Source: Eledone cirrhosa (taxonomy: Eukaryota). From it: a DNA stretch of 64,000 nucleotides. This document shows positions 1-64,000 of the stretch, in pieces. The notes beneath the pieces were generated by a model. The model saw only the letters and a list, made by a program, of their open reading frames with translations. It was not told where the DNA came from and made no database searches. Position numbers and translations under genes: made by a program. The stretch is from the NCBI GenBank assembly GCA_964016885.1, contig OZ024742.1, positions 115,940,001-116,004,000 on the forward strand, in the 5' to 3' direction. Positions within the stretch are counted from its first letter, which is position 1, and each line of letters begins with the position of its first letter.

Positions 1-864
1 AAGTCAGTACATAGAGTCACAGTTAACTCTGTGAAGGAAGTGACTGATAATTCAGATGAGAAGGTGATAATCTTAACCTGATTTCATTTAAGCCTCCTGG
101 GCCTATGAAAGGTGATTCTCCTCCTTGGGACCCGTGTGTTAGACAAAATGCAACGCCTATATGTCTTACAGTGTGATAGAAAGAGGGAGAGAGAGGGGGA
201 GAAAGAGAGGGAGAAAGAGAGGGAGAAAGAGAGAGAGAGAGGGCGACCGGGTGCAGTTGTTAATATTATAATCAAAAGATTTAATGGGAGCTCATTCTAT
301 TTGTAGATTTCAGGAATGGCTTTTAGCACTTTAATCCGTTTCTGCGGGCAATTTTTGTCGGGGTGTCCATCCACCCTCAACACACAAGAGTTAGAAACAA
401 GATTGGTACCGCACGTTTAGTGGCCGACACCTGACCATGAAGCAAGTAGTATTGATATTCATGTTTACCCATAGCAGATCATTTGATCTAGTTTATGTGT
501 CAGTATGTATGGCTATGCTAATGAGGAAAGAAAGATGGCAACACTACAAAAAATATATACCTCTCAGGCTGCTTCACATATCTAGTAAATATTGTATACA
601 GTAGAATTAAACATATTTCAATTAAATAAATTTTGCATATTGTTAAACATTAAGGTAGACATCACATTCAGATATTTATTATAACTCTGATTTTCAATTC
701 TTCCATTTACTTAGGTTTATGATAGAGCACTTCATTTACATTTACGCAACCGTTCCTTGGTAGTGGAGTCTGGCGATTCAAAAATCTGTCAAGATTTATA
801 TAACTTGTCATTTTTCTTCTATTTCAACGTCCCACATTCTCTCACACACACGGAGCATCTCGGC

Positions 865-1003
<139 letters not shown>

Positions 1004-1019
1004 TAGATATAGATAGGTA

Positions 1020-1393
<374 letters not shown>

Positions 1394-1893
1394 TTGAGGT
1401 TGGTAATGGCACATGGAATATATAAGAGACAGAATACTTTTTTGTGAAAAAACATATAATTTTATAAGGTAAGGAAATAATAAAGGTATAAAAATGACCG
1501 CTTTCGATGGGTCTGTAAAAGCCATCTTTTCAAATGTTGATTAATATTAATAACATTAATAGTAAGAAGAGTTAAAATTTGAGACTTGAAAATTCAAGTA
1601 TAAAATTCATTGTGGGATTTCATAGTAGTTTTCATCTTGGTAGCAGCTAGTTGACTGCTGTGTGCCTTTCTGGTAGTGAATGAGAAGTTATTTGGGGGTG
1701 TGGGTTATTTTATAAAAGTCAGATTTAGCAATGGCCAGATGGCCAGCTGCTGGTCAGTGAGGGGGTGGAAGCAATATACATACATATATCTCCCTGTGGT
1801 CGGTAGGAGAGGGGAGATTGATAGAAAGGGATTTAGTGCACTTACACCTATATATACACACATACCTTCATCCACGCATACATACATATACAT

Positions 1894-1934
<41 letters not shown>

Positions 1935-2619
1935 CACACATACATACATACACACATACATATACATACACACATACACAGACATATATGCACATACACA
2001 CACATATATATATACACACACACACATATATATACATACACATATATATACACACACCCACACATACATACACACACACACACACATGCACATATATACA
2101 CATACACACACATATATATACACACACACACACACATATATATATACACATACGCATACATCCAGATACACACATACATATACACACACACACGCACACA
2201 CAATACATACATCCACATACACATATACACATACATACACCCACACACAGAGTAATGGCCTCCAAATATATATATATACATACATACACATATATTTTTT
2301 CCATAATATAAGAAGTTAGGACAGTGAAATTAAAATACAAGTCATTCTGATCACATTGAGTTCTTCATGTAGATTGGGCCCCGCAACCGACAGTGGTGAA
2401 TTCTGTGTGCGCATATATATATATATAGATATATGTGTGTGCACGTGCAGGGTTTAACATGGATGTGTTGGTCACACAAAGGCATGGTCTGTCAACGAAT
2501 AAACCTGATTCTACAGAATTGGTATCTGGTCTATAGTAGTGATAATTATATACATGCACACATACAAACACATATATCTGTCACTCCGTGCGTACGTGTG
2601 TTTATATTTTATGACAATT

Positions 2620-4415
2620 CTATTGGGGTGATAACCCGTTTAGTTTTGGTTTAAATTTGTTAAGGAATACATTTTCTTTGTTTATTCTTTGTTGCTGTGT
2701 GAACGAATCTGAGCACTTGTAGAAGGGGAAGATTTTAAAGTTGGGTAGTGTCATTCCTGCGCAGTTCGCAATATGGCTGCTCAAGGGGATTTTTCTTGTG
2801 TTAGCGTCCCAGATTTGTTGGCGGTGGATGGTCATTCTTTTGCGTAATGAGGTGCCCGACTGTCCTATGTAGTTGTGTTTGCACCCACCGCAAGTTATTG
2901 CGTAAATCAAGTTCTCCGAGTTGCAGGTGAAATTGTTTTTTACTGTAAATGTTTGGCCATCTTTAAATGTAAATGTTTGTCCTTCAGTGAGGTAGAGGCA
3001 CGTTCCACAGTTTGTTCTACCACATTTGGTAACTGTAGGGTTTAGGATTGGTTTGGGTATATTTGGTCCAGTGAGAATGCGTTTTAGTGATTTGGGTTGT
3101 CTTTTACTTTTAAGGATCTTGTGTGTTTCAAGAATAGACTTCATTTTTACATCTTTAAGTAGGATGGGGAGGTTTTTGTGTAGGTGATCAAACATTTCGG
3201 TATTTCTGGGGTTGAAAGTGGATACATATGGCAGGGTGTTGAGTGTGGTTTTCTGTTTTGGATTGTTAAGTTGATGGGGATTTAGGTGTTTTGCCCTGTC
3301 TATTCCATTGTTGATTATTTCAAGTGGAACGGCTCTTAAGATATGGGTGTCTTTTAGTTCCTTTAGTCTTTGCTCCCGTTTAGGTAGATCTGATACTATG
3401 GTACATATACGTTTGGCCAAATTGAATGTTAAGTTTTGTATGTTTTGGGTGACTTGATATGAAAAAGAGGTATTGCTTGGAATCTGTGGGTTTATAGAAT
3501 ATATCTGTATCTAATTTCCCGTCTATTACAGAGATGAGAAAATCCAAGAAGGCTAATTCCTTGGGATTGGATTCCATTGTGAATTGTATGTTATTATATA
3601 TGTTGTTTATCATGTTTTTAAACATAGTAAGTGAGTTCATGTCTTCTTGCCATAGGATAAAGCAGTCGTCTAGATATCTTTTCCAATTGGCTTTGAGGTG
3701 TGTGTGGAAAGAGTCTCCAAATAAGAGAAGGGACTGACTGTATATTTGTTGTTCATGGAATCCCATGACTAGGTTGGCATATGTGGGTGCTATTTTCGTG
3801 CCCATTGCCTTACCTGATACTTGTCTGTATGTTGAACCATTGAATGTGAAGTAGTTATTTTGTAGGATAAAGCGGAGTCCGTCAGTGATAAAATCTTTAT
3901 TGATGCGTGTCGGTATTTCTGATGGGTGTGTGTTAAGCCAGTATTGGACTGATGTTATTCCATAGTTGTGGGGTATGTTTGTGTAGAGGTTTATTACGTC
4001 AAAGGAGACAAGAATTGTATTTGCACTTACTGTTTTAGGGAGGTGTTTCAGCATGTCAAGGTCATCTCGTATGTAGCTCTGTATATGTTGTAGAAAGGGT
4101 TTCAGTAGGATGTTCAGAAAGTTGCTAAGTCTGTGGGTTTCACATGTAGGGCCTGCTATATTTGGCCTGAGTTTTAGGTCTTCTGGTGGTGTTAGTTCAA
4201 TGTAATTGTTGGTTGAGGTGTCACATGCATCGTTTATGGGTTTACATTTGTGGAGTTTCGGTAAGCCGTAAAAAGAGCTTGTATTGCATTTGAAGTGGCT
4301 TATATAGTTAAACTCTTTTGTGGTTAAGCTGTTGCGGTATTTATTCAGTAAGGTCAAAAGGTTACCCATTGTTTTGGTGTGTTTGTAGTTTTCTGTTTTT
4401 TCATAGTATGTGTTG
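2620..4415 (-). mobile_element. 5'-truncated Neptune-like Penelope retroelement, RT + GIY-YIG, one frameshift near 3410
   Basis: ORF 3380-4495: FYGLPKLHK, LVSFDVINLYTNI, GKAMGT, WKRYLDD, FYKPT. ORF 2620-3420: CGRTNCGTC linker, NLIYAITC..C..NYIGQS, KLN. 5' end runs into (TA)n. Confidence 0.92.
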
Positions 4416-4418
4416 ATG

Positions 4419-4453
<35 letters not shown>

Positions 4454-5642
4454 AAATATATATGTATGTGTGTGTGCATGTGTGTGTGTGCGCACGTGTG
4501 TATTTCATTTGATGTGCCGGAAATATATTTTATGAAAATCATTTCCCTTTCATTTATTTTTGTTTTACATTATTTCTTAAATTTTGCTGTTTGTTACTTT
4601 GGTTTAAATTCTTTTTTCTCTATCGCTAGGAACGTTTCGGTGACAATTCACTTTCTCAGTATATTCATTAAAATTATTATCTTACTATACTTCTCACTGC
4701 CAGCGCTGAATCAGTCATAATCCCCATGCTCTCTACTAGGTTGTTACAAGATCCAATTAGCATATTGTTGAGGGGTCTTTTCCATTCTTACTTAAGGCTG
4801 TTTCTATGCTGAATCGATTTCTGTCAAACAGTCGACAATGGCGAGGCTGGGAGGCAAACATTTCCAGTGAGAAATAAGTTCTTCTCTTCTTTATCTACAT
4901 TCATCCTTTCATTGATTAATGCTGTTTGTTATTTCTAATTTCATTTTTTTTTCATTTTCCTTTACTTGTACCGTTTCCGGGATGTTTTTATATTCTTACA
5001 TAGAAGGTTTCTTCAGTCCAGTGTTATTTTCTATCGGATTCTTCACATTCTCAGGACTTATCTTCTGTTATACTGATTAATGTTCGGCTGTGAATGATCA
5101 AATCCTTCCAGGACTTGTTATCAATATATGAATAATATATGTTGTGTCTCTTTGTTACCTACTTGTTTCCTTGTGGATTTAATCTGATTCTGAATCTTTT
5201 CATTGCTACAGCGCAATTTTTTCAGCTCAACCATTTGCAGGGTTGTGCATAAGTAGTCAATTTAATAAAGGATGCTCATATCGGTTGACGTTGTTGTTGT
5301 TGTATATGTATTATGTGTATTATCTTGTTATTCGTCAATGTACTGTCAAAGGTTGACTCACGGGATTTTCCCCACTAAAGCAACACAGGATCTTTCATAA
5401 AGTAATGCCACTTTTGTAATTATTCGTATTTTCCTCTGCAATGATTCATACTAATATATATGTTCATGTGTGTGTATTGAAAAAGGAAAATAAAACAAAA
5501 GTCGATGAAAGGTTCTTAATGGGATAATTGTTTTACAATCGTGTCAGAAGAGTAATTAATCTTGATAAATCGATATCTTAACTGGTAGTGGTTATGTCAC
5601 CACCTGTTTCTAGTATTGATATCCTAGCTCTATTGTTCGATG

Positions 5643-5769
5643 TTTCTGAAGAAGGCGCTGAGACGGATCTTGGGTATCGAGATTAGAAGTATCTAATTAT
5701 ATAACCCCTAACTATTAGTCAATATATCAATTAACCTCGATCAACCAACCCTCTGAAAAGATCGTAAAA
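5643..5769 (+). ncRNA. Degenerate HHR with long helix II insertion
   Basis: ttt-CTGAAGA-agg...~100 nt...ctct-GAAAA GATC GTA-aaa; same layout as 16543-16677 and 63121-63275. Confidence 0.5.
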
Positions 5770-5890
5770 GAATGAAATAATTAAGAACCTATCTTCAAAT
5801 GTTATTTTATTTTAATTTATTGCTCAATACACAGAGAGACAGAGACATACACAATCACACACACTCAAACACACGCACACACACACACGC

Positions 5891-5966
<76 letters not shown>

Positions 5967-6119
5967 ATATATATTTGTCAATACTCATCTTTTTCCATTT
6001 CTCCGAGGGTTCTTAGCTCCACTATCAGGCTAAATAATTTATTTAATTTCTTTAGTCAAAATACGGCGATAGCTTACATTTCTAATAATTAGAAACCCCA
6101 CTCGCTGTTTCGAAAATAT

Positions 6120-6192
<73 letters not shown>

Positions 6193-6480
6193 CAAATAAC
6201 GAAACGAAATTAAATTTCGTTTCCTTTGTAACTCACTTTTGTATGACTGACGCTTAAACAATTAAGTTAAAAATGTACATCCACATATGTATACTGAAAT
6301 ACTAGTATGCATATGAATACACACACGTATACATATGTAGATGTACCAAGTTTTTCACTGGTCACTTTACTGTGAGTGTCCAGCTATTCTGTATGTAAAC
6401 ACACAGACAAATCAGTTTTTAGAGTCATACTGGTTTTTGAGGAAACACCTTTCCTCTATTCTCCAGAAAGCCAGACAAGG

Positions 6481-6525
6481 AATATTGAACTAGTTTCGTT
6501 GTTGTTACAACTCATCAGCAATATT
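6481..6525 (-). ncRNA. Minimal type I HHR, intact core (family C)
   Basis: aatattg-CTGATGA-gttgt aaca acaac-GAAAC TA GTT-caatatt; 7-bp helix I, 5-bp helix II. Confidence 0.92.
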
Positions 6526-7110
6526 TACCTATCTTCCGGCCTTTCTGGAGAATCGTAAAAGCACATATCGTTATATGCTTTTTCTATGAAAATTAGTAGT
6601 GGGCAGACTAATTTGCATAGAGTGTGAGTACGTATCGGTTCAACGGAGACGATAAAAACAAATAACGAAACGAAATTAAATTTCGTTTCGTTTGTAACTC
6701 ACTTTTGTATGACTGACGCTTAAACAATTAAGTTAAAAATGTACATCCACATATGTATACTGAAATACTAGTATGCATATGAATACACACACGTATACAT
6801 ATGTAGATGTACCAAGTTTTTCACTAGTCACTTTACTGTGAGTGTCCAGCTATTCATATGCATACTAGTATTTCAGTATACATATGTGGATGTACATTTT
6901 TAACTTAATTGTTTAAGCGTCAGTCATACAAAAGTGAGTTACAAACGAAACGAAATTTAATTTCGTTTCGTTATTTGTTTTTATCGTCTCCGTAGAACCG
7001 GTACGTACTCACACTCTATGCAAATGAGTCTGCCCACTACTAATTTTCATAGAAAAAGCATATAACGATATGTGCTTTTACGATTCTCCAGAAAGGCCGG
7101 AAGATAGGTA

Positions 7111-7155
7111 AGTATTGCTGATGAGTTGTAACAACAACGAAACTAGTTCAATATT
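7111..7155 (+). ncRNA. Minimal type I HHR, intact core (family C, inverted arm)
   Basis: agtattg-CTGATGA-gttgtaacaacaac-GAAACTAGTT-caatatt. Confidence 0.92.
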
Positions 7156-7370
7156 CCTTGTCTGGCTTGCTGGAGAATAGAGGAAAGGTGTTTCCTCAAA
7201 AACCAGTATGACTCTAAAAACCGGTTTGTCTGTGTGTTTACATACAGAATAGCTGGACACTCACAGTAAAGTGACCAGTGAAAAACTTGGTACATCTACA
7301 TATCTATACGTGTGTGTATTCATATGCATACTAGTATTTCAGTATACATATGCGGATGTACATTTTTAAC

Positions 7371-7438
<68 letters not shown>

Positions 7439-7640
7439 ACGTACATACATATATGTATACAGACGTACAATAGTATGTATATATATATATATATACATAC
7501 ATGCACATATATATATATGTACGTATGGATTCACCGAACATTTATTATAATGCTCGGTGTGTTTTTAAACAAATATCCCGAATTAAGCCGTACTGTGTCT
7601 AGCAACCATCGTTGCTCATTTGTTCAACACTGACAAAGGA

Positions 7641-7683
7641 ACGCTGTACTAGTTTCAAGCATATTAGCTATCGTCAGCAACGT
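7641..7683 (-). ncRNA. Minimal type I HHR (family B, unit 1)
   Basis: acgttg-CTGACGA-t-agc taatat gct-t-GAAAC TA GTA-cagcgt. Confidence 0.88.
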
Positions 7684-8073
7684 ATACCTTCCTACCAGAT
7701 GGTTGAACGTGTGAAAATATTTACTTTCATTATGCATATTAACGGCTGAGCAGCCTAATTTGCATACCGAGTGAGTTAATCGGCAGGGGTACCGAAAACG
7801 ATAAACGGAAAAAATGAAACGAAATTTCATTTCTCACTCTTAGTAAGGCTGTTACTTAAATATAAGTATGTATACGTACATACAAATATGTATACAGATG
7901 TACAGTAGTATGTATATATCTATATATACATACATGCACACATATATATATGTACGTATGGATTCACCGAATATTTATTATAATGCTCGGTGTGTTTGTA
8001 AACAAACATCCCGAATTAAGCCGTACAGTGTCTAGCAACCATTGTTGCTCATTTGTTCTACACTTACACAGGA

Positions 8074-8116
8074 ACGCTGTACTAGTTTCAAGCATATTAG
8101 CGATCGTCAGCAACGT
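8074..8116 (-). ncRNA. Minimal type I HHR (family B, unit 2)
   Basis: Same motif 433 bp from unit 1, one helix II change. Confidence 0.82.
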
Positions 8117-8485
8117 ATACCTTCCTGCCAGATGGTTGAACGTGTGAAAGTATTTACTTTCATTATGCATATTAACGGCAGGAGCAGCCTAATTTGCATA
8201 TCGAGTGAGTTAATCGGTCGGGGTACCGAAAACGATAAACGGAAAACATGAAACGAAATTTCATTTCTCACTCTTAGTACGGCTGTTACTTAAATATAAG
8301 TATGTATACGTACATACATATATGTATACAGACGTACAGTAGTATGTATATATATATATATATGTACGTATGGATTTTCCGAACATTTATTATAATGCGC
8401 GGTGTGTTTGTAAACAAACGTCCCGAAATAAGTCGTAGAGTGTCTAGCAACCACCGTTGCTCATTTGTTCAACACTGACAAAGGA

Positions 8486-8528
8486 ACGCTGTACTAGTTT
8501 CAAGCGTATTAGCTATCGTCAGGAACTT
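8486..8528 (-). ncRNA. Minimal type I HHR (family B, unit 3)
   Basis: CTGACGA...GAAACTAGTA core intact, helix I weakened. Confidence 0.75.
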
Positions 8529-8650
8529 ATACCTTCCTGCCAGATGATTTTCGCTACCCAGACCGATTTCTCACTCGATATGCAAATTAGGCTGCTCAGC
8601 ATAATGAAAGTAAATGCTTTCACACGTTCAACCATCTGGCAGGAACGTAT

Positions 8651-8693
8651 ACATTGTTGATGATAGCTAATAAGTTTGAAACTAGTACAGCGT
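8651..8693 (+). ncRNA. HHR (family B inverted arm), C3 to U variant
   Basis: acattg-TTGATGA-tagctaataagttt-GAAACTAGTA-cagcgt. Confidence 0.7.
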
Positions 8694-8979
8694 TCATTTG
8701 TCAGTGTTGAACAAATGAGCAACAATGGTTGCTAGACACTGTAGGGCTTAATTCGGGATGTTTGTTTACAAATACACCGAGCATTATAATAAATGTTCGG
8801 TGAATCCATACGTACATCTATATATATATGTGTGCATGTATGTATATATATATATATATATATACATACTACTGTAAGTCTGTATACATATATGTATTTA
8901 CGTATACATACTTATATTTAAGTAACAGCCGTACTAAGAGTGAGAAATGAAATTTCGTTTCATTTTTTCTGTTTATATA

Positions 8980-9012
<33 letters not shown>

Positions 9013-9190
9013 TAATAAAAGGAATTCCAACTTTTATTAACTCCTTTTATTTACAATCATTTAAAATTATAATGATATTATAATGAAATAGTATGGGAGA
9101 ATATTAAAAGGTAATCGAACAAGTACTTTCATGCTTTCGCAATCTTCAGATTCATATTCAGGGGTGACAGTCAAGTATACAATTATAAAT
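9013..9190 (-). mobile_element. Family A element with HHR at 9117-9153
   Basis: gaat-CTGAAGA-ttgcgaaagcat-GAAAGTACTT-gttc on the minus strand. Confidence 0.78.
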
Positions 9191-9214
9191 GTATATGTAT
9201 ATATATATATATAA

Positions 9215-9304
<90 letters not shown>

Positions 9305-9310
9305 ATATAT

Positions 9311-10252
<942 letters not shown>

Positions 10253-10254
10253 AT

Positions 10255-10333
<79 letters not shown>

Positions 10334-10930
10334 ATATATAAATATAAATTAGCGAGAATCGTATTTCGGCTATTGGAATTTAGCGAAAAACAACTTCCGA
10401 ATGTGTAGCAAGCGCTCAATAGATTCTAACGAACCAGAACTACAACATACTGTAAAAGGCCAAACACACTGAGACGATTGGTAAACCATTATCCGCTCAG
10501 CCATATTAACGACCAAGTAATTCGGGTCAAACAAATAAAAAAATATAATCGAATAATTTACACGGACCCCTGGATGGTTGTTGAAAATCCAGCATTTGGG
10601 TTTCTGCGACTCCTAAATCAAGTACTGTCGGCTTAGACAAATAATGCTAAGCTTTTGGTAAGATGATTGAACAAGGTCTCACCAGGTTTTAGTTCAAGTG
10701 CCAGGCCAAGGATTGACCGTTACCAATACCCATGTGGGGCTCGGCAAGGGAGGCAACACTTTTTTTGGCGGATGAAATTCAGTATGTGTAACATTGCAAA
10801 ATTGCAAAATATCACAGAACGAATTAAGTTCTCAACAGAATGTATATATATGTATATATAGATTTATATAAATATATATATATATATATATATAATATAA
10901 GATAAAAACATGGTTAAAAGAGTTCCATGT

Positions 10931-10999
10931 ATTTTATTATGCGCATTTCAAAAACAAATATCATCATGAGATGACATTTGCGTTTTCGTCAGATAAAAT
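10931..10999 (-). ncRNA. Type I HHR with palindromic GCGC loop III
   Basis: attttat-CTGACGA-long helix II-GAAAT GCGC ATA-ataaaat. Confidence 0.9.
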
Positions 11000-11127
11000 G
11001 GGGATACATGATATGAAGGTTAAAAAACACTTGTGAATAGTGAAGTTTTAAATCAACATATTTAAAACGTGTTGATTTAAAACTTCACTATTCACAAGTG
11101 TTTTTTAACCTTCATATCATGTATCCC

Positions 11128-11198
11128 TATTTTATCTGACGAAAACGCAAATGTCATCTCATGATGATATTTGTTTTTGAAATGCGCATAATAAAATA
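11128..11198 (+). ncRNA. Type I HHR with palindromic GCGC loop III
   Basis: tattttat-CTGACGA-aaacgcaaatgtcatc tcat gatgatatttgttttt-GAAAT GCGC ATA-ataaaata. Confidence 0.9.
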
Positions 11199-11341
11199 TA
11201 TTGAACTCTTTTTACCATTTTTTGATCTTATATTATTTATACTCCAGTCCTACACACTGTAGAATGCTACTTATCCGATATCTGCATTGCCTTATTGTAC
11301 TACAATAAAACTCACCTCCTACATTATATATATATACATAA

Positions 11342-11485
<144 letters not shown>

Positions 11486-11638
11486 AACATATATATATAT
11501 ATGAGTATGTGTATATGACACTGAAACTCGAGTAGAATTTCATCGATGGAAGTTTTTGCGATGAAAGCCTACTACTAAAACTCTCAATACATGATCTCGG
11601 TGAAAAGTACTCTTCATTGTTACATTGAGTGCATACCA

Positions 11639-11724
<86 letters not shown>

Positions 11725-11827
11725 CTAATAGAAAGATACATATATATATATATACATATAAGATATATATATAATACATACATACACACCTATCTATATA
11801 TGAATATATATATATATATATATATTA

Positions 11828-12191
<364 letters not shown>

Positions 12192-12218
12192 ATTATATAT
12201 ATATAATTCTTGTATGGA

Positions 12219-12257
<39 letters not shown>

Positions 12258-12263
<6 letters not shown>

Positions 12264-12856
12264 GGAAAAAATGAAACTAATTTTTTTTTCTCACTCTTAT
12301 TACGGCTGTTACTTAACTATAAGTATGCATACGTATATACATATATGTATACAGACGTACAGTAGTATGTATATATATACATACATGCACACATATATAT
12401 ATGTCTGTATGGATCTACCGAGCACTTATTGTAATGCTCGGTTTGTTTGTAAATAAACATCCCGTATTAAGCCTTACAGTGTTTAGCAACCATCGTTGCC
12501 CTTTTGTTTAACACTGACAATGGGACGATGTATTTGTTTCAAGCTTATTAGCTATCGTCAGCACCGTATATCTTCCTGCCAAATGATTGAACGTCTGAAA
12601 GTATATACTTTCCCTATGCATATTAACGACTGGTATGCATATTAGGCTGCTCAGCCGTTAATATGCATAAGGAAAGTATATACTTTCAGATGTTCAATCA
12701 TCTGGCAGGAAGGTATACAGTGCTGACGATAGCTAATAAGCTTGAAACTAGTACATCGTTCCTTTGTCAGTGTTGAACAAAAGGGCAACGATGGTTGCTA
12801 AACACTGTACGGCTTAATTTGGGATGTTTGTTTACATGTTCGTATACATACTTATA
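12258..12856. mobile_element. Family B fold-back copy; HHRs at ~12525-12566 (minus, degenerate) and 12717-12759 (plus, intact core)
   Basis: Inversion at ~12635; gtg-CTGACGA-tagctaataagctt-GAAACTAGTA-cat. Confidence 0.85.
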
Positions 12857-13941
12857 TAAATATATATATATATATTTCCATTAGTTGAATACTTTTCACG
12901 ATCTCATTCGCATCTTTACCATTAATTCAATGTATATTTATTCGATTAGGTATCCCCCTGCCTCCTTGGAATTCATTCGCTATATACTATACGATATTGT
13001 CTTCATATAGTGAAGGCATGGTTTGAATGTAAGTGTCTTGCTTATGTGGATTACATCCAATATGAATCTGACCGGGGTGGTGAGGACCCTTCTAGCAGCG
13101 CTTGGGGCGCCTTCAGTGCTTGAAAGTAAATTAGATTTCCCTTTACTCCAGTATACCGTAATACTCTGAACGTTCGGTGGGCTTTTGGGCGCTTTGAGTA
13201 TTGGGGTGTCGCCATTTTCAGTTGTTGTTGTTAACCGCCGTACCATACCACTTATACTCTATAGTGCGTACTCCATAGGAATATAAAATTGAACTACTAG
13301 AGGATCCCAGAGCGGATAGTGGCTTCGCTTAGATTAACTAACATTATGTTATTTGTTTATTTGGTTTACACAACTCTATAATTAAATTCATTACCGTAAC
13401 TGGTCTTTCTAATTGGTAATTGGCTAGCATACAATACTTCACCGGCCAACTGTAAGGACTCTACTTATTTAATTAAATGCAAACAATTTTAAACATTCAG
13501 TTTTAATTTTCGATTCTTAAAATTAACCCTAACTTTAACTTCTAAACAATTTTAACCTGTAATTTCTTTTAAGCTCTGAATTTTCTCTACTTGGTGTGTT
13601 CCTAAATTCGCCCCGGCTGTTGTATACTTTCAGTGAGTATATAGACCTTTAGTAACACGATATTCTTCACCCCTTCCACTTTTCCGGCCGAAGGTTGTTC
13701 AAATTGAGAGGTAGTTGTGATTCTCCCAATAAGCTATACATCGCTCTACCCGCTTAGGGTAGTATCTGTTGAAGATAATTCATTCAGAGACGTCGGAGCA
13801 TTATAACAACATGCTTCTTCGATAGACTCTGGGTCAAAAACATAAGCACACATTTTCTCTTCTCCGTTCTTTGCTTGGTTCCTTAAATCTTTTAGAATGT
13901 GTTTACCATGATTCCGTTGGTATACATCTTTTACGCAATTT

Positions 13942-14000
13942 ACACCTGAAGATGTCACCGGGTTCTTACGCACACCTGGCTAGTGACATGTGCATAGTGT
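13942..14000 (+). ncRNA. Degenerate HHR related to the 62404/62581 family
   Basis: acac-CTGAAGA-tgtcaccggg...-GACAT GTGC ATA-gtgt, followed by AATAAA. Confidence 0.5.
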
Positions 14001-14340
14001 TAGCATAAATAAATAATTAAGGAATGTCAACATATTTGGTCTCCTGTCAGTTTACTTTATAATACATTTGTCTCCGTTTCCGCACCACCAACATTATTCA
14101 ACATGAAAGATGGATGAGTTGCATAACTTCGAGCGTTTTTCTCATATTACATCATGGTTAACATTGCAGAATTACCAATTCTACCCAGTGGTGAACCACA
14201 AATTTTAAAGTATATATATATATTAAATCATATGTAAATGTTTACATATATTTTTAGCTTTCTTTACTAATATTATTACTGCTACAACGAATTCAATGCT
14301 CTCCAAGTAGAAGATCTAGAACACCAACACTAAGTAAGAC

Positions 14341-14406
14341 GAAGAAGAAGAAGAAGAAGAAGAAGAAGAAGAAGAAGAAGAAGAAGAAGAAGAAGAAGAA
14401 GAAGAA
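14341..14406 (+). repeat. (GAA)n microsatellite
   Basis: About 22 perfect GAA units. Confidence 0.97.
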
Positions 14407-14409
14407 TGA

Positions 14410-15300
14410 TTGAGATATTCCACATTGATCCAATGTCTGGTAGTGTAGGATTAATCAAACGAACCGAAGAGTTGTTGTAGAAGTTGACCTTGTGGTCTTT
14501 AGAGTGTGAATTGCGGGTTTTCACCCAAAATGATTCTGTCCGCTCTTCAATCCTAAGGGTCCTGGCGATCTACTTTCCAACTGTGTTGTTTACAATCAGG
14601 GCCCTATCATCTGCCTTTTTGCAGGTGTTTGCGATGGCATTTTTTCCAGCCTCTGATACATCTCCTTGTCTACCTCATAAAGGTTTTAGATTTATCAGAA
14701 GGTATATTTTCTGGAGTTCATCCTTATGTAGGCCTGGAATGGTATGTTAACTCTACGGAAATGTATGTTTCTAATCATCCTGAAGAGGTCCTCCTAAAAT
14801 GGTTTCAGTAGGCTATCGGTGGTTGGTGTTATATTAGTCTTGAATCTAAACTTCTCCTCATTTGTAGATGCTAGAATGGGGTGGTCGAAGAGGAATCCCC
14901 ATATAATCCACTTGCTGAACGCTTCTGTACGCCTGAGCAGAGTTTTTAAGTACTGGTTGCTTGCTGGAATGGGGGTAATCTTAATAGAAGTGTCGATATC
15001 CAGCTTGGTTAGCATGTTTGCTTGGTCATGTATATAAAGGGCACGGTTAGATGTTAGTTGGTTCAGTCAGGGGTAACCACAGTAAGTAATTTACTAAAAA
15101 ACATTAGTAGTTCAGAAATATAATGTTTAATAGAAAACATGTTTTACAGGACTAGAACTGTTTCATTCAAAAAAATCACCAGGAAAGCCAACTGTCCTTG
15201 TAAAACAGCTGTAGTTATATGTTTTCTGGTGGGTTGGTAGAGTGATGTCATTTGGGGATGGGTAGAGGTCATTAGCCAAGGAACTTTAAAGGACAGCGAT
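14410..15300 (-). mobile_element. Decayed PLE 5' portion: N-terminal/RT-start coding (14410-15050) preceded by family F pLTR with a degenerate HHR (~15149-15189)
   Basis: KDHKVNFYNNSSVRLINP and SIKITPIP...FRFKT motifs typical of PLE ORFs; upstream sequence matches 29036-29330 and 52560-52730. Confidence 0.7.
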
Positions 15301-16542
15301 TCATTGAAAAAAACATATTTAGAAATGTACAAAATATATCCACATTTCATACATGTGTATATACAAGTGTATATCAGCAAACGCAATAACTCTTATCTCG
15401 ATGTATGCACCGTTTGTTCACACTATGAGTATAATTCATGTAGAATTGTTGGTATTTTCTTTGCTGCTGTTGATAAGGAGGATTTAGAACCCCTGGATAT
15501 CTGTGAGCGAGAAGACTTACGATCAAAGGCTGCAAGGCATAAAAATCCAATTATATATTTTCTGACTTCGTATATATATATCTTATGAAACATTATTAAA
15601 TGTGATCCTTTTTTTTTAAACTGGTAAAGTACGATTTGAGGGAGATGATGTTATTTCTAGCAGATCTCAGTACCACGTGAACGCATTTCTCATTGGCTCA
15701 TTCTATGATGTAGAAAATATGGTGTTATTTTTTTAAGCCCTTTTTTACTGCATATAAATGCATTTACGAAGCAAACTGTCTCGGGTTTTCTGCTCACATT
15801 TGTAATATCTCAGAAGTGTATCTCTAAATGTACATAACAGTGCAGTGTATATATTATACTATTCTCCTATTTATGCATTTCATAACATTTGTCTCATGTC
15901 ATATATTTGGGTTACTATTACCTGTGTCATATATTTGTTTTATAGTTATTTCTGTTTGATAACGAAGCTCATATTTTATGAATATGTATATAGATATTCT
16001 CCCCAATGCATGCTTATATAATGTTTCGCAGGTTGGTGTTTAAAACAAATGTTCAAAACTGTTTTCTGATTAAATTACTAACTGTTTGTCTATGCCATTT
16101 CCATAGTATTCAGTGTGATTCAATATTTGGTATATTGCCATTATAAGATTCACCGCTTCATGCTACATTTAAATTTTCCAGACAAGTTCCTTTTTCGTGT
16201 ATGTAATATTTAGTTTTCAGTCACAATTTATCTCTCTAGTTTATGACCTGAGCCAGTTAGTCATACGTGTAGTGTCTAAGTAAGTGAAAAGGTTTTGTTT
16301 TGTTTAGTTTTCTTTTTATTTCATTCGCTCTGACGTTATTTTCCATTAAAAGGTTTTTCTGCATTGTTTGTTTCTGTTACGCTAATACAAATAACTTAAA
16401 GGTTTCTTATATATGCGTTTCAGGCAATAAACCATTCTGCTTTTGGACAACTTGTAGCATATTCCTATCCAGTGTTGGAAACAGGCTACACTAAGTAGGG
16501 TGTATGACGTAACCCTACTTTTCAGTTCAGTTTATATTAAAT

Positions 16543-16750
16543 ATTTTGAAGAGAAGATCGTAGGATGTATATATGTGAAAGTATGTATATTTCCTCTGAT
16601 AGTTAGTAAAATGTTTACATAGATCTATATGATATACATATCAACACACATATATATCCTAGAAACGATCGTAAAATGATGAAATTTTTAATATAAGGAA
16701 CTTGTTCTTTGTTTGTATGCTTTGTTTTTATTAATTTATATATATATATC
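16543..16750 (+). mobile_element. Short element with long-helix-II HHR (16543-16677), ending in (TA)n
   Basis: TTGAAGA...taggatgtatatatgtg//cacatatatatccta-GAAAC GATC GTA-aaat; homologous to 63061-63275. Confidence 0.68.
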
Positions 16751-18649
16751 TCCATGTGTGTAAGAGTGTAATTTTGTGTTTGTATATATGTAGCTACTTT
16801 GAACAAGTAACATGTCTGAAACAAATCTCTACTTTAATCTGTCAACGTCGAAATATTTATATATGTTGTTATTCAAATAATTGTAGTGTATCAAACATAT
16901 GTCATTCTTATGTATCACCCTGTCCAATATCCTGACCTTTCTCTTTTTTCCCCTTACCATGCGTTCTTTGACTTCTGTCACAACACCTATCAAACTTAAA
17001 CACAGCACTTCTTACCAAATTAGCCTTCAACTTCATATGTCCATTCTTAGACGAAGAACAAGGCCAATGAAACCCTTCCTTTAAATTAGTTAATTTTAAC
17101 AACGCAGACGGTAAAAAAATGTCGCTGCAATAAGTATTAATAAGGACGGTAAAAATATATAAGTTCTTTAAAAATGTACTAACTACAAAAATATTGATAT
17201 TTATTTTATGTTTTGTAATAATTCATTCTACGTTTAATTTAATTGCAATTTCATTGGAGATTAGTGTACATATGGATTTGACAGAATTTTAGTGGAGCTG
17301 GTGTCATGACACATGTGGTAGTTGTCGAACTTTCGGAAACATATCTATTGGTATACTTGAAACATCGATTCTTTAAATGTCTCTTTATATCACTGATTGT
17401 CTATTTGTAACTTGATATGTTTAATATAAAGCAGTTTTCTTTTAATATCTTGTAATGCCCTATTCTCCGTACAGATTATTTCACAATTTAATTTTAAAAT
17501 GTGTCTATTGATATAAGGCGTATATGAACAATTGTCACTTCAATATCGATTATATTTAAAGAACATATGCGTATTTAATGAGGCTAAAACTGTCCTATGA
17601 TAAATGTATTACATAGTTTTTCCATTAATATTCAATATCAAATTTTTGAAATGTTTCTTAAAATTTTATTCCAGCATATAGATTTTTTTTTAATTATATT
17701 TTTTGTTTTATTCTTGAAAAAAGGCTTATAATCTCGGAAGCTAGGTGAGCAGATTGTTGAAATATCTATAGCTCACACGTGTACAGGTATTTCTAGATAA
17801 TTGCATCTATAGATTTGAAGATATGGTCCTGCCTCTGAATTAGTACATCATTAAAACAACAAATAATATGAATTTTTGATTAATATAATCCCGAAGCGAT
17901 CAATAAACTTTCTTGGATTTTGCATACGAATATGTATATTATAGTATACTTGGGAATGAATGAGACTGATTTAATGCTAAATTAATATATCAAAACGACG
18001 TCGAAACGTCAGTTCAATAATCCTTGCTAGATCAATCTTTGATCCTTGAGTAAAATTCTGGATACCAATACCTAGTTCACAAACTACATATCCATCACTG
18101 TTTCTATGTTCGCTTAGTCCCGTCTCTGGTTTCTCTGTTTGTACAACCGTTATGAAGGAAGAAGTCCTGTATTTACATCATGTAGATTTTCTCTTAAAAC
18201 ACAACAGAACCCTCTGTGTTCAGAGAACGTGAGGCCTCCTGTCTACATGGGACCGGTTGGGACCTAGCCCAGTAGACGTCCCTCCTCCTTCTCCCCCTGT
18301 TGACGTCAAGTGCCCCCAATGCGCTTGGGATGCCATCCAGTGCAGCCTGGCCTCAGACAGGCTCACGCACCAGCTCGACCAGCACCTCCTTGCTTGTTTT
18401 CGTGCGGCCTCCAAACCCTAGAGTGGTGTCTGGCGCCATGCCCTACCCCCCTTCTCCACTGGCACGCAGCTAGACAACCATAGCCCGTTGTAGTTGTTGT
18501 ATATAGATATTAACTCATCAATCCCATTGTCCTAATCCATAAAATTAAATAGACTTTGACTCTATAGTTGTTTCATCTAATGGAATATTAAATGTATAAA
18601 AATACAGAACTGATCGCATACTTATAAGATGCTGCTAAATGATGATAAA

Positions 18650-19735
18650 TATACTGCTCCACTGATATATCACTGATATTTTACAGTCAGTGTATTGATA
18701 TTCCACTGCCAATGTGTTACTACCCATTTTCAACGAGTTGATATTACACTCTGGTAATGTATTGATACACCACCCTATCAATGTGTTGATATCACACGGT
18801 ATTACGGTGCCAATATATTAAAAACATACTGTACCAACATAACTCATTATTGTGTCAATATATCAGGCGGTGGATTGGCAGTATCGGTAGAGAGTCGGAC
18901 GCCATGCTTTCCAGCATAGTTACGTCCCTTTACGATCTGAGTTCAAATCCCGCCGAGGTTGACTTTGCCGTTCATCCTTACGGGGTCGATAAAATAAAGT
19001 ACCAGTAATGCACTGGGTAATTTGCTGGCCTTGTGCCTAAAGTAGAAACAATTATTGTGTCAATATATTGATACCTCATTGTATCAGCAATATTTTGATA
19101 TCCCACTGTGCAAATAAATCGATATATAACCCTCATTCTATCGATACCCCATTGTGTCATATCATTAATAAACCATTGTGTGCATGAAACGATACAACAT
19201 TGTACCAATATGATAACCATGATAACTCTCTAGATGATTAGTTTAATACAGCAGTAAAATCAATATAAGGGCAATCCACTGTAATATTATATTCATTCTA
19301 CACTCCCACATTGTATTGATGTCTCACTTGTCAATAGTTCGATAATACACTGCATCAATATATATATATTCGAAAGACCTAGGAAATCTACCCAAACTGC
19401 ATGAAGTCTTAATTGTAAATTGGATGATATCGTACTAGAAAAGGTAATTACAATTAATTATTTCTCAGTTTACTACCTGACATATGCACTGTGTTATTCA
19501 ATTGATAAACCCAATCTCTAATGCAACGTATTCCTGTCGTACCAATGCATTAATACTTCATTATGTCAATGTTATAATATCTCATTGTTTCACTATAACA
19601 CTATCCCGCTTACAAACATATTTATAGATTACTGTTTGAATGTACTGATATCACACTTGATGCTGTGTATAAATAGCACCTACACTTAATGTATCGATAC
19701 ATCACTGTATAATATCGTCAAGTCTCACTGTGTTA
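18650..19735. repeat. Degenerate ~23-bp minisatellite (approx. CACTGTRTCAATRTATTGATAYC) interrupted by a SINE
   Basis: Recurrent cactg/tcaat/attgata units. Confidence 0.6.
18864..19050 (+). mobile_element. tRNA-derived SINE (family S1) with 18-bp TSD
   Basis: A box TGGCAGTATCGG, B box GAGTTCAAATCC; TSD attattgtgtcaatatat at 18846-18863 and 19051-19068. Confidence 0.92.
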
Positions 19736-20769
19736 GTTTATAGGTGGCGAATTGAAAAAATATAACCGCTTGGATCTTCCGAGAGCTCCTTTTTTATGCT
19801 TAATTTCATTGATTTCAACATTATCAAAGACAGTGAAACGACATGAAAAATACGTTGTCTAATTTAACGTCCTTTGGTTTTCTATTTAGGCAATGAGGTC
19901 AATGTAAAAATGGCCTCTTTGGAGTCAACCGAGATTGATTATATGAGGGAGGGAGGGAGTTATCTTTCTACCGGAGACCCAGCCCGAATACTTACATTAT
20001 ATAAATAAATAAATATAGATTCATGTTCACATAGCTTAATGTAAATGCTAATCGGGCCATCGAGGGTCTCTATATAATCGTTTGAAACAAAACGATGTTC
20101 CCTCAAATAAGGTTAGATGTTGTAGCCATGCGTACCATTCCCATTCAAAATAAGTGGTATGAAAACTGTCAAAATATCATTCATCTTATAAGTATGGGAT
20201 CAGTTTTAACCTGTGACTAAACATGAACAAACACAAAAAGAAAGTTTAATGAGCTTACACATTGTTCTCATTATTTCTTCTCGGTAAATATTATGTCGAA
20301 TTTCTTGAAAAAGTTCAGTCTATAGGTTAGCATTGTTGAAGCAAAATGTATGAGGAAAATAATGAATCATAGGCTTTGTATTTCAAGAGCAAATATATCA
20401 GAAAACTACAAAAGAGATAAACAGAAAAAAAAAGAAAGCAATATTGAAAGACTGTCCTTCCAGTTGATTGGCAGAAAGACACCAACACATTCAAACCATT
20501 AACCCATAAAGGCATTGTTTCTTATCTCTGCCAAATCTATCTCTAACACAATGATTCCCATTCTTTAAAAGTTTGGCTTGCATACGTTCAGGGTCGATAA
20601 ACTATAGTAACTGTCCAATGTATATATATAGTATCAGAAATGCAGTGTATATGGATGTGCGAAACAAGTCGTATTTTATGAGAGTCACTCGTGGAGAAAT
20701 CACACAAAATAATAAACACTGTCACGCCGTCCTCTAGGGCAAAGGTGCCCATTCCCAGTTGCTCTCCTC

Positions 20770-21800
20770 TAATCTACAGGCGTATTCTCAAGGCAGGCCC
20801 ATTCACACAAACATTGCACACTGCTCTTACTCGTCTTTCAACAAACTTTATAAACGACAGCACTTCCCGCTCTATCCTGATTTTACTCTTCAAGACAACC
20901 CTGAAATAGTTAATCAGGGCTTCGCCGCTGAGGAAAGTAGCTGTTTTCAATTCTGTCAAACGCGCCCACTACACGACCTCTTCGCGCCATGGCGCTCTGG
21001 TAAATAAAAAACTACCTTTCTTTCTCTTTTAAAGGAAGGTGGGAGACGATTTTCACAATGGTCTCAGATGGTAGTCGGAACCGTCCTACACCTGGCAGCA
21101 GGTGTTTGACATGCATGAAGACACATGTCAGCAATACTCGGACACGCAATGAGTGCATGTAGGAGGGTTTCGTCACTATGCGCACATCACGGACAGGCCC
21201 GCCTGACGGTACTTCCATGCCTATAGAGTTTATCTCGAACTGCCAAGGTACCTCGGTAGCACTGCTAAGCCATGTATTTCTGGATGTTTTCCGAGTAAAT
21301 TGGAATGTATGTCCTTTGGAAAAGAGTGGCAAGTTGATATTCTCCGATGTCCAGTGTCTCCCCAAGAACGATTGTCCGTCTTACATTCCACTAACTCTCT
21401 ATAGAACGCTAAACGTACTAGCCGATTGGCTATGAGCTGTGAGCGCTTGAAGACATTTCAGTCTCCAAGCGCTAACTCTCGGTCTTCGCTTAACCCAGGA
21501 CTGCAGCTCCGTTACGGAGACTAGATGGGTAAAGCGTGTCTAGCAAACGGCGACCAGACCTGTTCACTCTCAAAGAAAAGTTGGAGATGTCAAAACCCCA
21601 GATGATGTTTGCGCATCACCAGTAAAAGCATACCCAAAACTCCACTTAGCGGGTGTTGAAAGCAGATGGACTGCCTGGCCAATTGAACCTGACCCCATCC
21701 ACAAAAACGAAAGAGTAGGCACTCGAGTGCAATCAGGCGTAGGCTAGGACAAGCACAGTGACCAAGAGATAGCAGATGACGGACGCCGAGCAATCGTATA
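20770..21800 (-). mobile_element. Decayed Tx1/L1-clade LINE ORF2 3' region
   Basis: CPRCAHSDETLLHALIAC zf-RVT-like motif near 21140-21195; C-terminal KSKIRIEREVLSFIKFVERR. Confidence 0.62.
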
Positions 21801-21899
21801 CTGCTCAACAAGAGCACATTATCAAATAAAAAGAATTGTGAGTGAGTCACTAAATGTATACACCGCATACAAAAATGATACCTATAACTCAAACTAACA

Positions 21900-22770
21900 A
21901 ATGACCCTGGAGGATAGTGACCCAAACCTACCAAGCGCAGGCACCCAATCCACTCGGCATTCATAATGTAGCAGGAGAGTTAAGGCGAAAAATATAACAG
22001 ATGCTGAATTTGCTGACGACATAATTCTAGTGATAAACACAGTGAAGGAGGCAGAGGAGTTGATGCAGGAGGTGGAGATGTCGATAAGTGTGGGGCTGAG
22101 AATGAATGAGATTAAGATGGAGTATTTGGTAGGGAACAGTAAGAAGCCAGAGAAGATTATGAATGTAGGCGGGAAGCCGCTAGAGTTGGTTGAGGACTTC
22201 CTGTATCTGTGAGGAAAGATTGGGAACACAGAGGATGATATGGTTGAGATGAAGAGCAAAGCCTGAGCGACATGCCACAGTTTGCGATCAGTGTGTGAGT
22301 CGGACCTTCGTAAAGACCTGAAGAGCCGTCTCTTCGTTGCTACAGTTTGTGCAACTGTACGGGTCTGAGACTTGGACACTGACCAAGAAATTCGCTCGCT
22401 CAGATGGTGGATGTGTCCTACACGAGCATGCTGAGGATGGCTCTGAATATTTTACAGTATACACTGAGGATGAAGAATTCAGAGCTGTAATGGCGCCTCC
22501 CAAAAGTCAACTCGAAAGTAACACAGAGGAGACTGAGGTTCGCTGGGTATGCTCACCGACATCCAGAGTTGACACTGTACACAGTGCTCCAGTGGGAGGC
22601 CCTACACGGACACACTAGAAGAAAGAGAGCGAAGTTGACATATGTTGATGCCCTAACGAGAGATTCAAGTCTCTTGGAGACGCAGGACATGGCAGAGATG
22701 AGAAAGGACAGAGACCGCTGGAGAGAACTCGTTCATGGATCTCGGGAATTGTACTCGCCCTTGATAGCTA
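21900..22770 (+). mobile_element. RTE-clade LINE 3' fragment, frameshifted
   Basis: ITDAEFADDI, VEDFLYL, LYGSETWTLTK, DRDRWRELV. Confidence 0.88.
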
Positions 22771-22783
22771 CATATACACACAT

Positions 22784-22852
<69 letters not shown>

Positions 22853-23084
22853 TTTTAGTACGTGATGGCTGGTTAGTGACACTTCAGTATGCAGGGTAGA
22901 GCATTCAATGAAGTGTGCAGGTGAGCCTGTTTACTCCGAAGTTATTTAGAAATAAGTAGTGTAAGTCAAAAGGTAAAACTTAACTTGGTTTATTCATATT
23001 CGCTGTATATTTAGGTAATAACCATTAGTTAACAGCTATGACTTGATCAGACAGCTAGAAGTTGAATAGAAAAATCATAAAAAT

Positions 23085-23276
23085 ATAATTGTTTCTACTT
23101 TTGGCACAAGGCCAGCAATTAACCAGTGTATTACTGGTACTTTATTTTATCGACCCCGGAAGGATGAAAGGCAAAGTTAACCTCGGCGGGATTTGAACTC
23201 AGACCATAAAGGGCCGTAACTCTTTGCTGCAAAGCATGGCGTCTGACCCTCTACCGATACTGCCAATACACCGCCC
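23085..23276 (-). mobile_element. tRNA-derived SINE (family S1)
   Basis: Reverse complement of 18864-19056. Confidence 0.92.
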
Positions 23277-23657
23277 TAATACATAATGATAGAACAAAGT
23301 CTTAACATTCCAATAACAAGTCTATTGAATATCTTGACAGTTGTCCTGGAAGCAGGTCAGTTTGTTAGGGTTGGTTTTAACAGCCAACTATAACAACTGT
23401 ATAGGTTATTATAGTTGGTTGTTATAGAAAAATAGGTGTGTTTTCGCGTAGGTGATCTAGCTGACCTTCGTGGCAGTAGTGTTAATATGTTACTATCACT
23501 CATCATTTTGCTGTAGTATAAGAGTTGGTAGTGAAATATTCACATATGTAAACAGATATAGGTTCATTGGGAATGTTTATCAATATTAAGAGTCCCGATA
23601 ATATGAGGTGTAAACATTATAATTGTAGGTGTTAAAAATTATAAACCATAATTACAT

Positions 23658-23738
<81 letters not shown>

Positions 23739-23999
23739 CAGACACACGCACATATTTATATATACAAAATCTATATATAAATATATCCATATACACATAC
23801 ACACACACATACACACACAGGCACACATATAAGCACTTACACACATACGTATATACATACACACATACATAGAAACATATGTACCCTCTAGAGGGGTGAA
23901 AATAGAAATAACAGGCACTCCTTATTTACTTATCACAGTTTTTGACATTTATGTGCGAAAGGAATTAGATTGATGGTAATTTTTCCTTTTGAAAAGAGT

Positions 24000-24495
24000 A
24001 TTATAGACCGAGAGTGGATGGTGAAGTCCGGTGAGCGGACACGTGGTGATACCCAGTGTAGGACTCTGCCAACGTACATTTTCTTACTAAATAGCTAGTG
24101 GCTAGTTATTTTGGTCTGAAGTAAGGAATTGAGAAAGAACGGCAAACCACTGCGTGGTAAGACACAGGCACAACCGCTAAGTAATCGAGACAAGAAAAGA
24201 GGAGAGAGTTGGGTGGAGTGGGCAGGGTTGGTGTCTCTGGGGCTCAGTTTGGAGGTGGTGCTACCCATATAGCTTGAGGACGGATCCCGTCATTTGGTGT
24301 TGACATGCACCAAATAGGTCTGCTCACTAATATCTCAAGGGTCTCACTCAGACAGAGGCTGCAAATGCCAAACCCGCTTCCGTCTACAGGTACTTCCCTA
24401 ACTTTGGTCCAAACCAAAGTGCTCGGGATCTTGTCCAGCTTGAGCTTCCAAATCAATTCAGAAAGCGTCGTACTTTTACTTTTGTCGATCCTATT
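24000..24495 (-). mobile_element. PLE GIY-YIG C-terminal fragment and 3' region
   Basis: STTLSE..IWKLK...W...[11 protein letters not shown]. Confidence 0.62.
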
Positions 24496-24520
24496 AAATA
24501 TATATATATATATGTGTGTG

Positions 24521-24743
<223 letters not shown>

Positions 24744-24764
24744 GTATATGTATATATATATATG

Positions 24765-24825
<61 letters not shown>

Positions 24826-24837
24826 GTATATATATTA

Positions 24838-25446
24838 TGTCAGGTCACCAGTTGGGTCTACTGGTAACATGTATCCCAGTACAACCTGTCTCATGGGCGG
24901 GTCGTTGGCGACTAAACTGGCAACCCCACCACGGTTTCTTGGTGAGGAGGGTGACTTTGGACATCCTGCAGGACAAAAAACAAAACCTGTCAAAGGGCAG
25001 AGGAGCTCTTAAGAGTCAATGGCCATCCAAAATCACTGGGAGAGATGACCCCTTAGCCTTTGTCAAGGCAGAATTGTAGGAGAAGGAAAACTCTGATATA
25101 ACACCTGCAACTCTGATGGTATCCAATGATGTTGACTTGTTCTTCTTTTTGGTAAATATCATCTTGGTTAAGAGAGTGGGACTGGCTTCGTGCAGTGCCT
25201 TTGCTCACTATAAAAGCTTCATGGCACAGGCATTGCTTTATATCTGGAGATCTCTCTGCACATGTCGTCACATGGTACCATGGGCCCAGAACTATGTGTC
25301 AATAATTGTCACAGGTGTAATGTTTGTACCAGAGTTTTCAAGTCGCTGGCTGGACTAAAATATCACACTCGTTCAGCGCATCGGTAGGGGTTCTCCTACA
25401 TGGATATAAAGTAGTGGCCGTAATCGAAAACGAGTTGGCAGCCACA

Positions 25447-25447
<1 letters not shown>
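24838..25447 (+). mobile_element. Unclassified ~610-bp interspersed repeat (family G)
   Basis: Full-length inverted copy at 57115-57720 with the same ends; microsatellite-flanked. Confidence 0.8.
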
Positions 25448-25505
<58 letters not shown>

Positions 25506-25534
25506 TTTGAATGGATACAGTTTAGTTGAAAGGA

Positions 25535-26223
25535 ATTTATTGACACGTGTTTCTATAACAGTTACATAACCTAAAACAGCTGCTATCTACAAACTTTTAG
25601 TTATGCAGACATTCAATATTTCAATGTTATTATTTACTGTCATTTCTTCAGAATAATATTACTGAGGACCTATTTAGTTTTTATAGAGAATATTAGGAGG
25701 GAGGGGTGAAGTTTTAGAAGAATAGTTGAAGGAGTGGTTTTTCGATAGCAGTGAGAATTCTTGGTGGCAGTGAGTAATTAGATTCCCATCTGTTGTTTTG
25801 ACATTTTTTATAGAATATATTATTGGTTATTTTTCTAAATCTATAGAAGGATTAGTGATAGTAAAGATATGCGTGGTTGGTTTTGTGTTTGCACTTAATT
25901 AACATTCAGACTTAAATTGTTCTTTCAAGTGTACGTATCCTTTCACCCACGCATTCACACAAAAATATATTTGCACACCTCTACAAAATACATATACTCA
26001 CAATTCACATATTCATACTTACATATATATACATATGCATACACATATATATACACACATGTATTCATGTACATACATACGCGCTCATGTGTATACATTT
26101 TCATACTCAACTTATCTTTATATACACACGTATAGACACACACACATATACATACATACTCTAGTCCATGTGTACACACATACACATACATACACATCTA
26201 TATACACATATATACATACATAT

Positions 26224-26302
<79 letters not shown>

Positions 26303-26920
26303 CACTTTAATACATGAATACACTTACATCTAACTATACACATCAAACATATATATATATTTACTTATTTATATACATTTTCACATATATATACATACTT
26401 ATGGACGTTTTTAGACACATTCATTATCGCATATTTGCACCTATTCTCATCAGCATATCTTTCCATTATTAGTGTGGTAATTTAAGGTTATTAATATATG
26501 TTGAGAAGAGATTGTTTTTATATTTTTCTAACTAGATTATGGTTTATATAGTTGGGGGATGTCCCTCTTTTATGTAATATTCGGCTTGTAGTGGGAAAAA
26601 AGGGTTTTAGTTCTGTGACGGCAGAATAATGTTCGTTCAATTCTGTTATTCAGCAGTTTCTTCTTGTGTGTGATTATGTAATAAATCTCAAGATTACACA
26701 ATTTGCAGAAAGTTTGGCTCCTGGAAAAGCTTTGGGTTTTAGCTAATTTCTCCCATTTTAGGGTAAACTTTTGATCGCTATCCCTGAGCGTCCAAGCTTT
26801 TTCTGCTAAATTGTTACATTTCTTTGGCTCTGGTGTTTTATTGAGTAAGCATGCCTATATAATCGAGATTTAAACGATGTTGCCGTTGATCCCACGTAAT
26901 ACCACTCGTTGCCTCCGGAT
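25535..26920 (-). mobile_element. PLE family H 3' part (GIY-YIG C-terminus, 3' UTR, HHR at 25611-25654)
   Basis: FCKLCNLEIYYII...LLNNRIERTLFCRH; att-CTGAAGA-aatg..catt-GAAATATT; homologous to 50370-51895. Confidence 0.8.
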
Positions 26921-27200
26921 TATATATATATATACATGTGTGTGTGTGTTTATATGTATGTATGTATCTATTTCTCTCTATCTCTCTCTCTCTATATATA
27001 TATATATGCATCTATCTATCTCCGTCTGGGAAGAGATATATTCGATATGTCTCATATGAAATGATACAGCCAATTTTCCACACAATACAATTAGGTAGCA
27101 CCCCGAACGTTTAATTAGGAATATACTCACTTATTTCCTAATGTTTGTTGAGTGAGTTGGGATTTGGCCGGAGTATCGCTAAAAGCTTTCTCCCATAATG

Positions 27201-27266
<66 letters not shown>

Positions 27267-27267
<1 letters not shown>

Positions 27268-28145
27268 TAACTGAATTACACGCACCTTGCTGCGTTTCAC
27301 ACATTTTTTTTTTTTTTTCTGTAAGAACATGATAATTGATTCAATAGCAGTGATATAATTTATGGAGAAAAACTCTACATTTCAATATTACTGAATGTAA
27401 AATTTAATGCATGAAAAATTGGAAAACATTATATTTTGTAATATATAAGGGCAGTGGATTGGCAGTAACGGTAGAGGGTCGGACGCCATGCTTTGACGTA
27501 TAGAGTTACGGCCCTTGCCATTCTGAGTTCAAATCCCGCCGAGGTTAACTTTGCCTTTCATCCTTATGGGGTTGATAAAATAAAGTACCAGTAATACACA
27601 GGGTAATTGCTGGCCTTGTGCCAAAACTAGAAACAATTATTTTTTGTAATATATCAAATCAAAATTACATTATTATTAAATCATATTCTTATTTTGTTTC
27701 TTGTAAATAATTATTTTCAAAATATAAATACAAAACTTTTGTGAATAGGCATCAAATCTTGTTATTGGCGTATGGTTTAAATTTAATATAAATCGAAGAG
27801 AAAAATGTTCAGCGGAGGTTTGTGCCTCCCGGGAAGACTAATAGGGGGTTTAACCCCCATTAAGGTGTCTTAATATTATAGAAATTTGCTGAAATTTTGT
27901 GAATCGGCATCATAACTTTTCATTTACCTATGCTTTAAATTTAATATAAATCGAAGGGAAAAGATTTTCAGCGGGGGTATTGTGCCCCCGGGGAACCCTT
28001 TAATTGAAATGAAATATACTTATCCAAGTATCTTGGGCAATGTAGATTCAGATATGTATGGTTATGGCCATAGGAGAAGTTCGTGAACAAACAAACAAAC
28101 AAACAAACAATCAAACAGACAGGAATACAACATCTTATATATACA
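27267..28145 (-). mobile_element. Probable non-autonomous Helitron containing a SINE insertion and a ~157-bp internal duplication
   Basis: Minus-strand 3' hairpin acgca-gcaagg-tgcgt ~10 nt before TTAG|T; 5' tatatataa plus (GTTT)n tract; termini degenerate. Confidence 0.55.
27449..27635 (+). mobile_element. tRNA-derived SINE (family S1) with ~19-bp TSD
   Basis: A and B boxes; attatattttgtaatatat / attattttttgtaatatat flanks. Confidence 0.92.
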
Positions 28146-28390
28146 CTCATTTACTTTTTTACCTGTTCCAGCCATCCGGCTGAGGCCATGCTGGGGCACA
28201 GCCCTTGTTTAAAAATAGTAGTTTTCTTCATCCCTGGTGGGATATATATGCATATATATATATATATATATACATTTATATATATATATATATGTATGTA
28301 TATTATTACTATATATATATATAAGTGTGTTTGTGTGTGTGTATATGTGCGTGTGTGGGGGGTATATGTGTGTGTGTGTGTGTGTGTCCA

Positions 28391-28785
28391 GCATTCAGTA
28401 ATCAGATGTGACGTAGGTTTAAAAGCCAAACTCGCTATCTTCAATTCAGTATTCGTGCCAACCCTTACATATGGTCTTGAATCTTGTGTAATGACCGAAA
28501 AAGTGAGATGGTGAATAACAGCAGCCGAAATGGGATTCCTCCGCAGATTCTATAGAGAAACATAACACTTTAAAGTGCGTAGCTTGGAAATCAGTGGCAA
28601 TTCTCCGAATTGAGAAATAACAGCTCCATTAATATGGGCATATGAATGGAATGACAGAGAAGAATCACTGGCAAGACTTTTCGGGCAATAACTACCGGCG
28701 GGTTTCTTCGGTGTAGACCCCACAAGCAAGAGTTTGGATAATACTCATGATCTTGGATGCTCTGGATAGAGTATTCAACGGTATC
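28391..28785 (+). mobile_element. RTE-clade LINE fragment
   Basis: KAKLAIFNSVFVPTLTYGLES...ITAAEMGFLRR. Confidence 0.82.
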
Positions 28786-29000
28786 AGCTGTTTCTAGGGC
28801 GGGTAAAATTCCCGAGATCCATGGACGAGTTCTCTCCAGCGGTCTCTGTCCCTCATTATCGCTGCCATGTCCTGCTCTCCAACAGACCAATGTCTGTCCT
28901 GAGGACATCAACATACATTAAGATTGGTCTTTCTCTTCCATTGTGTCCATGTAGGGGCTCCCACAGGAGCACTGTGTGCAATGTCAACTCTGGATGTCAG

Positions 29001-29003
<3 letters not shown>
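28786..29003 (-). mobile_element. RTE LINE 3' end, same family as 21900-22770
   Basis: Reverse complement matches 22555-22770. Confidence 0.85.
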
Positions 29004-29035
<32 letters not shown>

Positions 29036-29680
29036 TCATTCCAGTAAGTAAGGTACTCAATACATAGCAGAGTATAAAAGTTTTAATATAGAAGAGCTTT
29101 TACAGGACTAGAACTGAGAAATCATCAGGAAGCTGGCTGTCCAAGTAAATGGTAGTATTTATATCTTTCCTTATCTGGTGGTAGGAGAGGGTGGGGATTG
29201 GGATGGGTGTAGGTCATTGGTTGAAGGATTAAAAGCTAATTCTTAAAAGCTATAATATTAACAAAGGAAGAAAGAATATTATAAACAAATTCAAAATTGG
29301 AATACCAATCCTTGTTTATCACTTAGACTAATAATTGTTTCTACTTTTGGCACAAGGCCAGCAAATACCCAATGTATTACCGGTACTTTATTTTATCGAC
29401 CCCGTAAGGATGAAAGGCAAAGTTAACCTCGGCGGGATTTGAACTTAGAATGGCAAGGGCCGTAACTCTACGCGTAGGTGTCTACGGGATGGGTGGGGTT
29501 CAGTGGTTGAAAGAAAAGGGAAATTCTTTAGAAGCTAATTCTTTAAGGCTCAAGTAAGGGTGACAAAGGCAGAAAGGGTTGCATCTTAAGATTCAAGTGT
29601 TGGGGTGAGACCCCTTATTGTGAAGTTTCTCTTAATATATATTCCAGGTGTCGGCAAACACATTCTTACACGCGCCCACT
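29036..29680 (-). mobile_element. Family F PLE pLTR-like element interrupted by a 5'-truncated S1 SINE (29330-29472, minus)
   Basis: Reverse complement of 52231-52730, which lacks the SINE. Confidence 0.78.
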
Positions 29681-29793
29681 AAACACGCACACACACAACA
29701 AACATACATAACGGTACATACACACATACATCTATACAATTATATATATATAGATATTATTATTATGTAATAAACAACATAAGGCAATTATTC

Positions 29794-29847
29794 CATTTAC
29801 CAGTGGTTTCTTAAAAGCAAAAGGTTTTGCTTTCAATCCTCAGAATG
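29794..29847 (-). ncRNA. Type I HHR, intact core
   Basis: catt-CTGAGGA-ttgaaagcaaaa cc ttttgcttttaa-GAAACC ACT GGTA-aatg. Confidence 0.9.
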
Positions 29848-29863
29848 AAAAACCAGGATTTTT

Positions 29864-29918
29864 CATTCTGACGATTGAAAGCAAAACCTTTTTGCTTTTA
29901 AGAAACCACTGGTAAATG
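29864..29918 (+). ncRNA. Type I HHR, intact core
   Basis: catt-CTGACGA-ttgaaagcaaaa cct ttttgcttttaa-GAAACC ACT GGTA-aatg. Confidence 0.9.
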
Positions 29919-30034
29919 GAATAATTGCCTTATGTTGTTTATTACATAATAATAATAATTAAGCTCTGTTGCATACATAGAGCACTCTTTTTTCCTGCAC
30001 GTTTCCGATGGAATTACTTCATTCATACATATAT

Positions 30035-30065
<31 letters not shown>

Positions 30066-30080
30066 TATAGATAGATATAT

Positions 30081-30503
30081 AAATATACACGGGTGTGTAT
30101 GATTGTGTATAGAAGATTATATTAATAAAAGGAATTCCAACTTTGTCTGATTTACTCGTTTTATTTACAATCCTTTAAAATATTTAATGGTATTAGAATG
30201 AAATAGTATGGTAGAATATTAAATGTTAAGTGTTAATTGAACAAGTACGTTCATGCTTTCGCAATCTTCTGGTTGATATTCTGTGGTGACACTCAAGTTT
30301 GCAATTTTCAAATGTTGAAAATTGGAAACTTGACTGACACCACACATCATGAAACTGAAGATTGCGAAAGCATGAAAGTACTTGTTCAATTAACACTTAA
30401 CATTTAATATTCTACCATACTATTTCATTCTAACCATTAAACATTTTAAAGGATTGTAAATAAAACGAGTAAATCAGAATAAGTTAGGATTCCTTTTATT
30501 AAT
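30081..30503. mobile_element. Family A fold-back; HHRs at ~30239-30275 (minus, degenerate) and 30351-30387 (plus)
   Basis: Centre caattttcaa-atg-ttgaaaattg at ~30313. Confidence 0.85.
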
Positions 30504-30639
30504 ATATATATATATATTCGTGCGTACACATATACATACATATATACACACGTGCATACACACACATACATACATACACATACATATATACATATATACA
30601 GTCATATACATATATTTATATACTCAGACATACATACAT

Positions 30640-31379
30640 ATCCTTGGAACTTACCAACTTTTCAACCATCCTCTTGCGTAATCACCTATATAACTCACCC
30701 GCACACACACCCCTAAAAAATGTTTTTCTCCACACGCCACCCACACCCACAACACGCTTAAACCCCACACACACGTGCTTCCCACCACATATTTACACCC
30801 TCAGCCTCCTGATTCCTCTCCCCCAACACCCCCACCCCTATCCACACACGCACAGACACTCCGACCCACAAAAAAAAAACCCACACACACCCCTTCCTAA
30901 ACATGCAACCCCGTTTTTCCCATAACCCTTACTTTCACATACACACACACACGCACACCTACACACACACACCACCTTCAGCCCTCCCCGCTCGGACACC
31001 CCGTCTCCCTCTCCCCACTCCACCCGCCACCACCCCCACTCACCCCACACCATTCCACCACCTGTTTACCCCCCTTTCATTTCAGTTTATTTTGATCATG
31101 CCTTTATTTTTAAATTTTCTCATTCCTTGTATTTTGATCATGCTTTATTTTTATTTTTTATCTTTATTTGTTTTTTTTCATTCGCACCGTTTACTTTCGC
31201 TATATGTCTCTCCACCACTCCCCTACACACCTTTTGAACTCTGTTCCCACACACTTCTCACCTGAGGAAGGGCTTATGCCCGAAACGTCGTCCCCCACCT
31301 ATCCCCCACTCTCCTGAGCGTGAAATTAATAAACATGTATTGTACTGCCTCTCTGTTTTGTCCCTGTTCAAATTTTTCC

Positions 31380-31380
<1 letters not shown>
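30640..31380 (+). mobile_element. PLE 3' end/pLTR with minimal HHR at 31259-31292
   Basis: CTGAGGA-a-gggc ttat gccc-GAAAC GTC; AATAAA downstream; ends in (TA)n. Confidence 0.72.
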
Positions 31381-31427
<47 letters not shown>

Positions 31428-31707
31428 GTATAGGATTACCCAAGATGTAGTAATGGTTAATTACTGCACTGGATATGGTTAACGTACGGTGAGAGGTTAC
31501 TCTACGAGTTATGGAAAAATTGTTGAAGAAACTTAGTTCCTGATCCTTCTGTATTCCGATGCTGTGACCACTGTATTGGATATTTGAGTTCTGCAAATTC
31601 TTGTATATTTGCACATAGCATAACTAGGCTGTAGTACCACCGTGGAAACATTTGTAAGCACACGGAATAAATTACCTTTTTATGATGTCTACCTGTTATT
31701 ATTCATT

Positions 31708-31756
<49 letters not shown>

Positions 31757-31791
31757 GGTGTTAAAGTTTGCTTGAAGCATTGTGAAATGTG

Positions 31792-32105
31792 TAAGAATAC
31801 GTATTTAAGAAAGCCACAACAATGCAAAGGGAAATCTCGAGGTAGGAAGTGAAATATAGATAGGAAAAACAGGTGAAAGTGAAAATTGAGAGAGACAAAG
31901 ATGAAAACAAAACAAAGGTAGAAGGGTTACCGTAGTAGAGATTTAATCCCGGGATTAAATCTCTACTACGGTAACCCTTCTACCTTTGTTTTGTTTTCAT
32001 CTTTGTCTCTCTCAATTTTCACTTTCACCTGTTTTTCCTATCTATATTTCACTTCCTACCTCGAGATTTCCCTTTGCATTGTTGTGGCTTTCTTAAATAC
32101 GTATT

Positions 32106-32109
<4 letters not shown>
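31792..32109. repeat. Perfect 318-bp palindrome, 159-bp arms, no spacer
   Basis: Centre atttaatccc|gggattaaat at 31950/31951; no mismatch seen between arms. Confidence 0.95.
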
Positions 32110-32178
<69 letters not shown>

Positions 32179-32179
32179 T

Positions 32180-32639
32180 TAATTGTAGGGTCCAAGCCGT
32201 ATGAAGAACACAATGTAATCCGTATGTAGATGTCGTGAACCAAAGTTTAAAATACAAAATTTCAACGATATAATTCATTGGAAGCAGACTCAAAATAATA
32301 TAAGCAGTGAAAACAATGAAATTAAACAAAATACGGGTAATTCATATTAAAACTCACTATTTTACGTTCGTTCCTGGGGGGTAGTTCTCCGTATCTTCAT
32401 TCTACTAATACTCACATTCGTCTTTCCTACCCGCCTCTTCAGAAATAAGATTATTTCTAAAGACGGCGGGTAGGAAAGACTATGTATATGTTCTTACTTT
32501 GATAATTTGTATTATATTTTACCTAGATCACTAGCAGAATGAAGATACGGAGAACTACCCCCCAGGAACGATCGTAAAATAGTGAGTTTAACTATGTATT
32601 ACCCGTATTTTGTTTAATTTCATTGTTTTCACTATTTGT

Positions 32640-32643
<4 letters not shown>
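32180..32643. mobile_element. Fold-back element with long-helix-II HHR variants at 32358-32447 (minus) and 32452-32581 (plus)
   Basis: tattt-CT(G/A)AAGA-ggcgggtag//ctaccccc-GGAAC GA(T/A)C GTA-aaata; 3' tail homologous to 61790-62190. Confidence 0.75.
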
Positions 32644-32726
<83 letters not shown>

Positions 32727-34239
32727 GCACATACACACATACATATACATATACATATATTTACACTTACATATATATACACTTACATATATATATACAT
32801 ATACATATACTTATATATACATATGTATATATATATATATATATAGATATATATATATATATTAATATATTAGTACGTACACATATACATAAATGTACAT
32901 ACACAAACATACATACACATACAAGTACACACATACAAATACACATACATATATAAATATATAAATAAATACACAAACACGCACAAACACACATACACAC
33001 ACATATATATGGAAATATATATATATATATATATATAATAAATATATACATACATGTATATATATGTATATATATATATATACATACACACAGACGTATA
33101 TATATATACATACACACATACATATACATATACAAACTCACACACATATACATATTCATACACACACATACATATACACATCTATACACACATATTTATA
33201 AATGAAAAAATATATATAAATATATATAATTAATACAATAACAGAGATAGTTTAAAGCTAAACTCTGACTGGTAACCATCTCACTCAACAAACATTTGAT
33301 TATATTAAAATATAAACCCATTTTAAGTGTTTGGGATGCTAACAAAATATATAATGTGGAAAACCAGTTGTATTATTTTATGAGATATAATTAAAGTTAA
33401 AGTATATCTCTCTTTCCAAACAATTGTTTCATTATAAGTTTTCTACAAGTTTGGGAGAATGTTTCCAGTTTATGTAGAAGCCTAATATATATTCATGTAA
33501 GAATATATTTAGGTGGGCACTTATAAATCGTCAGTGGAAGCCCATTAAACATTGATATAAGAAAACAAATGTCTTACCACTTTCAAAAATCAGGTCCGTA
33601 AAGTAGCTCTCTCTCACCTCGAATGACCAACAAATTTGAAATTCCAGCAGTTTTTGACTGAGGAAGTATCATAGCGACACGAGGCGGGAAGAGGAGACAA
33701 CCCACGAAATGAGGAAAAAAATAATATACACGCGGGTTAATTAGTTTTTTTGAAAACATTATCAATCCGACGTGTTTAAGAACTCAATTGAAAATAAAAA
33801 AATAAATATTTGCTTGTATAAATTACACACGCATATAGATATTTTCTTAGGCTAAATCAGAAGTTGTACCCGAATAAGAACCGCTTCTCATAACCGCAGT
33901 ACATGCAGAAAGTTATGCTATAAAGGGCAAATGGGAATATAATTCTCCGGCCGAAATATTAAGAGTAAAATTTAAAACACACGCGGGTTAATTAGTTATT
34001 ACAAAACCAATATTAGTTCCTCGTGTAAAGAACTCAATTAATAAAAGAAAATAAATACACATGTGCATGTAATTATATACGTAGGTATATATATATATTT
34101 TCCTAGGCTAAAAAACAGAGAAGTTACAACCAAAAAAAGCCACAATATTTCACAACAGTAAAATACGGAAAGTCAAATTCATAAGGTACCTGGAAATAAA
34201 CACCTCTGGCCAATCAAGAGTAACTATTTAATACAATAA

Positions 34240-34900
34240 CAGAACTGGTCTGATAATGAAATCGACATTCTAATAAACACATGACATTGCCTTAACCAAA
34301 CAGAAGACATAGATGCTTCATGTCTGAACGAAATTGCTAAACGTACAGTTCACCTTTTGAAAACCCGATCTGAACAACAGATTCAAAATAAATTAAAGCA
34401 AATCGAAGTTGCTTTTAAATTAATCAATAAACATTCGGATAAACTACGGTGAGTTTTTTCTTCGCACGCTATCCAACAGCACCCGACATTACCGGCACAG
34501 CAACAACAACGACAGCAACAACAGCTACAACAACAACAGCAGCAACAAGAACAACAGCAACAGCAGCAACAACAACAACAGCAGCAGCAACAACAACAAC
34601 AGCAACAACAACAACAACAGCAACAACAACAACAACGGCAACAACAACAGCTACAACAACAACAGCAACAGCAGCAACAACAACAACAGCAACAGCAGCA
34701 ACAACAACAGCAACAGCAGCAACAACAAAGATAACAACAACAACAACAACAGTGTGAACCACTCCTTGATTCATCAACAATGTCCGATCTACTAAATGAA
34801 ACTATTGAATTCCCAGTAGCCACTGTCTCACAGCAGGAAACGCCTCTTCCTTTCTCTGCCCCAGCAGTCCAATCATCACCACTGCCAACAAAACCACTGC

Positions 34901-34949
<49 letters not shown>

Positions 34950-35406
34950 CACTACATATTTGCTTACTGCTATCTCAAGGAATTTACCTCCTAATAACAG
35001 TACAAGAACTCTCCCTCAAACAGCCCACAAAGGTCGTCAAAACGTACTCAAACTATCATCTACACCTCTCACAACACACACACACACATGCACACCCACT
35101 CGAAACACCATCATTTGCCGCTACTCTCTACGCTATAGAATATGTATGGCTAGTGGCTGCAAATTCACCCATTTACCTAGGAGAAAACGGTCTATCCCCA
35201 CAAACAACTGCCACCACCATAATACATACTCTAATTTAACACCAACACAACCACCATTAACTCAAACAAGGAATCCACAAATCTGCCGCTTTTCCCAGCG
35301 AGACAGATTGTGTTTACACCGGGATTGTCCATTTACCCGTCTCCCGGGGACTCGTCGGACAAATGAAAATAAAAATAAAAATAAAAGCAAAAAACAAAAA
35401 CCATAA
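34240..35406 (+). pseudogene. LINE ORF1: Myb/SANT-like N-terminus, polyQ, polyT, two CCCH-type zinc fingers; in-frame TGA at 34282 and 34450
   Basis: Frame of ORF 34780-35406 extended upstream reads WSDNEIDILINT*...IAKR...RSEQQIQNKLK; C-x8-C-x4-C-x3-H and a second copy ending in R. Confidence 0.65.
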
Positions 35407-35568
35407 CCTACATGAAAATAACCACTACCACAGTCACCAACATTCCCCTAAAGAGGAAACTTCTTCCTCTTTTTTAGCCATTATGAATCTGGCAAAAGAA
35501 CTGGAAATAAACATTCGAGCTATCACCCAGCACCATCGTCCAATATCACCCCACTGCACAAACTCCCA

Positions 35569-38500
35569 TTGCTGCCATTAACAAACAAACAAATTAACAA
35601 CACACCAAAACAATTAAAACCATCCACTCTCGCCTCAACATGTTTGCTTAACGGCCAAGGCATCAACCCTTCCACCAATACTCAAAAATGGAAGATCAAA
35701 TTCCTGGAGGACATGGTTGATGTCCATCCAAACCACATCCCTTTCTTCGTCCTCACTGAAACCCATCTCAGTAACCTCCACTTGGAAGCCGCGGTGAAAG
35801 TGAAAAATTTCAAAGCCATCCGTGCTGATCGCGCTGGCAGAAGAAAGGGTGGGACTGCCATTTATGTCCATAATTCTTTCTCAACAGAGGCTATGAACAT
35901 ATTTTCTAATGGATACTGCGAAGCAGTCACTGTATTCAGTCAAACCAACAACCTAATAGTAATTGGGCTCTATAGGCCACCCCAAAAGCCTCTACCATGA
36001 TTCAAGGAATGCCTCAACAGCATAAAGTATTTCATCCAAGAGTGTCACCCTGACAACATCTTAATGATGGGGGACTTCAACCTCCCCGGAGTTGACTGGT
36101 CCACAAACAGCCTGCCACCAGGTTCTTCTGCCTCAACCTCTAACAGGGAAGCAGTGGAATCGCTTCTTGACTTCATGGATGATTTCTTCCTGTCCAAACT
36201 GGTGCTCGAACCAACGAGGTGCCACAAAAACGTCCTAGACTTAAATTTCAGCAATCACACTGACACTATCCACAATATTGCAGTAGAGAAAACTACTCCC
36301 TGATCATGACATGGTTCTCTATGATCTGAGATTCCACCATCCAATATACAAACCCAATGTCATCTCTCCTGTCCATCCGTTTGACACTATGGATTTCCAT
36401 AATGCAAACTGGGAAGTGATCAGTCATGATCTTGCACATGTCGACTGGTCCTTCACGCACACTGACACACCCACTAACATCAAAATGTCCTGGAAGACAT
36501 TTGTGGACACTGTTACAAACATATGTGCAAAACACAACCCATTAAGAACTATAAACAAATCTAAGAACAGAATCCCTAGAAATAGAAAAACGCTCATCAG
36601 GAAAATTAAGAGAACTAACAAAAAATCAACAAGCTGAAATACTGTCAGCAGCAACACACCAACTTGACTGCCATTTCATCACTAGAGATTAAAACACATA
36701 ACCTCCAAAAGAATATGATGTCTATCATCAACAATCAAATAAGAGCTGAAGAGGCCTGGGCCATTGAGAAGATCAAACTCAATCCCAAAGTCTTATTTTC
36801 ATTTGCAAAAAAACACAAAATCACTGGCTCTACTGTTGGCCTACTAATTGATGAAAATGGCACTCCTCAAGACAATGCTAAAACCATGGGTGAGATACTG
36901 CAGAAACAATACTGCTCTGTTTTCAGCAATCCTGATATGGCCTATCTGGGCTGTATCGGCTATGTTACTCCCCATTACACCTTATCGGACACAACGTTTG
37001 GCGCCCCTGATGTCTTAGCGGCAATAAAGGAAATCAAGCATAATTCAGGAGTAGGTCCCGATAGGTTCCCTGCTTGTGTCTTGAAGGCGTGTCAACACCA
37101 ACTTGCATCTCCTCTTGCCAATCCGTGGCGGAACTCACTAGATGCTGGATATGTGCCAGAAAACCTTCTATCCCAGTCTGTTGTCCCAGTTTTCAAAAAA
37201 GGAAACAAATCCCTTGCCGCGAATTACCGTCCAATCACACTCACCTTTCATATCGTTAAGGTATTTGAGAGAGTGGTGAGATCGCGAATGGCTCACTTCC
37301 TTGAGAGTAACAATATGCTGAACTCCAACCAGCATGGATTCCGTAATGGAAGGGATTGCCTGACGCAGCTACTTCATCACTCTGATGACATTTTGAGAGC
37401 CTTGGGAGAGGGTTCCTTCACTGATGTTATCTACCTTGATTTCAGCAAGGCCTTTGATAGGGTTGATCACAACATTCTACTGAGAAAGCTGTCCAATATT
37501 GGTGTCACTGGAAAGCTGCTGCAGTGGATCAAGTGCTTCCTGTCAAACAGAACCCAACATGTTGTAGTCGAAGGAGTCAGATCCAGCCCAGCCAAAGTCA
37601 TTAGTGGGGTCCCACAAAGCACTGAGTTGGGCCCACTTTTCTTCATCATCTATATTAATGACATCACTGACATCATCAAACACAGCAACATTAGAATTTA
37701 CGCTGATGATTCCAAGCTCCAGAAGGTCATCAATGGCATGGATGACCGGATAAGCCTTCAGTCAGACCCAATGGGCGGAAAAGAACAACATCGTACTGAA
37801 CGAAGACAAATTCCAAATGACCCACTTTGGAAAAGAGGATGCTCTGAAACTCCCGTACCCCTTCCCTCCGGTGAAACTCTCGTGACATCTAACAACATCA
37901 GAGACTTCGGAGTAACTGTGGACAGCAACATAAGCTGGGCCACGCATATAAGCAGCAAATTTGACATGGCCCGCAGAATGTGTTCCTGGATCCTCAAAAC
38001 CTTCCAGTCGAGAGATTCCCACACCATTATCCTTCTCTTCTCCACTTTTGCTCGACCACATCTTGAATACTGTTGTCCAATGTGGTCTCCCCATACGAAA
38101 CAAAGTATCATAAAACTTGAAGCTCCCCAAAGGGCAATCACCAAAAAGATAGATGGCATGTCAGACTTTGACTACTGGGGTCGACTAGAAAAGCTGAAAC
38201 TTTACTCGCTCCAACGTCGCCGTGAGCGTTATATTATCTGCATTATGTGGAAAATGTTTCATCAGCACTCTCCAAATGATGTTGGCATCACCTTCAAAAT
38301 ACACCTAAGGCTTGGGCCCCGTGCTATCCGTCCCAAACAAAAATCTAATTCACTACTCATAACAACAATACGGCACAATTATTTCACCTCAATTGGCCCT
38401 GCTCTCTTCAACATCACACCAGGACACGTCAAAACAGAAACTGACCACACAAAATTCAAGATGTCTTTGGACAAATTCCGCCAAGTAATCCCGGACAAAC

Positions 38501-38571
38501 CACCCACACCCGGATATGTCTCCGCAAACAGTAATTCCCTTCTCGAATGGGCCATGGTGCCCAAATCCTGA
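35569..38571 (+). pseudogene. LINE ORF2: apurinic-like endonuclease + reverse transcriptase, with stops and frameshifts
   Basis: LTETHL, RADR..RKGGTAIYV, LYRPP, MGDFNLP, LDL..S; NYRPITL, QHGFR, YLDFSKAFDRV, SGVPQS, YADD, RPHLEYC. Confidence 0.93.
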
Positions 38572-38751
38572 ATTGAAAGACTTCGCCAGGTGGTGCTATT
38601 AAGTTAGACATGGTCAGGGCCAATACTGGCCAAAACATTTCAAAGTTATTCAAAGTTATACACACACATATACATATACATACACATAAATGCATACATA
38701 CCCACATGCATTTACACACACATACATATATATAAATAAAAACATATTATA

Positions 38752-39130
38752 TATCACCTTGAATCACCTTGACCGACCAGTCAGTCGGGCGCCATTCGGC
38801 GCCCGTGTTCATTGCATGTGCTGTTTTAGCCATACGATGACGCCAACCCACTGGCTGTGCTGGCAGGCCGTAAGTCTAAAGTCTGTCTTAAGCCAGAAGG
38901 CTCATTTGGCCGGTGCTTATCCCGGTTTATTGTCGTGAAGCGATAGGAGGCTAGTCCATCTCAGGGTTAAACTTCAGCTATTGCTGGTACTCATTTTCAG
39001 CTGAGAAAACTGGAGCAACATGAAATAAAGTGTCTTGCTCAAGGAAACAACACATCACCCGGTCCGAGAATTGAAATCATAACCTTTCGATTGCAAGCCT
39101 ACTGCTCTAACCACTAAGTCATGCGCCTTC
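38752..39130 (-). mobile_element. tRNA-derived CORE-type SINE (family S2)
   Basis: tRNA-like head gaaggcgcatgacttagtggttaga, CORE-like tccttgagcaagacactt, duplicated caaggtgat tail. Confidence 0.82.
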
Positions 39131-39140
39131 ACATATAATA

Positions 39141-39361
39141 ACAGAACACACTCACTGTTTGGTTGGTTTTCGCTTCTGTATCTTTTATATCAGTTAATTT
39201 ATTCGGTCCTCAATGTTTACCATTGACTGACTAACGGTCAAAAATACAGATATAATATAGACACGAACACATATATATAGTTTTTACAAAGTTCTTTCGT
39301 TGCACATCTGCAACATCGTCAGTGTTGCTATTATGTTTACTCCTGTTGTAAATGTTTGATT

Positions 39362-39408
<47 letters not shown>

Positions 39409-39442
39409 ACTATGTGTGTAGTTATGTGTATGTATATATATA

Positions 39443-39524
<82 letters not shown>

Positions 39525-39792
39525 CACATATATGACAGGAGGAAACATAGTAGCACCACTGACGTTGTTGCAGATGTGCAACGAAAGAACTTTGTAACAC
39601 TATATATATGTGTTCGTGTCTATGTTATATCTGTATTTTTGACCGTTGGTCAGTCAATGGTAATCATTGAGGAACGAATAAATTAACTGAAATAAAAGAT
39701 ACCGAGGCGAAAAACAACCAGACAGTGAGTGGGTTCTGTTATTAATTCTAGCAATATTATTACAACAATATCTCACTCCCCAAGTATAACAA
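39141..39792. mobile_element. Two inverted PLE family E pLTR fragments; HHRs at 39286-39325 (minus) and 39555-39595 (plus)
   Basis: CTGACGA-t-gttgca gatg tgcaac-GAAAG AA CTT (right copy has CTGACGT); microsatellite between the arms. Confidence 0.82.
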
Positions 39793-39819
39793 CATATATA
39801 TATATATACATAAAAAATG

Positions 39820-39871
<52 letters not shown>

Positions 39872-39875
<4 letters not shown>

Positions 39876-40059
39876 GAAAATTGCAAACTTGACTGTCACC
39901 ACACATTATGAACCTGAAGATTGGGAAAGCATGAAAGTACTTGTTCGATTAGCACTTAACTTTTAATATTCTATCATACTATTTCATTATAATACCATTA
40001 TAAATGTTACAGGATTGTAAATAATACGAGTAAATCAGACAAAGATGGAATTCCTCTTA

Positions 40060-40063
<4 letters not shown>
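39872..40063 (+). mobile_element. Family A element with HHR at 39910-39946
   Basis: gaac-CTGAAGA-ttgggaaagcat-GAAAGTACTT-gttc. Confidence 0.8.
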
Positions 40064-40158
<95 letters not shown>

Positions 40159-40162
40159 ATAT

Positions 40163-43100
40163 TTATACTTGGGGAGGGCCATATGTGTGTAATATTGCCA
40201 GAATAAATAACAGAACCCACCAAACTGTTTGGTTGGTTTTCGCTTCTGTTTCTTTTATATCGGTAATCTAATTTATTCGGTCCACAATGTTGCCATTGAC
40301 TGACCAACGGTCACAAATCATACAGATACAATATAGACGAAAACACATATATATAGTTTATCAAAGTTCTTTCGTTGCACATCTTCAACATCGTCAGTGG
40401 TGCTATAGATTACTCCCGTCGCATTGTATTTCTACGCCATCTTTATTTAGTTGTGTTTATATATTTATTTATTTATTTGTTTGTTTGTTTATTTTATTTT
40501 GTCTTCTTTGCGCATGCGTTTGCGTGTGTGTATAGTGTTTTGTTTGATGTGTGTTCGTGATTGGGTGACTGTGTATTGGTTAATGTATTCTATATGTTTA
40601 CTAGTGTGTGTTTATATGTTTGTTGTTATTGTGCTTGTGTATGTATTTATTTATTTATTTATCTATTTATTTATTTATTTATTTATACCTCTCTTAGGTC
40701 AGTGTTGTTTGTTTGGGTGTTGTTGTTATTCCATTCATTCTTTCTGTTTAGTCTTAGCCTTCTAAGTTCTATTTCACTGGCCTCTCTGATTTGCCTATCT
40801 GCTGGGTCATTTCTATGTTTAGATATTATTCTAATTTCCATGTTGTCTATGTTACCGTCGTGTTGTTGTCTGGCATGTTCGTATAGTACTGACACGTTTT
40901 TTCATCCTTTTAGTTCCCCCCAGTGTTGGTCTATCCTTTCACCTATGCTACGAGCTGTCTCGCCTATGTATGTTGTTGTATTGTTTCTGCAACTACCCTC
41001 TGTACATCTTATGCTATAGACTACGTTTCTAGTTTACAGTTTATCCGGGGGTTTACCTTACATATGATACATTTCCTATAAGTACAGTGGGTTTTCTTAA
41101 AAGGGTAGGTTTTGCTGATCAGGGATTTTATGGTGGTTCCTGGCTTTTCTACCACCTTAATCTTTAAGTGGGTCTTTCTCGGGGCCTTTCTCCACTGGTT
41201 AGCTAATTTCCCTCCAGGGGTAGCATCCACAAACATGACACTCAGATATCTCCGGTTGTCGTACCATGAGGTGGCTTTCCCTATCTTATGTCTAGCCCTA
41301 TCTAAGCTATTCCAGGATTTGCTCCTGATTAATGGGAACATTCCTTTCTAGTCCAGTTCTATGAGGGTCTCATACTTCTCCATGGCTCCTTCGTAAACTC
41401 TGACTATGTCTCTTTGGTTGTTGTCATAGGACTGCATGTGGTTGCTGAAGTGTTAGATGTGTCTTTCCATTTCTGTTGGGTCGCACATGCGGGATACGTT
41501 CTTCATCACTCGTACCAAATCTGCGATCAGAATATTAAACTTAGCACTACTGGACACTGCTGAGTTTTTGAGCATCAGGTATTTGGAGGCCATGGGTTTA
41601 GCATAGTGTGAGTGGAGAATTTGGACTCTCTCATCTATAGTGTTAATCCAGAGTTCCGTGTCTTATACAGGTAGTCTATTGTTAGGGTCTTTGGAAGGGT
41701 AGTCGATAGTTACAGTTATACACTGGTGTATGGAATTAGCTATCTGCTGGATGCTTTCCATTGTGCTACGTTCTAAATCAAACTTGTTAGTGCTCTCTAC
41801 TGGGGATGTTCTTATAACTATATTGATATCGTCTACGTAACGAGAGTACATGATGAGGTCTATGGAGCTCTCATTAAGGAGATCTTTAAGTCTCCTTTCC
41901 CACCATGCCATAAAAAGGTTGGCAACATCACCAGCTATGCTGACGTCAATGGCTGCTCCCTCATTTTGGGTGTAGATCTTCTCGTTGAACTTGAATATGT
42001 GGCCCTTTAGGCTAGTTTTGATACTAGCCCCTATTGCATGTGCGACCATTTTTCTTACCTGATCATTGTTTTGGCGGGTCCGTATAGCTTTGGTCCACCC
42101 AATCCACCTTCCCATGGGCGTCTTGTTTGCATGGAGGTTATGGTGGGGGTGTACCTCGTATGGGTCTACTAGGGCAGAAACTTCTAAGGTCATGGCTCTC
42201 TAGGTAGTCAGTCTCGTATTTAAGTCTAAGTAGGAGCCCCAGTTCGTCTGTGTCGACGTCGCAGAACTCCACTTCACTCCCAATGATCATCTCCACACAT
42301 TTTTCCACAGCAAAATCAATGTTAATGGATGGGTACAGTGATACCACATCCATGCTGCCTATTATGCAGTTGGATAGGTTCCTGTTTTTGTTGTACTCAC
42401 TGATTCTGCTGAGGAGGTCCTCTGTACTGTCACATACATCTGGGGACATCTTGATTATGGGGCGTATAACCACTGAGAGGAAGTAGGAGATCCTGTAGTT
42501 GCTAGCTATATTAGCTCCGCAAATGGGTCTTGTTGGTGGTCTTGTTGTCGGGTCGTCGACTGTCTTGTGGTCTTTGCGGAGCCCATACAGGATGGTATGC
42601 CATATGTTAGACGCCTGGAAGTTGTTGGCAGTGCGTCTGCTTGGCTTTAGGATGTCAGTCCACATCATCATGTGAGCGTTGATGATTTTCTCTCTCCCAT
42701 CGTGTGTTTGTTGTGCAATTTCGCTCCTGTTGGTGATGTGGGGTTGCATTAACTTGATGTAGTTCGGCATGCTATCTACTGACATCCTACCCGACTTATC
42801 CGTGGGTAGACATACTACCTCACCATCCCTTGTGCGCTGCTTGAGGCTAACCAAGCCTTCTATAGGTTTCCTCCCAAGTTGTTGGGCCTCTGGTTTGCTC
42901 TGTCTCTTAGTATACCGGTCTACTATTTGTTAATCTTATTTCTAGCTATGGTGAACTGTGACTCTGTCTCGTCATCTATTTGTTGTGGTATGCAAACTAT
43001 TTTATTAAAGGGTAACCTCGTAGGATAGTTATTACCCATCTTATATGTTTTGTCAGCTGGGTTGAAAAATAGTTTCTCTAGGGGGTTGTCATTATATCTA

Positions 43101-43860
43101 TCGTCATAGTTGCGTGTGTTGCTATTATTGTTATTATGGTGGTTGTTGTTGTTCCTATCATTAGCATTATTATTATTGTTATGATTGCTAGATGTATTGT
43201 TGCTGTTGTGATTGTTGTTTACATCACCGTTATTGTTGTTGTTACTGTTATTTCTACCATTATGGTTGTTACTTTTATTATGTTTCTTGTTTTTGTTGTG
43301 CCTATCATTAATGTTGCTACATGTATTTTTCCATTATTACCACTGTGGTTGTTGTTTTTGTTGTTCGTATTGTTACCGTTATTACTACTGTGGTCGCTGC
43401 TGCTGTGTCTGTGGTTAATGTTTCTATTATTATTATTATTGTGGTTGTCGTTGTTGTTCTGTCTCTCGTTAGTATTATTACCATTATTACTATTTCTCAC
43501 TCTCCTGCTATTGTTATTGTTATGGTTGTTATTCCTATACTCGGAGTTATTGTTTATATTACTACTACCGTTATTATTGTTGTTGTTGTAGTTTACTTTT
43601 GCATTCCAACGTATTTTTGTCAAACACTCTTCCAGCTCCGTTTTGCAATCAATAGGTTTAATATTTTTATAGATGGCAAATTTTGGTGGTAGCTGCAGGA
43701 TTTGTTGTTCTTGTTCACCGATTAAAGTGTTCCCATAAATATTTACTGTGTGGTCATTGGCAAATTCTTCCGGTAGTTTTACATCAGTCATACGGATATT
43801 GTTGATGTTATCTTGGTATTTTTGAGAATATTCTATTTTCCTTTCTTGTAGTTGTTTATC
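40163..43860 (-). mobile_element. PLE family E, left arm: N-terminal region with poly-Asn tract, RT, GIY-YIG, pLTR with HHR at 40360-40401; frameshifted
   Basis: LPPKFAI, PTDKSG, IIGSMDVVSLYPSI, YSRYVDD, EASEI...LNRKNEW. Confidence 0.92.
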
Positions 43861-46266
43861 CTATTTCCACTCGATAGTTATATGCCCCATAATCAAGATG
43901 TCCCCAGATGTATGTGACAGTACAGTGGACCTCCTCAGCAGAATCAGTGAGTGCAACAAAAACAGGAACCTATCCAACTGCATAATAGGCAGCATGGATG
44001 TGGTATCACTGTACCCATCCATTAACATTGATTTTGCTGTGGAAAAATGTGTGGAGATGATCATTGGGAGTGAAGTGGAGTTCTGCGACGTCGACACAGA
44101 CGAACTGGGCCTCCTACTTAGACTTACTTACGACACTGACTACCTAGAGAGCCATGACCTTAGACGTTTCTGCCCTAGTAGACCCATAAGAGGTAGACCC
44201 TCCACCATAACCTCCATGGCAAAAAAGACTCCCATGGGAAGATGGATTGGGTGGACCAAAGCTATACGGACCTGCCAAAACAATGATCAGGTAAGAAAAA
44301 TGGTCGCACATGCAATAGGGGCTAGTATCAAAACTAGCCTAAAGGGCCACATATTCAAGTTCAACGAGAAGATCTACACCCAAAATGAGGGAGCAGCCAT
44401 TGGCGTCAGCATAGCTGGTGATGTTGCCAACCTTTTTATTGTAAGGTGGGAAAGGAGACTTAACGATCTCCTTAATGAGAGCTCCATAGACCACATCATG
44501 TACTCTCGTTACGTAGATACGTAGACGATATCAATATAGTTATAAGAATATCCCCAGTAGAGAGCACTAACAGGTTTGATTTAGAACGTAGCACAATGGA
44601 AAGCATCCAGCAGATAGCTAATTCCATACACCAGTGTATAACTGTGACTATCGACTACCCTTCCAAATACCCTAACAATAGACTACCTGTATTAGACACG
44701 GAACTCTGGATTAACACTATAGACGAGAGAGCCCGAATTCTCCACTCACACTATGCTAAACCCATGGCCTCCAAATACCTGATACTCAAAAACTCAGCAA
44801 TGTCCAGTAGTGCTAAGTTTAATATTCTGATCGCAGATTTGGTACGAGTGATGAAGAACGTATCCTACATGTCCGACCCAACAGAAATGGAAAGCCACAT
44901 CCAACACTTCAGCAACCGCATGCAGTTCTCTGGCTACAACCAAAGAGAAAGAGCCAGAGTTTACGAAGGAGCCATGGAGAAGTATAAGACCCTCATAGAA
45001 CTGGACATGAAAGGAATTTGCCCATTATACAGGACCAAATCCTGGAATAGCTTAGATAGGGCTAGACATAAGATAGGGAAAGCCACCTCATGGTACGACA
45101 ACCGGAGATACCTGAGTGTCATGTTTGTGGATGCTACCCCTGGAGGGAAATTAGCTAACCAGTGGAGAAAGGCCCTGAGAAAGACCCACTTAAAGATTAA
45201 GGTGGTAGAAAAGCCAGGAACCACCATAAAAACCCTGATCAGCAAAACCTACCCTTTTAAGAAACCCACTGTACTAATAGGAAATGTATCATATGTAAGG
45301 TAAACCCCCGGATAAACTGTAAAACTAGAAACGTAGTCTATAGCATAAGATGTACAGAGGGTACTTGCAGAAACATGAAAACAACATACATAGGCGAGAC
45401 AGCTCGTAGCATAGGTGAAAGGATAGACCAACACTGGGGGGAACTAAAAGGAGGAAAAAACGGGTCAGTACTATACGTACATGCCAGACAACAACACGAC
45501 GGTAACATAGACAACATGGAACTTAGAATAATATCTAAACATAGAAATGATAGGCAAATCAGAGAGGCCAGTGAAATAGAACTTAGAAGGTTAATACTAA
45601 ACAGAAAGAATGAATGGAATAACAACAACACCCAAACAAACAACACTGACCTAAGAGAAGTATAAATAAATAAATAAATAGATAAATAAATAAATTGATA
45701 AATAAATAAATAAATAAATACATACACAAGCACAATAACAACAAACACATATAAACACACACTAGTAAACATAGAATACATTAACCAATACACAGTCACC
45801 CAATCACGAACACACATCAAACAAAACACTATACACACACGCAAACTCATGCGCAAAGAAGACAAAATAAAATAAACAAACAAACAAATAAATAAATAAA
45901 TAGATAAACAGACTAAATAAAGATGGCGTAGAAATACAATGCAACGGGAGGAATCTATAGCACCACTGACGATGTTGCAGATGTGCAACGAAAGAATTTT
46001 GATAAACTATATATATGTGTTTGTGTCTATATTGTATCTGTATGATTTTTGACCGTCGGTCAGTCAATGGCAACATTGAGGACCGAATAAATTAGATTAC
46101 CGATATAAAAGACACAGAAGCGTAAAGCGAAAACCAACAAAACAGTGAGTGTGTTCTGCTATTAATTCTGGCAATATTACACAAATATGACCATACCCAA
46201 GTATAACAATATTTGTTTCGACACACGATTTCATATAAAAAACCTCGCAAAACTAATTCATCGCCG
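43861..46266 (+). mobile_element. PLE family E, right arm (inverted, more 5'-truncated) with pLTR HHR at 45962-46003
   Basis: ORFs 43898-44524, 44596-45303, 45375-45665 (YIGETARS..ER..H); reverse complement of 40163-42490. Confidence 0.93.
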
Positions 46267-46338
<72 letters not shown>

Positions 46339-46391
46339 GCATATACAGATACAAATATACATACACATACATATATATATATATTCATATA

Positions 46392-46457
<66 letters not shown>

Positions 46458-46516
46458 TGTATATATATATATATGTATGTGTATGTATATTTGTATGTGT
46501 GTATATATCTGTATTC

Positions 46517-46561
<45 letters not shown>

Positions 46562-46854
46562 TTCTAATGAATGAAACAGTTCTAGTCCTGTAGAATCTCA
46601 TCTATATTGAATCTCATCTATATTAAAACTATATATATATATATATATATTTATTAAAATAACAGATTAAAGTTTAAGCGAAGAATCGCTGCTTTCACCC
46701 TTAACGGAGCGGTGAAAAACAATTACGCGCAAAGATGGAACCACGTTTATGGTATAAAATATTTGCTCTACGGTTCTTATATATTTGATATATATTTTCC
46801 TTATCGAGCCCTCTTTGGATTTTAGTCTTCGATTTTATTATTATTACTATTATT

Positions 46855-46952
<98 letters not shown>

Positions 46953-46994
46953 ATTTATATATATATATATATATATATACACATACACACACAT

Positions 46995-47310
46995 ACACAT
47001 ATATGCATACACAAATAAACGCATGTACAAAAAAACATACGCATACATACATACGGCCACTCATACAAATACGTACATACATACACTCCTAAATATACAC
47101 ATACACACAGACACATATATACAGTATAAAGATGAATAACGCTCTACATGCTTAATTCATCTTTATACTGTATATATGTGTCTGTGTGTATGTGTATATT
47201 TATGTATGTATGTCTGTACGTATATGTATGAGTGGCCGTATGTATGTATGTGGATGTTTGTGTGTACATGCGTTTATGTGTATATGCGTATATGCGTATG
47301 TATAAATAAA
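46995..47310. repeat. Low-complexity fold-back repeat
   Basis: cagtataaagatgaat...attcatctttatactg around ~47145; catacggccactcatac mirrored in both arms. Confidence 0.72.
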
Positions 47311-47446
47311 TATATATACATATATATATAAAATATATATCTCTCTCTATATATATATATATACATATGCATACAGATATATACACACATACAAATATAC
47401 ATACACATACATATTTATACACATATACATATACATATATATATAT

Positions 47447-47549
<103 letters not shown>

Positions 47550-47760
47550 CGTTTCTGAATTTGTTTAGCCAGATTCTTTATCTGAAATCGTGTGTTGAAA
47601 CCGATATTGTTATACTTTGGGAGGGTCATGTTGCCAATAAGAAACACACACACCAGTTGCTTTCACTTCAATTTATTATAATAAATTTATAATAAATTTA
47701 TAAATTTATAAATTTCTGGTTGGTTGGTTGGTTCCACAACCAGATAGTTGTTTATAAATT

Positions 47761-47803
47761 GTCATAGTTCTTTCGTCACACACTCTGTGACCTCTTCAGT
47801 GAC
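47761..47803 (-). ncRNA. Minimal type I HHR in family D pLTR
   Basis: gtca-CTGAAGA-g-gtcaca gagtg tgtgac-GAAAG AA CTA-tgac. Confidence 0.9.
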
Positions 47804-48006
47804 TGGGGATTCCTTTCTCTGTTTCTGTGCCTCTCCTTTGTTGTGTCCTACGCAATTTTGTTTCTGTGAGTGTGTGTTGTGTGCTCAGTCTGCGCATGCG
47901 CCACATCCGGGTGTCTGTGTGTGTTTATGTTCATTTATTTATTTGTTTATTTACATGTTACTGGTTGGTTGTTTGTTCTATATGTGTGTGTGTTTTCATT
48001 TTGTCC

Positions 48007-50088
48007 TTAATTGTAAGTTGTGATGTTGCTGTTCCACTCATATTTTCTATTTAATTTTGGTTGTAATTCTTTTATGTTTATTGCCTCTGTAATTTGTCTA
48101 AACATTGTGTCTTTTCTGTGTGTAGATTCTATTTTTATTTCTATGTTCTCTAATTTACCCTTGTGTTCTATTTTAGCATGTTGGTAGAGTACAGATGATT
48201 CTTTACTATCTTGAAGGTCTCGCCAGTGTTCATTTATCCGTTCCCCTACACTACGAGCTGTCTCACCTATGTACACTATATTTTTGTCTCTACATTGTCC
48301 TTCAGTACATCTTATGCTATACACTACATTTGTAGTTTTACAGTTAATATGGGGGCTTATTTTACAGGTTATACATTTCTTATCTATACATGAGGGTCTT
48401 TGAAAAGGGTATGTCTTGCTAATAAGTGTTTTTACGGAGGTACCTGGTCTTTCTACTATCTTAATATTGAGTTTATGTTTATTTAGGGCCATTCTAAATT
48501 TGTAAGCTAATTCACCTCTAGGGGTTGTATCGATGAACATTACACTCTGGTATTTATTGCTATCATACCATGAGTTTATTCTATTAGCCTTGTTCCTAGT
48601 TAGTTCTATTGTATTCCAAAATGTGCTCCTATACAAGTGGCAGGTCCCATTTATGTCATTATTTACAATTTTTTCCCATTTGGTTCTGGCTCCTCTATAC
48701 ACTCTGATTTTATCTCTCTCATTGTAGCCAGAGAACTGCATACGGTGGATGAAGTGTTGTATGTGTCTCTCTAGTTCTTCGGGGTTGCACATGCGGGACA
48801 CATTTCTCATCACCCGTACCAAATCCGCAATCAGTATGTTGATTTTGGTATGGTCCGAAACGGCCGAGTTTCGGTGGATCAGATGTTTGGAAGTCATGGG
48901 TTTGGCATAATGGGAATGGAGGATTTGTTTTTTGTTGTTAATGGTATCTAACCAGAGCTCTGTGTCTAGTACAGGTAATCGATGGTTGGGGTGTTTACTT
49001 GGGTAGTCTATAGTAAATCTAATGCTCTGGTGGATGGAGTTTGCTATTTGCTGGATGCTTTCCATTGTGTTTTTCTCTAGTTCCTGACTGTTCTCTAGTG
49101 GGGGTGTCTTAACTACGATGTTTATATCATCTACGTAGCGGGAGTACATTATCAGGGTTAAGGGGTCTTCTGATTGTTCTTTAAGTTTATGTTTAAGTCT
49201 ACTGTCCCACCATACCATGAATAAGTTAACTATGTCGCCTGCAATGCTAACACCAATGGCTGCTCCATTCTCTTGGGCATATGTTTTTCCATTAAATTTG
49301 AACATATGTTCCTTAAGGGTTAGTTTTATGCTGGCCCCTACCGCATGTGCAATCATTTTCTTCAGTTCATCGTGGTTTTCGGGTGTCCGTATGGCTCTGG
49401 TCCACCCGTTCCATCTATCCGTGTGGGTTTTCTTGGCCATTGAGGTAATGGTAGGTGGTTTGCCTCTTGCTGGTCTTGTAGGGCACAGGTTGCTAAGGCC
49501 ATATGTGTCTAGGTAATTATTACTATAGGTAAGCTTAAATAGGAGTCCCAGCTCACTGGTATCAATCCCACGGAACTCAACCTTGCTCTCACTGATCATT
49601 TCTACGCATTTCTCCACAGCAAAATTCACGTCAATAGATGGATACAGGGACACAACATCCATACTGCCTATTATGCAGTTTGTTAGGTCCCTAGATCGGT
49701 TACTCACGCCGATTCTGCTGAGGAGGTCCTCCGTGCTGTCACATACATCTGGGGACATTTCAATGATGGGGCGTATGATCAGGGAGAGGAAGTAGGACAG
49801 TCTGTAGTTACTAGCAATGTTAGCTCCACAGACTGGCCGTGTTGGTGGTCCCGCGACAGTGTCACTGCCCGTGTTATGGTCTTTTCGAAGCACAAACAAC
49901 GCCGGCACGTCATTGTTCCAGGCCTGGAAGTTGTTGGCAGTCCTTTTGTTGGGCTGCATTATATTCGTCCACATCACCATATGGGCATTGAGGGCTTTTT
50001 CTCTATCCTCATGCTCCTGTGGTGTTACCTCTCTTGTGTTAGTGATGTGTGCGTTGCATTGCCTGGATTTAGTTTGGCAGGCTATCAA
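48007..50088 (-). CDS. Penelope-like RT + Cys linker + GIY-YIG endonuclease, 693 aa uninterrupted, N-terminally truncated
   Basis: RKDH, TRPVCGA, IIGSMDVVSLYPSID, GAAIG, YSRYVDD, HYAKPM, CIDKKCITC, NVVYSIRC, YIGETARS.GER..EH, EAINI..LQPKLN. Confidence 0.95.
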   Translation of the reverse strand: MIACQTKSRQCNAHITNTREVTPQEHEDREKALNAHMVMWTNIMQPNKRTANNFQAWNNDVPALFVLRKDHNTGSDTVAGPPTRPVCGANIASNYRLSYFLSLIIRPIIEMSPDVCDSTEDLLSRIGVSNRSRDLTNCIIGSMDVVSLYPSIDVNFAVEKCVEMISESKVEFRGIDTSELGLLFKLTYSNNYLDTYGLSNLCPTRPARGKPPTITSMAKKTHTDRWNGWTRAIRTPENHDELKKMIAHAVGASIKLTLKEHMFKFNGKTYAQENGAAIGVSIAGDIVNLFMVWWDSRLKHKLKEQSEDPLTLIMYSRYVDDINIVVKTPPLENSQELEKNTMESIQQIANSIHQSIRFTIDYPSKHPNHRLPVLDTELWLDTINNKKQILHSHYAKPMTSKHLIHRNSAVSDHTKINILIADLVRVMRNVSRMCNPEELERHIQHFIHRMQFSGYNERDKIRVYRGARTKWEKIVNNDINGTCHLYRSTFWNTIELTRNKANRINSWYDSNKYQSVMFIDTTPRGELAYKFRMALNKHKLNIKIVERPGTSVKTLISKTYPFQRPSCIDKKCITCKISPHINCKTTNVVYSIRCTEGQCRDKNIVYIGETARSVGERINEHWRDLQDSKESSVLYQHAKIEHKGKLENIEIKIESTHRKDTMFRQITEAINIKELQPKLNRKYEWNSNITTYN

Positions 50089-50258
50089 CCGACATTCTGC
50101 CAGAATTGTCTGTCGGAAAGCATGCTATCTCTTCATTATGTGAGCAACCAACCAGAAATTTATAAATTTATAAATTTATTATTAATTTATTATAATAAAT
50201 TGAAGTGAAGCAACTGGTGCGTGTGTTTCTTATTGGCAACATGACCCTCTCAAAGTAT

Positions 50259-50342
<84 letters not shown>

Positions 50343-50369
50343 ATACTTTGGGAGGGTCATGTTGCCAAT

Positions 50370-51020
50370 AAAGAATTTATTGACACGTGTTTCAATAACA
50401 GTTACATAACCTGAAAACAGCTGCTATCTACAAAGTATTAGTTATGCAGACATTCAATATTTCAATGTTATTATCAACTGTCATTTCATCAGAATAATTT
50501 TACTGAGGACCTGTTTGGTTTTATAGAGAATATTAGGAGGGAGGGGTGAAGTTGTTACAAGAAAAGTTGAGGGAGTGGTTGTTTGATAGCAGTGAGAATT
50601 TTTGGTGGCAGTGAGTAATTAGATTCCCATCTGTTGTTTTGATATTTTTTATAGAATATATTATTGGTTATTTTTCTAAATCTATAGAAGGATTAGAGAT
50701 AGTATAGATATGCATGGTTGGTTTTGTGTTTGCACTTAATTAACATTCAGACTTAAATTTTTCTTTCAAGTGTACGTATCCTTTCGCCCACGCATTCACA
50801 CACAAACATATATGCACAGCTCTACAAAATACATATACTCACATACACATACTTACATGCTCATAATTACATACATATACACATGCACATATATATATAT
50901 ATACATATATATACATATATACATGTACATACATACGCATTTATGTGTATATATTTTCATACTCAACTTATCTTTATATACACACGTATAGACACACATA
51001 TATACATACATACTCCAGTC

Positions 51021-51071
<51 letters not shown>

Positions 51072-51892
51072 TTTAATATATGAATGCACTTACATCTAAC
51101 TATACACGTCAAACATATATATATATTTACTTATTTATATACATTTTCACATATATATACATACATACGGTCGCTTTTAGACACATTCATTATAGCATAT
51201 TCGCACCTATTCTCATCAGCATATCTTTCCATTATTAGTGTGGTAATTTAAGGTTATTAATATACATATTAAGAGATTGTTTTTATATTTTTCTAACTAG
51301 ATTGAGATTTATATAGTTGGGGGGATGTCCCTCTTTTATGTAATATTCAGCTTGTAGTGGGAAAAAAGGGTTTTAGTTCGGTGACGGCAGAATAATGTTC
51401 GTTCAATTCTGTTATTAAGCAATTTCTTCTTGTGTGTGATTATGTAATAAATCTCAAGATTACACAATTTGCAGAAATTTTGGCTCCTGCAAAAGCTTTG
51501 TGTTTTAGCTAATTTCTCCCATTTTAGGGTAAACTTTTGATCGCTATCCCTGAGCGTCCAAGCTTTTTCTGCTAAATTGTTACATTTCTTTGGCTCTGGT
51601 GTTTTATTGAGTAAGCATGCCTATATAATCGAGATTTAAACGATGTTGCCGTTGATCCCACGTAATACCACTCGTTGCCTCCGGATTTAATGGTACACTT
51701 ATAAATGATATTTTTTTCCCGACAGTTATTGCCGAGGGGGCAGTTGTCAGGAAAGGTGCAGTTACAGTTGTGTACGTTGGGTTTTCTCTGGAGTAGTATT
51801 GCGGACGAAATTAGGTGTGGTTTATTTATGTTCTGTAGTGTATTGTCTACTGTTTTGTTTGTGTTCTTTGTACTTAAGTTTTTAGTGTTTTC

Positions 51893-51895
<3 letters not shown>
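50370..51895 (-). mobile_element. PLE family H 3' part with CxCx5C linker, GIY-YIG and HHR at 50452-50495
   Basis: CNCTFPDNCPLGNNC, NIIYKCTI..WYYVGST..FKSR; CTGATGA-aatg..catt-GAAATATT. Confidence 0.82.
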
Positions 51896-51943
<48 letters not shown>

Positions 51944-52194
51944 GGTATATGTATGTGTATGTATGTATATGTGTGTATGTACGTGTGTATATATGTATGT
52001 ATAAGTGTACGTACGAATATATATATATATATATATATATATATGGAAAAGAAGGAAACGAATGTTACTTACATATATATATATATGTATATATATATGT
52101 GTGTGTATAGATATGTATATGTGTATGTATATATTAGCATATATGTATGTGTATATGTACCATTATTTATGTTTGTTGTGTGTGTGCCTGACTG

Positions 52195-52229
<35 letters not shown>

Positions 52230-52230
52230 A

Positions 52231-52730
52231 AGTGGGCCCGTGTGTTTCCCGGCACATGGAATATATATTAAGAGAAACTTCACAATAAGGGGTCTCACCC
52301 CAACACATGAATCTTTTGATGGAACCCTTTCTGTCTTTGTCACCCTTACTTCAGCCTTAAAGAATTAGCTTCTAAAGAATGTCCCTTTTCTTTAAACCAT
52401 TGAACCCCAGCCATACTGTAGACACCTGTCTTACAGCCATTGTTAGTCTAAGTGACAAATAAGGATTGGTATTCCAATTTTGAATTTGTTTACAGTATTC
52501 GTTCTGCCTTTGTTAATATTATAGCTTTTAAGAATTAGCTTTTAATGAAATCCCTAATATTTAAATCCTTCAACCAATAACCTACACACATCCCAATCCC
52601 CACTCTTTCCTATGACCAGATAAGGAAAGATATAAATACTACATTTACATGGACAGCCAGCTTCCCGATGATTTCTTACGAATGAAACAGTTCTAGTCCT
52701 GTAGAAGCTCTTATATATTAAAACTATATA
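52231..52730 (+). mobile_element. Family F pLTR-like element with degenerate HHR at ~52659-52709
   Basis: CCGATGA-t-ttc ttac gaa-t-GAAAC A GTT; a further fragment lies at 46557-46630. Confidence 0.68.
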
Positions 52731-52930
52731 TATATATGTATCCGTTCTTTGCCAGGTAACGTTTCCACGAACCTAACTATCGTCTTCCTGTCTTCCTTCA
52801 GTTGCAACATTTTTTGAAATATTTACTTCTCCGTTCAAAGATTGATTTTTTTTAGTTTCAGAAGATCCCGTTAAGGCTGAAAGCAGCGATTCTTTGCTTA
52901 AACTTTAATCTGTTATTTTAATAAATATAA

Positions 52931-53020
<90 letters not shown>

Positions 53021-53031
53021 ATATATATATA

Positions 53032-53103
<72 letters not shown>

Positions 53104-53677
53104 TGGGGAGAGAGAGAATAGAATAGAATTACCATTTAGCTTCGAGCATAGCTGTATACAGATATTTATTGGAATTTCATATTTCTAAAGAAATACGGTG
53201 TTATTGAATAAACGTTTACAAAGCCTTAACTATGCAAAAACACAGGAGGCTATCAGGATGATCACTCCCGCTATTGCCACTGCTGGACTTAAAAACAGGC
53301 AAGAATATATACTTTTCACGTCAGTGTAGATGTAAATGTGGTGATCAATCTCATTAGCATATGCTGCTGTATATATATGTATATATACATATATAATTAC
53401 AATAGTTACTTAAGTTACCTCCCTTGACCTCACCTTCTAAATTCCCTGCTTTTGTTTAAACTCTTACGATATATTCCTAAAAGGAAAGAAAAATCAACCC
53501 CAGGCGGCCATCTTTATTTTTGTTTTTCTTATGACAGGCTGAATGGGTTGGGGTCCAGAAACCGACGAACTTAAGTATCTGCTTATGCCACTGTTGTAAT
53601 TATTTAACTAAGGTCACCCTAAGGACTGAGTGATCTTACCCTCCGATATTTCCGCCTAAACATTACTACAGTAGATA

Positions 53678-53738
<61 letters not shown>

Positions 53739-53744
<6 letters not shown>

Positions 53745-54149
53745 GGAAAAAATGAAACGGAATTTCGTATCTCACACTTAGTTTTCGGTGCGCCCGGCCG
53801 ATTAACTCACTCAATATGCAAATTAGGGTGCTCAGCCGTTAATATGCATAAGGAAAGTATATACTTTCAGACGTTCAATCATCTGGCAGGAAGGTATACG
53901 GTGCTGCCGATAGCTAATAAACTTGAAACTAGTACATCGTTCCTTTGTCAGTGTTGAACAAAGGGGCAACGATGGTTGCTAAACACTGTACGGCTTAATT
54001 CGGGATGTTTGTTTACAAACTAACCGAGCATTATAATAAATGTTTGGTGAATCCATACGTACATATATATATATGTGTGCATGTATGTATATATATATAT
54101 ACATACTACTGTACGTATGTATACATATATGTATGTACGTATACATACT

Positions 54150-54150
<1 letters not shown>
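53739..54150. mobile_element. Family B copy (plus) with short inverted left arm; HHR variant at 53898-53940
   Basis: gtg-CTGCCGA-tagctaataaactt-GAAACTAGTA-cat; ATGCAAAT at 53816. Confidence 0.82.
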
Positions 54151-54183
<33 letters not shown>

Positions 54184-54453
54184 GCTGTGTAAGTGTGTCT
54201 TTGTGTGTTTGTGTGTGTATATGTGTTTACAAAAAGTAAACGGAAACGCAACGCAAACAACACATTACTATGATGAAATAAATCAGTTTAAAGCTCAATA
54301 TAACAGGAAAAGTTTTTTTACGTTACGGCCAATAATCATTCGCCAGAAGATAGAATAAGTAACAAAATGTAAAATAGAAAACTCTAAAATGTGAAGAAGA
54401 AAGAACGAAAACTTTTTTCGAGAAAAACCACGCGTGTATTCAGTAACCTATTT

Positions 54454-54577
<124 letters not shown>

Positions 54578-55486
54578 TGTGTGTGTTATGAGGACGCAAG
54601 AAAATATGAGGACATTTAATCTTATAGTTGTAATGAATGACAACTAAAGTAGTAAATCAGGTTTTTCACTCAATAGAGAAAGAAATAAAGCACCTCAAAA
54701 GAATTGACAGATAAATATAACGAACATTTAAATACAGTAAAGGTGTATCATACAATACTCGCTTAAGTGGAAATACCAAAAGTAGGTTTCAAACTTTGAA
54801 CCATATCTGTGTATAAACATACTAAATAATGCCGAGAGGAGTCAAGGTATATTTAAATTTGACAACCAAATAGTTTATAAGATTATACATTAGCATAATA
54901 ATATATTAATGTAATATTATCCATTTAGTTAGGCCGTTATATGTGTGGGGAATGGATATACATGTATGGTGATATATATGCAAATATGTTATAATGTTAT
55001 AGTGGCCGACGGCTGAGCGCTAACCGTTTCGACATGTAATGGATAAAAGAATTATATTTCAATTTCATCTATTTCCAAACCGTGTCCCTCAATGCGGATG
55101 TCTTACTTTGACGTATTGAATAAGCGGAGAAATGTTTGATTGGTGATAGGTTGGAGGTGTAATGTTAGGGAGTAAACAACGTTTGGAGTCCTTTAACTGG
55201 ATAACGCAACTGGGACAATCAGCAAAAGGATTCCAAAAATGTTTTCTCCGTAACAGTTACATTCCTCCTTCAACCATTACTTCACACATTTCTCCACATA
55301 CATAAAAGTTTGATTCAAAGTAGGACCCTAAACCATAAGAGACAGGGTTTGAAAATAGAGTGAAAAAATAATTCAGTTACCCATTCACTGTCGAAAGGGC
55401 AAGACCTAAGCCGTTGGTTACTAACTCTTAACAATACCTACAATCAGCTGTATAATTCATAGTAATTACATAACGCCATCAATTAA

Positions 55487-55521
<35 letters not shown>

Positions 55522-55596
55522 TTATGTGTGTGTGTGTGCGTGTGTGTGTGTATGTGTATGTGTGTGTGTGTGTGTGTATGTGTGTGTGTGTGTGTG

Positions 55597-55635
<39 letters not shown>

Positions 55636-55710
55636 AATGGTAACTATGATGCTTCCATAGGCGGTATGCCAGTTGAACACTCTAAGTTCTTACAGAGCAG
55701 AGTGTGATAT

Positions 55711-55953
55711 AATATAAAACGAAAAATCAGTGATGCATCTGGACTCAGTTTATTGTGTGTTACAAGTGTTTCGCCGGCAGATAGCTCGTGACACGATCAT
55801 TGTAGTTCCGAAAGTATTGCATGTGTCCGAAGAACCTGCAATTCTAGAATCAGACAGATCCATACAATGATCGTGTCTCGAGCTATCTGCCGGTGAAACA
55901 ATTGTGACACACAATAAACTGAGTCCAGCAGATGCATCACTGATTTTTCGTTT

Positions 55954-55959
<6 letters not shown>
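55711..55959. mobile_element. Fold-back element with degenerate long-helix-II HHR at 55822-55911 (plus)
   Basis: ~95-bp inverted arms; tgtgt-CCGAAGA-acc//ggt-GAAAC AATT GTG-acaca, then AATAAA. Confidence 0.72.
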
Positions 55960-55996
<37 letters not shown>

Positions 55997-56437
55997 CACA
56001 TGAAGGCGAACTAGCCAGTTTTAGAATTCCCTTTTTCGGACTATATTACTGTGAGAGCCCTGGTTTTCTGTTGAGCTCTGCTGATGAATGATATTCCAAC
56101 CGTGACCATCTCCACTGAAAGTGTTCATGAAATAGTATTTTAAGACTATACAGAGCATTTGATGTTATTCCAAATTGAAGGATAAGTGTTTCAAACTTTG
56201 TTTTATCATGAGTTAAAGGTCTATAGATTTTTCCATGGATTTTACTAAATTCTGTGGATGAATTTGTATCCTGATTCTCTTTTGAGATGAGTTTGAGTTA
56301 TTTTTCCTAAATCTTTCGTTAACTACTTTTCCCATCTTGACGTTATAGTCGCATATATGTTATAGAATGCCGTTAGCTTCTTGCTAAAACAATCTCTATA
56401 CGTCTCATTTATATATATATATATATATATATATTTT

Positions 56438-56657
56438 TAAGGAACGATCGACTTTCGTCAAATCGGACCGAGGGAACAATGTTTCCGTTGGTCTTTCCAA
56501 TTGCTAATACTATCTATCGGTCGCAACTCCAGGTAGAAGGAGCAACGTGAAATAAAGTGTCTTGCTCAAGGACATAACGCATCGCCTGGTCCAGGAATCG
56601 AACTCACAACCTTACGATTGTGAATCCAATTCTCTAACCACTCAGCCACACGCCTTC
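56438..56657 (-). mobile_element. tRNA-derived CORE-type SINE
   Basis: gaaggcgtgtggctgagtggttaga...gagttcgattcc...gtccttgagcaagacactt. Confidence 0.82.
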
Positions 56658-57114
56658 ACATATATATATATATATATAAATATATATTCGATTTCTTGGA
56701 ACGGTGAGAGAAAGGAAGATACTTTTAAATTTGAAAATTAGAAGACAGACTTGAGGGCATTAAATCACACATATAAGCAATGGAAATAATGTGTGCTTGT
56801 ATTTGTTTGTATGTTGCTGTATATATATGTCACGGTTGGTACTCATCCCTTAATCAATGATGTTCTACTTCTGAATATCATCGACTTGAAGACAATACTT
56901 TTCACAAGCCGTACGATGATTAGGGTTCAGTGACTAATTCCAGTAAGAGTATTACTAGTTTCACGTTTTATATGGAAAATGGGAATATAAATATATATAA
57001 ATATATAAAGATATATATAAAAACCGTACAAGATCCCGTTAAGGGTGAGAGCAGCGATTCTTTGCTTAAACGTTAATCTGTTATTTTAATATATACATGC
57101 ATACATACATAAAT

Positions 57115-57720
57115 GGTGGCTGCCAACACGTTTTCGAGTACGGCCACTACCTTATATCCATGTAGGAGAACCCCTACCGATGCGCTGAACAAGTGTGACT
57201 TTTTAGTCCAGCCAGCGACTTGAAAACTCTCGTACAAACACTACACATGTGACAATTATTGACACATAGTGCTAGGCCCATGGTACCATCTGATGACAAG
57301 TGCAGAGAGATCTCCAGATATAAAGCAATGCCTGTGCCGTGAAGCTTTTATAGTGAGCAAAGGCACTGCACAAAGCCAGTCCCACTCTCTTAACCAAGAT
57401 GATATTTAACAAAAAGAAGAACAAGTCAACATCATTGGATACCATCAGAGTTGCAGGTGTTATATCAGAGTTTTCCTTCTAGAATTCTGCCTTGACAAAG
57501 GCTAAGGGGTCATCTCTCCAAGTGATTTTGGATGGTCATTGACTCTTAAGAGCTCCTTTGCCTTTTGACAGATTTTTTTTTAGTCCTGCAGGATGTCCAA
57601 AGTCACCCTCCTCTCCATGAAACCTTGGTGGGGTTGCCAGTTGAGTCGCCAACGACCCGACCATGAGACAGGTTGTACTGGGATACATGTTACCAGTAGC
57701 ACCAACTGGTGACCTGACAT
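57115..57720 (-). mobile_element. Family G ~610-bp repeat, second copy
   Basis: Reverse complement of 24838-25447. Confidence 0.8.
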
Positions 57721-58399
57721 ATATATATATATATACATACATATACACACACACAGATATATATATCTCAGTCCGTAACCCAATGTGATATACTCACCGT
57801 CATATAAATCTGCACAAAAGGTCATACGGGGTCATCCATGGTAGGATGCATCCTGTTATACATGCACAAATATAAACCATGTAACCATATTCATACATCC
57901 ATACACATACATGCAAGCATACATACACACATATTAATAAATAAATAAGTAAATAGAAAAATAAATATATGTATATATACATATATATACACACATATAT
58001 ATACACATATACATATACATATATAGACATATACACACACACATACACACATACATACACATACATATATACACACACATATATATATATACATATACAT
58101 ATATACACACGTCCACATACACACCCACATACAAACGTACATACACACACATACATACACATCTATTAAAAAAACCTCCAATATACTAAAATATGTATCT
58201 AAAGTCGTACCTTAAAAGATGTGTCTTGTATTACACATGCACGAATATAAACATTATAATCATATACATGCATCCATACACATTCACGTAACATAGACAT
58301 ATGTATATATACATATATATATACATATATATATACACATACACACACATATATATATAGAAACATATATACATATACATATATATATATATATATATA

Positions 58400-59662
58400 C
58401 TAGCAGTAAAGCCCGGCGTTGCTCGGGGTCGCTCAGTAGCTGTGTTAAAGTTACAATGTTAAGTTTCTTTTTTGGCTTAAAAACTGTAGTGTCTACTGTG
58501 CAGACTTGCATGTGGTGTTTTTGATTAATATTCCCTCAACCAACAATATGCCTTATGAAGTTAAGAAAACATAACGATAACCCGAATGTTATAACAAAAG
58601 AGGATGCTGGGGATAAAAACTGCACTGGTTATTTATTAACAAAGATCGAAAATGTAAACACTGCAACGCAGAGAAAAACATTAGCGTAACCAAATTATCA
58701 GTTATGTCTGTCTGCACGCCTATATCACCTCTCTGCACGACTGTCTGTCTGCACGCCTATATCACCTCTCTGCACGACTGTCTGTCTGCACGCCTATATC
58801 AACTCTCTGCACGACTGTCTGTCTGCACGCCTATATCACCTCTCTGCACGACTGTCTGTCTGCACGCCTATATCACCTCTCTGCACGACTATCTGTCTGC
58901 ACGCCTATATCACCTCTCTGCACGACTGTCTGTCTGCACGACTGTCTGTCTGCACGCCTAACGAAATTTACAGATACATATATTTTAAATAAACTTATAT
59001 AATTTTTGCTTTTTTTTACGAAATATTTGCTTGTTTTACGTAGTCTTTAAATAGACTTGTTTTCAAGTAAAAATATTGTTTTAAAAGGCTTTTAAATGGA
59101 AATGAAGCAAAACGGAAGCTTAGTGTTCGAACTGATGAATTTTGCAGGTCAAAATTTTGCTGGCTCGACAACTGTTCGTGTATTGTGTTAATGTCATTTT
59201 AAACGCTGAGAAAGCCAGCGTAATTTTTTTAATTTTTGCCAGCGTAATTTTTTTAATTTTTGCCAGCGTAATTTTTTTAATTTTTGCCAGCGTAATTTTT
59301 TTAATTTTTGCACGCAGAAAATGTAAACAGAACGTAAGACGCTACGCTGAATGTAAACAGAACAAAGGGAAATCATTTTTTTAATTTTTGCACGCAGAAA
59401 ATGTAAAGAGAACGTAAGACGCTACGCTGAATGTAAACAGAACAAAGGGAAATAACTCATCACTTACGCTCCATAATCGATACATTATATTCGATTTCGT
59501 CAGATAGGGCGGGTCAATTTGAAATATCTTTTTTCCGATGTCTTCGCTAGGGCTCAATGTACAAGTCTAGCAATTTCGGTGCAATTCCGTGAGAGATTCT
59601 AAGAGGAGATGTGTGCCAAAAATCGATAGACAGACAGACAACCTCAGTTTTATATATATAGA
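58400..59662 (-). mobile_element. Non-autonomous Helitron with internal minisatellites
   Basis: 5' A|TCTATATATATAAAA, 3' hairpin cccgagcaacgccggg then CTAG|T; 37-bp x ~7 (58705-58960), 23-bp x4 (59214-59310), ~78-bp x2. Confidence 0.85.
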
Positions 59663-59881
59663 TTACTATATATTATTAATCGGCTCAGTATTTTTATACT
59701 TGGAGCTTAATAGTTACAGGGTTCCAATTGAGTTTTGGAACCAACTCTAATTTTCATATATATTTCTGCTCCCTCGCAAGTTGAGCTTATTAAGTTGTGC
59801 GTGTTGGACTGTTATTTCTATTCAATACGCGGTTACCACGTGTGAACGTTGGCAAATAGTGTTTGTTGCATTTAATCAGAT

Positions 59882-59961
59882 TCTCTCGCTGATGATGCCC
59901 AGGATTATCTGTTACAAACACACTCAGGGAGAAACAGATTAGGGATAATCTGTCCGAGAGA
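59882..59961 (+). ncRNA. Full type I hammerhead ribozyme with stable helix III and GUC site
   Basis: tctctcg-CTGATGA-t(g)ccc...ggga-GAA ACAGATTA ggga TAATCTGT C-cgagaga. Confidence 0.9.
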
Positions 59962-60099
59962 TATAATGGTTATTGAGGCGGTTTGTATAATAATATATTT
60001 TTATTTTATCATTCTGTCTGCTTCTTGGTTAAATATTTCAAACAAATGTGGTTTTTCAACCCTTGTAATTTTAGACACACGGTTTACTGTGTTTCTTAC

Positions 60100-60154
<55 letters not shown>

Positions 60155-60198
60155 AACACATATATATATACATGCATACACACACCCATATATACATA

Positions 60199-60242
<44 letters not shown>

Positions 60243-60589
60243 AATACTTAGGTTAATAGGAGTTAGGTATTGTATACCCGTGTCGCATTAAGGTATTGGC
60301 AGCATAATAATTAGCTCTATGCTTTGGAGCAGAGCCGTATATATGAAAAAGAACACAAGATCGTCTGCTGTTGTAGACGCTCTTGTGTTCTTTTTCATAT
60401 ATATATATATGTATATGTACATACACACATTCGCTTACACATATACACACATATAAAAACAATAAAATAAATGTACAATGCATCCATACACATTCACGTA
60501 ACATATACATACATATACACACACACACACACATTACACATATATACATATATATATATATATAAGCGTATACATACATACACCCACAC

Positions 60590-60635
<46 letters not shown>

Positions 60636-60839
60636 TATATACATATACACACACTCATACATATACATACGCTCACGTCTACGCGTATACACATATAAAA
60701 ACAATAAAATAAATTTACGATATATTAAAATACATTAAATTATGCATATAACGTCACATAGTGATATATAAAAAAAGAGGCGAGAAAGGAGAAGGTACAT
60801 GTATTCGTGTGATATACCAAACATGGGGAGTATGAGGTG

Positions 60840-61200
60840 TACACTCTTAGCCTGGGCTTCCCGGAGGATTCCATGCGGCCAATGTGCCCCTTCTCTGGTC
60901 TCTGAAGGTCATGATAATTTCAGATTTCAGGTTGACCGCGTCATCCTTCACTCCAACTAACTCCACGGCCTCTTATAGGCATAATCTGCACTTTCTACTT
61001 CCAGCCGAGTATGAATTTGCGTGCCGAAAGATACACAAGAGAAGGTCTTTCATGGCCCACATCAAGTCCGTTAACCTAGTGGAGTGCCTCTTGCTTCGAT
61101 CCTTGAAGAAGTTCGTGTGGTTATACATCCGCGATTTAAAGGTCATGGATGTTGCGCCGATGTGGGTGCGTTTTATATTTTGGGTGCTGACCACACATGT
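60840..61200 (-). mobile_element. PLE GIY-YIG fragment
   Basis: [38 protein letters not shown]. Confidence 0.75.
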
Positions 61201-61239
61201 GTATATATATATATATATATATAAATATGTATATGTATG

Positions 61240-61313
<74 letters not shown>

Positions 61314-61384
61314 TTTATTAAAATAACAGATTAAAGTTTAAGCAAAGATTTATTATTATTACTATATATACATATATATGTATG

Positions 61385-61448
<64 letters not shown>

Positions 61449-61449
61449 G

Positions 61450-61548
<99 letters not shown>

Positions 61549-61628
61549 ATGTATATATGTGTATGCGTCAACATGAGTGGACCTGTTATTTGTAGCTAAA
61601 TACATTTTTTCCAATATTTCTCATTCTT

Positions 61629-61664
61629 TCTTCTGATGAAGGTTTAGCGTCTGAAACGTTAAGA
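61629..61664 (+). ncRNA. Minimal HHR in a short PLE-like 3' end
   Basis: tctt-CTGATGA-agg tttagcg tct-GAAAC GTT-aaga. Confidence 0.75.
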
Positions 61665-62187
61665 CCCTCTCCCTACTATATCAAGCATTAACCTAATATA
61701 TTCCTTCCATATACTGTACCGAGTGTGGTGTTATTTCTGGTTACCTTTTACCTAAAACTCTGATTAAATATATATATATATAAATTTAATATCGTTGAAA
61801 TTTTGTAAACTTTGCTTCACGACATCTACATACTGATTATTTTGAGTTCTTCATACGGCTTGGTGGGTTCATCTCTGTACTCTGCTCCTTGTTGTATTAA
61901 TGTCTTCATTAATATATTTAGTTGACCTCTTAATCTTGTCTAATATCCGTATTGCAATGGAAAGACAATACTTAGTAACTTCGTTGAAAAATGTATTACC
62001 CGTATTACCCGTATTACCCGTATTTTGTTTAATTTCATTGTTTTCACTATTTGTATTAATTTGACTCTCCCTCCAATGAATTATATCGTTGAAATTTTGT
62101 AAACTTTGCTTGACGACATCTTCTACATACGGTTTACATTGAGTTCTTCATACGTTTTTGACCCTACCATTAATTGATGGATTTATC

Positions 62188-62218
<31 letters not shown>

Positions 62219-62356
62219 TTATTTATTTAGGTTTGTTGATTCACCACTGGATAGAACTCGTTGTAATATTATGGAGAGCACTCAACGTAATGCAACTCAC
62301 CCGTCTTCGTTTGTGTAGTTGGTGGTGCGATGGTGCGAGTACGGAGTTAATTATTA

Positions 62357-62685
62357 TAAAATAACCGGAGGCTGGACTGGTGTAAATCCTTGAAAGGTTT
62401 ATTATACTATGATCATTTCAATGACCGGGTTCAGTATGAATCCGGTGACATCATCAGGTATTCAATGTATAACTCGAGGGCGGCCGACTGAAGTAGAAGC
62501 TGCAAATAGTAGGTCCTCATCTTGTCTCTGATGGTCAGCCCTATGGATTTTATCTGTTATATTCCTTTGTTATACTTTGAATACCTGATGATGTCACCGG
62601 ATTTATACTGAACCCGGTCATTGAGATGATCATAGTATAATAAACCTTTCAAAGATTTACATCAGTCCAGCCTCGAGTTATTTTA
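62357..62685. mobile_element. Fold-back element; HHRs at 62404-62461 (minus, intact) and 62581-62638 (plus, GAGA variant)
   Basis: atac-CTGATGA-tgtcaccgg//ccggtcatt-GAAAT GATC ATA-gtat; ~117-bp arms, ~95-bp spacer. Confidence 0.85.
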
Positions 62686-62687
62686 GA

Positions 62688-62796
<109 letters not shown>

Positions 62797-62996
62797 TGTG
62801 TGTGTGGAGGGTGGTGGTATGCAGGAGCCGATGAATAATCGAGTGGTGAAGTAGCATCAGCTCCTGCATTCGGAAACGGACTACAGCATCACCCTCAGCC
62901 GCTTCACCAAATATCGTTGTTTGCCAAGTGTGTATGTATATAAATATATATAGAAATATCATACGGTTTATACCCTATCATTGATTGGTAGATTTA

Positions 62997-63066
<70 letters not shown>

Positions 63067-63120
63067 TAAAAAAATAATGAATAAAACAATGAAACAGTTC
63101 CTTATATTAAACAAAAAAAG

Positions 63121-63275
63121 TTCATTATTTAACGATCGTTTCTAGGATATATATGTGTTAGAATTGGCATGCATATTCAACAGATCTATGTACAAAATTA
63201 TACAAAATTATACAAACTATCAAAATTAAGTATACATACCAAACACATATATATGCCGTCTTCAGAAATAATGAA
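63121..63275 (-). ncRNA. HHR with 10-bp helix I and ~115-nt helix II domain
   Basis: ttcattattt-CTGAAGA-cggcatatatatgtgtt//aacacatatatatccta-GAAAC GATC GTT-aaataatgaa. Confidence 0.8.
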
Positions 63276-63876
63276 TTATATTTATTGATAATAACAACAA
63301 TTCAAAATTACAGGTCTGTTTGGGAACAGAGTTCAAATTGACCAATGAAAATACAAAAAAGTTCATACAGTTAGGTGTGTGTATATATATGTAAGTAACT
63401 TCGTTCACAGATATGCATAAAAATATATGTTCACATGCATACGCATGCCAAAAAGATGTATGTAAATACAAAAATTCAAGGCTAATGTCTCTGTATGTCT
63501 ATAATCTACAGATAAAATACGTACACACATATAAATATAAAATAAACATATACACACATTCATATACTCACACATATACGTACATTCACACACACACACG
63601 CGCGTATACGCATAAACATACACACAACCACGAACATACATACACACATACACCCCCACACACATATATATGTGTGTATATACTATTATCATAAGCATAT
63701 GGACATTAATGCGCGCACAAAAACACTGCCACACATATTTAGATCCAGATACAGAAAGTAGGTGGGGGGGGGAGAAGAGGTCAGTATTCACCGGTGTCAA
63801 CAGACTGCCTATTTATAAATGTATCTATGAACTTAGAAATAAAAAGAAAAGAAAAAGAAAAAAGAAATATATCAAG

Positions 63877-63913
<37 letters not shown>

Positions 63914-63914
63914 G

Positions 63915-64000
<86 letters not shown>

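Follow-up and report, generated by a model that had tools for sequence, protein, structure and literature searches.

A family of non-coding hammerhead repeats in Eledone cirrhosa with the insertion layout of Penelope-like elements

Non-LTR retrozymes of metazoans, including newt satellite 2 and axolotl Rtz331 and Rtz353, are described by Cervera and de la Pena 2020 (PMC7229834), where a link between retrozymes and Penelope-like elements (PLEs) was also proposed. Li, Clavereau and Pollet 2026 (10.64898/2026.07.22.740005; hereafter Li 2026) argue in their main text that PLEs give rise to and move vertebrate non-LTR retrozymes, on the basis of distribution and co-occurrence and of similarity to PLE terminal repeats (pLTRs). 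Up to now, the mover of animal retrozymes has been argued from co-occurrence and sequence likeness. Term searches of the main texts found no tail, inversion or insertion-end analysis in Li 2026, and the words inverted, microsatellite and target site are absent from that of PMC7229834.

PLE insertions have hallmarks of their own, which Craig 2021 (PMC8557442) gives as partial tandems, an inverted 5′-truncated copy, a tail at one end and (TA)n targets; the origin of the inverted structures is undefined in that account. A PLE protein studied in vitro acts on both strands, cutting and extending them with a preference for ATT, and it starts at two internal RNA sites, the tail being the stretch between them (Frangieh 2024, PMC11167929). 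In the open-access literature, which was the scope of our search (subscription papers, Repbase and Dfam lay outside it), we found no paper on retrozyme tails or inverted arms or on a two-primer model for PLE inversions.

Here we analyse a window, by which we mean a whole stretch of 64,000 nucleotides of Eledone cirrhosa DNA, that holds insertions of two repeat families, B and C. At the locus under study family C has a 466-bp unit, present in 1.43 copies (6188-6855) that face 1.13 inverted copies (6851-7376). This bears out the original prediction of a 466-bp repeat that continues as an inverted copy through TATTC; of the bounds given there the start at 6188 stands and the end at 7377 is corrected to 7376. 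The features are as follows, with the neighbouring B insertion last.

6152..6187, no strand: left (TA)n target tract, with (AC)n directly before it
6188..6653, minus: full monomer L1 of the left arm, unit 1-466; the RNA sense is minus, with the 3′ terminus (6188) called the "long end"
6188..6259, minus: 72-nt tail, equivalent of the PLE tail, found only at the long outer end; hairpin at about 6198-6226
6465..6536, minus: type I hammerhead of the left arm, core from 6518; Rfam Hammerhead_HH9, E 2.9e-7
6611..6618, minus: octamer ATGCAAAT, within 12 nt over which B and C are identical
6624..6702, minus: predicted three-way RNA junction over the monomer boundary
6654..6855, minus: partial second monomer L2 of the left arm, unit 1-202, 5′-truncated in the RNA sense
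6851..6855, no strand: TATTC common to both arms, at the head-to-head junction
6851..6982, plus: partial monomer RA of the right arm, unit 132 to 1
6983..7376, plus: monomer RB of the right arm, covering unit 466 to 73; the 3′ terminus (7376) is called the "short end", at AATT
7018..7025, plus: octamer of the right arm
7100..7171, plus: hammerhead of the right arm, core from 7118; Hammerhead_HH9, E 1.1e-6; predicted cut after 7148
7377..7435 (right bound approximate), no strand: (TA)n tract common to C and the neighbouring family B insertion
7435..8976, no strand: family B insertion with a 433-bp unit, 2.6 units in minus sense and one in plus; short end left, long end right

Read along the inverted arm, 6982-6851 corresponds to unit 1-132 and 7376-6983 to unit 73-466. 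Both C arms point outward in the RNA sense, so the junction joins two 5′-truncated ends and the outer ends are 3′ ends. The arms measure 668 and 526 nt, and both extend beyond the ribozyme cut site. Monomers L1 and L2 differ at 2 of 202 positions and the inverted arm departs from the left copy at 9 of 394 (2.3%), in agreement with the scattered substitutions noted earlier. Homology of at least 5 nt occurs at 0.8% of all 466 × 466 possible inversion junctions of the C unit (chance about 0.008), and TATTC is compatible with forward continuation and with the inverted donor alike. Any target-site duplication is masked by the microsatellite. Inside the unit, which has a GC content of 0.35, the longest ATG frame is 50 aa and none exceeds this; the RT and GIY-YIG frame of autonomous PLEs is absent from the unit, such frames lying elsewhere in the window.

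On its sequence features, C would be classed as a new family of a known kind, the non-LTR retrozyme. It resembles the metazoan non-LTR retrozymes of PMC7229834, as described there, in its short tandem unit, GC content of 35%, lack of an ORF and strongly self-paired monomer, in a type I hammerhead with a weak palindromic helix III suited to dimers, and in the presence of autonomous PLEs in the same genome. The 466-bp unit slightly exceeds the 150-450 bp of that account and lies within the 51-972 of Li 2026. Unlike those retrozymes as described, the copies in the window are 1-3-mers that carry inverted arms, end at fixed sites and sit in (TA)n targets. The insertion is in turn like those described for EN+ PLEs (Neptune, Hydra, Naiad and Poseidon; PMC8557442, PMC3846280, PMC11167929) in its partial tandem, inverted 5′-truncated copy, one-sided tail, (TA)n target, 5′-junction microhomology and two internal start sites; it differs from them in having no RT or endonuclease frame, a tail of about 60-72 nt and a hammerhead fuller than the minimal PLE form. 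The Chlamys non-autonomous elements such as MRC1, by the description in PMC8557442, share with C that they are non-coding, multicopy head to tail and inserted in PLE fashion, but they are algal, mostly lack hammerheads and have 3′ similarity to known autonomous partners. Element class and insertion layout are each already known, and the union of both is the useful part.

Both Hammerhead_HH9 matches score below the gathering threshold, at which Rfam gave no match, and many miRNA matches were set aside as they track TA-rich hairpins. Each of the two C units that span the hammerhead has an intact core (CUGAUGA and GAAA, helices I and II). In the left arm helix I has 7 bp on a long extended stem and helix II 4-5 bp, and in the C hammerhead the self-complementary ACUAGU stands where a stable helix III would be. 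From hammerhead numbering, the left-arm cut is predicted after GUU, between 6488 and 6487. Two C cores co-fold as a double hammerhead at -17.0 kcal/mol, versus -6.8 kcal/mol for a single core. The cut triplet of C is GUU, with GUC in 7.5% of the depth of public run X1; GUU is a weaker triplet for hammerhead cutting. The dimer-type arrangement of C has been described for most metazoan type I motifs (PMC4209133, PMC7229834), and the main text of Li 2026 (10.64898/2026.07.22.740005) reports that only one of nine Xenopus dimers cleaved. The same paper calls a locus "active" when it holds two consecutive same-strand hammerheads. These are absent at C, which has one hammerhead per arm on opposite strands, and under that rule the C locus is an offspring copy rather than an active array; the adjoining B locus has three hammerheads in a row.

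As a circular monomer, the RNA folds with a z of -11.4 for C (against 100 shuffles) and -5.5 for B, and the linear right arm of C with a z of -6.3. The predicted fold over the monomer boundary is a three-way junction closed by the helix GUGAGU/ACUCAC, in which 6697-6702 pairs with 6624-6629, and it would comprise a tail hairpin (6664-6692) and a U-rich linker with the long-end site at 6654. The same closing helix is predicted in both C and both B junctions that were folded. The motifs gagtgagt and ctcact are the two strands of this one predicted helix, and gataaa is the long end, the main insertion end, where 3 nt match the TA target; the original prediction, which lists these motifs in its module order, noted neither this nor the fixed outer ends. 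Of the shared motif given as gagtg.gagt, the exact form is found in C and a shorter gagtgagt in B. Because the closing helix forms only where the RNA runs beyond the long end, initiation would be internal, and because both arms go beyond the ribozyme cut site, the template would be a circle or an uncut multimer.

We next turn to the relation of C to B. The two units align colinearly with 68% identity over 418 columns (z 15.7), and the likeness persists beyond the ribozyme and the TA-rich stretch (z 7.2, 3.4 and 3.9). Compensatory changes, which the original prediction proposed to look for, alter both partners in 8 of 23 hammerhead-domain pairs, whereas controls with slid partners give 0-3; the comparison covers eight B/C copies of two families from which the structure itself was drawn, and one of the eight pairs comes from within B. 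Together with the alignment, this covariation upholds the view of B and C as sister families. Family B has a U-U at the base of helix II, as described for HHR_Amex2 in PMC7229834.

A single (TA)n tract does lie between the two insertions, from 7377 to about 7435, and serial insertion into it is supported. The B arms at 7435-8976 differ at 19 of 260 positions (7.3%) and those of C at 2.3%, so C is probably the later arrival, which would have gone into the left-hand TA tract of a B insertion already present. A further repeat family also adjoins TA tracts (9013-9192, 1003-1254, 30065-30501 and 39872-40062), and one of its copies touches the right TA tract of this B insertion, which makes it the third element to have landed there.

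An inverted 5′-truncated copy is present likewise at all three B loci of the window. At 53741-54154 the left arm covers only unit 1 to about 43, the initial part of the tail, and the right arm unit 58-432, without overlap. At 12260-12857 the arms comprise unit 1-382 and unit 195-404 plus about 62-80, each holding sequence absent from the other, and they carry 14 and 3 derived changes, with polarity taken from copies in the window. The right arm of this insertion (12815-12857) skips from unit ~195 to ~80 and ends at the short site; the skip is an internal deletion or a template jump soon after initiation.

The outer ends are where the layout is most regular. In C the left end falls at unit 1 and the right end at unit 73, about 70 nt apart on the unit. 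In each of the three B insertions the homologous long site forms one end, and the opposite end lies some 60-65 nt inward. All four B/C insertions of the window thus pair a long end with a short one (chance 0.06 for two sites used at random), and all eight outer ends adjoin TA repeats. The resulting one-sided tail is 72 nt in C and about 60-65 nt in B, longer than the 30-40 of published PLE tails. Two RT-coding elements of the window, at 40157-46267 and 47544-50262, also have an inverted copy and one-sided tails (53 and 64 nt) and lie on simple repeats.

Public run X1 contains 1073 contigs on the C unit with several independent (TA)n-joined ends, depth there not being copy number, and C is a high-copy dispersed family. 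Among the best 6 of 38 loose ends in X1, those best supported as continuing into (TA)n are at 6652 (12 contigs), 6721 (5) and 6726 (2), which are unit positions of about 1, 68 and 73. Unit end joins unit start, as a tandem or circular joint from 6855 to 6390, in all three runs with contigs. The sequencing runs listed for the unit included none of RNA, and their 16 organism labels were rejected as a host range, since the raw reads of run X22 (organism B, 1,938 million letters) include none that match the C unit and runs X4 and X5 hold only 2 and 1 contigs on it. Two pattern scans of metagenomes found no loci. The C arms agree in their subfamily alleles at seven sites that are polymorphic in X1 and different in X4.

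Both C arms and four B copies keep the octamer intact, and it is also one strand of a predicted hairpin whose partner strand varies. Newt satellite 2 has an snRNA-type promoter, according to a citing passage in PMC2220036. Promoters of this type combine an octamer with a proximal sequence element at proper spacing. At the identity of B and C a 12-nt identical run is no surprise, so an octamer promoter is a lead only. A stretch of C resembling a proximal element, by a vertebrate motif, was dropped because it has no counterpart in B. One 416-base contig (record 11 of run X5) spans the C unit circularly minus the octamer-bearing 6582-6631.

The window holds several other elements. On the minus strand at 2623-4760 lies a broken PLE in which RT (PF00078) and GIY-YIG (PF01541) do not share a frame; it has a Neptune-like CxxxxCxxC linker, and a hammerhead-like motif stands upstream at 4659. 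The two RT-coding PLE-type insertions named above are related, about 70% alike and with head-to-head arms; their hammerhead-core motifs are at 45966, 40397 and 47799, and solo terminal repeats are found at 39136-39792, 11828-12044 and near 9893. The 3′ parts of a third PLE-like family (50340-51700 and 25530-26920, both minus) lack the inner cysteine pair in their GIY-YIG-like motif and are Hydra-like as that family is described in PMC8557442, and the end of this family has a short motif in common with the short end of the two RT-coding elements. Isolated minimal PLE-type hammerhead motifs stand at 31262 and 61633 (plus), with TA repeats about 120-140 bases later, and a 650-codon open frame at 36619-38570 (plus) appears to encode a non-LTR retrotransposon protein. 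Fold-back elements lie between TA tracts at 31794-32107, 10894-11324, 29755-29957, 30123-30501, 32298-32641, 46991-47301, 55712-55958 and 62357-62685; that at 31794-32107 forms a perfect palindrome of 314 bp, extended by 40 nt on one side, and that at 29755-29957 has hammerhead-core-like motifs on both strands. No PLE terminal repeat like B or C is present within the 64-kb window.

Taken on its sequence and layout, C is very probably a PLE-mobilised retrozyme insertion, and we lean, with moderate confidence, towards an origin of its inversion from two primers. The reading we prefer, to about the same degree, is of a non-coding non-LTR retrozyme moved in trans by a GIY-YIG PLE, with two target-primed cDNAs joined. 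Read-through transcripts would self-cleave as double hammerheads and perhaps circularise, and a PLE RT/endonuclease would bind the structured tail region and nick both strands of the (TA)n tract. The RNA template would be circular or multimeric, with priming of one cDNA at the long-end site and of another at the short-end site, which lies about 70 nt further 5′; each would extend for a variable length, in C the 668 and 526 nt of its arms. The two cDNA ends would then anneal by a few common bases and repair would finish the insertion; the duplicated (TA)n may be reused as a target, placing B beside C. The GUU cut triplet, the single cleaving dimer among nine in Xenopus, a tail longer than published ones and the lack of a PLE terminal repeat like B or C in the 64-kb window weigh against this reading. 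In L1 twin priming, credited to Ostertag and Kazazian in 2001, two target strands reportedly each prime a cDNA and the two products are joined head to head, often with microhomology, and the second priming site is said to vary, the first being the poly(A) end. Unlike L1 twin priming, the sites in C and B are both fixed and internal, and the arms can exceed one unit.

A single cDNA could also yield an inverted copy if its 3′ end annealed at a microhomology to its own earlier part and extended, the endonuclease cutting at the second fixed site and the PLE machinery being unchanged. This fold-back fits C equally well, because the arms are in hairpin register (a 65-nt loop, with RB equal to L1 at unit 173 and RA to L2 at unit 37), all subfamily alleles are alike and the differences look private and even: probably 4 in L1, 1 in L2, none in RA and 6 in RB (p 0.12), where polarity at three sites was deduced from unlisted differences and an alternative reading puts 8 of 11 on RB. 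A right arm with 8 of 9 derived changes, which would exclude fold-back, was dropped, as omitted differences near the ends of stretches fit unit 225, 227 and 173. The 5-nt microhomology at C, the short end at AATT, which contains the ATT preferred by the lizard PLE endonuclease (PMC11167929), the attribution of the tail to endonuclease resolution in Craig 2021 (PMC8557442, as described there) and spacer-free perfect palindromes elsewhere in the window (e.g. 31794-32107) are also in its favour. At B locus 7435-8976 the right arm moreover shares two derived alleles, both at CpG-type sites, with the in-register left monomer, which is what fold-back predicts and is counted against the two-primer model. 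At B loci 12260-12857 and 53741-54154, however, the arms are not nested and neither contains the other, so simple fold-back is excluded there; the longer arm, too, starts at the short end in B 7435-8976 and at the long end in C, and each site would have to serve as both start and stop. Two joined target-primed cDNAs explain all four loci by one rule and fold-back explains two, and we regard fold-back as unlikely. The microhomology template switch of the original prediction keeps its 5 nt at C (p 0.008) and fails as a fold-back at two of the three B loci. Junction microhomology, read by eye as 2, 1 and 2 nt at the three B loci, passes only weakly as above chance, with p 0.02 including C, whose junction was selected for its microhomology, and 0.22 excluding it. 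Across the window 14 of 68 segments between (TA)n tracts have an inverted self-match, 9 of the 14 with one flush and one extended end, most of them being without a second copy to define the junction.

Other origins for the head-to-head repeat have less in their favour. Self-priming on an antisense RNA template before integration was proposed for rotifer Penelope, where Arkhipova 2013 (PMC3846280), in the passages concerned, argues from palindromes at inverted junctions. Its head-to-head geometry matches C. The route is nonetheless very improbable: the arms of C are separated by 65 nt at an asymmetric junction, self-priming predicts neither a pair of fixed outer ends nor arms without overlap, and in vitro the lizard protein starts at target nicks and copies RNA of the sense strand (PMC11167929). 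That the B/C units are solo pLTRs of an autonomous PLE outside the window, rather than independent retrozymes, has in its favour that their architecture is that of PLE insertions and that Xenopus retrozymes are related to pLTRs in the main text of Li 2026 (10.64898/2026.07.22.740005). We think it improbable given the direct unit-unit joints, found in all three contig runs and, at 1.43 and 2.6 copies, within the window, the lack of an ORF above 50 aa and a hammerhead with helix III and a long helix I, unlike the minimal PLE form; it concerns present status only, an origin of B and C from a pLTR being likely. Were the inversion a chimera made in assembly or in the library, or a satellite rearranged at the DNA level, the absence of its joint among the joints listed for the runs would be accounted for, although a joint at a single locus would fall below the 2% threshold. 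This is hard to credit when the two arms disagree at 9 of 394 sites, the right end sits on a site that recurs in X1 (among the best 6 of 38 loose ends) and the same layout is found at three B loci and in two RT-coding elements.

On the part played by PLEs, the main text of Li 2026 and the present analysis reach the same conclusion, there with pLTR similarity and here with no matching pLTR in the 64-kb window; the supplements of Li 2026 may hold consensus sequences related to B and C. We put forward tentatively, at a little under even confidence, that B and C are compact cis-elements which reveal the way PLE enzymes construct tandem/inverted insertions, that a conserved three-way RNA junction sets two fixed starts, that both strands prime, and that the cDNAs, at times from different RNAs, join head to head, which would be direct evidence for PLE integration of hammerhead retrozymes, possibly with an snRNA-type promoter of their own. 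With its two ends mapped, a family that is short, young and high in copy number makes retrozyme mobilisation and PLE inversion alike testable.

What the first reader, a model, noticed from the sequence alone, without database searches (positions are those of the whole stretch)
6600..8600. Conserved ATGCAAAT octamer box upstream of the ribozyme in both retrozyme-like families
Seen: TATGCAAATTAG(G/T)CTGC(T/C)C-like block at 6611, 7018, 7758, 8192, 8580 and 53816, about 75-90 nt 5' of the HHR on the ribozyme strand; it is the best conserved block between B and C. Established: ATGCAAAT is the POU/Oct element of snRNA-type promoters, and HHR-containing newt satellite 2 uses an snRNA-type promoter with an octamer (from recall). 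Inference: each unit carries its own promoter.
Basis: partly seen in the sequence, partly recalled or inferred. Interest (0 to 1): 0.72.

Follow-up and report, generated by a model that had tools for sequence, protein, structure and literature searches.

The report
Paired octamer boxes in octopus retrozymes
Two related, high-copy, ribozyme-carrying jumping elements of an octopus-like genome keep a classic transcription-factor box (the POU octamer), paired with an inverted second copy, just ahead of their ribozyme; it may be their built-in promoter, but this is untested and the snRNA-type promoter first proposed is not supported.

Summary
In detail: all six octamers lie at the stated places, 77-100 nt 5' of a type I hammerhead core. 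They are not independent. B (466-nt unit) and C (433-nt unit) are homologous (59% identity) non-coding retrozyme-type units, and 4 of 4 insertions show Penelope-like (PLE) marks. TATGCAAATTAG is the longest B/C block (12 nt), only just ahead of the 3' tail (11); such a run is not significant alone (P 0.27-0.48). For a sequence-read site: the 5' arm stays fixed while the hammerhead stems covary and the 3' arm varies, and an unrelated hammerhead contig (L006) has four such 12-mers in other arrangements. Against: the whole unit folds into hairpins, both arms are conserved within C, other hammerhead families here lack the box, no PSE was found, and no RNA data exist. Best reading: a paired POU site acting as internal Pol II promoter or enhancer (0.5); structural stem 0.27; neutral ancestry 0.13; snRNA-type promoter 0.10.

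The parts
6186..7376 (.). Family B insertion: two head-to-head arms (inversion point about 6851-6855), unit 466 nt, both outward 3' ends in (TA)n, tail complete only at the left end
7432..8976 (.). Family C insertion 1: about 2.7 tandem units on - (period 433) and one unit on + from 8548; both ends in (TA)n, tail only at the right end
12258..12860 (.). Family C insertion 2, head-to-head, inverted at the octamer hairpin (about 12632); tail only at the left end
53739..54157 (.). Family C insertion 3: inverted tail fragment (53739-53782) plus a unit on + from 53781 that lacks the tail
6608..6619 (-). TATGCAAATTAG, octamer at 6611-6618, 5' arm of the inverted repeat (B)
6585..6596 (+). Second, inverted octamer-like site ATGAAAAT = 3' arm (B)
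7017..7028 (+). TATGCAAATGAG, octamer at 7018-7025 (B)
7040..7051 (-). Second, inverted octamer-like site ATGAAAAT = 3' arm (B)
7755..7766 (-). TATGCAAATTAG, octamer at 7758-7765 (C); its inverted partner ATGCATAT is at 7732-7739
8189..8200 (-). TATGCAAATTAG, octamer at 8192-8199 (C); its inverted partner ATGCATAT is at 8165-8172
8579..8590 (+). TATGCAAATTAG, octamer at 8580-8587 (C); 11-nt deletion in the 3' arm
12634..12645 (+).
53815..53826 (+). TATGCAAATTAG, octamer at 53816-53823 (C)
6465..6536 (-). Type I hammerhead (B): Rfam HH9 37.7 bits, E 6e-6, below the gathering score of 52; GUU triplet
7100..7171 (+). Type I hammerhead (B): HH9 35.9 bits, E 2e-5
7640..7692 (-). Type I hammerhead (C): core at 7677, 6-bp stem I, short stem II, palindromic AC-UA-GU stem III, GUA triplet; found by pattern and pairing
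8073..8125 (-). Type I hammerhead (C): core at 8110; no Rfam match in 7950-8290
8235..8290 (-). 3' tail of C (hairpin containing AATTTCGTTTC, ending TTTA before (TA)n or the next unit); shared with B

Best explanation
B and C are sister families of non-autonomous, hammerhead-bearing retroelements (non-LTR retrozymes) that are moved by Penelope-like elements. SHOWN: homology, the anatomy of the insertions, high copy number, and an octamer 33-35 nt inside the unit's 5' junction paired with an inverted one-mismatch octamer about 25 nt downstream. INFERRED: this pair is a DNA binding site for a host POU-domain factor and is the core of an RNA polymerase II promoter or enhancer that travels inside every unit, as Penelope's promoter does in its pLTR. 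Transcription starts near the junction or is read on from the upstream tandem unit. The RNA, either uncleaved or cut hammerhead-to-hammerhead and circularised, is copied by a PLE reverse transcriptase from two sites that bound the tail and inserted into (TA)n. Selection acts only on the master copies that must be transcribed, which keeps the 5' octamer fixed while the second site drifts among POU-like variants.
For: (1) Between B and C the 5' arm is identical at 12 of 12 positions and the octamer stem shows no compensatory change, only one mismatch at a different place in each family. Hammerhead stems I and II and the next hairpin change sequence while staying paired. (2) A diverged C subfamily in runs X5 and X7 carries the B-type 3' arm (8168 C>A plus 8170 T>A). 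By matching depths I assign all 18 differences of X5 record 13 (8067-8201) to shown rows, none in 8182-8201; none of the 40 shown variant rows falls in 8182-8217. (3) L006, 1 of 20 metagenome hits to an octamer-plus-hammerhead pattern, has a PLE-type minimal hammerhead and four TATGCAAATTAG-like 12-mers (3 exact, 1 with one mismatch; 0.01 expected; 0 of 200 shuffles). The pattern asked for one 8-mer only. They stand once tail-to-tail and once head-to-head, and L006 shares no other block over 10 nt with B or C, so the word is kept while the geometry is not. (4) P that a pre-named 8-mer stays intact at this divergence is 0.015-0.03. (5) ATGCAAAT is the canonical OCT1/2 site (PMC10812921), and Penelope's promoter lies within its pLTR (PMC2377424). 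(6) No tRNA, no B box, and T4+ runs just behind the box make Pol III unlikely.
Against: No expression, start-site or binding data. The whole C monomer folds into local hairpins (z -5.4), so a stem here is unremarkable. Within the C copies of the window the 3' arm is at least as invariant as the octamer (variable columns 0 of 11 and 1 of 12, against 62 of 226; Fisher p 0.033 and 0.13, both arms 0.008; copies not independent). The longest-block claim is not significant alone, and any conserved AT-rich block may resemble some factor's site. Of 25 core-pattern matches, none of the 16 outside B and C has an exact octamer within 200 nt upstream. One C copy has ATGCATAT. Loose ends show a variant at position 11 of the 12-mer (4,958 reads), one contig of depth 6 with the octamer broken, and a weak consensus with ATGTAAAT. 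53 of 93 variant rows were not shown, and run X11 is cut at AATT, inside the box. L006 is a single contig from an unknown animal, and its four copies could stem from local duplication.
Confidence: 0.5

Rival explanations
1. The block is an RNA (or cDNA) stem-loop recognised by the PLE protein or another RNA-binding factor, or needed for a compact circular RNA. Its likeness to the octamer is incidental.
For: It is one arm of an 11-14 bp stem in both families. Both arms are under-variable in C. One inversion junction and one deletion map to this stem, so it forms during copying. The 3' tail hairpin, a likely RT signal, is conserved in sequence almost as well (11 nt). The monomer is built of hairpins.
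Against: No compensatory change in this stem between B, C and the diverged C subfamily, unlike the neighbouring stems. The same 12-mer recurs in L006 with different spacing and orientation.
Confidence: 0.27
2. Neutral shared ancestry: B and C are homologous, and this block simply has not mutated, perhaps helped by arm-to-arm correction within an inverted repeat.
For: A run of 12 or more has P 0.27-0.48 at this identity. The window-wide octamer count is at chance level. The 12635 copy looks corrected to a perfect palindrome.
Against: The conserved block is a pre-named factor site (P 0.015-0.03). Four copies lie before an unrelated hammerhead in L006. Arm-to-arm correction should remove the mismatch that both families keep.
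Confidence: 0.13
3. A true snRNA-type promoter (octamer DSE plus a SNAPc-bound PSE) as in newt satellite 2, starting transcription about 200 nt downstream of the octamer.
For: Newt satellite 2, also a tandem hammerhead unit, is cited as having an snRNA promoter (PMC2220036 passage; that it holds an octamer is recalled, the original was not held). PSEs differ between animal groups (recalled), so a vertebrate consensus can miss one.
Against: No PSE-like match above shuffles; outside the hammerhead no conserved B/C block stands out where a PSE should be (18-column identity 6-12 from +138 to +233). By snRNA spacing the PSE would fall on or just behind the ribozyme. An inverted octamer pair is not among the DSE features in the passages read.
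Confidence: 0.1

Closest known systems
Metazoan non-LTR retrozymes (Cervera & de la Pena 2020, PMC7229834; Li, Clavereau & Pollet 2026, bioRxiv 10.64898/2026.07.22.740005)
   Same: Non-coding tandem unit of a few hundred nt, low GC, canonical type I hammerhead with a short palindromic helix III, self-paired monomer, co-existence with PLEs.
   Different: Units of 433 and 466 nt are at or above the 150-450 range. Cephalopods are not mentioned in the first paper (0 hits for 'cephalop') and are not among the 35 genomes of the second. No promoter element is described in the text I read. circRNA and cleavage were not tested here.
Penelope-like elements and their pLTR promoter (Schostak 2008, PMC2377424; Craig 2021, PMC8557442; Frangieh 2024, PMC11167929)
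   Same: Partial tandems, an inverted 5'-truncated copy, a tail at one end only, (TA)n targets, a hammerhead in the repeat, regulatory sequence carried in the repeat.
   Different: No ORF; the tail is about 55-70 nt rather than 30-40; the autonomous partner was not identified. Penelope's promoter is described as Inr/DPE-type, with no octamer in the passages read.
Newt satellite 2 (Coats, Zhang & Epstein 1994; seen only as a citation in PMC2220036, details recalled)
   Same: Tandem hammerhead unit with an internal Pol II promoter; an octamer is recalled as part of it.
   Different: No PSE found here; the octamer is 108-131 nt before the cleavage site and is paired with an inverted second site.
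POU-factor sites: octamer, MORE, PORE (PMC10812921)
   Same: Exact ATGCAAAT; the second site of C (ATGCATAT) resembles a MORE half (recalled).
   Different: The arrangement (inverted, about 25 nt apart) is not PORE as given in that paper and is not a compact dimer site. Binding is untested.

Membership tests
Non-LTR retrozyme | Type I hammerhead in each unit | tested here: met
   Core and stems in B and C; Rfam HH9 match for B below the gathering score; no Rfam match for C; core damaged in 2 of 7 C copies
Non-LTR retrozyme | Short non-coding unit in head-to-tail tandem | tested here: met
   Period 433, 2.6 copies; B partial tandem, period 466; only stop-to-stop frames of 93 and 107 aa overlap C
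Non-LTR retrozyme | High copy number | tested here: met
Non-LTR retrozyme | Self-cleavage and abundant circular RNA | not testable with these tools
   No RNA holder listed; no assay possible
PLE-mobilised non-autonomous element | Inverted truncated copy, tail at one end only, microsatellite target | tested here: met
   4 of 4 insertions, compared with PMC8557442 and PMC11167929 passages
PLE-mobilised non-autonomous element | Terminal sequence shared with an autonomous PLE | tested here: inconclusive
   No match between B/C and the ends of the PLE ORFs in this window; genome not held
snRNA-type promoter | Octamer-containing DSE | tested here: inconclusive
   Octamer present, but its position relative to a start site is unknown
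snRNA-type promoter | PSE about 100-210 nt downstream of the octamer | tested here: inconclusive
   Recalled vertebrate consensus: best 10 of 15 (B) and 9 of 15 (C), no better than shuffles; no outstanding B/C block there. The host's PSE is unknown, so this leans negative.
snRNA-type promoter | SNAPc and Oct dependence; start site 40-70 nt behind the PSE | not testable with these tools
   Needs 5' end mapping and reporter assays
tRNA-derived SINE / Pol III unit | tRNA head or A/B boxes, no internal T runs | tested here: not met
   0 tRNAs; no B box, several T4+ runs

The most novel reading that the evidence does not exclude
Clusters of inverted POU octamers about 85-100 nt ahead of the hammerhead are a recurring promoter module of animal Penelope-like elements and retrozymes (octopus B and C, the unrelated pLTR-like contig L006, and by recall newt satellite 2). 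It would explain how these ORF-less elements are transcribed so strongly, and would mean that thousands of copies have spread POU sites through cephalopod genomes.
Probability: 0.3. Interest if true: 0.7.

Novelty: new variant of a known kind. Interest (0 to 1): 0.45.

Why it matters
How animal retrozymes are transcribed is barely addressed: the parts of the two main papers that I read describe no promoter element. A defined 12-nt box that can be mutated with and without loss of pairing makes the question directly testable. If it is a POU site, a very abundant cephalopod repeat is also a distributor of POU sites. If it is a structural stem, it is a candidate recognition signal for the PLE protein. 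The element class itself is known.

Tried and rejected
No whole genome is held, so host snRNA promoters, copy numbers and the autonomous partner could not be examined. No RNA holder listed; this says nothing on expression. Rfam scan: the miRNA-family hits are low-complexity or palindrome artefacts; C and L006 hammerheads were not detected by Rfam. Pattern scans: metagenome 20 hits, of which by eye only L006 and L005 look like real hammerheads; L005 has a single octamer and may be chance. Viral 7 hits and genome 56 hits: 1 of 63 (L057) passed the crude stem filter and none is convincing. Viral palindrome scan: 1 hit (L021), a terminator-like hairpin in phage DNA with no hammerhead noted. Two more viral scans were empty. 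PLE proteins against viral contigs: no relatives. A B+C profile found no third family in the window; the one-mismatch 12-mer at 59747 has no partner arm. The record behind L006 is not held. I first read the 26,000 loose ends at 8255-8257 in run X11 as an element end and rejected that: they and the read ends at 8014, 8191 and 8260 all sit on AATT, so they look like restriction cuts and ligation chimeras. Core distances are 3 nt short for four copies (the pattern matched early); one search is used. Earlier-findings look-ups by place, sequence and octamer words returned nothing. Literature searches that found no report of an octamer in PLEs or retrozymes, or of cephalopod retrozymes: (20 of 196 papers listed, none with ATGCAAAT). 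Searches gave nothing usable on mollusc snRNA promoters. Subscription papers and the preprint's supplements were not visible and may hold cephalopod or promoter data.

Full report
Setting. The window is AT-rich animal DNA full of (TA)n microsatellites. It holds broken Penelope-like ORFs: GIY-YIG at 2623-3510 and RT at 3383-4504 by Pfam, and a 705-aa frame at 48010-50124 with a weak RT match. The best protein hit of that frame is from Octopus vulgaris (67% identity), so the host is probably an octopod. No whole genome is held.

Observation. The octamer starts 100 nt (B) or 77-89 nt (C) before the CUGA core. Seven octamers in the window is chance level (mean 6.43); the signal is that 6 of 7 sit at one place in one repeat lineage. 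TATGCAAATTAG is the longest exact B/C block (12 nt), followed by the tail block (11), a TA-rich block (10) and the hammerhead's GAAACTAGT (9). B and C align end to end at 59% identity, and at 59-65% identity a run of 12 arises with P 0.27-0.48, whereas a pre-named 8-mer survives with P 0.015-0.03.

What the units are. B (466 nt) and C (433 nt) share one plan: junction TTTA|TCG, an ACTCAC box, the octamer 33-35 nt inside the junction, a second hairpin, a type I hammerhead, a hairpin-rich body and a 3' tail. The hammerheads have a 6-7 bp stem I, a short stem II and a palindromic AC-UA-GU stem III, with GUU (B) or GUA (C) triplets. Rfam scores B at 36-38 bits against a gathering score of 52 and does not find C. 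In 4 of 4 insertions two arms lie head to head, both outward 3' ends run into (TA)n, and the 55-70-nt tail is complete at one end only. These are the marks described for PLE insertions (PMC8557442 passages; PMC11167929 passages). C is abundant: 64,711 of 12,467,656 reads of run X11 and 8,920 contigs of X1 were laid on one unit, with 53 and 8 contigs from runs X5 and X7 of two other organisms. The C monomer folds into a row of local hairpins (z -5.4). This fits non-LTR retrozymes (PMC7229834 passages), which a 2026 preprint ties to PLE pLTRs (parts 1-3 of 5 read; supplements not visible). In 2 of 3 C insertions the + copy begins within about 3 nt of the junction. That points either to an RNA 5' end there or to a reverse-transcription stop after one round of a circular or tandem template; the data cannot separate the two.

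The octamer is the 5' arm of an inverted repeat in both families. Read on the other strand, the 3' arm is a second octamer with one mismatch: ATGAAAAT in B, ATGCATAT in C. The box can therefore be read as a pair of POU sites or as an RNA stem.

For a sequence-read site. (a) The octamer stem has no compensatory change between B and C: the 5' arm is identical and the single mismatch moves with changes in the 3' arm, whereas hammerhead stems I and II and the next hairpin change letters and stay paired. (b) A diverged C subfamily has the B-type 3' arm (8168 C>A, 8170 T>A; a major share in X5 and X7, rare in X1 and X11). By matching depths I assign all 18 differences of X5 record 13 to shown rows, none in 8182-8201; this is an inference from the table. 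None of the 40 shown variant rows lies in 8182-8217. (c) A metagenome scan for octamer plus hammerhead gave 20 hits, most of them chance. One, L006, has a hammerhead of the PLE minimal type (long stem II with an unpaired 5' base, short stem I; compare PMC4209133, parts 1-2 of 4 read) and four TATGCAAATTAG-like 12-mers within 130 nt, against 0.01 expected. They form one tail-to-tail and one head-to-head pair, and L006 shares no other block over 10 nt with B or C. The same word in other geometries is what a cluster of factor sites looks like. ATGCAAAT is the canonical OCT1/2 site (PMC10812921 passages); that the flanks T..TAG match POU-factor consensus motifs is recalled and comes from no call.

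Against. Within the seven C rows (five cover the octamer), variable columns are 1 of 12 in the 5' block, 0 of 11 in the 3' arm and 62 of 226 elsewhere, CpG excluded. The octamer alone is not significant (p 0.13); both arms together are (p 0.008), which suits a stem as well as a site pair, and the copies are not independent. An inversion and a deletion map to this stem. None of the 16 core-pattern matches outside B and C (of 25; several are probably not ribozymes) has an exact octamer within 200 nt upstream. Loose ends show a change at position 11 of the 12-mer in 4,958 reads, one low-depth contig with the octamer broken, and a weak ATGTAAAT consensus; 53 of 93 variant rows were hidden, and X11 is cut at AATT inside the box. 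L006 is one contig. There are no RNA or binding data.

The snRNA model. Newt satellite 2 is cited as using an snRNA promoter (PMC2220036 passage); the original was not held, and its octamer is recalled. snRNA promoters place the octamer at -250 to -170 and the PSE at -70 to -40 (PMC9652321 passages), so a PSE should lie 100-210 nt behind the box, on or just after the ribozyme. A recalled PSE consensus scores no better than shuffles, and B/C identity from +138 to +233 is only 6-12 of 18 columns. The host's PSE is unknown, so the model is disfavoured, not excluded. A promoter inside the repeat, as shown for Penelope (PMC2377424 passages), fits the position 33-35 nt inside the junction better. 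Pol III is unlikely.

Verdict. Real feature, ordinary element class, and a promoter hypothesis that is reasonable but unproven: paired POU site as internal Pol II promoter or enhancer 0.5, structural stem 0.27, neutral ancestry 0.13, snRNA-type promoter 0.10. My searches found no paper describing an octamer in PLEs or retrozymes, or cephalopod retrozymes; the library lacks most subscription papers. PMC6155905, PMC13652810 and PMC5054213 were read as passages and added nothing on this point. Earlier AI notes on other genomes describe PLE-type tandem units carrying tRNA or Pol III modules; these are unchecked leads and not support. Interest 0.45.

Noticed in passing
L006:486-611 and 680-724: Four TATGCAAATTAG-like 12-mers in two inverted pairs ahead of a PLE-type minimal hammerhead, in a metagenome contig that is probably animal DNA.
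   Followed up: partly
window 10887-11241, 29755-29957, 62352-62690: Three further palindromic insertions, each with a hammerhead-like core in its arms; different families from B and C, with no exact octamer upstream.
   Followed up: partly
window 31262, 61633, 52665, 25651(-), 50492(-): Other hammerhead-like cores; 25651 and 50492 belong to one repeat, and 50492 lies next to the PLE ORF at 48007-50124.
   Followed up: no
window 2620-4504, 40063-46326, 48007-50124: Broken or inverted Penelope-like ORFs; 40063-42488 and 43859-46326 form a large inverted pair, about 70% identical to 48020-50131.
   Followed up: partly
window 35452-38571 (+): Broken non-LTR (LINE-type) element with an endonuclease-like region and RT (Pfam RVT_1, E 6e-21).
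   Followed up: no
window 7106-7113 (+): AG-GTAAGT, a perfect 5' splice-site word, just before the B hammerhead core (GTAAAT in the other B copy, GTATAC in C); Penelope has an intron in this part of its pLTR.
   Followed up: no
window 53739-54157: The inverted tail fragment (44 nt) and the tail-less unit (377 nt) together cover almost exactly one monomer, as two cDNAs primed on one circular or unit-length RNA would.
   Followed up: partly
window 8052 (loose ends): 10,210 reads of X11 and 2 contigs of X5 share the hammerhead and the region 5' of it but differ beyond 8052: a further subfamily with another body.
   Followed up: no
window 31711-32169: Long near-perfect palindrome; the source of the top, spurious miRNA-family Rfam hits.
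   Followed up: no

What the first reader, a model, noticed from the sequence alone, without database searches (positions are those of the whole stretch)
7433..8973. Family B: non-coding ~433-bp tandem units with one HHR each (candidate retrozyme)
Seen: HHR at 433- and 412-bp spacing, no ORF, and dispersed copies at 12258-12856 and 53739-54150 starting at different points of the unit. Established: animal non-LTR retrozymes are short HHR tandem repeats that yield monomeric linear and circular RNAs and are thought to be mobilised by PLEs. Inference: multimeric, permuted copies arise from rolling reverse transcription of a circular RNA.
Basis: partly seen in the sequence, partly recalled or inferred. 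Interest (0 to 1): 0.85.

Follow-up and report, generated by a model that had tools for sequence, protein, structure and literature searches.

The report
Penelope-hijacking hammerhead ribozyme repeat
A 433-base non-coding repeat carrying a predicted self-cutting hammerhead RNA is scattered in tens of thousands of copies through this animal genome with the insertion footprint of Penelope retrotransposons, so it is likely a parasite copied by their enzyme, probably from a small RNA circle that has not yet been shown to exist.

Summary
Largely confirmed, with corrections. Three type I hammerhead motifs lie on the minus strand at 433 and 412 bp spacing, with no ORF. Copies are not freely permuted. 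Their 3' ends fall at two fixed sites about 59 nt apart (160 of 194 arms), mostly in (TA)n; only 5' ends vary. In head-to-head insertions one arm ends at each site (38 of 40 informative cases). This is the Penelope-like element (PLE) 'tail' and inverted-arm footprint. The family has about 50,000 insertions (24,000-92,000). None of six PLE groups checked carries it as pLTR. Units within one insertion share subfamily alleles, and 50 of 50 copies run through the ribozyme cut site. So arrays were likely born multimeric from an RNA continuous across that site: a ligated circle (about 0.6) or an uncut multimer (about 0.3). No RNA data could be obtained; cleavage, circles and the partner PLE are unshown. 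Most hammerheads at this locus are damaged. Verdict: a new member of the animal non-LTR retrozymes, with direct genomic evidence of PLE mobilisation.

The parts
7422..8549 (-). Tandem arm, 2.6 units (1147 nt of unit sequence); 5' end at unit position 376, 3' end at the inner fixed site (~223), merging into (TA)n
8548..8976 (+). Inverted arm, one unit (position 282 to 279, with an internal deletion); 3' end at the outer fixed site (279), followed by (TA)n
7641..7683 (-). Type I hammerhead 1, predicted cut after 7647 (GUA); consensus-like: 6-bp stem I, U.U at the base of stem II, short palindromic stem III
8074..8116 (-). Hammerhead 2, predicted cut after 8080; one stem II pair broken
8486..8528 (-). 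Hammerhead 3, predicted cut after 8492; closing pair of stem I broken
8651..8693 (+). Hammerhead 4 in the inverted arm; C3-to-U core change and a stem II change
8918..8976 (+). PLE-type 'tail' (~59 nt between the two fixed 3' ends), containing a predicted 11-12 bp hairpin; present at this end of the insertion only
7376..7432 (.). (TA)n target tract, left flank (shared with the end of the related family A insertion)
8974..9012 (.). (TA)n target tract, right flank (followed by a pLTR fragment of autonomous PLE family P4)
12258..12836 (.). Second insertion: minus arm ending at 279 plus an inverted arm (300 to 83, then a short piece of the 223 end); two hammerheads, one with a damaged stem III
53739..54157 (.). 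Third insertion: 44-nt minus arm ending at 279 and a plus arm 281 to 223; hammerhead with an A6-to-C core change

Best explanation
This is a high-copy, non-coding 433-bp repeat with one hammerhead motif per unit and the insertion footprint of Penelope-like elements (PLEs), likely a non-LTR retrozyme that a PLE reverse transcriptase/endonuclease copies from a predicted RNA circle. Shown: the unit, the motif and its covariation, two fixed 3' ends about 59 nt apart, (TA)n targets, scattered 5' ends, head-to-head arms using one fixed end each, arrays that share subfamily alleles, and continuity across the cut site. Inferred: a few arrays are transcribed (promoter unknown); two successive hammerheads, possibly as dimers through the palindromic stem III, release a 433-nt monomer; a host ligase (RtcB-like, by analogy) closes it. 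A PLE protein then cuts both strands of a (TA)n tract, primes one DNA end at RNA site ~223 and the other at ~279, and rolls round the template for about 0.1 to 7 turns. The two cDNAs are joined head-to-head, or one arm is joined to the flank. The partner PLE is not identified. The focal locus is probably a decayed daughter, not a source copy.
For: 3' ends at 209-224 or 266-280 in 83 of 103 arms and 77 of 91 arms in an independent set. Head-to-head insertions with two classifiable ends pair 223 with 279 in 19 of 20 and again 19 of 20; pooled 38 of 40, p=1.5e-9. 5,983 exact 279-end/(TA)n junctions and 10,307 exact head-to-tail read-through junctions genome-wide, controls 4 and 0. Tail at one end, inverted 5'-truncated copy and microsatellite bias are PLE hallmarks (10.1101/2021.04.23.441226); the tail lies between two internal RT start sites and both strands are cut and extended (PMC11167929). 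Four abundant autonomous PLE families in the same genome show two fixed ends in (TA)n or (CT)n (P1, P2; P4; family A, non-coding). Units in one insertion differ at 7-11% of subfamily-diagnostic sites versus 34-45% between insertions, yet at 3.3-4.4% of other sites versus 4.3-6.6%: born together, not recent duplicates. 50 of 50 copies picked only by the 16 nt downstream of the cut continue upstream across it. Hammerhead stems covary: 7 of 17 pairs with two-sided changes across 13 distinct rows; G.U/U-A switch in stem I and A-U/G-C switch at pair 246-306 between subfamilies. Circular fold z=-10.3 (sense) versus -6.7 (antisense), 30 shuffles. An axolotl retrozyme with the same U.U stem II base cleaves weakly as monomer and well as dimer, and forms circles (PMC7229834).
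Against: No RNA evidence of transcription, cleavage or circles. PMC11167929 found hammerhead cleavage unnecessary, unprocessed RNA the dominant substrate, and no reads ending at the cut site. 8 of 9 Xenopus retrozyme dimers did not cleave in vitro (10.64898/2026.07.22.740005). My pre-stated circle test (5' ends piling up at 272-285 after one turn; 7 of 83 in the first set) failed in the new set: 1 of 77 versus 2.5 expected. The isolated hammerhead is not more stable than shuffles (z -0.9 to +0.8 for the 7 B motifs) and Rfam misses it. In unbiased copies the core is not significantly better conserved than the rest (4 of 198 versus 218 of 4529, p=0.08). The covariation reflects a handful of family splits, not many events; two diagnostic pairs (71-118, 88-115) change on both sides to mismatches. 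No sequence homology to any PLE pLTR found.
Confidence: 0.6

Rival explanations
1. Same non-autonomous PLE-mobilised element, but the template is a linear, uncleaved multimeric read-through transcript from long source arrays. The hammerhead is slow or only trims 5' ends, and no circle is needed.
For: PMC11167929: unprocessed RNA is the dominant in vitro substrate. The weak U.U stem II and 2-bp stem III predict slow cleavage (inference). Source-size arrays exist: 7 units in L341, 8 or more in L340. All end, continuity and shared-allele data fit this equally. The circle-collision test failed.
Against: Stem I/II covariation kept across families A, B and B variants implies selection for a working ribozyme in source copies. 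No shared upstream flank (5' transduction) among 70 free 5' ends, bar one 72% repeat pair. All three animal retrozymes tested in PMC7229834 made circles.
Confidence: 0.3
2. The unit is only the pLTR of an autonomous PLE not yet found, and the copies are 5'-truncated insertions of it.
For: PLE pLTRs carry hammerheads (PMC4209133). Another hammerhead repeat in this window (9149, 1211) proved to be exactly that, the pLTR of family P4. The genome could not be searched exhaustively for every PLE family.
Against: 80 of 160 arms with a canonical end are longer than one unit and run into another unit. 0 of 70 free 5' flanks (300 nt) hit three PLE proteins. The 3' regions of P1, P1-like, P2, P2-like, P3 and P4 copies show no similarity to B beyond separate nested copies. 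The unit may still descend from an extinct or unseen PLE by internal deletion.
Confidence: 0.06
3. A satellite or minisatellite spread at the DNA level (unequal crossover, hairpin-mediated inversion), with an incidental or vestigial hammerhead.
For: A few arrays have identical neighbours (L172, L186: 0 of ~300 differences), so later DNA-level duplication occurs. Family A reaches more than 30 units. The genome has many inverted hairpin duplications.
Against: Dispersed at about 1 per 60 kb; polarity (fixed 3', variable 5'); strict 223/279 pairing; within-array divergence near the between-locus level.
Confidence: 0.03

Closest known systems
Animal non-LTR retrozymes (Acropora, Mytilus 350-390 bp, axolotl Rtz_331/Rtz_353; PMC7229834)
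   Same: Short non-coding tandem unit, one type I hammerhead each, GC under 50%, self-paired predicted circle, thousands of copies; U.U at the base of stem II as in axolotl HHR_Amex2.
   Different: Circles and cleavage are shown there, not here. Here the PLE tail and paired inverted arms are evident; a 2020 review passage says these repeats show no conserved motif pointing to their partner (PMC7761336).
EN+ Penelope-like elements (Penelope/Poseidon, Neptune, Naiad; Anolis PAc, PMC11167929)
   Same: Tail at one end only, inverted 5'-truncated arm, partial tandems, (TA)n target, hammerhead with palindromic stem III.
   Different: No ORF. The tail is ~59 nt (30-40 bp is given as typical; local P1 ~39, P2 ~60). 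The whole unit is 433 nt.
Vertebrate retrozymes as pLTR derivatives (bioRxiv 10.64898/2026.07.22.740005)
   Same: Non-autonomous, co-occurs with PLEs; monomers, dimers and multimers.
   Different: That study links them by co-occurrence and pLTR similarity (24 of 57 Xenopus families hit a known repeat). This unit has no detected pLTR homolog but shows the mechanistic footprint.
Chlamydomonas non-autonomous Chlamys/MRC1 (10.1101/2021.04.23.441226)
   Same: Non-autonomous PLE with head-to-tail insertions.
   Different: Those resemble their autonomous partner at the 3' end, and the N-terminal-EN clades are described as lacking hammerheads.
Newt satellite 2 (snRNA-type internal promoter cited in PMC2220036; original paper not held)
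   Same: Tandem hammerhead repeat; the unit has a conserved ATGCAAAT octamer (octamer link recalled).
   Different: Host U1/U2/U5 upstream regions lack the octamer (0 of 15), so an snRNA-type promoter is not supported.

Membership tests
Non-LTR retrozyme | Type I hammerhead in each tandem unit | tested here: met
   Rfam negative; several local copies damaged
Non-LTR retrozyme | Tandem unit of ~150-450 bp, GC under 50%, non-coding | tested here: met
   433 bp, GC 0.35-0.37; longest ATG frame 68 aa
Non-LTR retrozyme | Dispersed high copy number as monomers to multimers | tested here: met
Non-LTR retrozyme | Predicted highly self-paired circular monomer | tested here: met
   z=-10.3, 71% paired; the antisense strand is also z=-6.7, so partly due to palindromes
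Non-LTR retrozyme | Self-cleavage of the RNA | not testable with these tools
   needs in vitro transcription
Non-LTR retrozyme | Monomeric linear and circular RNAs in vivo | not testable with these tools
   no RNA run was offered
Non-LTR retrozyme | No PBS or PPT motifs | not tested
   no search made
Non-LTR retrozyme | Target-site duplication, when present, longer than 4 bp | tested here: inconclusive
   flanks are (TA)n, so a duplication cannot be read
PLE-mobilised element | [quoted passage not shown] | tested here: met
   160 of 194 arms; 38 of 40 pairings
PLE-mobilised element | 5' truncation with inverted 5'-truncated copy | tested here: met
   32 of 65 insertions bidirectional; 28 head-to-head junctions in 55 further loci
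PLE-mobilised element | Microsatellite or AT-rich target | tested here: met
   50 of 77 canonical ends followed by a strict TA run
PLE-mobilised element | Sequence similarity to the autonomous partner's ends | tested here: inconclusive
   no BLAST similarity to six PLE groups; tail length and an AT|CGT outer junction match P2 only; other families unseen
Autonomous PLE (or its pLTR) | RT plus GIY-YIG ORF joined to the repeat | tested here: not met
   0 of 70 free 5' flanks; one chimera with the ORF piece on the 3' side of a B arm
snRNA-promoter satellite (newt satellite 2 type) | Host-type snRNA promoter elements inside the unit | tested here: not met
   octamer in 0 of 15 host snRNA upstream regions; only a weak PSE-like match, absent from family A

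The most novel reading that the evidence does not exclude
The family is a genome-wide fossil record of rolling-circle, twin-primed PLE transposition: one PLE dimer primes both ends of a (TA)n break at two fixed internal sites of a 433-nt circular RNA that has no homology to the PLE. It would be a minimal natural circular substrate that any gene-sized cargo RNA might mimic, and direct proof that PLEs mobilise retrozyme circles.
Probability: 0.45. Interest if true: 0.65.

Novelty: new member of a known kind. Interest (0 to 1): 0.42.

Why it matters
How animal retrozymes move is still argued from co-occurrence and pLTR similarity. This family carries the PLE-specific footprint itself, with statistics (38 of 40 complementary ends), and rules out the cleaved linear monomer as template. 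With several young intact PLE families in the same genome, it offers a 433-nt substrate for the existing in vitro PLE assay, to ask whether a circle or an uncut multimer is copied and how the two priming sites are chosen. The class itself is known, so the gain is mechanistic, not a new kind of element.

Tried and rejected
Expression: no RNA holder listed; three contig sets of unknown kind from one sample were laid on 7520-8300 and say nothing on transcription or circles. Rfam: no hammerhead hit for B; its miRNA hits are TA/TG hairpin artefacts below gathering scores. snRNA-type promoter: rejected as above. Pol III: considered from the sequence only; T-runs at 264-285 lie inside the copied unit, so not favoured. 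Pile-up of 5' ends at 272-285: seen in the first set, not replicated. Pile-up at the cut site: 2 of 83 and 1 of 77 arms, but those sets were picked for an intact hammerhead and are biased; replaced by the 50-copy test. Partner search: P1 (777-aa ORF, 36 loci), P2 (38 loci), P4 (30 loci) and scattered P1-like, P2-like and P3 copies; none has B or A as pLTR. B copies beside PLEs are separate insertions (sequence inspected for L316; inferred from coordinates and orientation for L029, L039, L278, L280, L363, L370, L371). Literature: 7 searches gave no paper describing a cephalopod or octopus retrozyme or PLE twin priming; the library lacks most subscription journals and Repbase, and the supplement of PMC7229834, which lists invertebrate retrozymes, could not be read, so prior description cannot be excluded. 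PMC308520 is not held. Two look-ups of earlier scan findings were empty.

Full report
Setting. The window lies in a 3.0-Gb genome with spliceosomal snRNA arrays and abundant (TA)n tracts. The organism was not determined. The few named homologs of one local PLE protein come from assemblies of bivalve symbionts, which hints at a mollusc; the repeat landscape recalls octopods (recall, untested). Unit positions below are numbered from the base after the predicted ribozyme cut, on the ribozyme strand.

Observation. TRF reports a 433-bp repeat, 2.6 copies, at 7425-8546. A descriptor scan and alignment place type I hammerhead motifs on the minus strand, cut after 7647, 8080 and 8492, so the 433/412 spacing is right. 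The stretch also holds an inverted plus-strand arm, 8548-8976, with a fourth motif. The consensus motif has a 6-bp stem I extended past a small internal loop, the CUGACGA core, a stem II that opens with U.U, GAAA, and a 2-bp palindromic stem III ending in GUA. Rfam does not detect it, and alone it folds no better than shuffles. Support comes from covariation: 7 of 17 pairs change on both sides among 13 distinct rows from 21 sequences of B, a B variant and the related family A (these are few independent events), and a stem I pair switches G.U/U-A between B subfamilies. Only motif 1 in the focal array is consensus-like; motifs 2-4 and two of the three in the dispersed copies carry lesions. Two working neighbours are needed to release a monomer, so this locus is probably not a source. 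No ORF over 68 aa from an ATG exists in a trimer of the consensus.

Abundance. 9,423 exact copies of a 34-nt core (control 0); 32,074 of a 16-nt half-motif that also catches longer relatives of 466-484 bp. Sixty evenly spaced 10-kb stretches held 10 insertions in 9 stretches (two are an inverted duplicate), about 50,000 genome-wide (95% interval 24,000-92,000).

Architecture. Set 1 was 65 insertions: 3 in the window, 28 best BLAST hits, 9 random-sample loci, 23 motif-picked loci and 2 second insertions, after dropping 9 redundant loci and 3 duplicated arms. Of 103 arms, 44 end at 209-224, 39 at 266-280 and 20 elsewhere. Set 2 was 55 further motif-picked loci: of 91 arms, 38, 39 and 14. The 5' ends are spread round the unit. 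Of 32 bidirectional insertions in set 1, 19 pair the two ends, 1 has the same end twice and 12 have an unclassified end; in set 2 the counts are 19, 1 and 8 of 28. Pooled, 38 of 40 informative cases are complementary (p=1.5e-9). Ends mostly run into (TA)n. Passages of 10.1101/2021.04.23.441226 describe this as typical of PLEs: partial tandems, an inverted 5'-truncated copy, a tail on one end, microsatellite bias. PMC11167929 (parts 1-2 of 4 read) shows in vitro that the tail lies between two internal RT start sites and that both target strands are cut and extended.

Is it only a pLTR? Young autonomous PLEs abound: P1 (RT and GIY-YIG; many 777-aa frames), P2, P4 and others. None has B in its 3' region. 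80 of 160 canonical arms exceed one unit and continue into another unit; 10,307 exact read-through junctions exist. Of 197 arms, 125 abut another arm, 2 hit a locus edge and 70 have a free 5' flank; none of the 70 hits a PLE protein. As a positive control, the hammerhead repeat at window 9149 and 1211 was traced at once to the P4 ORF. The partner is open: tail length (~59 versus ~60) and an AT|CGT outer junction match P2 rather than P1 (~39), but family A, a 62% homolog of B, has a ~70-74-nt tail; P4's hammerhead shares the U.U and a palindromic stem III, and one locus joins a B arm to a P4 endonuclease fragment.

Template. Units within an insertion differ at 6.9% (same arm) and 8.8% (opposite arm) of 20 subfamily-diagnostic sites versus 33.7% between insertions, but at 3.3%, 4.0% and 4.3% of other sites. 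Fifty of the 55 set 2 loci gave 11.4%, 7.1%, 45.0% and 4.3%, 4.4%, 6.6% (5 loci with several insertions left out). Arrays and both arms were therefore likely made in one event from one subfamily's RNA; a few arrays were duplicated later (L172, L186). Of the first 50 genome matches to the 16 nt just downstream of the cut, 47 have the exact upstream 16-mer adjacent (my comparison of the lists) and the other 3 continue across with small mutations. A cleaved linear monomer is thus not the template. A ligated circle or an uncut multimer both fit. The monomer is predicted to fold as a strongly paired circle (z=-10.3, antisense -6.7), with a compensatory long-range pair 246-306 but also two pairs that break. 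A pre-stated test for stalling after one turn failed.

Comparison. PMC7229834 (parts 2-4 of 6 read; supplement unreadable) shows circles for coral, mussel and axolotl retrozymes, including one with U.U at the base of stem II, and proposes PLEs as the mobiliser. PMC4209133 (part 2 of 4) proposed circular PLE templates. The 2026 preprint (parts 1-3 of 5) adds co-occurrence and pLTR phylogeny in vertebrates and found only 1 of 9 dimers active. PMC7761336 (passages) notes no motif pointing to the partner. PMC6962438 (passages) counts 235 hammerheads in giant squid without describing their context. B works like a non-autonomous PLE and meets every retrozyme criterion I tested with a clear result; the two RNA-level criteria are untested.

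Verdict. New member of a known kind. Retrozyme-like, PLE-mobilised element: about 0.9. Circular template: about 0.6.

Noticed in passing
window 6186-7376: Family A: 466-bp homolog of B (62% identical) with a canonical G-C at the base of stem II and a GUU/GUC cut; same two-end architecture with a ~70-74-nt tail; about 11,000 motif matches including some B variants, arrays of more than 30 units.
   Followed up: partly
window 9013-9180 and 1040-1255: Hammerhead-bearing pLTR fragments of autonomous PLE family P4.
   Followed up: yes
window 1390-4504 (minus): 5'-truncated, frameshifted copy of PLE family P1; full copies have an upstream ~427-aa frame without Pfam hit plus a 777-aa RT/GIY-YIG frame, and my scan found no hammerhead in their pLTR.
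   Followed up: partly
window 48010-50124 (minus), 40749-45575, 9375-10140: PLE family P2, a ~60% related family in inverted arrangement, and a P2-type fragment; pLTR hammerheads present.
   Followed up: partly
window 10938-11190, 29798-29914, 59889-59954, 25588-25651, 50429-50492: Further hammerhead-like motifs of at least four other families, two as inverted pairs; host elements unknown.
   Followed up: no
L340 9246-9770 (= L353): A B arm joined on the same strand to a P4 endonuclease fragment with a short microhomology; possibly an RT template switch, single case.
   Followed up: partly
L336, L337, L339, L229: Longer B relatives (466-484 bp, ~75% identical) and a variant with C-G or C.A at the base of stem II and a GUU cut.
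   Followed up: partly
L187-L228: Host U1, U2 and U5 genes lie in tandem arrays; upstream regions share an AATTAAAT-like box near -90 and TCAGT near -57 but no octamer.
   Followed up: partly
window 36619-38571: 650-aa RT frame without a Pfam endonuclease hit, LINE-like by recall.
   Followed up: no
window 31862-32039: Long perfect inverted repeat flanked by TA tracts.
   Followed up: no

Follow-up and report, generated by a model that had tools for sequence, protein, structure and literature searches.

A head-to-head inverted Penelope-like element of Eledone cirrhosa as a test case for the formation of inverted copies

Penelope-like elements (PLEs) have been described in print with inverted copies arranged head to head, tails on one side only, hammerhead cores, and (TA)n targets (Craig 2021; Arkhipova 2013; Frangieh 2024). 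How their tandem and inverted structures are formed is an open problem (Craig et al. 2021, PMC8557442), and the explanation of head-to-head copies available in print is self-priming, the route favoured by Arkhipova et al. (2013, PMC3846280). In the Poseidon PAc study (Frangieh et al. 2024, PMC11167929), a PLE protein was purified for which a dimer is predicted. In vitro, it cleaves both strands and extends them from two adjacent positions within the ORF, which correspond to the genomic tail; the choice of start site was not seen to differ between the strands.

In this study, we analyzed an inverted PLE in a window of 64,000 bp from Eledone cirrhosa (the whole stretch of DNA investigated, to which all positions refer). 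The locus is an ordinary dead PLE insertion with a layout already known for these elements. An initial annotation had put the architecture forward as noteworthy, although it is published as typical of PLEs; the locus is of value as a test case for the mechanism by which PLE inversions arise.

Arms, junction, and 3' ends

Self-BLAST and global alignment revealed inverted homology between 40157-42488 and 46214-43859. The left, long arm (40157..43858, minus strand) comprises 3702 nt and the right, short arm (43859..46267, plus strand) 2409 nt, in agreement with the 3.7 kb and 2.4 kb given in the initial annotation. Of the 6.1-kb asymmetric palindrome proposed there, the inverted arms are real, but the structure is a spacer-containing inverted repeat with 2.3-kb paired arms and a 1.37-kb loop, not a perfect palindrome. 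Its limits, originally set at 40163..46266, were adjusted slightly to about 40157 (AT-rich, ±6) and 46267. The 5'-to-5' join (43855..43884) was borne out as well, with its position shifted from 43860/43861 to 43858/43859, as the plus-arm homology starts at 43859; an overlap of a few nt is possible, and no microsatellite or host DNA lies between the arms. Within its first 25 nt, the right arm mismatches the left arm at six positions, a cluster with P=4.5e-4 if taken as a fixed window and 0.16 as a maximum over windows.

Both arms are 5'-truncated, so that the PLE trait of terminal repeats derived from partial copies with 5' truncation is present in inverted form. A spacer of 1370 nt (42489..43858, minus strand) is found in the left arm only; it encodes an N-terminal part of the ORF, lacks roughly the first 100–170 codons of full-length homologs, and reveals protein homology up to about 43857. 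None of 27 candidates was a relative reaching past the left-arm 5' end, from which the sequence could be read across the junction. The right arm is truncated inside the RT region and carries a 3' tail of 53 nt (46215-46267, plus strand) that is absent from the left arm, which confirmed the different 3' end points recognized before. Since each arm thus has sequence absent from the other, neither is a simple copy of its partner. The left arm displays at least four in-frame stops plus frameshifts, and the right arm frameshifts from an 8-nt duplication at YVDD and single-base indels; both arms are broken, and the copy is inactive now.

As noted initially, each end lies at a microsatellite, (TA)29 followed by (GA)17 on the left (40063..40155), which is the presumed target, and a (TA)n-rich tract on the right (46268..46558). 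No target-site duplication was visible at the locus, where any would be masked by the microsatellite on both flanks. The left 3' terminal segment (40157..40441, minus strand) is pLTR-homologous and contains the probable ORF-start ATG at 40182, while the right 3' terminus (46187..46267, plus strand) probably represents the first 27 ORF codons. Discrete short ends, as in the tail-less left arm, were found in copies at 40157, 39784, 11833, 50266, 9315, and 50339, and discrete long, tailed ends at 46267, 47549, and 10142. The copies at 50266 and 50339 lie on either side of a single (TA)n tract and point towards each other. The tail looks coding, to judge from the differences between two families, 11/17 of which fall at third positions (p=0.008); comparison of the tail peptide with homolog N-termini was not significant (1/29 and 4/29 top-ranked), and no profile match to these N-termini was obtained.

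Coding content, family assignment, and hammerhead-like motifs

The left-arm coding region paired with the right arm (40683..42488, minus strand) comprises RT with an intact YVDD, a Cx4CxxC linker, and a GIY-YIG/CCHH endonuclease (EN); in the right arm, linker and EN are found in one frame (45261..45665, plus strand) as Cx4CxxC-x7-C. The left arm additionally harbors an Asn-rich stretch (43080..43594, minus strand; 47/127 and 41/84 residues in two frames), and its RW-to-PFNK spacer comprises about 194 codons, compared with 33–76 in 17 of 18 measurable homologs. There were 168 homologs at E<=0.001, and the top named protein match came from Octopus vulgaris. Searching the arm fragments against Pfam gave no RT and no GIY-YIG match. 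The RT domain was identified via the sister ORF 48007-50124, with which the arms align at about 60–65% and which itself matches RVT_1 at a level below Pfam's cut-off (E=2e-4). For the C-terminal GIY-YIG domain, the CCHH motif was read directly from the arm; the arm EN is 34% identical to that of P0094 (E=9e-19), which in turn matches Pfam GIY-YIG at 6.6e-7, and its profile match to the window's other GIY-YIG had a probability of 95.7. A search against the PDB resulted in two weak bacterial RT matches only and no PLE structure. By these domains, the element is classified as an EN+ PLE with RT and C-terminal GIY-YIG.

The Cx4CxxC motif was detected in 95/120 homologs, with seven residues to the first CCHH cysteine in 78/95, and RT motif 4 reads G[GA]AIG in 94/120. 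The combination of a short Cx2-5CxxC linker with CCHH that characterizes Nematis is present. The remaining clades do not fit: Neptune needs a long CxxC-to-GIY linker compared with seven residues here (the linker of the Neptune-type element at 2620-3510 exceeds that of the arm by 17 residues), Penelope/Poseidon has no Zn-finger-like linker, Hydra would be expected to show a CxCx5C linker without CCHH, and Naiad has an N-terminal EN and no canonical hammerhead, whereas here the EN is C-terminal and hammerhead cores were found. Based on its Nematis-type linker and its RT motif, the family may represent an unnamed lineage.

Candidate hammerhead-like motifs are located at 40357..40410 in the left arm (minus strand; one stem II pair broken) and at 45953..46006 in the right arm (plus strand), their CUGACGA-stem II-GAAA cores starting at 40397 and 45966, respectively. 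A core scan of the 64-kb window yielded 14 hits compared with a mean of 0.27 in 30 shuffles, and a fuller hammerhead descriptor 17 compared with 0.4 in 20 shuffles. In an alignment of six copies from two families only, 90% of cells were paired and 4/12 pairs compensated. The Rfam hammerhead models gave no match over 45880-46270, neither arm motif adopts a hammerhead as its minimum-energy fold (z 0.89 and 0.76), and proximal stem I amounts to 2 bp only. Over the whole window, Rfam returned 223 matches at E<=1, none at gathering score among the 150 matches listed; these were nearly all miRNA models on hairpins or microsatellites, besides two sub-threshold HH9 matches (another family). The HHR-bearing pLTRs of the initial annotation are therefore retained as to the cores in both arms, while Rfam and folding are negative and the term pLTR is loose at a locus that has no direct tandem pLTR copy and presents its 3' termini in inverted form only. 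We regard the arm motifs as hammerhead-like, with putative self-cleavage.

Origin of the inversion

Over 2318 aligned columns, the arms differ by 96 substitutions; they also differ by 13 indels, of which 8 are gaps in the left arm and 5 are gaps in the right arm, the arm-specific indels having been described before. Among 70 coding differences, 23 are derived changes of the left arm and 25 of the right arm, with 22 unresolved (p=0.89), so that arms of clearly different age, which the initial annotation had named as refuting its reading, were not observed; nor were separate target sites, there being no target DNA between the arms. In regard to selection, dN/dS between the arms was 1.39 (577 codons; CI 0.72–2.9) compared with 0.17–0.18 to the sister family, and from this interval at most about a third of the arm divergence can predate insertion under selection. 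The arms are shown to be of equal age, from one template lineage, and in neutral decay. In a comparison of five family copies, 4 substitutions and 1 indel are exclusive to the two arms, and 2 substitutions and 2 indels are exclusive to the two arms of the 39136-39784 hairpin; two indel columns conflict with arm-to-arm pairing, and by raw distance the right-arm terminus lies as near to the 39136 copy (11/181) as to the left arm (13/188). Gene conversion between the arms could mimic such shared variants. Transitions and transversions between the arms (40/56) resembled those in nine dispersed repeat pairs (65/106, p=0.60). That the low transition ratio might indicate an artefact or mutation peculiar to hairpins was considered and rejected, as dispersed repeats (p=0.60) and small hairpins (p=0.46) show the same ratio.

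In the window, 15 insertions occupy 16,552 of 64,000 bp, and 20 fold-backs were found, six of them outside the tail scoring. All 14 scoreable fold-backs, from several families, carry a tail on exactly one arm. Scan-detected hammerhead cores, all facing outward, occur in nine of these and are missing from five, and the small fold-backs share the microsatellite ends and one-sided tail of 40157-46267, which supports the earlier description of this locus as their coding-scale version. Extra 5' sequence is located on the tail-less arm in 40157-46267 and 12258-12858 and on the tailed arm in 47549-50266, 6186-7376, and 9315-10142, so tail and spacer are unlinked. Several small fold-backs (29762, 30123, 31794, 10887) have loops of 0–10 nt. 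One palindrome in the window, of 314 bp, is 100% perfect.

Based on the shared diagnostic variants and the lack of target DNA between the arms, one insertion is most likely. Our preferred reading, which we consider reasonably probable on sequence evidence, is a single retrotransposition of an endonuclease-bearing PLE into the (TA)n microsatellite with both cut ends priming and the two primings coupled; the copy indicates with unusual clarity that, in a single event, copying probably began from each of the two cut DNA ends. One end would prime at the short site, about 25 nt downstream of the ATG, and the other at the long site, 81 nt downstream of it. Synthesis would stop after about 3.7 and 2.4 kb, and the two cDNAs would then be linked at their ends using little homology or none, gaps being filled by repair. 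The template could be a single RNA, either multimeric or circular, or a pair of RNAs, and the long/short coupling would be as from a dimeric complex. The initial annotation had suggested two independent primings: two are likely, given the reciprocal spacer and tail, but they appear to be coupled, as one long and one short end are combined in 14/14 fold-backs, with a probability of <=6e-5 under independent start choice per end.

The strongest competing explanation, which we consider unlikely, is a self-primed fold-back, in which one cDNA or antisense RNA would fold back and template its own copy, giving a hairpin that the endonuclease then resolves and integrates, one tail being trimmed. Both self-priming (Arkhipova 2013) and endonuclease-mediated resolution (Craig 2021) have already been proposed in print, and trimming would naturally give exactly one tail. 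The near-zero loops of several small hairpins also favour it; as fold-back priming explains them equally easily, they count against two-end priming. In a simple target-primed fold-back, however, everything in the short arm must also be present in the long one, yet here the tail is on the short arm only, and 12258-12858 breaks the rule likewise. Fold-back at this locus would need a 1.37-kb loop, and the weak complementarity between left-arm end and right-arm start, which favours it (top 2.9% of windows), is not the best in the element; junction overlaps of <=5 nt or small gaps, wherever a reference copy exists, also speak against it. The one fold-back version that remains compatible with these data is a free hairpin intermediate with two tails, either of which could be trimmed.

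We regard as quite improbable that two separate insertions of the same subfamily came to lie head to head by chance and were later homogenized by gene conversion. PLE copies do accumulate in (TA)n tracts of the window (e.g., 50266/50339), and the family copies are roughly equidistant at the terminus, but such a history is opposed by the junction without microsatellite or host DNA, by the equal arm age with neutral differences, and by the complementary short and long ends, as in all 14 scoreable fold-backs. Though palindromes are a known artefact class and the perfect 314-bp palindrome points that way, it is hardly credible that one copy was later duplicated by fold-back at the DNA level or that the structure is a chimera of the assembly or of reads, given arm differences that are mostly substitutions with a dispersed-repeat-like transition/transversion ratio, equal derived changes on both arms, and element sequence unique to each arm.

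Returning to coupled priming from both cut ends, an obligately coupled two-site reaction, in which one complex would always prime both cut strands as long plus short and its templates would yield two multi-kilobase cDNAs, can be put forward tentatively, and we lean slightly against it. As far as the parts considered here describe it, the in vitro system shows no strand difference, so strict one-long/one-short pairing is not itself predicted by that work (PMC11167929). If true, obligate coupling would make the one-sided tail a strict rule and not an option, would supplant fold-back self-priming as the source of PLE inversions, and would also yield a large share of local perfect inverted repeats in this genome. 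The tail-less long arm and the one-tail pattern provide a count that is repeatable genome-wide and a prediction for the in vitro system. At most, the remaining product of the copy could be double-stranded RNA, if transcribed. In octopus, an unusually high density of near-perfect double-stranded RNA loci has been described (PMC5625713), for which, and for the double-stranded RNA that underlies hyper-editing there, the pattern would be a possible source if general.

Comparison with known systems

In L1 twin priming, both target strands prime reverse transcription and an inversion results, its two pieces being different, adjoining parts of one RNA. In contrast, both arms here contain the 3' end, and the end of the first arm is not the start of the second. 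Regarding a strict one-tail rule or two-end priming, literature searches on PLEs yielded only the qualitative statements given above, though older Penelope papers may already contain the rule.

The locus resembles canonical C-terminal EN+ PLEs (Craig et al. 2021, PMC8557442) in the order of RT and GIY-YIG, 5' truncation, an inverted truncated copy adjoining the 5' end, a tail at one end only, a hammerhead in the terminal segment, and a microsatellite target masking the duplication. It differs in having no direct tandem pLTR, an inverted arm of 2.4 kb with most of RT plus EN, and a tail of 53 nt instead of 30–40 nt. With Pen2–Pen4 of Adineta vaga (Arkhipova et al. 2013, PMC3846280), it shares the head-to-head inversion, a terminal repeat and tail overlapping the first ORF codons, and a long Asn-rich ORF stretch, which is N-terminal to RT here and separates RT from EN or from the thumb there; a short junction palindrome and a visible target-site duplication are lacking here.

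In the parts of the study considered here, Poseidon PAc of Anolis (Frangieh et al. 2024, PMC11167929) is similar in its AT-rich target, both strands of which are cut and extended in vitro, and in two start sites within the ORF start that define the tail. These lie about 111–118 nt into the ORF compared with ends at about +25 and +81 here; Poseidon is without the CxxC linker present here, and those parts describe no head-to-head products. In regard to the linker, the family is unlike Neptune with its 25–30 residues, and RT motif 4 reads G[GA]AIG compared with GLAMG in two nematode rows of fig. S1 (PMC8557442). Agreement was found with the Nematis clade (EN alignment, supplementary fig. S2, PMC8557442), which likewise displays a short Cx4CxxC linker with about seven residues to the first CCHH cysteine.

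Arms and coding content of the head-to-head element

Self-BLAST revealed that positions 40157–42488 are inversely homologous to 46214–43859, giving a head-to-head Penelope-like element (PLE) with a left arm at 40157–43858 (minus) and a right arm at 43859–46267 (plus). The left arm is unpaired for 1370 nt (42489–43858) up to the junction 43858/43859, and the right arm for a 3' tail of 53 nt ending at 46267. Inspection of the junction sequence revealed no host DNA, and microsatellites, in which this animal DNA is rich, adjoin both outer ends. Global alignment of the arms resulted in 96 substitutions over 2318 columns (coding 70/1751, 3' UTR 6/283, terminus 20/284) and 13 indels. The 6.1-kb arm layout agreed to within a few bases with its description in the initial annotation.

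Broken pieces of one ORF were identified in both arms, in the order RT, Cx4CxxC linker, and GIY-YIG endonuclease with CCHH residues. Both arms harbored frameshifts, and the left arm at least four in-frame stops. The best named protein match of the family was an Octopus vulgaris predicted protein (67% identity), which makes an octopus host probable. Since full-length homologs comprise c. 1000–1200 aa and the left arm aligned only from residue c. 100–170 on, both arms are 5'-truncated. The N-terminal region of the ORF displayed an Asn-rich stretch (43080–43594), and P0001, an Octopus vulgaris homolog, an Asn/Ser-rich stretch at the equal position. A sister family (47549–50266) carried RT and GIY-YIG in an open frame of 705 codons (48007–50124) with 70% DNA identity to the focal family; its long minus arm is tailed and its 125-nt plus arm tail-less, so that it mirrors the focal element.

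A motif scan detected hammerhead cores at 40397 (minus) and 45966 (plus), the count of cores far exceeding that in shuffled sequence, and the hammerhead-like motif revealed compensatory changes between focal and sister family; Rfam and single-strand folding did not confirm the hammerheads of the focal arms. The final 81 nt of the right arm open with ATG, and 11 of their 17 differences from the sister family fall on third codon positions (p = 0.008), so that terminus and tail probably represent the ORF start. Comparison of the tail peptide with the N-termini of homologs did not confirm this reading.

Age of the two arms

Taking the sister family as outgroup, we placed 23 of the coding changes on the left arm and 25 on the right arm (p = 0.89), 22 being left without assignment. 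Thus, arms of different age, which according to the initial annotation would speak against its reading, were not found, and neither were separate targets for the two arms. The dN/dS ratio was 1.39 between the arms (p = 0.37 against a value of 1) and 0.17–0.18 between arms and outgroup; based on the interval of the former (0.72–2.9), different active templates may account for no more than roughly one third of the arm divergence. Among five terminal family copies, four substitutions and one indel were unique to the two focal arms, two indel columns conflicted with their pairing, and raw distances (13/188 between the arms vs. 11/181 to another copy) did not single them out. An artefactual palindrome is countered by the substitution spectrum between the arms, which resembled that of nine dispersed repeat pairs.

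One-tail pattern and proposed insertion mechanism

We surveyed the window for local inverted matches, masking only pure dinucleotide runs, and chose 20 local fold-backs by eye, leaving out rows pairing dispersed copies. Fourteen were scored for tails; the others were left out because of a left end overwritten by another repeat (39136), 64% identity (5471), a length of 48 bp (23378), or low complexity (46333, 46991, 57965). In all 14, one arm ended at a microsatellite and the opposite arm reached 38–141 nt beyond. In the two related coding families, ends fell on two recurring positions, one tail-less (short, n = 6) and one tailed (long, n = 3). Had start sites been chosen independently, one-tailed pairing in all 14 would have a probability of at most 6e-5; the independence of the "two independent priming events" proposed initially is thus not supported. 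Two primings as such are supported by the sequence unique to each focal arm. Scan-detected hammerhead cores, every one directed outward, were present in nine of the 14, and we infer that the remaining five are PLE-derived as well. The side of the extra 5' sequence was readable in five cases, lying on the tail-less arm in two (focal element, 12258–12858) and on the tailed arm in three. Junctions with a reference copy revealed overlaps of 2–5 nt or gaps of 1–7 nt.

We consider it rather probable that one insertion generated both arms: both cut target strands would prime reverse transcription, beginning at the short start on one strand and the long start on the other, and the two truncated cDNAs would be end-joined. 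A free self-primed hairpin with subsequent endonuclease trimming, a model fitted by several small hairpins whose loops are close to zero, is the less probable alternative. Simple target-primed fold-back, in which the second arm must be contained in the first, and later DNA duplication of one arm both fail, since each focal arm carries sequence absent from the other. A coding second arm of 2.4 kb could only be made from two RNAs, from a multimeric or circular RNA, or by strand displacement along a single RNA. At 6186–7376, both arms exceed the 466-bp repeat unit, suggesting templates that are multimeric in at least one of the families.

This 6186–7376 insertion is a retrozyme-like fold-back of a tandem hammerhead unit, apparently non-coding, with 98% arm identity and a junction overlap of 5 nt; Rfam HH9 matches (6465–6536, 7100–7171) were below the gathering score. 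A hammerhead-bearing 433-bp tandem family formed tandem-plus-inverted and fold-back insertions at 7425–8975, 12258–12858, and 53781–54170. Fold-backs at 10887–11324, 29762–30025, and 62211–62690 displayed hammerhead-like motifs with an unusually long stem II (27–36 nt between core halves), two of them with a palindromic six-base stem III segment. The perfect 314-bp palindrome at 31753–32109, lacking a loop and any hammerhead found, has a one-sided extension of 38 nt and is either of very young age, a product of conversion, or misassembled. The low-complexity fold-back 46991–47301 (310 bp, 89%), with neither hammerhead nor clear one-sided tail, is a possible symmetric exception. Fold-back 39136–39784 belongs to the focal family and is centred on a (TA)n tract; the repeat overwriting its left end recurs at 56539–56664. 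One further repeat occurs at 50339–50792 and 25530–25951; the former copy opens with the sister family's short end (33 nt), followed by an unlike body with its own hammerhead-like core, and the repeat is possibly a non-autonomous partner. A LINE-type element (about 35450–38571) showed an endonuclease-like frame (no Pfam match) and an (ACA)n tract preceding an RT frame (Pfam RVT_1, E = 6e-21).

Comparison with known PLEs

The short linker of the focal element is of the Nematis type and unlike the long one of Neptune. The element was not assigned to a clade despite its linker, as its RT motif 4 departs from that in the two nematode sequences aligned in PMC8557442. Another PLE (2620–4504; Pfam matches for RT and GIY-YIG) possessed the long Neptune-type linker. 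Short GIY-YIG-like frames were located at about 51572–51880, 60973–61200, and 24244–24490 (minus strand), the first with a linker that, read by eye, matched the CxCx5C described for the Hydra clade.

The head-to-head architecture is already known: Craig et al. 2021 (PMC8557442) show an inverted 5'-truncated copy in canonical PLEs with a C-terminal endonuclease, and Arkhipova et al. 2013 (PMC3846280) give the head-to-head arrangement as the commonest inverted form, offer self-priming as its explanation, and describe Asn-rich inserts. The literature searched, older subscription papers being outside its coverage, yielded no statement of strict one-tail pairing in PLEs and no case in which a long arm lacking the tail is held against fold-back. 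A tail or terminus overlapping the ORF start is reported for other PLEs as well. In the in vitro work of PMC11167929, the start site was alike on both strands, unlike in the single-insertion model favoured here, whereas cleavage and extension of both strands by a PLE protein, from two adjacent internal sites, fits that model.

What the first reader, a model, noticed from the sequence alone, without database searches (positions are those of the whole stretch)
59882..59961. Solitary canonical hammerhead with 8-bp helix III and a possible built-in inhibitor strand
Seen: 7-bp helix I, CUGAUGA, 8-bp helix III capped by GGGA, GUC site at 59952-59954; it is the only HHR here with a long stable helix III and should work as a monomer. 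Its loop II contains ggattatctgtt, complementary to both helix III strands (aacagat; gataatct), allowing an alternative inactive fold. Helix II itself is weak. Inference: a conformational switch in an unclassified element at ~59670-60110.
Basis: partly seen in the sequence, partly recalled or inferred. Interest (0 to 1): 0.72.

Follow-up and report, generated by a model that had tools for sequence, protein, structure and literature searches.

The report
Pseudoknotted hammerhead in decayed retrozyme copy
This is one damaged copy of a predicted self-cutting RNA motif carried by a small non-coding repeat found about 900 times in this animal genome, and its long loop likely pairs with an upstream strand that braces the ribozyme, rather than blocking it in the way first proposed.

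Summary
The type I hammerhead at 59882-59961 is real, but it is not solitary. It sits in a ~468-bp non-coding unit (59663-60109) whose helix II-III motif has 902 exact matches in the genome. Copies show tandem and inverted pieces, tails and (TA)n flanks, like a non-LTR retrozyme. The scan noted a 467/468-bp family of this kind before (e1-8803865). The weak helix II is a rare mutation of this copy (A at 59930; 30 of 32 other copies have C). The loop II/helix III complementarity exceeds chance, but it shows no compensatory change in 85 copies, is broken in a sister subfamily, and is predicted at about 1% once flanks are included. Loop II instead matches the 5' arm: 59873-77 with 59903-07 and 59859-66 with 59914-21. 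The proximal pairing recurs with different sequences in 6 of 10 hammerhead groups of this genome (decoy windows 0-2 of 10). Best reading: a retrozyme hammerhead braced by a stem I/loop II pseudoknot, a known activating contact. Zipping of the distal helix could be an off-state that protects circles, which is untested. No cleavage or expression data.

The parts
59663..60109 (+). One unit (plus a 14-nt terminal repeat) of the ~468-bp non-coding hammerhead repeat; solo copy between TA-rich flanks
   Evidence: BLAST ends at 59663 and 60109 and 468-bp spacing in tandem loci; same 14 nt at 59663-59676 and 60096-60109; GC 0.34
59839..59840 (+). Site of a 40-nt deletion relative to other copies, private to this copy
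   Evidence: 40 gap columns against 31 of 32 copies; junction pattern found once in the genome
59859..59866 (+). Distal 5'-arm strand, complementary to loop II 59914-59921 (8 Watson-Crick pairs); a further 3 pairs 59868-59870 with 59910-59912
   Evidence: Predicted fold; unchanged between three subfamily majorities, 0/8 on each strand; pair counts
59873..59877 (+). Proximal 5'-arm strand, complementary to loop II 59903-59907 (5 pairs): predicted stem I/loop II pseudoknot
   Evidence: Wobble-keeping changes in the family; same register in other groups; compensatory pair in another group
59882..59888 (+). Helix I, 5' strand (pairs with 59955-59961)
   Evidence: 96.9% of cells paired, 2 pairs with two-sided change
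59889..59896 (+). Catalytic box CUGAUGA plus one extra nucleotide before helix II
   Evidence: extra base U, A, C or G among copies; three extra bases in subfamily B
59897..59900 (+). Helix II, 5' strand (pairs with 59927-59930)
59901..59926 (+). Loop II, 26 nt: pseudoknot strand 59903-59907, variable 2-nt spacer 59908-59909, strand 59910-59921
59927..59930 (+). Helix II, 3' strand; A59930 replaces the family C11.1 and breaks the closing pair
   Evidence: predicted helix II probability 0.02 against 0.96 for an intact copy
59931..59954 (+). GAAA box, 8-bp helix III with GGGA loop, GUC triplet; predicted cut between 59954 and 59955
   Evidence: 98.1% paired; loop III varies in length and sequence while the stem is kept
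59955..59961 (+). Helix I, 3' strand
60100..60246 (.). (TA)n microsatellite into which the 3' end of the unit runs
   Evidence: TA run on at least one side in 55 of 60 other loci

Best explanation
This is a decayed solo copy of a ~468-bp non-coding repeat whose type I hammerhead likely cuts tandem transcripts into unit-length RNAs, and whose long loop II likely docks on the 5' arm of stem I as a Watson-Crick pseudoknot that braces the active fold. Shown: the motif, the repeat family, its tandem, inverted, tailed and (TA)n-flanked insertions, the two loop II/5'-arm complementarities and their conservation, and this copy's C11.1-to-A change and 40-nt deletion. Inferred: (1) intact copies cleave after the GUC as monomers; (2) unit RNAs circularise and are reverse-transcribed by a Penelope-like element, as proposed for non-LTR retrozymes; (3) the 5-bp proximal helix holds stems I and II side by side, with the 8-bp distal helix adding to the dock; (4) this copy cleaves poorly because helix II has lost its closing pair. 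The loop II/helix III match is likely a by-product: loop II must complement a 5'-arm motif that also happens to occur in helix III.
For: Family and insertion pattern; of 60 independent loci, 22 have an inverted piece, 44 have two or more same-strand pieces (tails included), 34 a 60-95-nt tail, 55 a TA run on at least one side; longest Met-ORF in a trimer 75 aa. Pseudoknot register: the cognate upstream window gives the best duplex with loop II in 6 of 10 hammerhead groups, against 0-2 of 10 for five decoy windows (binomial about 1.5e-4, my hand calculation). Sequences differ completely between groups. In the L157/L195 group one pair is C-G in 14 and U-A in 10 of 24 copies, none broken. The 5'-arm pairing uses no core or helix nucleotide, so it cannot block by occlusion (folds). 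Stem I/stem II pseudoknots are activating where tested (PMC3088659, passages).
Against: No cleavage, probing or expression data; no RNA run was listed (see Tried and rejected). Within this family the core pseudoknot pairs show only one-sided changes; the two pairs with two-sided changes are marginal ones that are unpaired in 40 and 44 of 85. The proximal 5' strand can equally pair with the 3' flank for 4 of its positions (the fifth is broken in 22 of 85 there against 9 of 85 for the pseudoknot). Four of 10 groups do not rank first, and subfamily B ranks 3 of 9. The windows were chosen after looking at the sequences, several groups have 1-2 members, and the groups were drawn by eye. The whole loop II/5'-arm duplex (16-17 pairs over 19 nt) is much longer than the 4-6-bp pseudoknots described, and nested folding predicts it in place of helices I and II. 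No autonomous Penelope-like partner was found.
Confidence: 0.6

Rival explanations
1. Off-switch through the 5' arm: the proximal helix alone is compatible with cleavage, but when the distal helix zips up, the 19-nt duplex pulls helix II or helix I apart and holds the ribozyme off, which would delay cleavage and protect the circle from re-cutting.
For: Nested folding puts the 5'-arm hairpin at 0.71-1.00 in all 10 circular monomers where it was scored, with helix II at 0.23 or less in 11 of 12; it is the minimum-energy fold in 5 of the 6 copies folded. The hairpin is complete at 59921, before the 3' strands of helices II, III and I are transcribed (sequence order). Only 5 nt return from the duplex end to helix II in the young subfamily (8 and 10-11 in older ones), which is tight for a 19-nt duplex (my rough estimate). 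The distal match ranks first in 4 of 10 groups. PMC7229834 (part 4 of 6) states that what keeps metazoan retrozyme circles from cleaving is unknown. A precedent title on an attenuating tertiary structure in a satellite RNA hammerhead appears in a reference list; the paper was not held and its content is recalled.
Against: ViennaRNA cannot score pseudoknots, so its exclusion of helices I and II is forced by the model. All core and helix strands stay unpaired by this duplex. In 3 of 8 copies folded with flanks (L003, L031, L121) and in the one subfamily B circle the active helices are at 0.58 or more. In two other groups the distal partner competes with a hairpin inside loop II (by eye).
Confidence: 0.25
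2. One reading: loop II invades helix III and gives an inactive fold that regulates cleavage.
For: Complementarity above chance (duplex-energy shuffle p 0.005 for this family); 95.9% of cells paired; predicted 0.54 in the isolated UCCC-loop variant.
Against: No compensatory change; broken or weakened in subfamily B with helix III's 5' strand unchanged; about 0.01 with flanks and 0.003 or less in 11 of 12 circles; not shared by other groups (2 of 10); the loop II bases that are kept are explained by the 5'-arm pairing.
Confidence: 0.07
3. The complementarities are relics of local duplication and inversion in an AT-rich hairpin region and have no role; the hammerhead works without them.
For: The same short motif occurs four times within 85 nt; loop III occurs as GGGA and as its reverse complement UCCC in different subfamilies, which suggests local inversion; in-family covariation is weak.
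Against: Invariance of the distal strands against 69-84% flank identity, and the same register with unrelated sequences in other groups.
Confidence: 0.08

Closest known systems
Metazoan non-LTR retrozymes (Cervera and de la Pena 2020, PMC7229834: passages, parts 2 and 4 of 6, section 14 read, supplement not readable; preprint 10.64898/2026.07.22.740005: parts 1-3 of 5 read)
   Same: Non-coding, low-GC tandem unit of a few hundred bases with one type I hammerhead per unit, dispersed as monomers, dimers and short multimers, in a genome rich in Penelope-like elements.
   Different: Unit of ~468 bp is at the upper end of the 150-450 bp range first given (within the 51-972 bp of the preprint). The hammerhead has an 8-bp helix III, a 26-nt loop II and predicted Watson-Crick pairing to the 5' arm instead of the archetypal loop 1/loop 2 contacts. 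Circular RNA and cleavage are not shown here. The mussel hammerheads are said to lack the archetypal contacts; their figure is in the supplement I could not read and might show a similar pairing.
Penelope-like element pseudo-LTR hammerheads (PMC4209133: parts 1-2 of 4; PMC8557442: passages; PMC11167929: part 1 of 4)
   Same: Extra nucleotide between A9 and G10.1, conserved G10.1-C11.1, inverted 5'-truncated copies, tail at one end, bias for (TA)n.
   Different: No RT/GIY-YIG ORF belongs to the unit. Helix III is long and not palindromic, unlike metazoan minimal hammerheads and more like the fungal and protist ones described there. The tail is 60-95 nt rather than 30-40.
Hammerheads with a stem I/stem II pseudoknot (Perreault et al. 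2011, PMC3088659: passages; toad and termite HDV-like type III hammerheads, PMC7936874: section 9)
   Same: A short Watson-Crick helix between the 5' side of a stem I loop and the loop of stem II; reported for about 40% of hammerheads and needed for fast cleavage where tested.
   Different: Here type I, in an animal repeat, with a second predicted helix of 8-12 pairs further out, so that about 16-17 of 26 loop bases can pair. I found no description of this two-helix form in searches (listings and abstracts only for most hits). It is not the PK hammerhead of PMC11300833 (passages), in which a pseudoknot replaces helix II.

Membership tests
Type I hammerhead ribozyme | CUGANGA and GAAA boxes, NUH triplet, helices I-III in type I order | tested here: met
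   one extra base after A9, a described variant (PMC4209133)
Type I hammerhead ribozyme | G10.1-C11.1 pair closing helix II | tested here: not met
   Not met in this copy (A59930); met in 30 of 32 other aligned copies and 76 of 85 in the wider alignment
Type I hammerhead ribozyme | Site-specific self-cleavage | not testable with these tools
   No raw RNA reads were offered
Non-LTR retrozyme | Short non-coding tandem unit, GC below 50%, one type I hammerhead per unit | tested here: met
   Monomers of 424-479 nt, GC 0.33-0.37; longest Met-ORF 75 aa; arrays. This window copy is itself a monomer.
Non-LTR retrozyme | No LTR, PBS or PPT; dispersed copies | tested here: inconclusive
   Dispersal met; no LTR-flanked body seen in the loci; PBS and PPT were not searched
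Non-LTR retrozyme | Expressed as unit-length linear and circular RNA | not testable with these tools
   No RNA holder listed; only contigs of unknown kind were laid
Autonomous Penelope-like element | RT and GIY-YIG ORF between pseudo-LTRs | tested here: not met
   No ORF consistently attached to the unit in the family loci; nearby ORF remnants lie in either orientation or beyond TA runs
Non-autonomous Penelope-like derivative | Inverted truncated copies, terminal tail, microsatellite targets | tested here: met
   22, 34 and 55 of 60 loci
Non-autonomous Penelope-like derivative | Sequence homology to the pseudo-LTR of an autonomous element | tested here: inconclusive
   None found among fetched loci; a 5.4-kb periodic candidate was a segmental repeat without an ORF; the genome was not searched exhaustively
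Stem I/stem II pseudoknot hammerhead | Four or more pairs between loop II and the stem I arm, kept by covariation | tested here: met
   strong across groups, weak within this family
Stem I/stem II pseudoknot hammerhead | Pseudoknot needed for fast cleavage | not testable with these tools
   Needs kinetics

The most novel reading that the evidence does not exclude
Long-loop hammerheads of animal retrozymes carry a two-step dock on their own 5' arm: a short proximal helix switches the ribozyme on, and zipping of a second, distal helix locks it off in the finished circle. This would be the missing mechanism that keeps metazoan retrozyme circles from cutting themselves, hidden from ordinary folding programs because it is pseudoknotted.
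Probability: 0.22. Interest if true: 0.68.

Novelty: new variant of a known kind. Interest (0 to 1): 0.42.

Why it matters
The element class is known and this scan has met such a family before, so the copy itself is ordinary and probably impaired. What is of use is the architecture: thousands of long-loop hammerheads in this genome (pattern counts 530, 255, 653 and 1,146; the third has a control count of 44) appear to use Watson-Crick docking between loop II and the 5' arm. That predicts which flank a construct must include, offers natural variants for engineering, and gives a direct test of how metazoan retrozyme circles avoid self-cleavage, a question left open in PMC7229834.

Tried and rejected
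Rfam: no hammerhead hit at either threshold; the long loop II probably defeats the models (inference). Expression: no RNA holder listed; four runs of unknown kind from one study were laid as contigs and show only that the unit and its subfamily variants occur; one contig of X4 dominates there, which I do not count as evidence. Autonomous partner: tblastn of six Penelope-like ORF remnants against fetched loci and shared-flank comparison gave no ORF consistently linked to the unit; L027's ORF begins after a TA run; the 5.4-kb triplet on C17 has no ORF. A pattern for changed helix II returned 13 copies, with no compensatory change seen in them. Rows dropped: 16 of 103 extracted hammerheads lacked the 5' flank or core and 2 were duplicates, leaving 85 for alignment A1; L090 and L203 were dropped as chance pattern matches without helices I and III, and L158-type or truncated copies failing the helix filter or lacking their own 5' flank were left out; groups F5, F7, F10 and L099, dropped by that filter, were put back; one truncated copy (L103 minus) was left out of A3, and A3 was not counted. 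Only the first 100 of 530, 255, 902, 653 and 1,146 pattern matches were listed and at most 30 per search fetched, mostly from contig C1. The script stopped after six copies; older subfamilies were folded. A core-sequestering misfold (loop II with CUGAUGA) is the predicted fold of this copy in isolation but disappears with the family C11.1, so I treat it as a result of decay. The satellite-RNA papers on an attenuating pseudoknot were not held. Sequence look-up in earlier findings returned nothing.

Full report
1. Observation. It has the longest helix III of the 10 type I candidates in the window. Rfam does not detect it. The loop II match to both helix III strands is real and above chance (0.4% and 2% of 20,000 shuffles), though the two matches overlap and are not independent.

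2. It is one copy of a repeat. The stretch 59663-60109 has 109 BLAST pieces in the 3-Gb genome among 40 scored of 1,517 candidates. Exact patterns give 530 matches for the core-to-GAAA part and 902 for the helix II-III part, with reversed controls at 0. Units repeat at about 468 bp (monomers of 424-479 nt, GC 0.33-0.37). Of 60 independent loci, 22 carry an inverted piece, 34 a 60-95-nt tail, and 55 a TA run on at least one side; the longest Met-ORF in a trimer is 75 aa. These features match non-LTR retrozymes (PMC7229834; preprint 10.64898/2026.07.22.740005) and the insertion footprint of Penelope-like elements (PMC8557442, passages; PMC11167929, part 1). I found no autonomous partner. Earlier notes of this scan describe a 467/468-bp and a 470-bp family in this genome; I could not confirm by sequence that they are this family. 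The host is probably a cephalopod; that is a guess and no call establishes it.

3. This copy is decayed. At 59930, 30 of 32 other copies have C and 2 have G; none has A. Genome-wide, 17 copies of the young subfamily have a non-C base there, 3 of them A. With C, helix II is 4 bp closed by G10.1-C11.1 after one extra nucleotide, both features listed for Penelope hammerheads (PMC4209133). Predicted helix II probability is 0.96 for an intact copy and 0.02 for this one. A 40-nt deletion after 59839 is unique to this copy.

4. The proposed inhibitor fails its own test. Subfamilies whose flanks are 69-84% identical provide variation. In 85 aligned copies helix III is 98.1% paired while loop III changes freely. 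The 7-bp loop II/helix III match has no two-sided change; one pair is broken in 20 of 85 and the next is U-G in 26 of 85, with the helix III side unchanged. The 8-bp match loses its last two pairs in 40 and 43 of 85. Folding puts it at about 0.01 for this copy with flanks and at 0.003 or less in 11 of 12 circular monomers (0.12 in the other). One result goes the other way: the UCCC-loop variant L045 gives 0.54 in isolation and 0.12 with flanks.

5. Loop II matches the 5' arm. With 32 nt of upstream flank, loop II pairs with it: 59873-59877 with 59903-59907, and 59859-59866 with 59914-59921, plus three inner pairs (13.6 expected pairs for this copy). Within the family the support is conservation and one-sided change only, and four of the five proximal bases could pair with the 3' flank instead.

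6. The same pairing in other hammerheads of the genome. Three pattern searches for long-loop hammerheads with other helices gave 255, 653 and 1,146 matches (controls 0, 44, 3). Sorted by eye into 10 groups including this one, the window 18 to 7 bases before the core makes its best duplex with the start of its own loop II in 6 of 10 groups; five decoy windows score 1, 0, 2, 1 and 1 of 10; the distal pairing scores 4 of 10; the helix III inhibitor scores 2 of 10 (family-level detail). The paired sequences differ between groups, and in one group a pair alternates between C-G (14) and U-A (10) in 24 copies with none broken (the adjacent outer pair is broken in 15 of 24). Caveats: windows were set after inspection, three groups have one member and two have two, and only a part of each match list was fetched.

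7. Mechanism. Shown: motif, family, insertion pattern, complementarities, conservation, decay of this copy. Inferred: intact copies cut after the GUC; tandem transcripts give unit RNAs that circularise and are copied by a Penelope-like enzyme (model from PMC7229834); the proximal helix is the stem I/stem II contact. Such pseudoknots are reported for about 40% of hammerheads and are needed for fast cleavage where tested (PMC3088659, passages), and the same side of a stem I internal loop pairs with loop II in toad and termite type III hammerheads (PMC7936874). The duplex uses no core or helix base, which fits a brace better than a block. I put this at 0.6. The main rival (0.25) is that the full 19-nt duplex is an off-state: nested folding prefers it in all 10 circles where it was scored, it is complete first during transcription, and the 5-nt return strand is short; but the folding program cannot represent a pseudoknot, so that result cannot decide.

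8. Novelty and verdict. The class is known, and a short pseudoknot is a known contact. A type I retrozyme hammerhead with a 26-nt loop II able to form two helices on the 5' arm was not found described in searches; the supplement of PMC7229834, which shows the mussel hammerheads, could not be read and may bear on this. New variant of a known kind; interest 0.42. If the distal helix proves to be the lock that protects circles, about 0.68.

Noticed in passing
window 56075-56156 (+): A second long-loop type I hammerhead candidate (helix I 6 bp, II 4 bp, III 5 bp, AUA site) with, by eye, a 4-bp match between its upstream arm and the start of loop II at the same register.
   Followed up: partly
window 6481-7155, 10931-11198, 29791-29921, 25583-25656 and 50424-50497: Four pairs of related hammerheads with 2-3-bp helix III, three of them in inverted arrangement, in a window with several Penelope-like RT and GIY-YIG ORF remnants (identity of the ORFs recalled from motifs, not tested by a family scan).
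   Followed up: no
L104-L133, L070, L071 (subfamily B; 89 pattern matches): Sister subfamily, about 66% identical over the unit, with three extra bases between CUGACGA and helix II; an unusual core insertion whose effect on cleavage is unknown.
   Followed up: partly
L042, L045, L047, L048, L062, L064, L067, L069, L071 flanks: Older copies repeatedly abut the same ~200-bp repeat; in L071 a piece of it lies between two units. It looks SINE-like (recalled, not tested) and may have been part of an older composite unit.
   Followed up: no
L049, L051 and listed matches: The two bases flanking helix II change together from A and A to U and U in one subfamily, staying mismatched; this may reflect selection to keep helix II at 4 bp, or one lineage event.
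   Followed up: no
L035, L045, L049, L051 against the window copy: Loop III occurs as GGGA and as its reverse complement UCCC in different subfamilies, suggesting an inversion of the hairpin loop.
   Followed up: no
L074-L103, L157-L216: Other long-loop hammerhead families, with minimal palindromic helix III and a second hairpin inside loop II; some are tandem at about 481-485 bp.
   Followed up: partly
L134-L136 (G000:C17:7690000-7716000): A ~5.4-kb segment is present three times and carries a subfamily B hammerhead, without a Penelope ORF.
   Followed up: yes
window 58705-59650: A cluster of 37-, 24- and 80-bp tandem repeats directly upstream of the element, probably part of another repeat.
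   Followed up: no
window 60976-61314 (-): Remnant similar to the end of a Penelope-like ORF, 0.9 kb downstream on the opposite strand.
   Followed up: no
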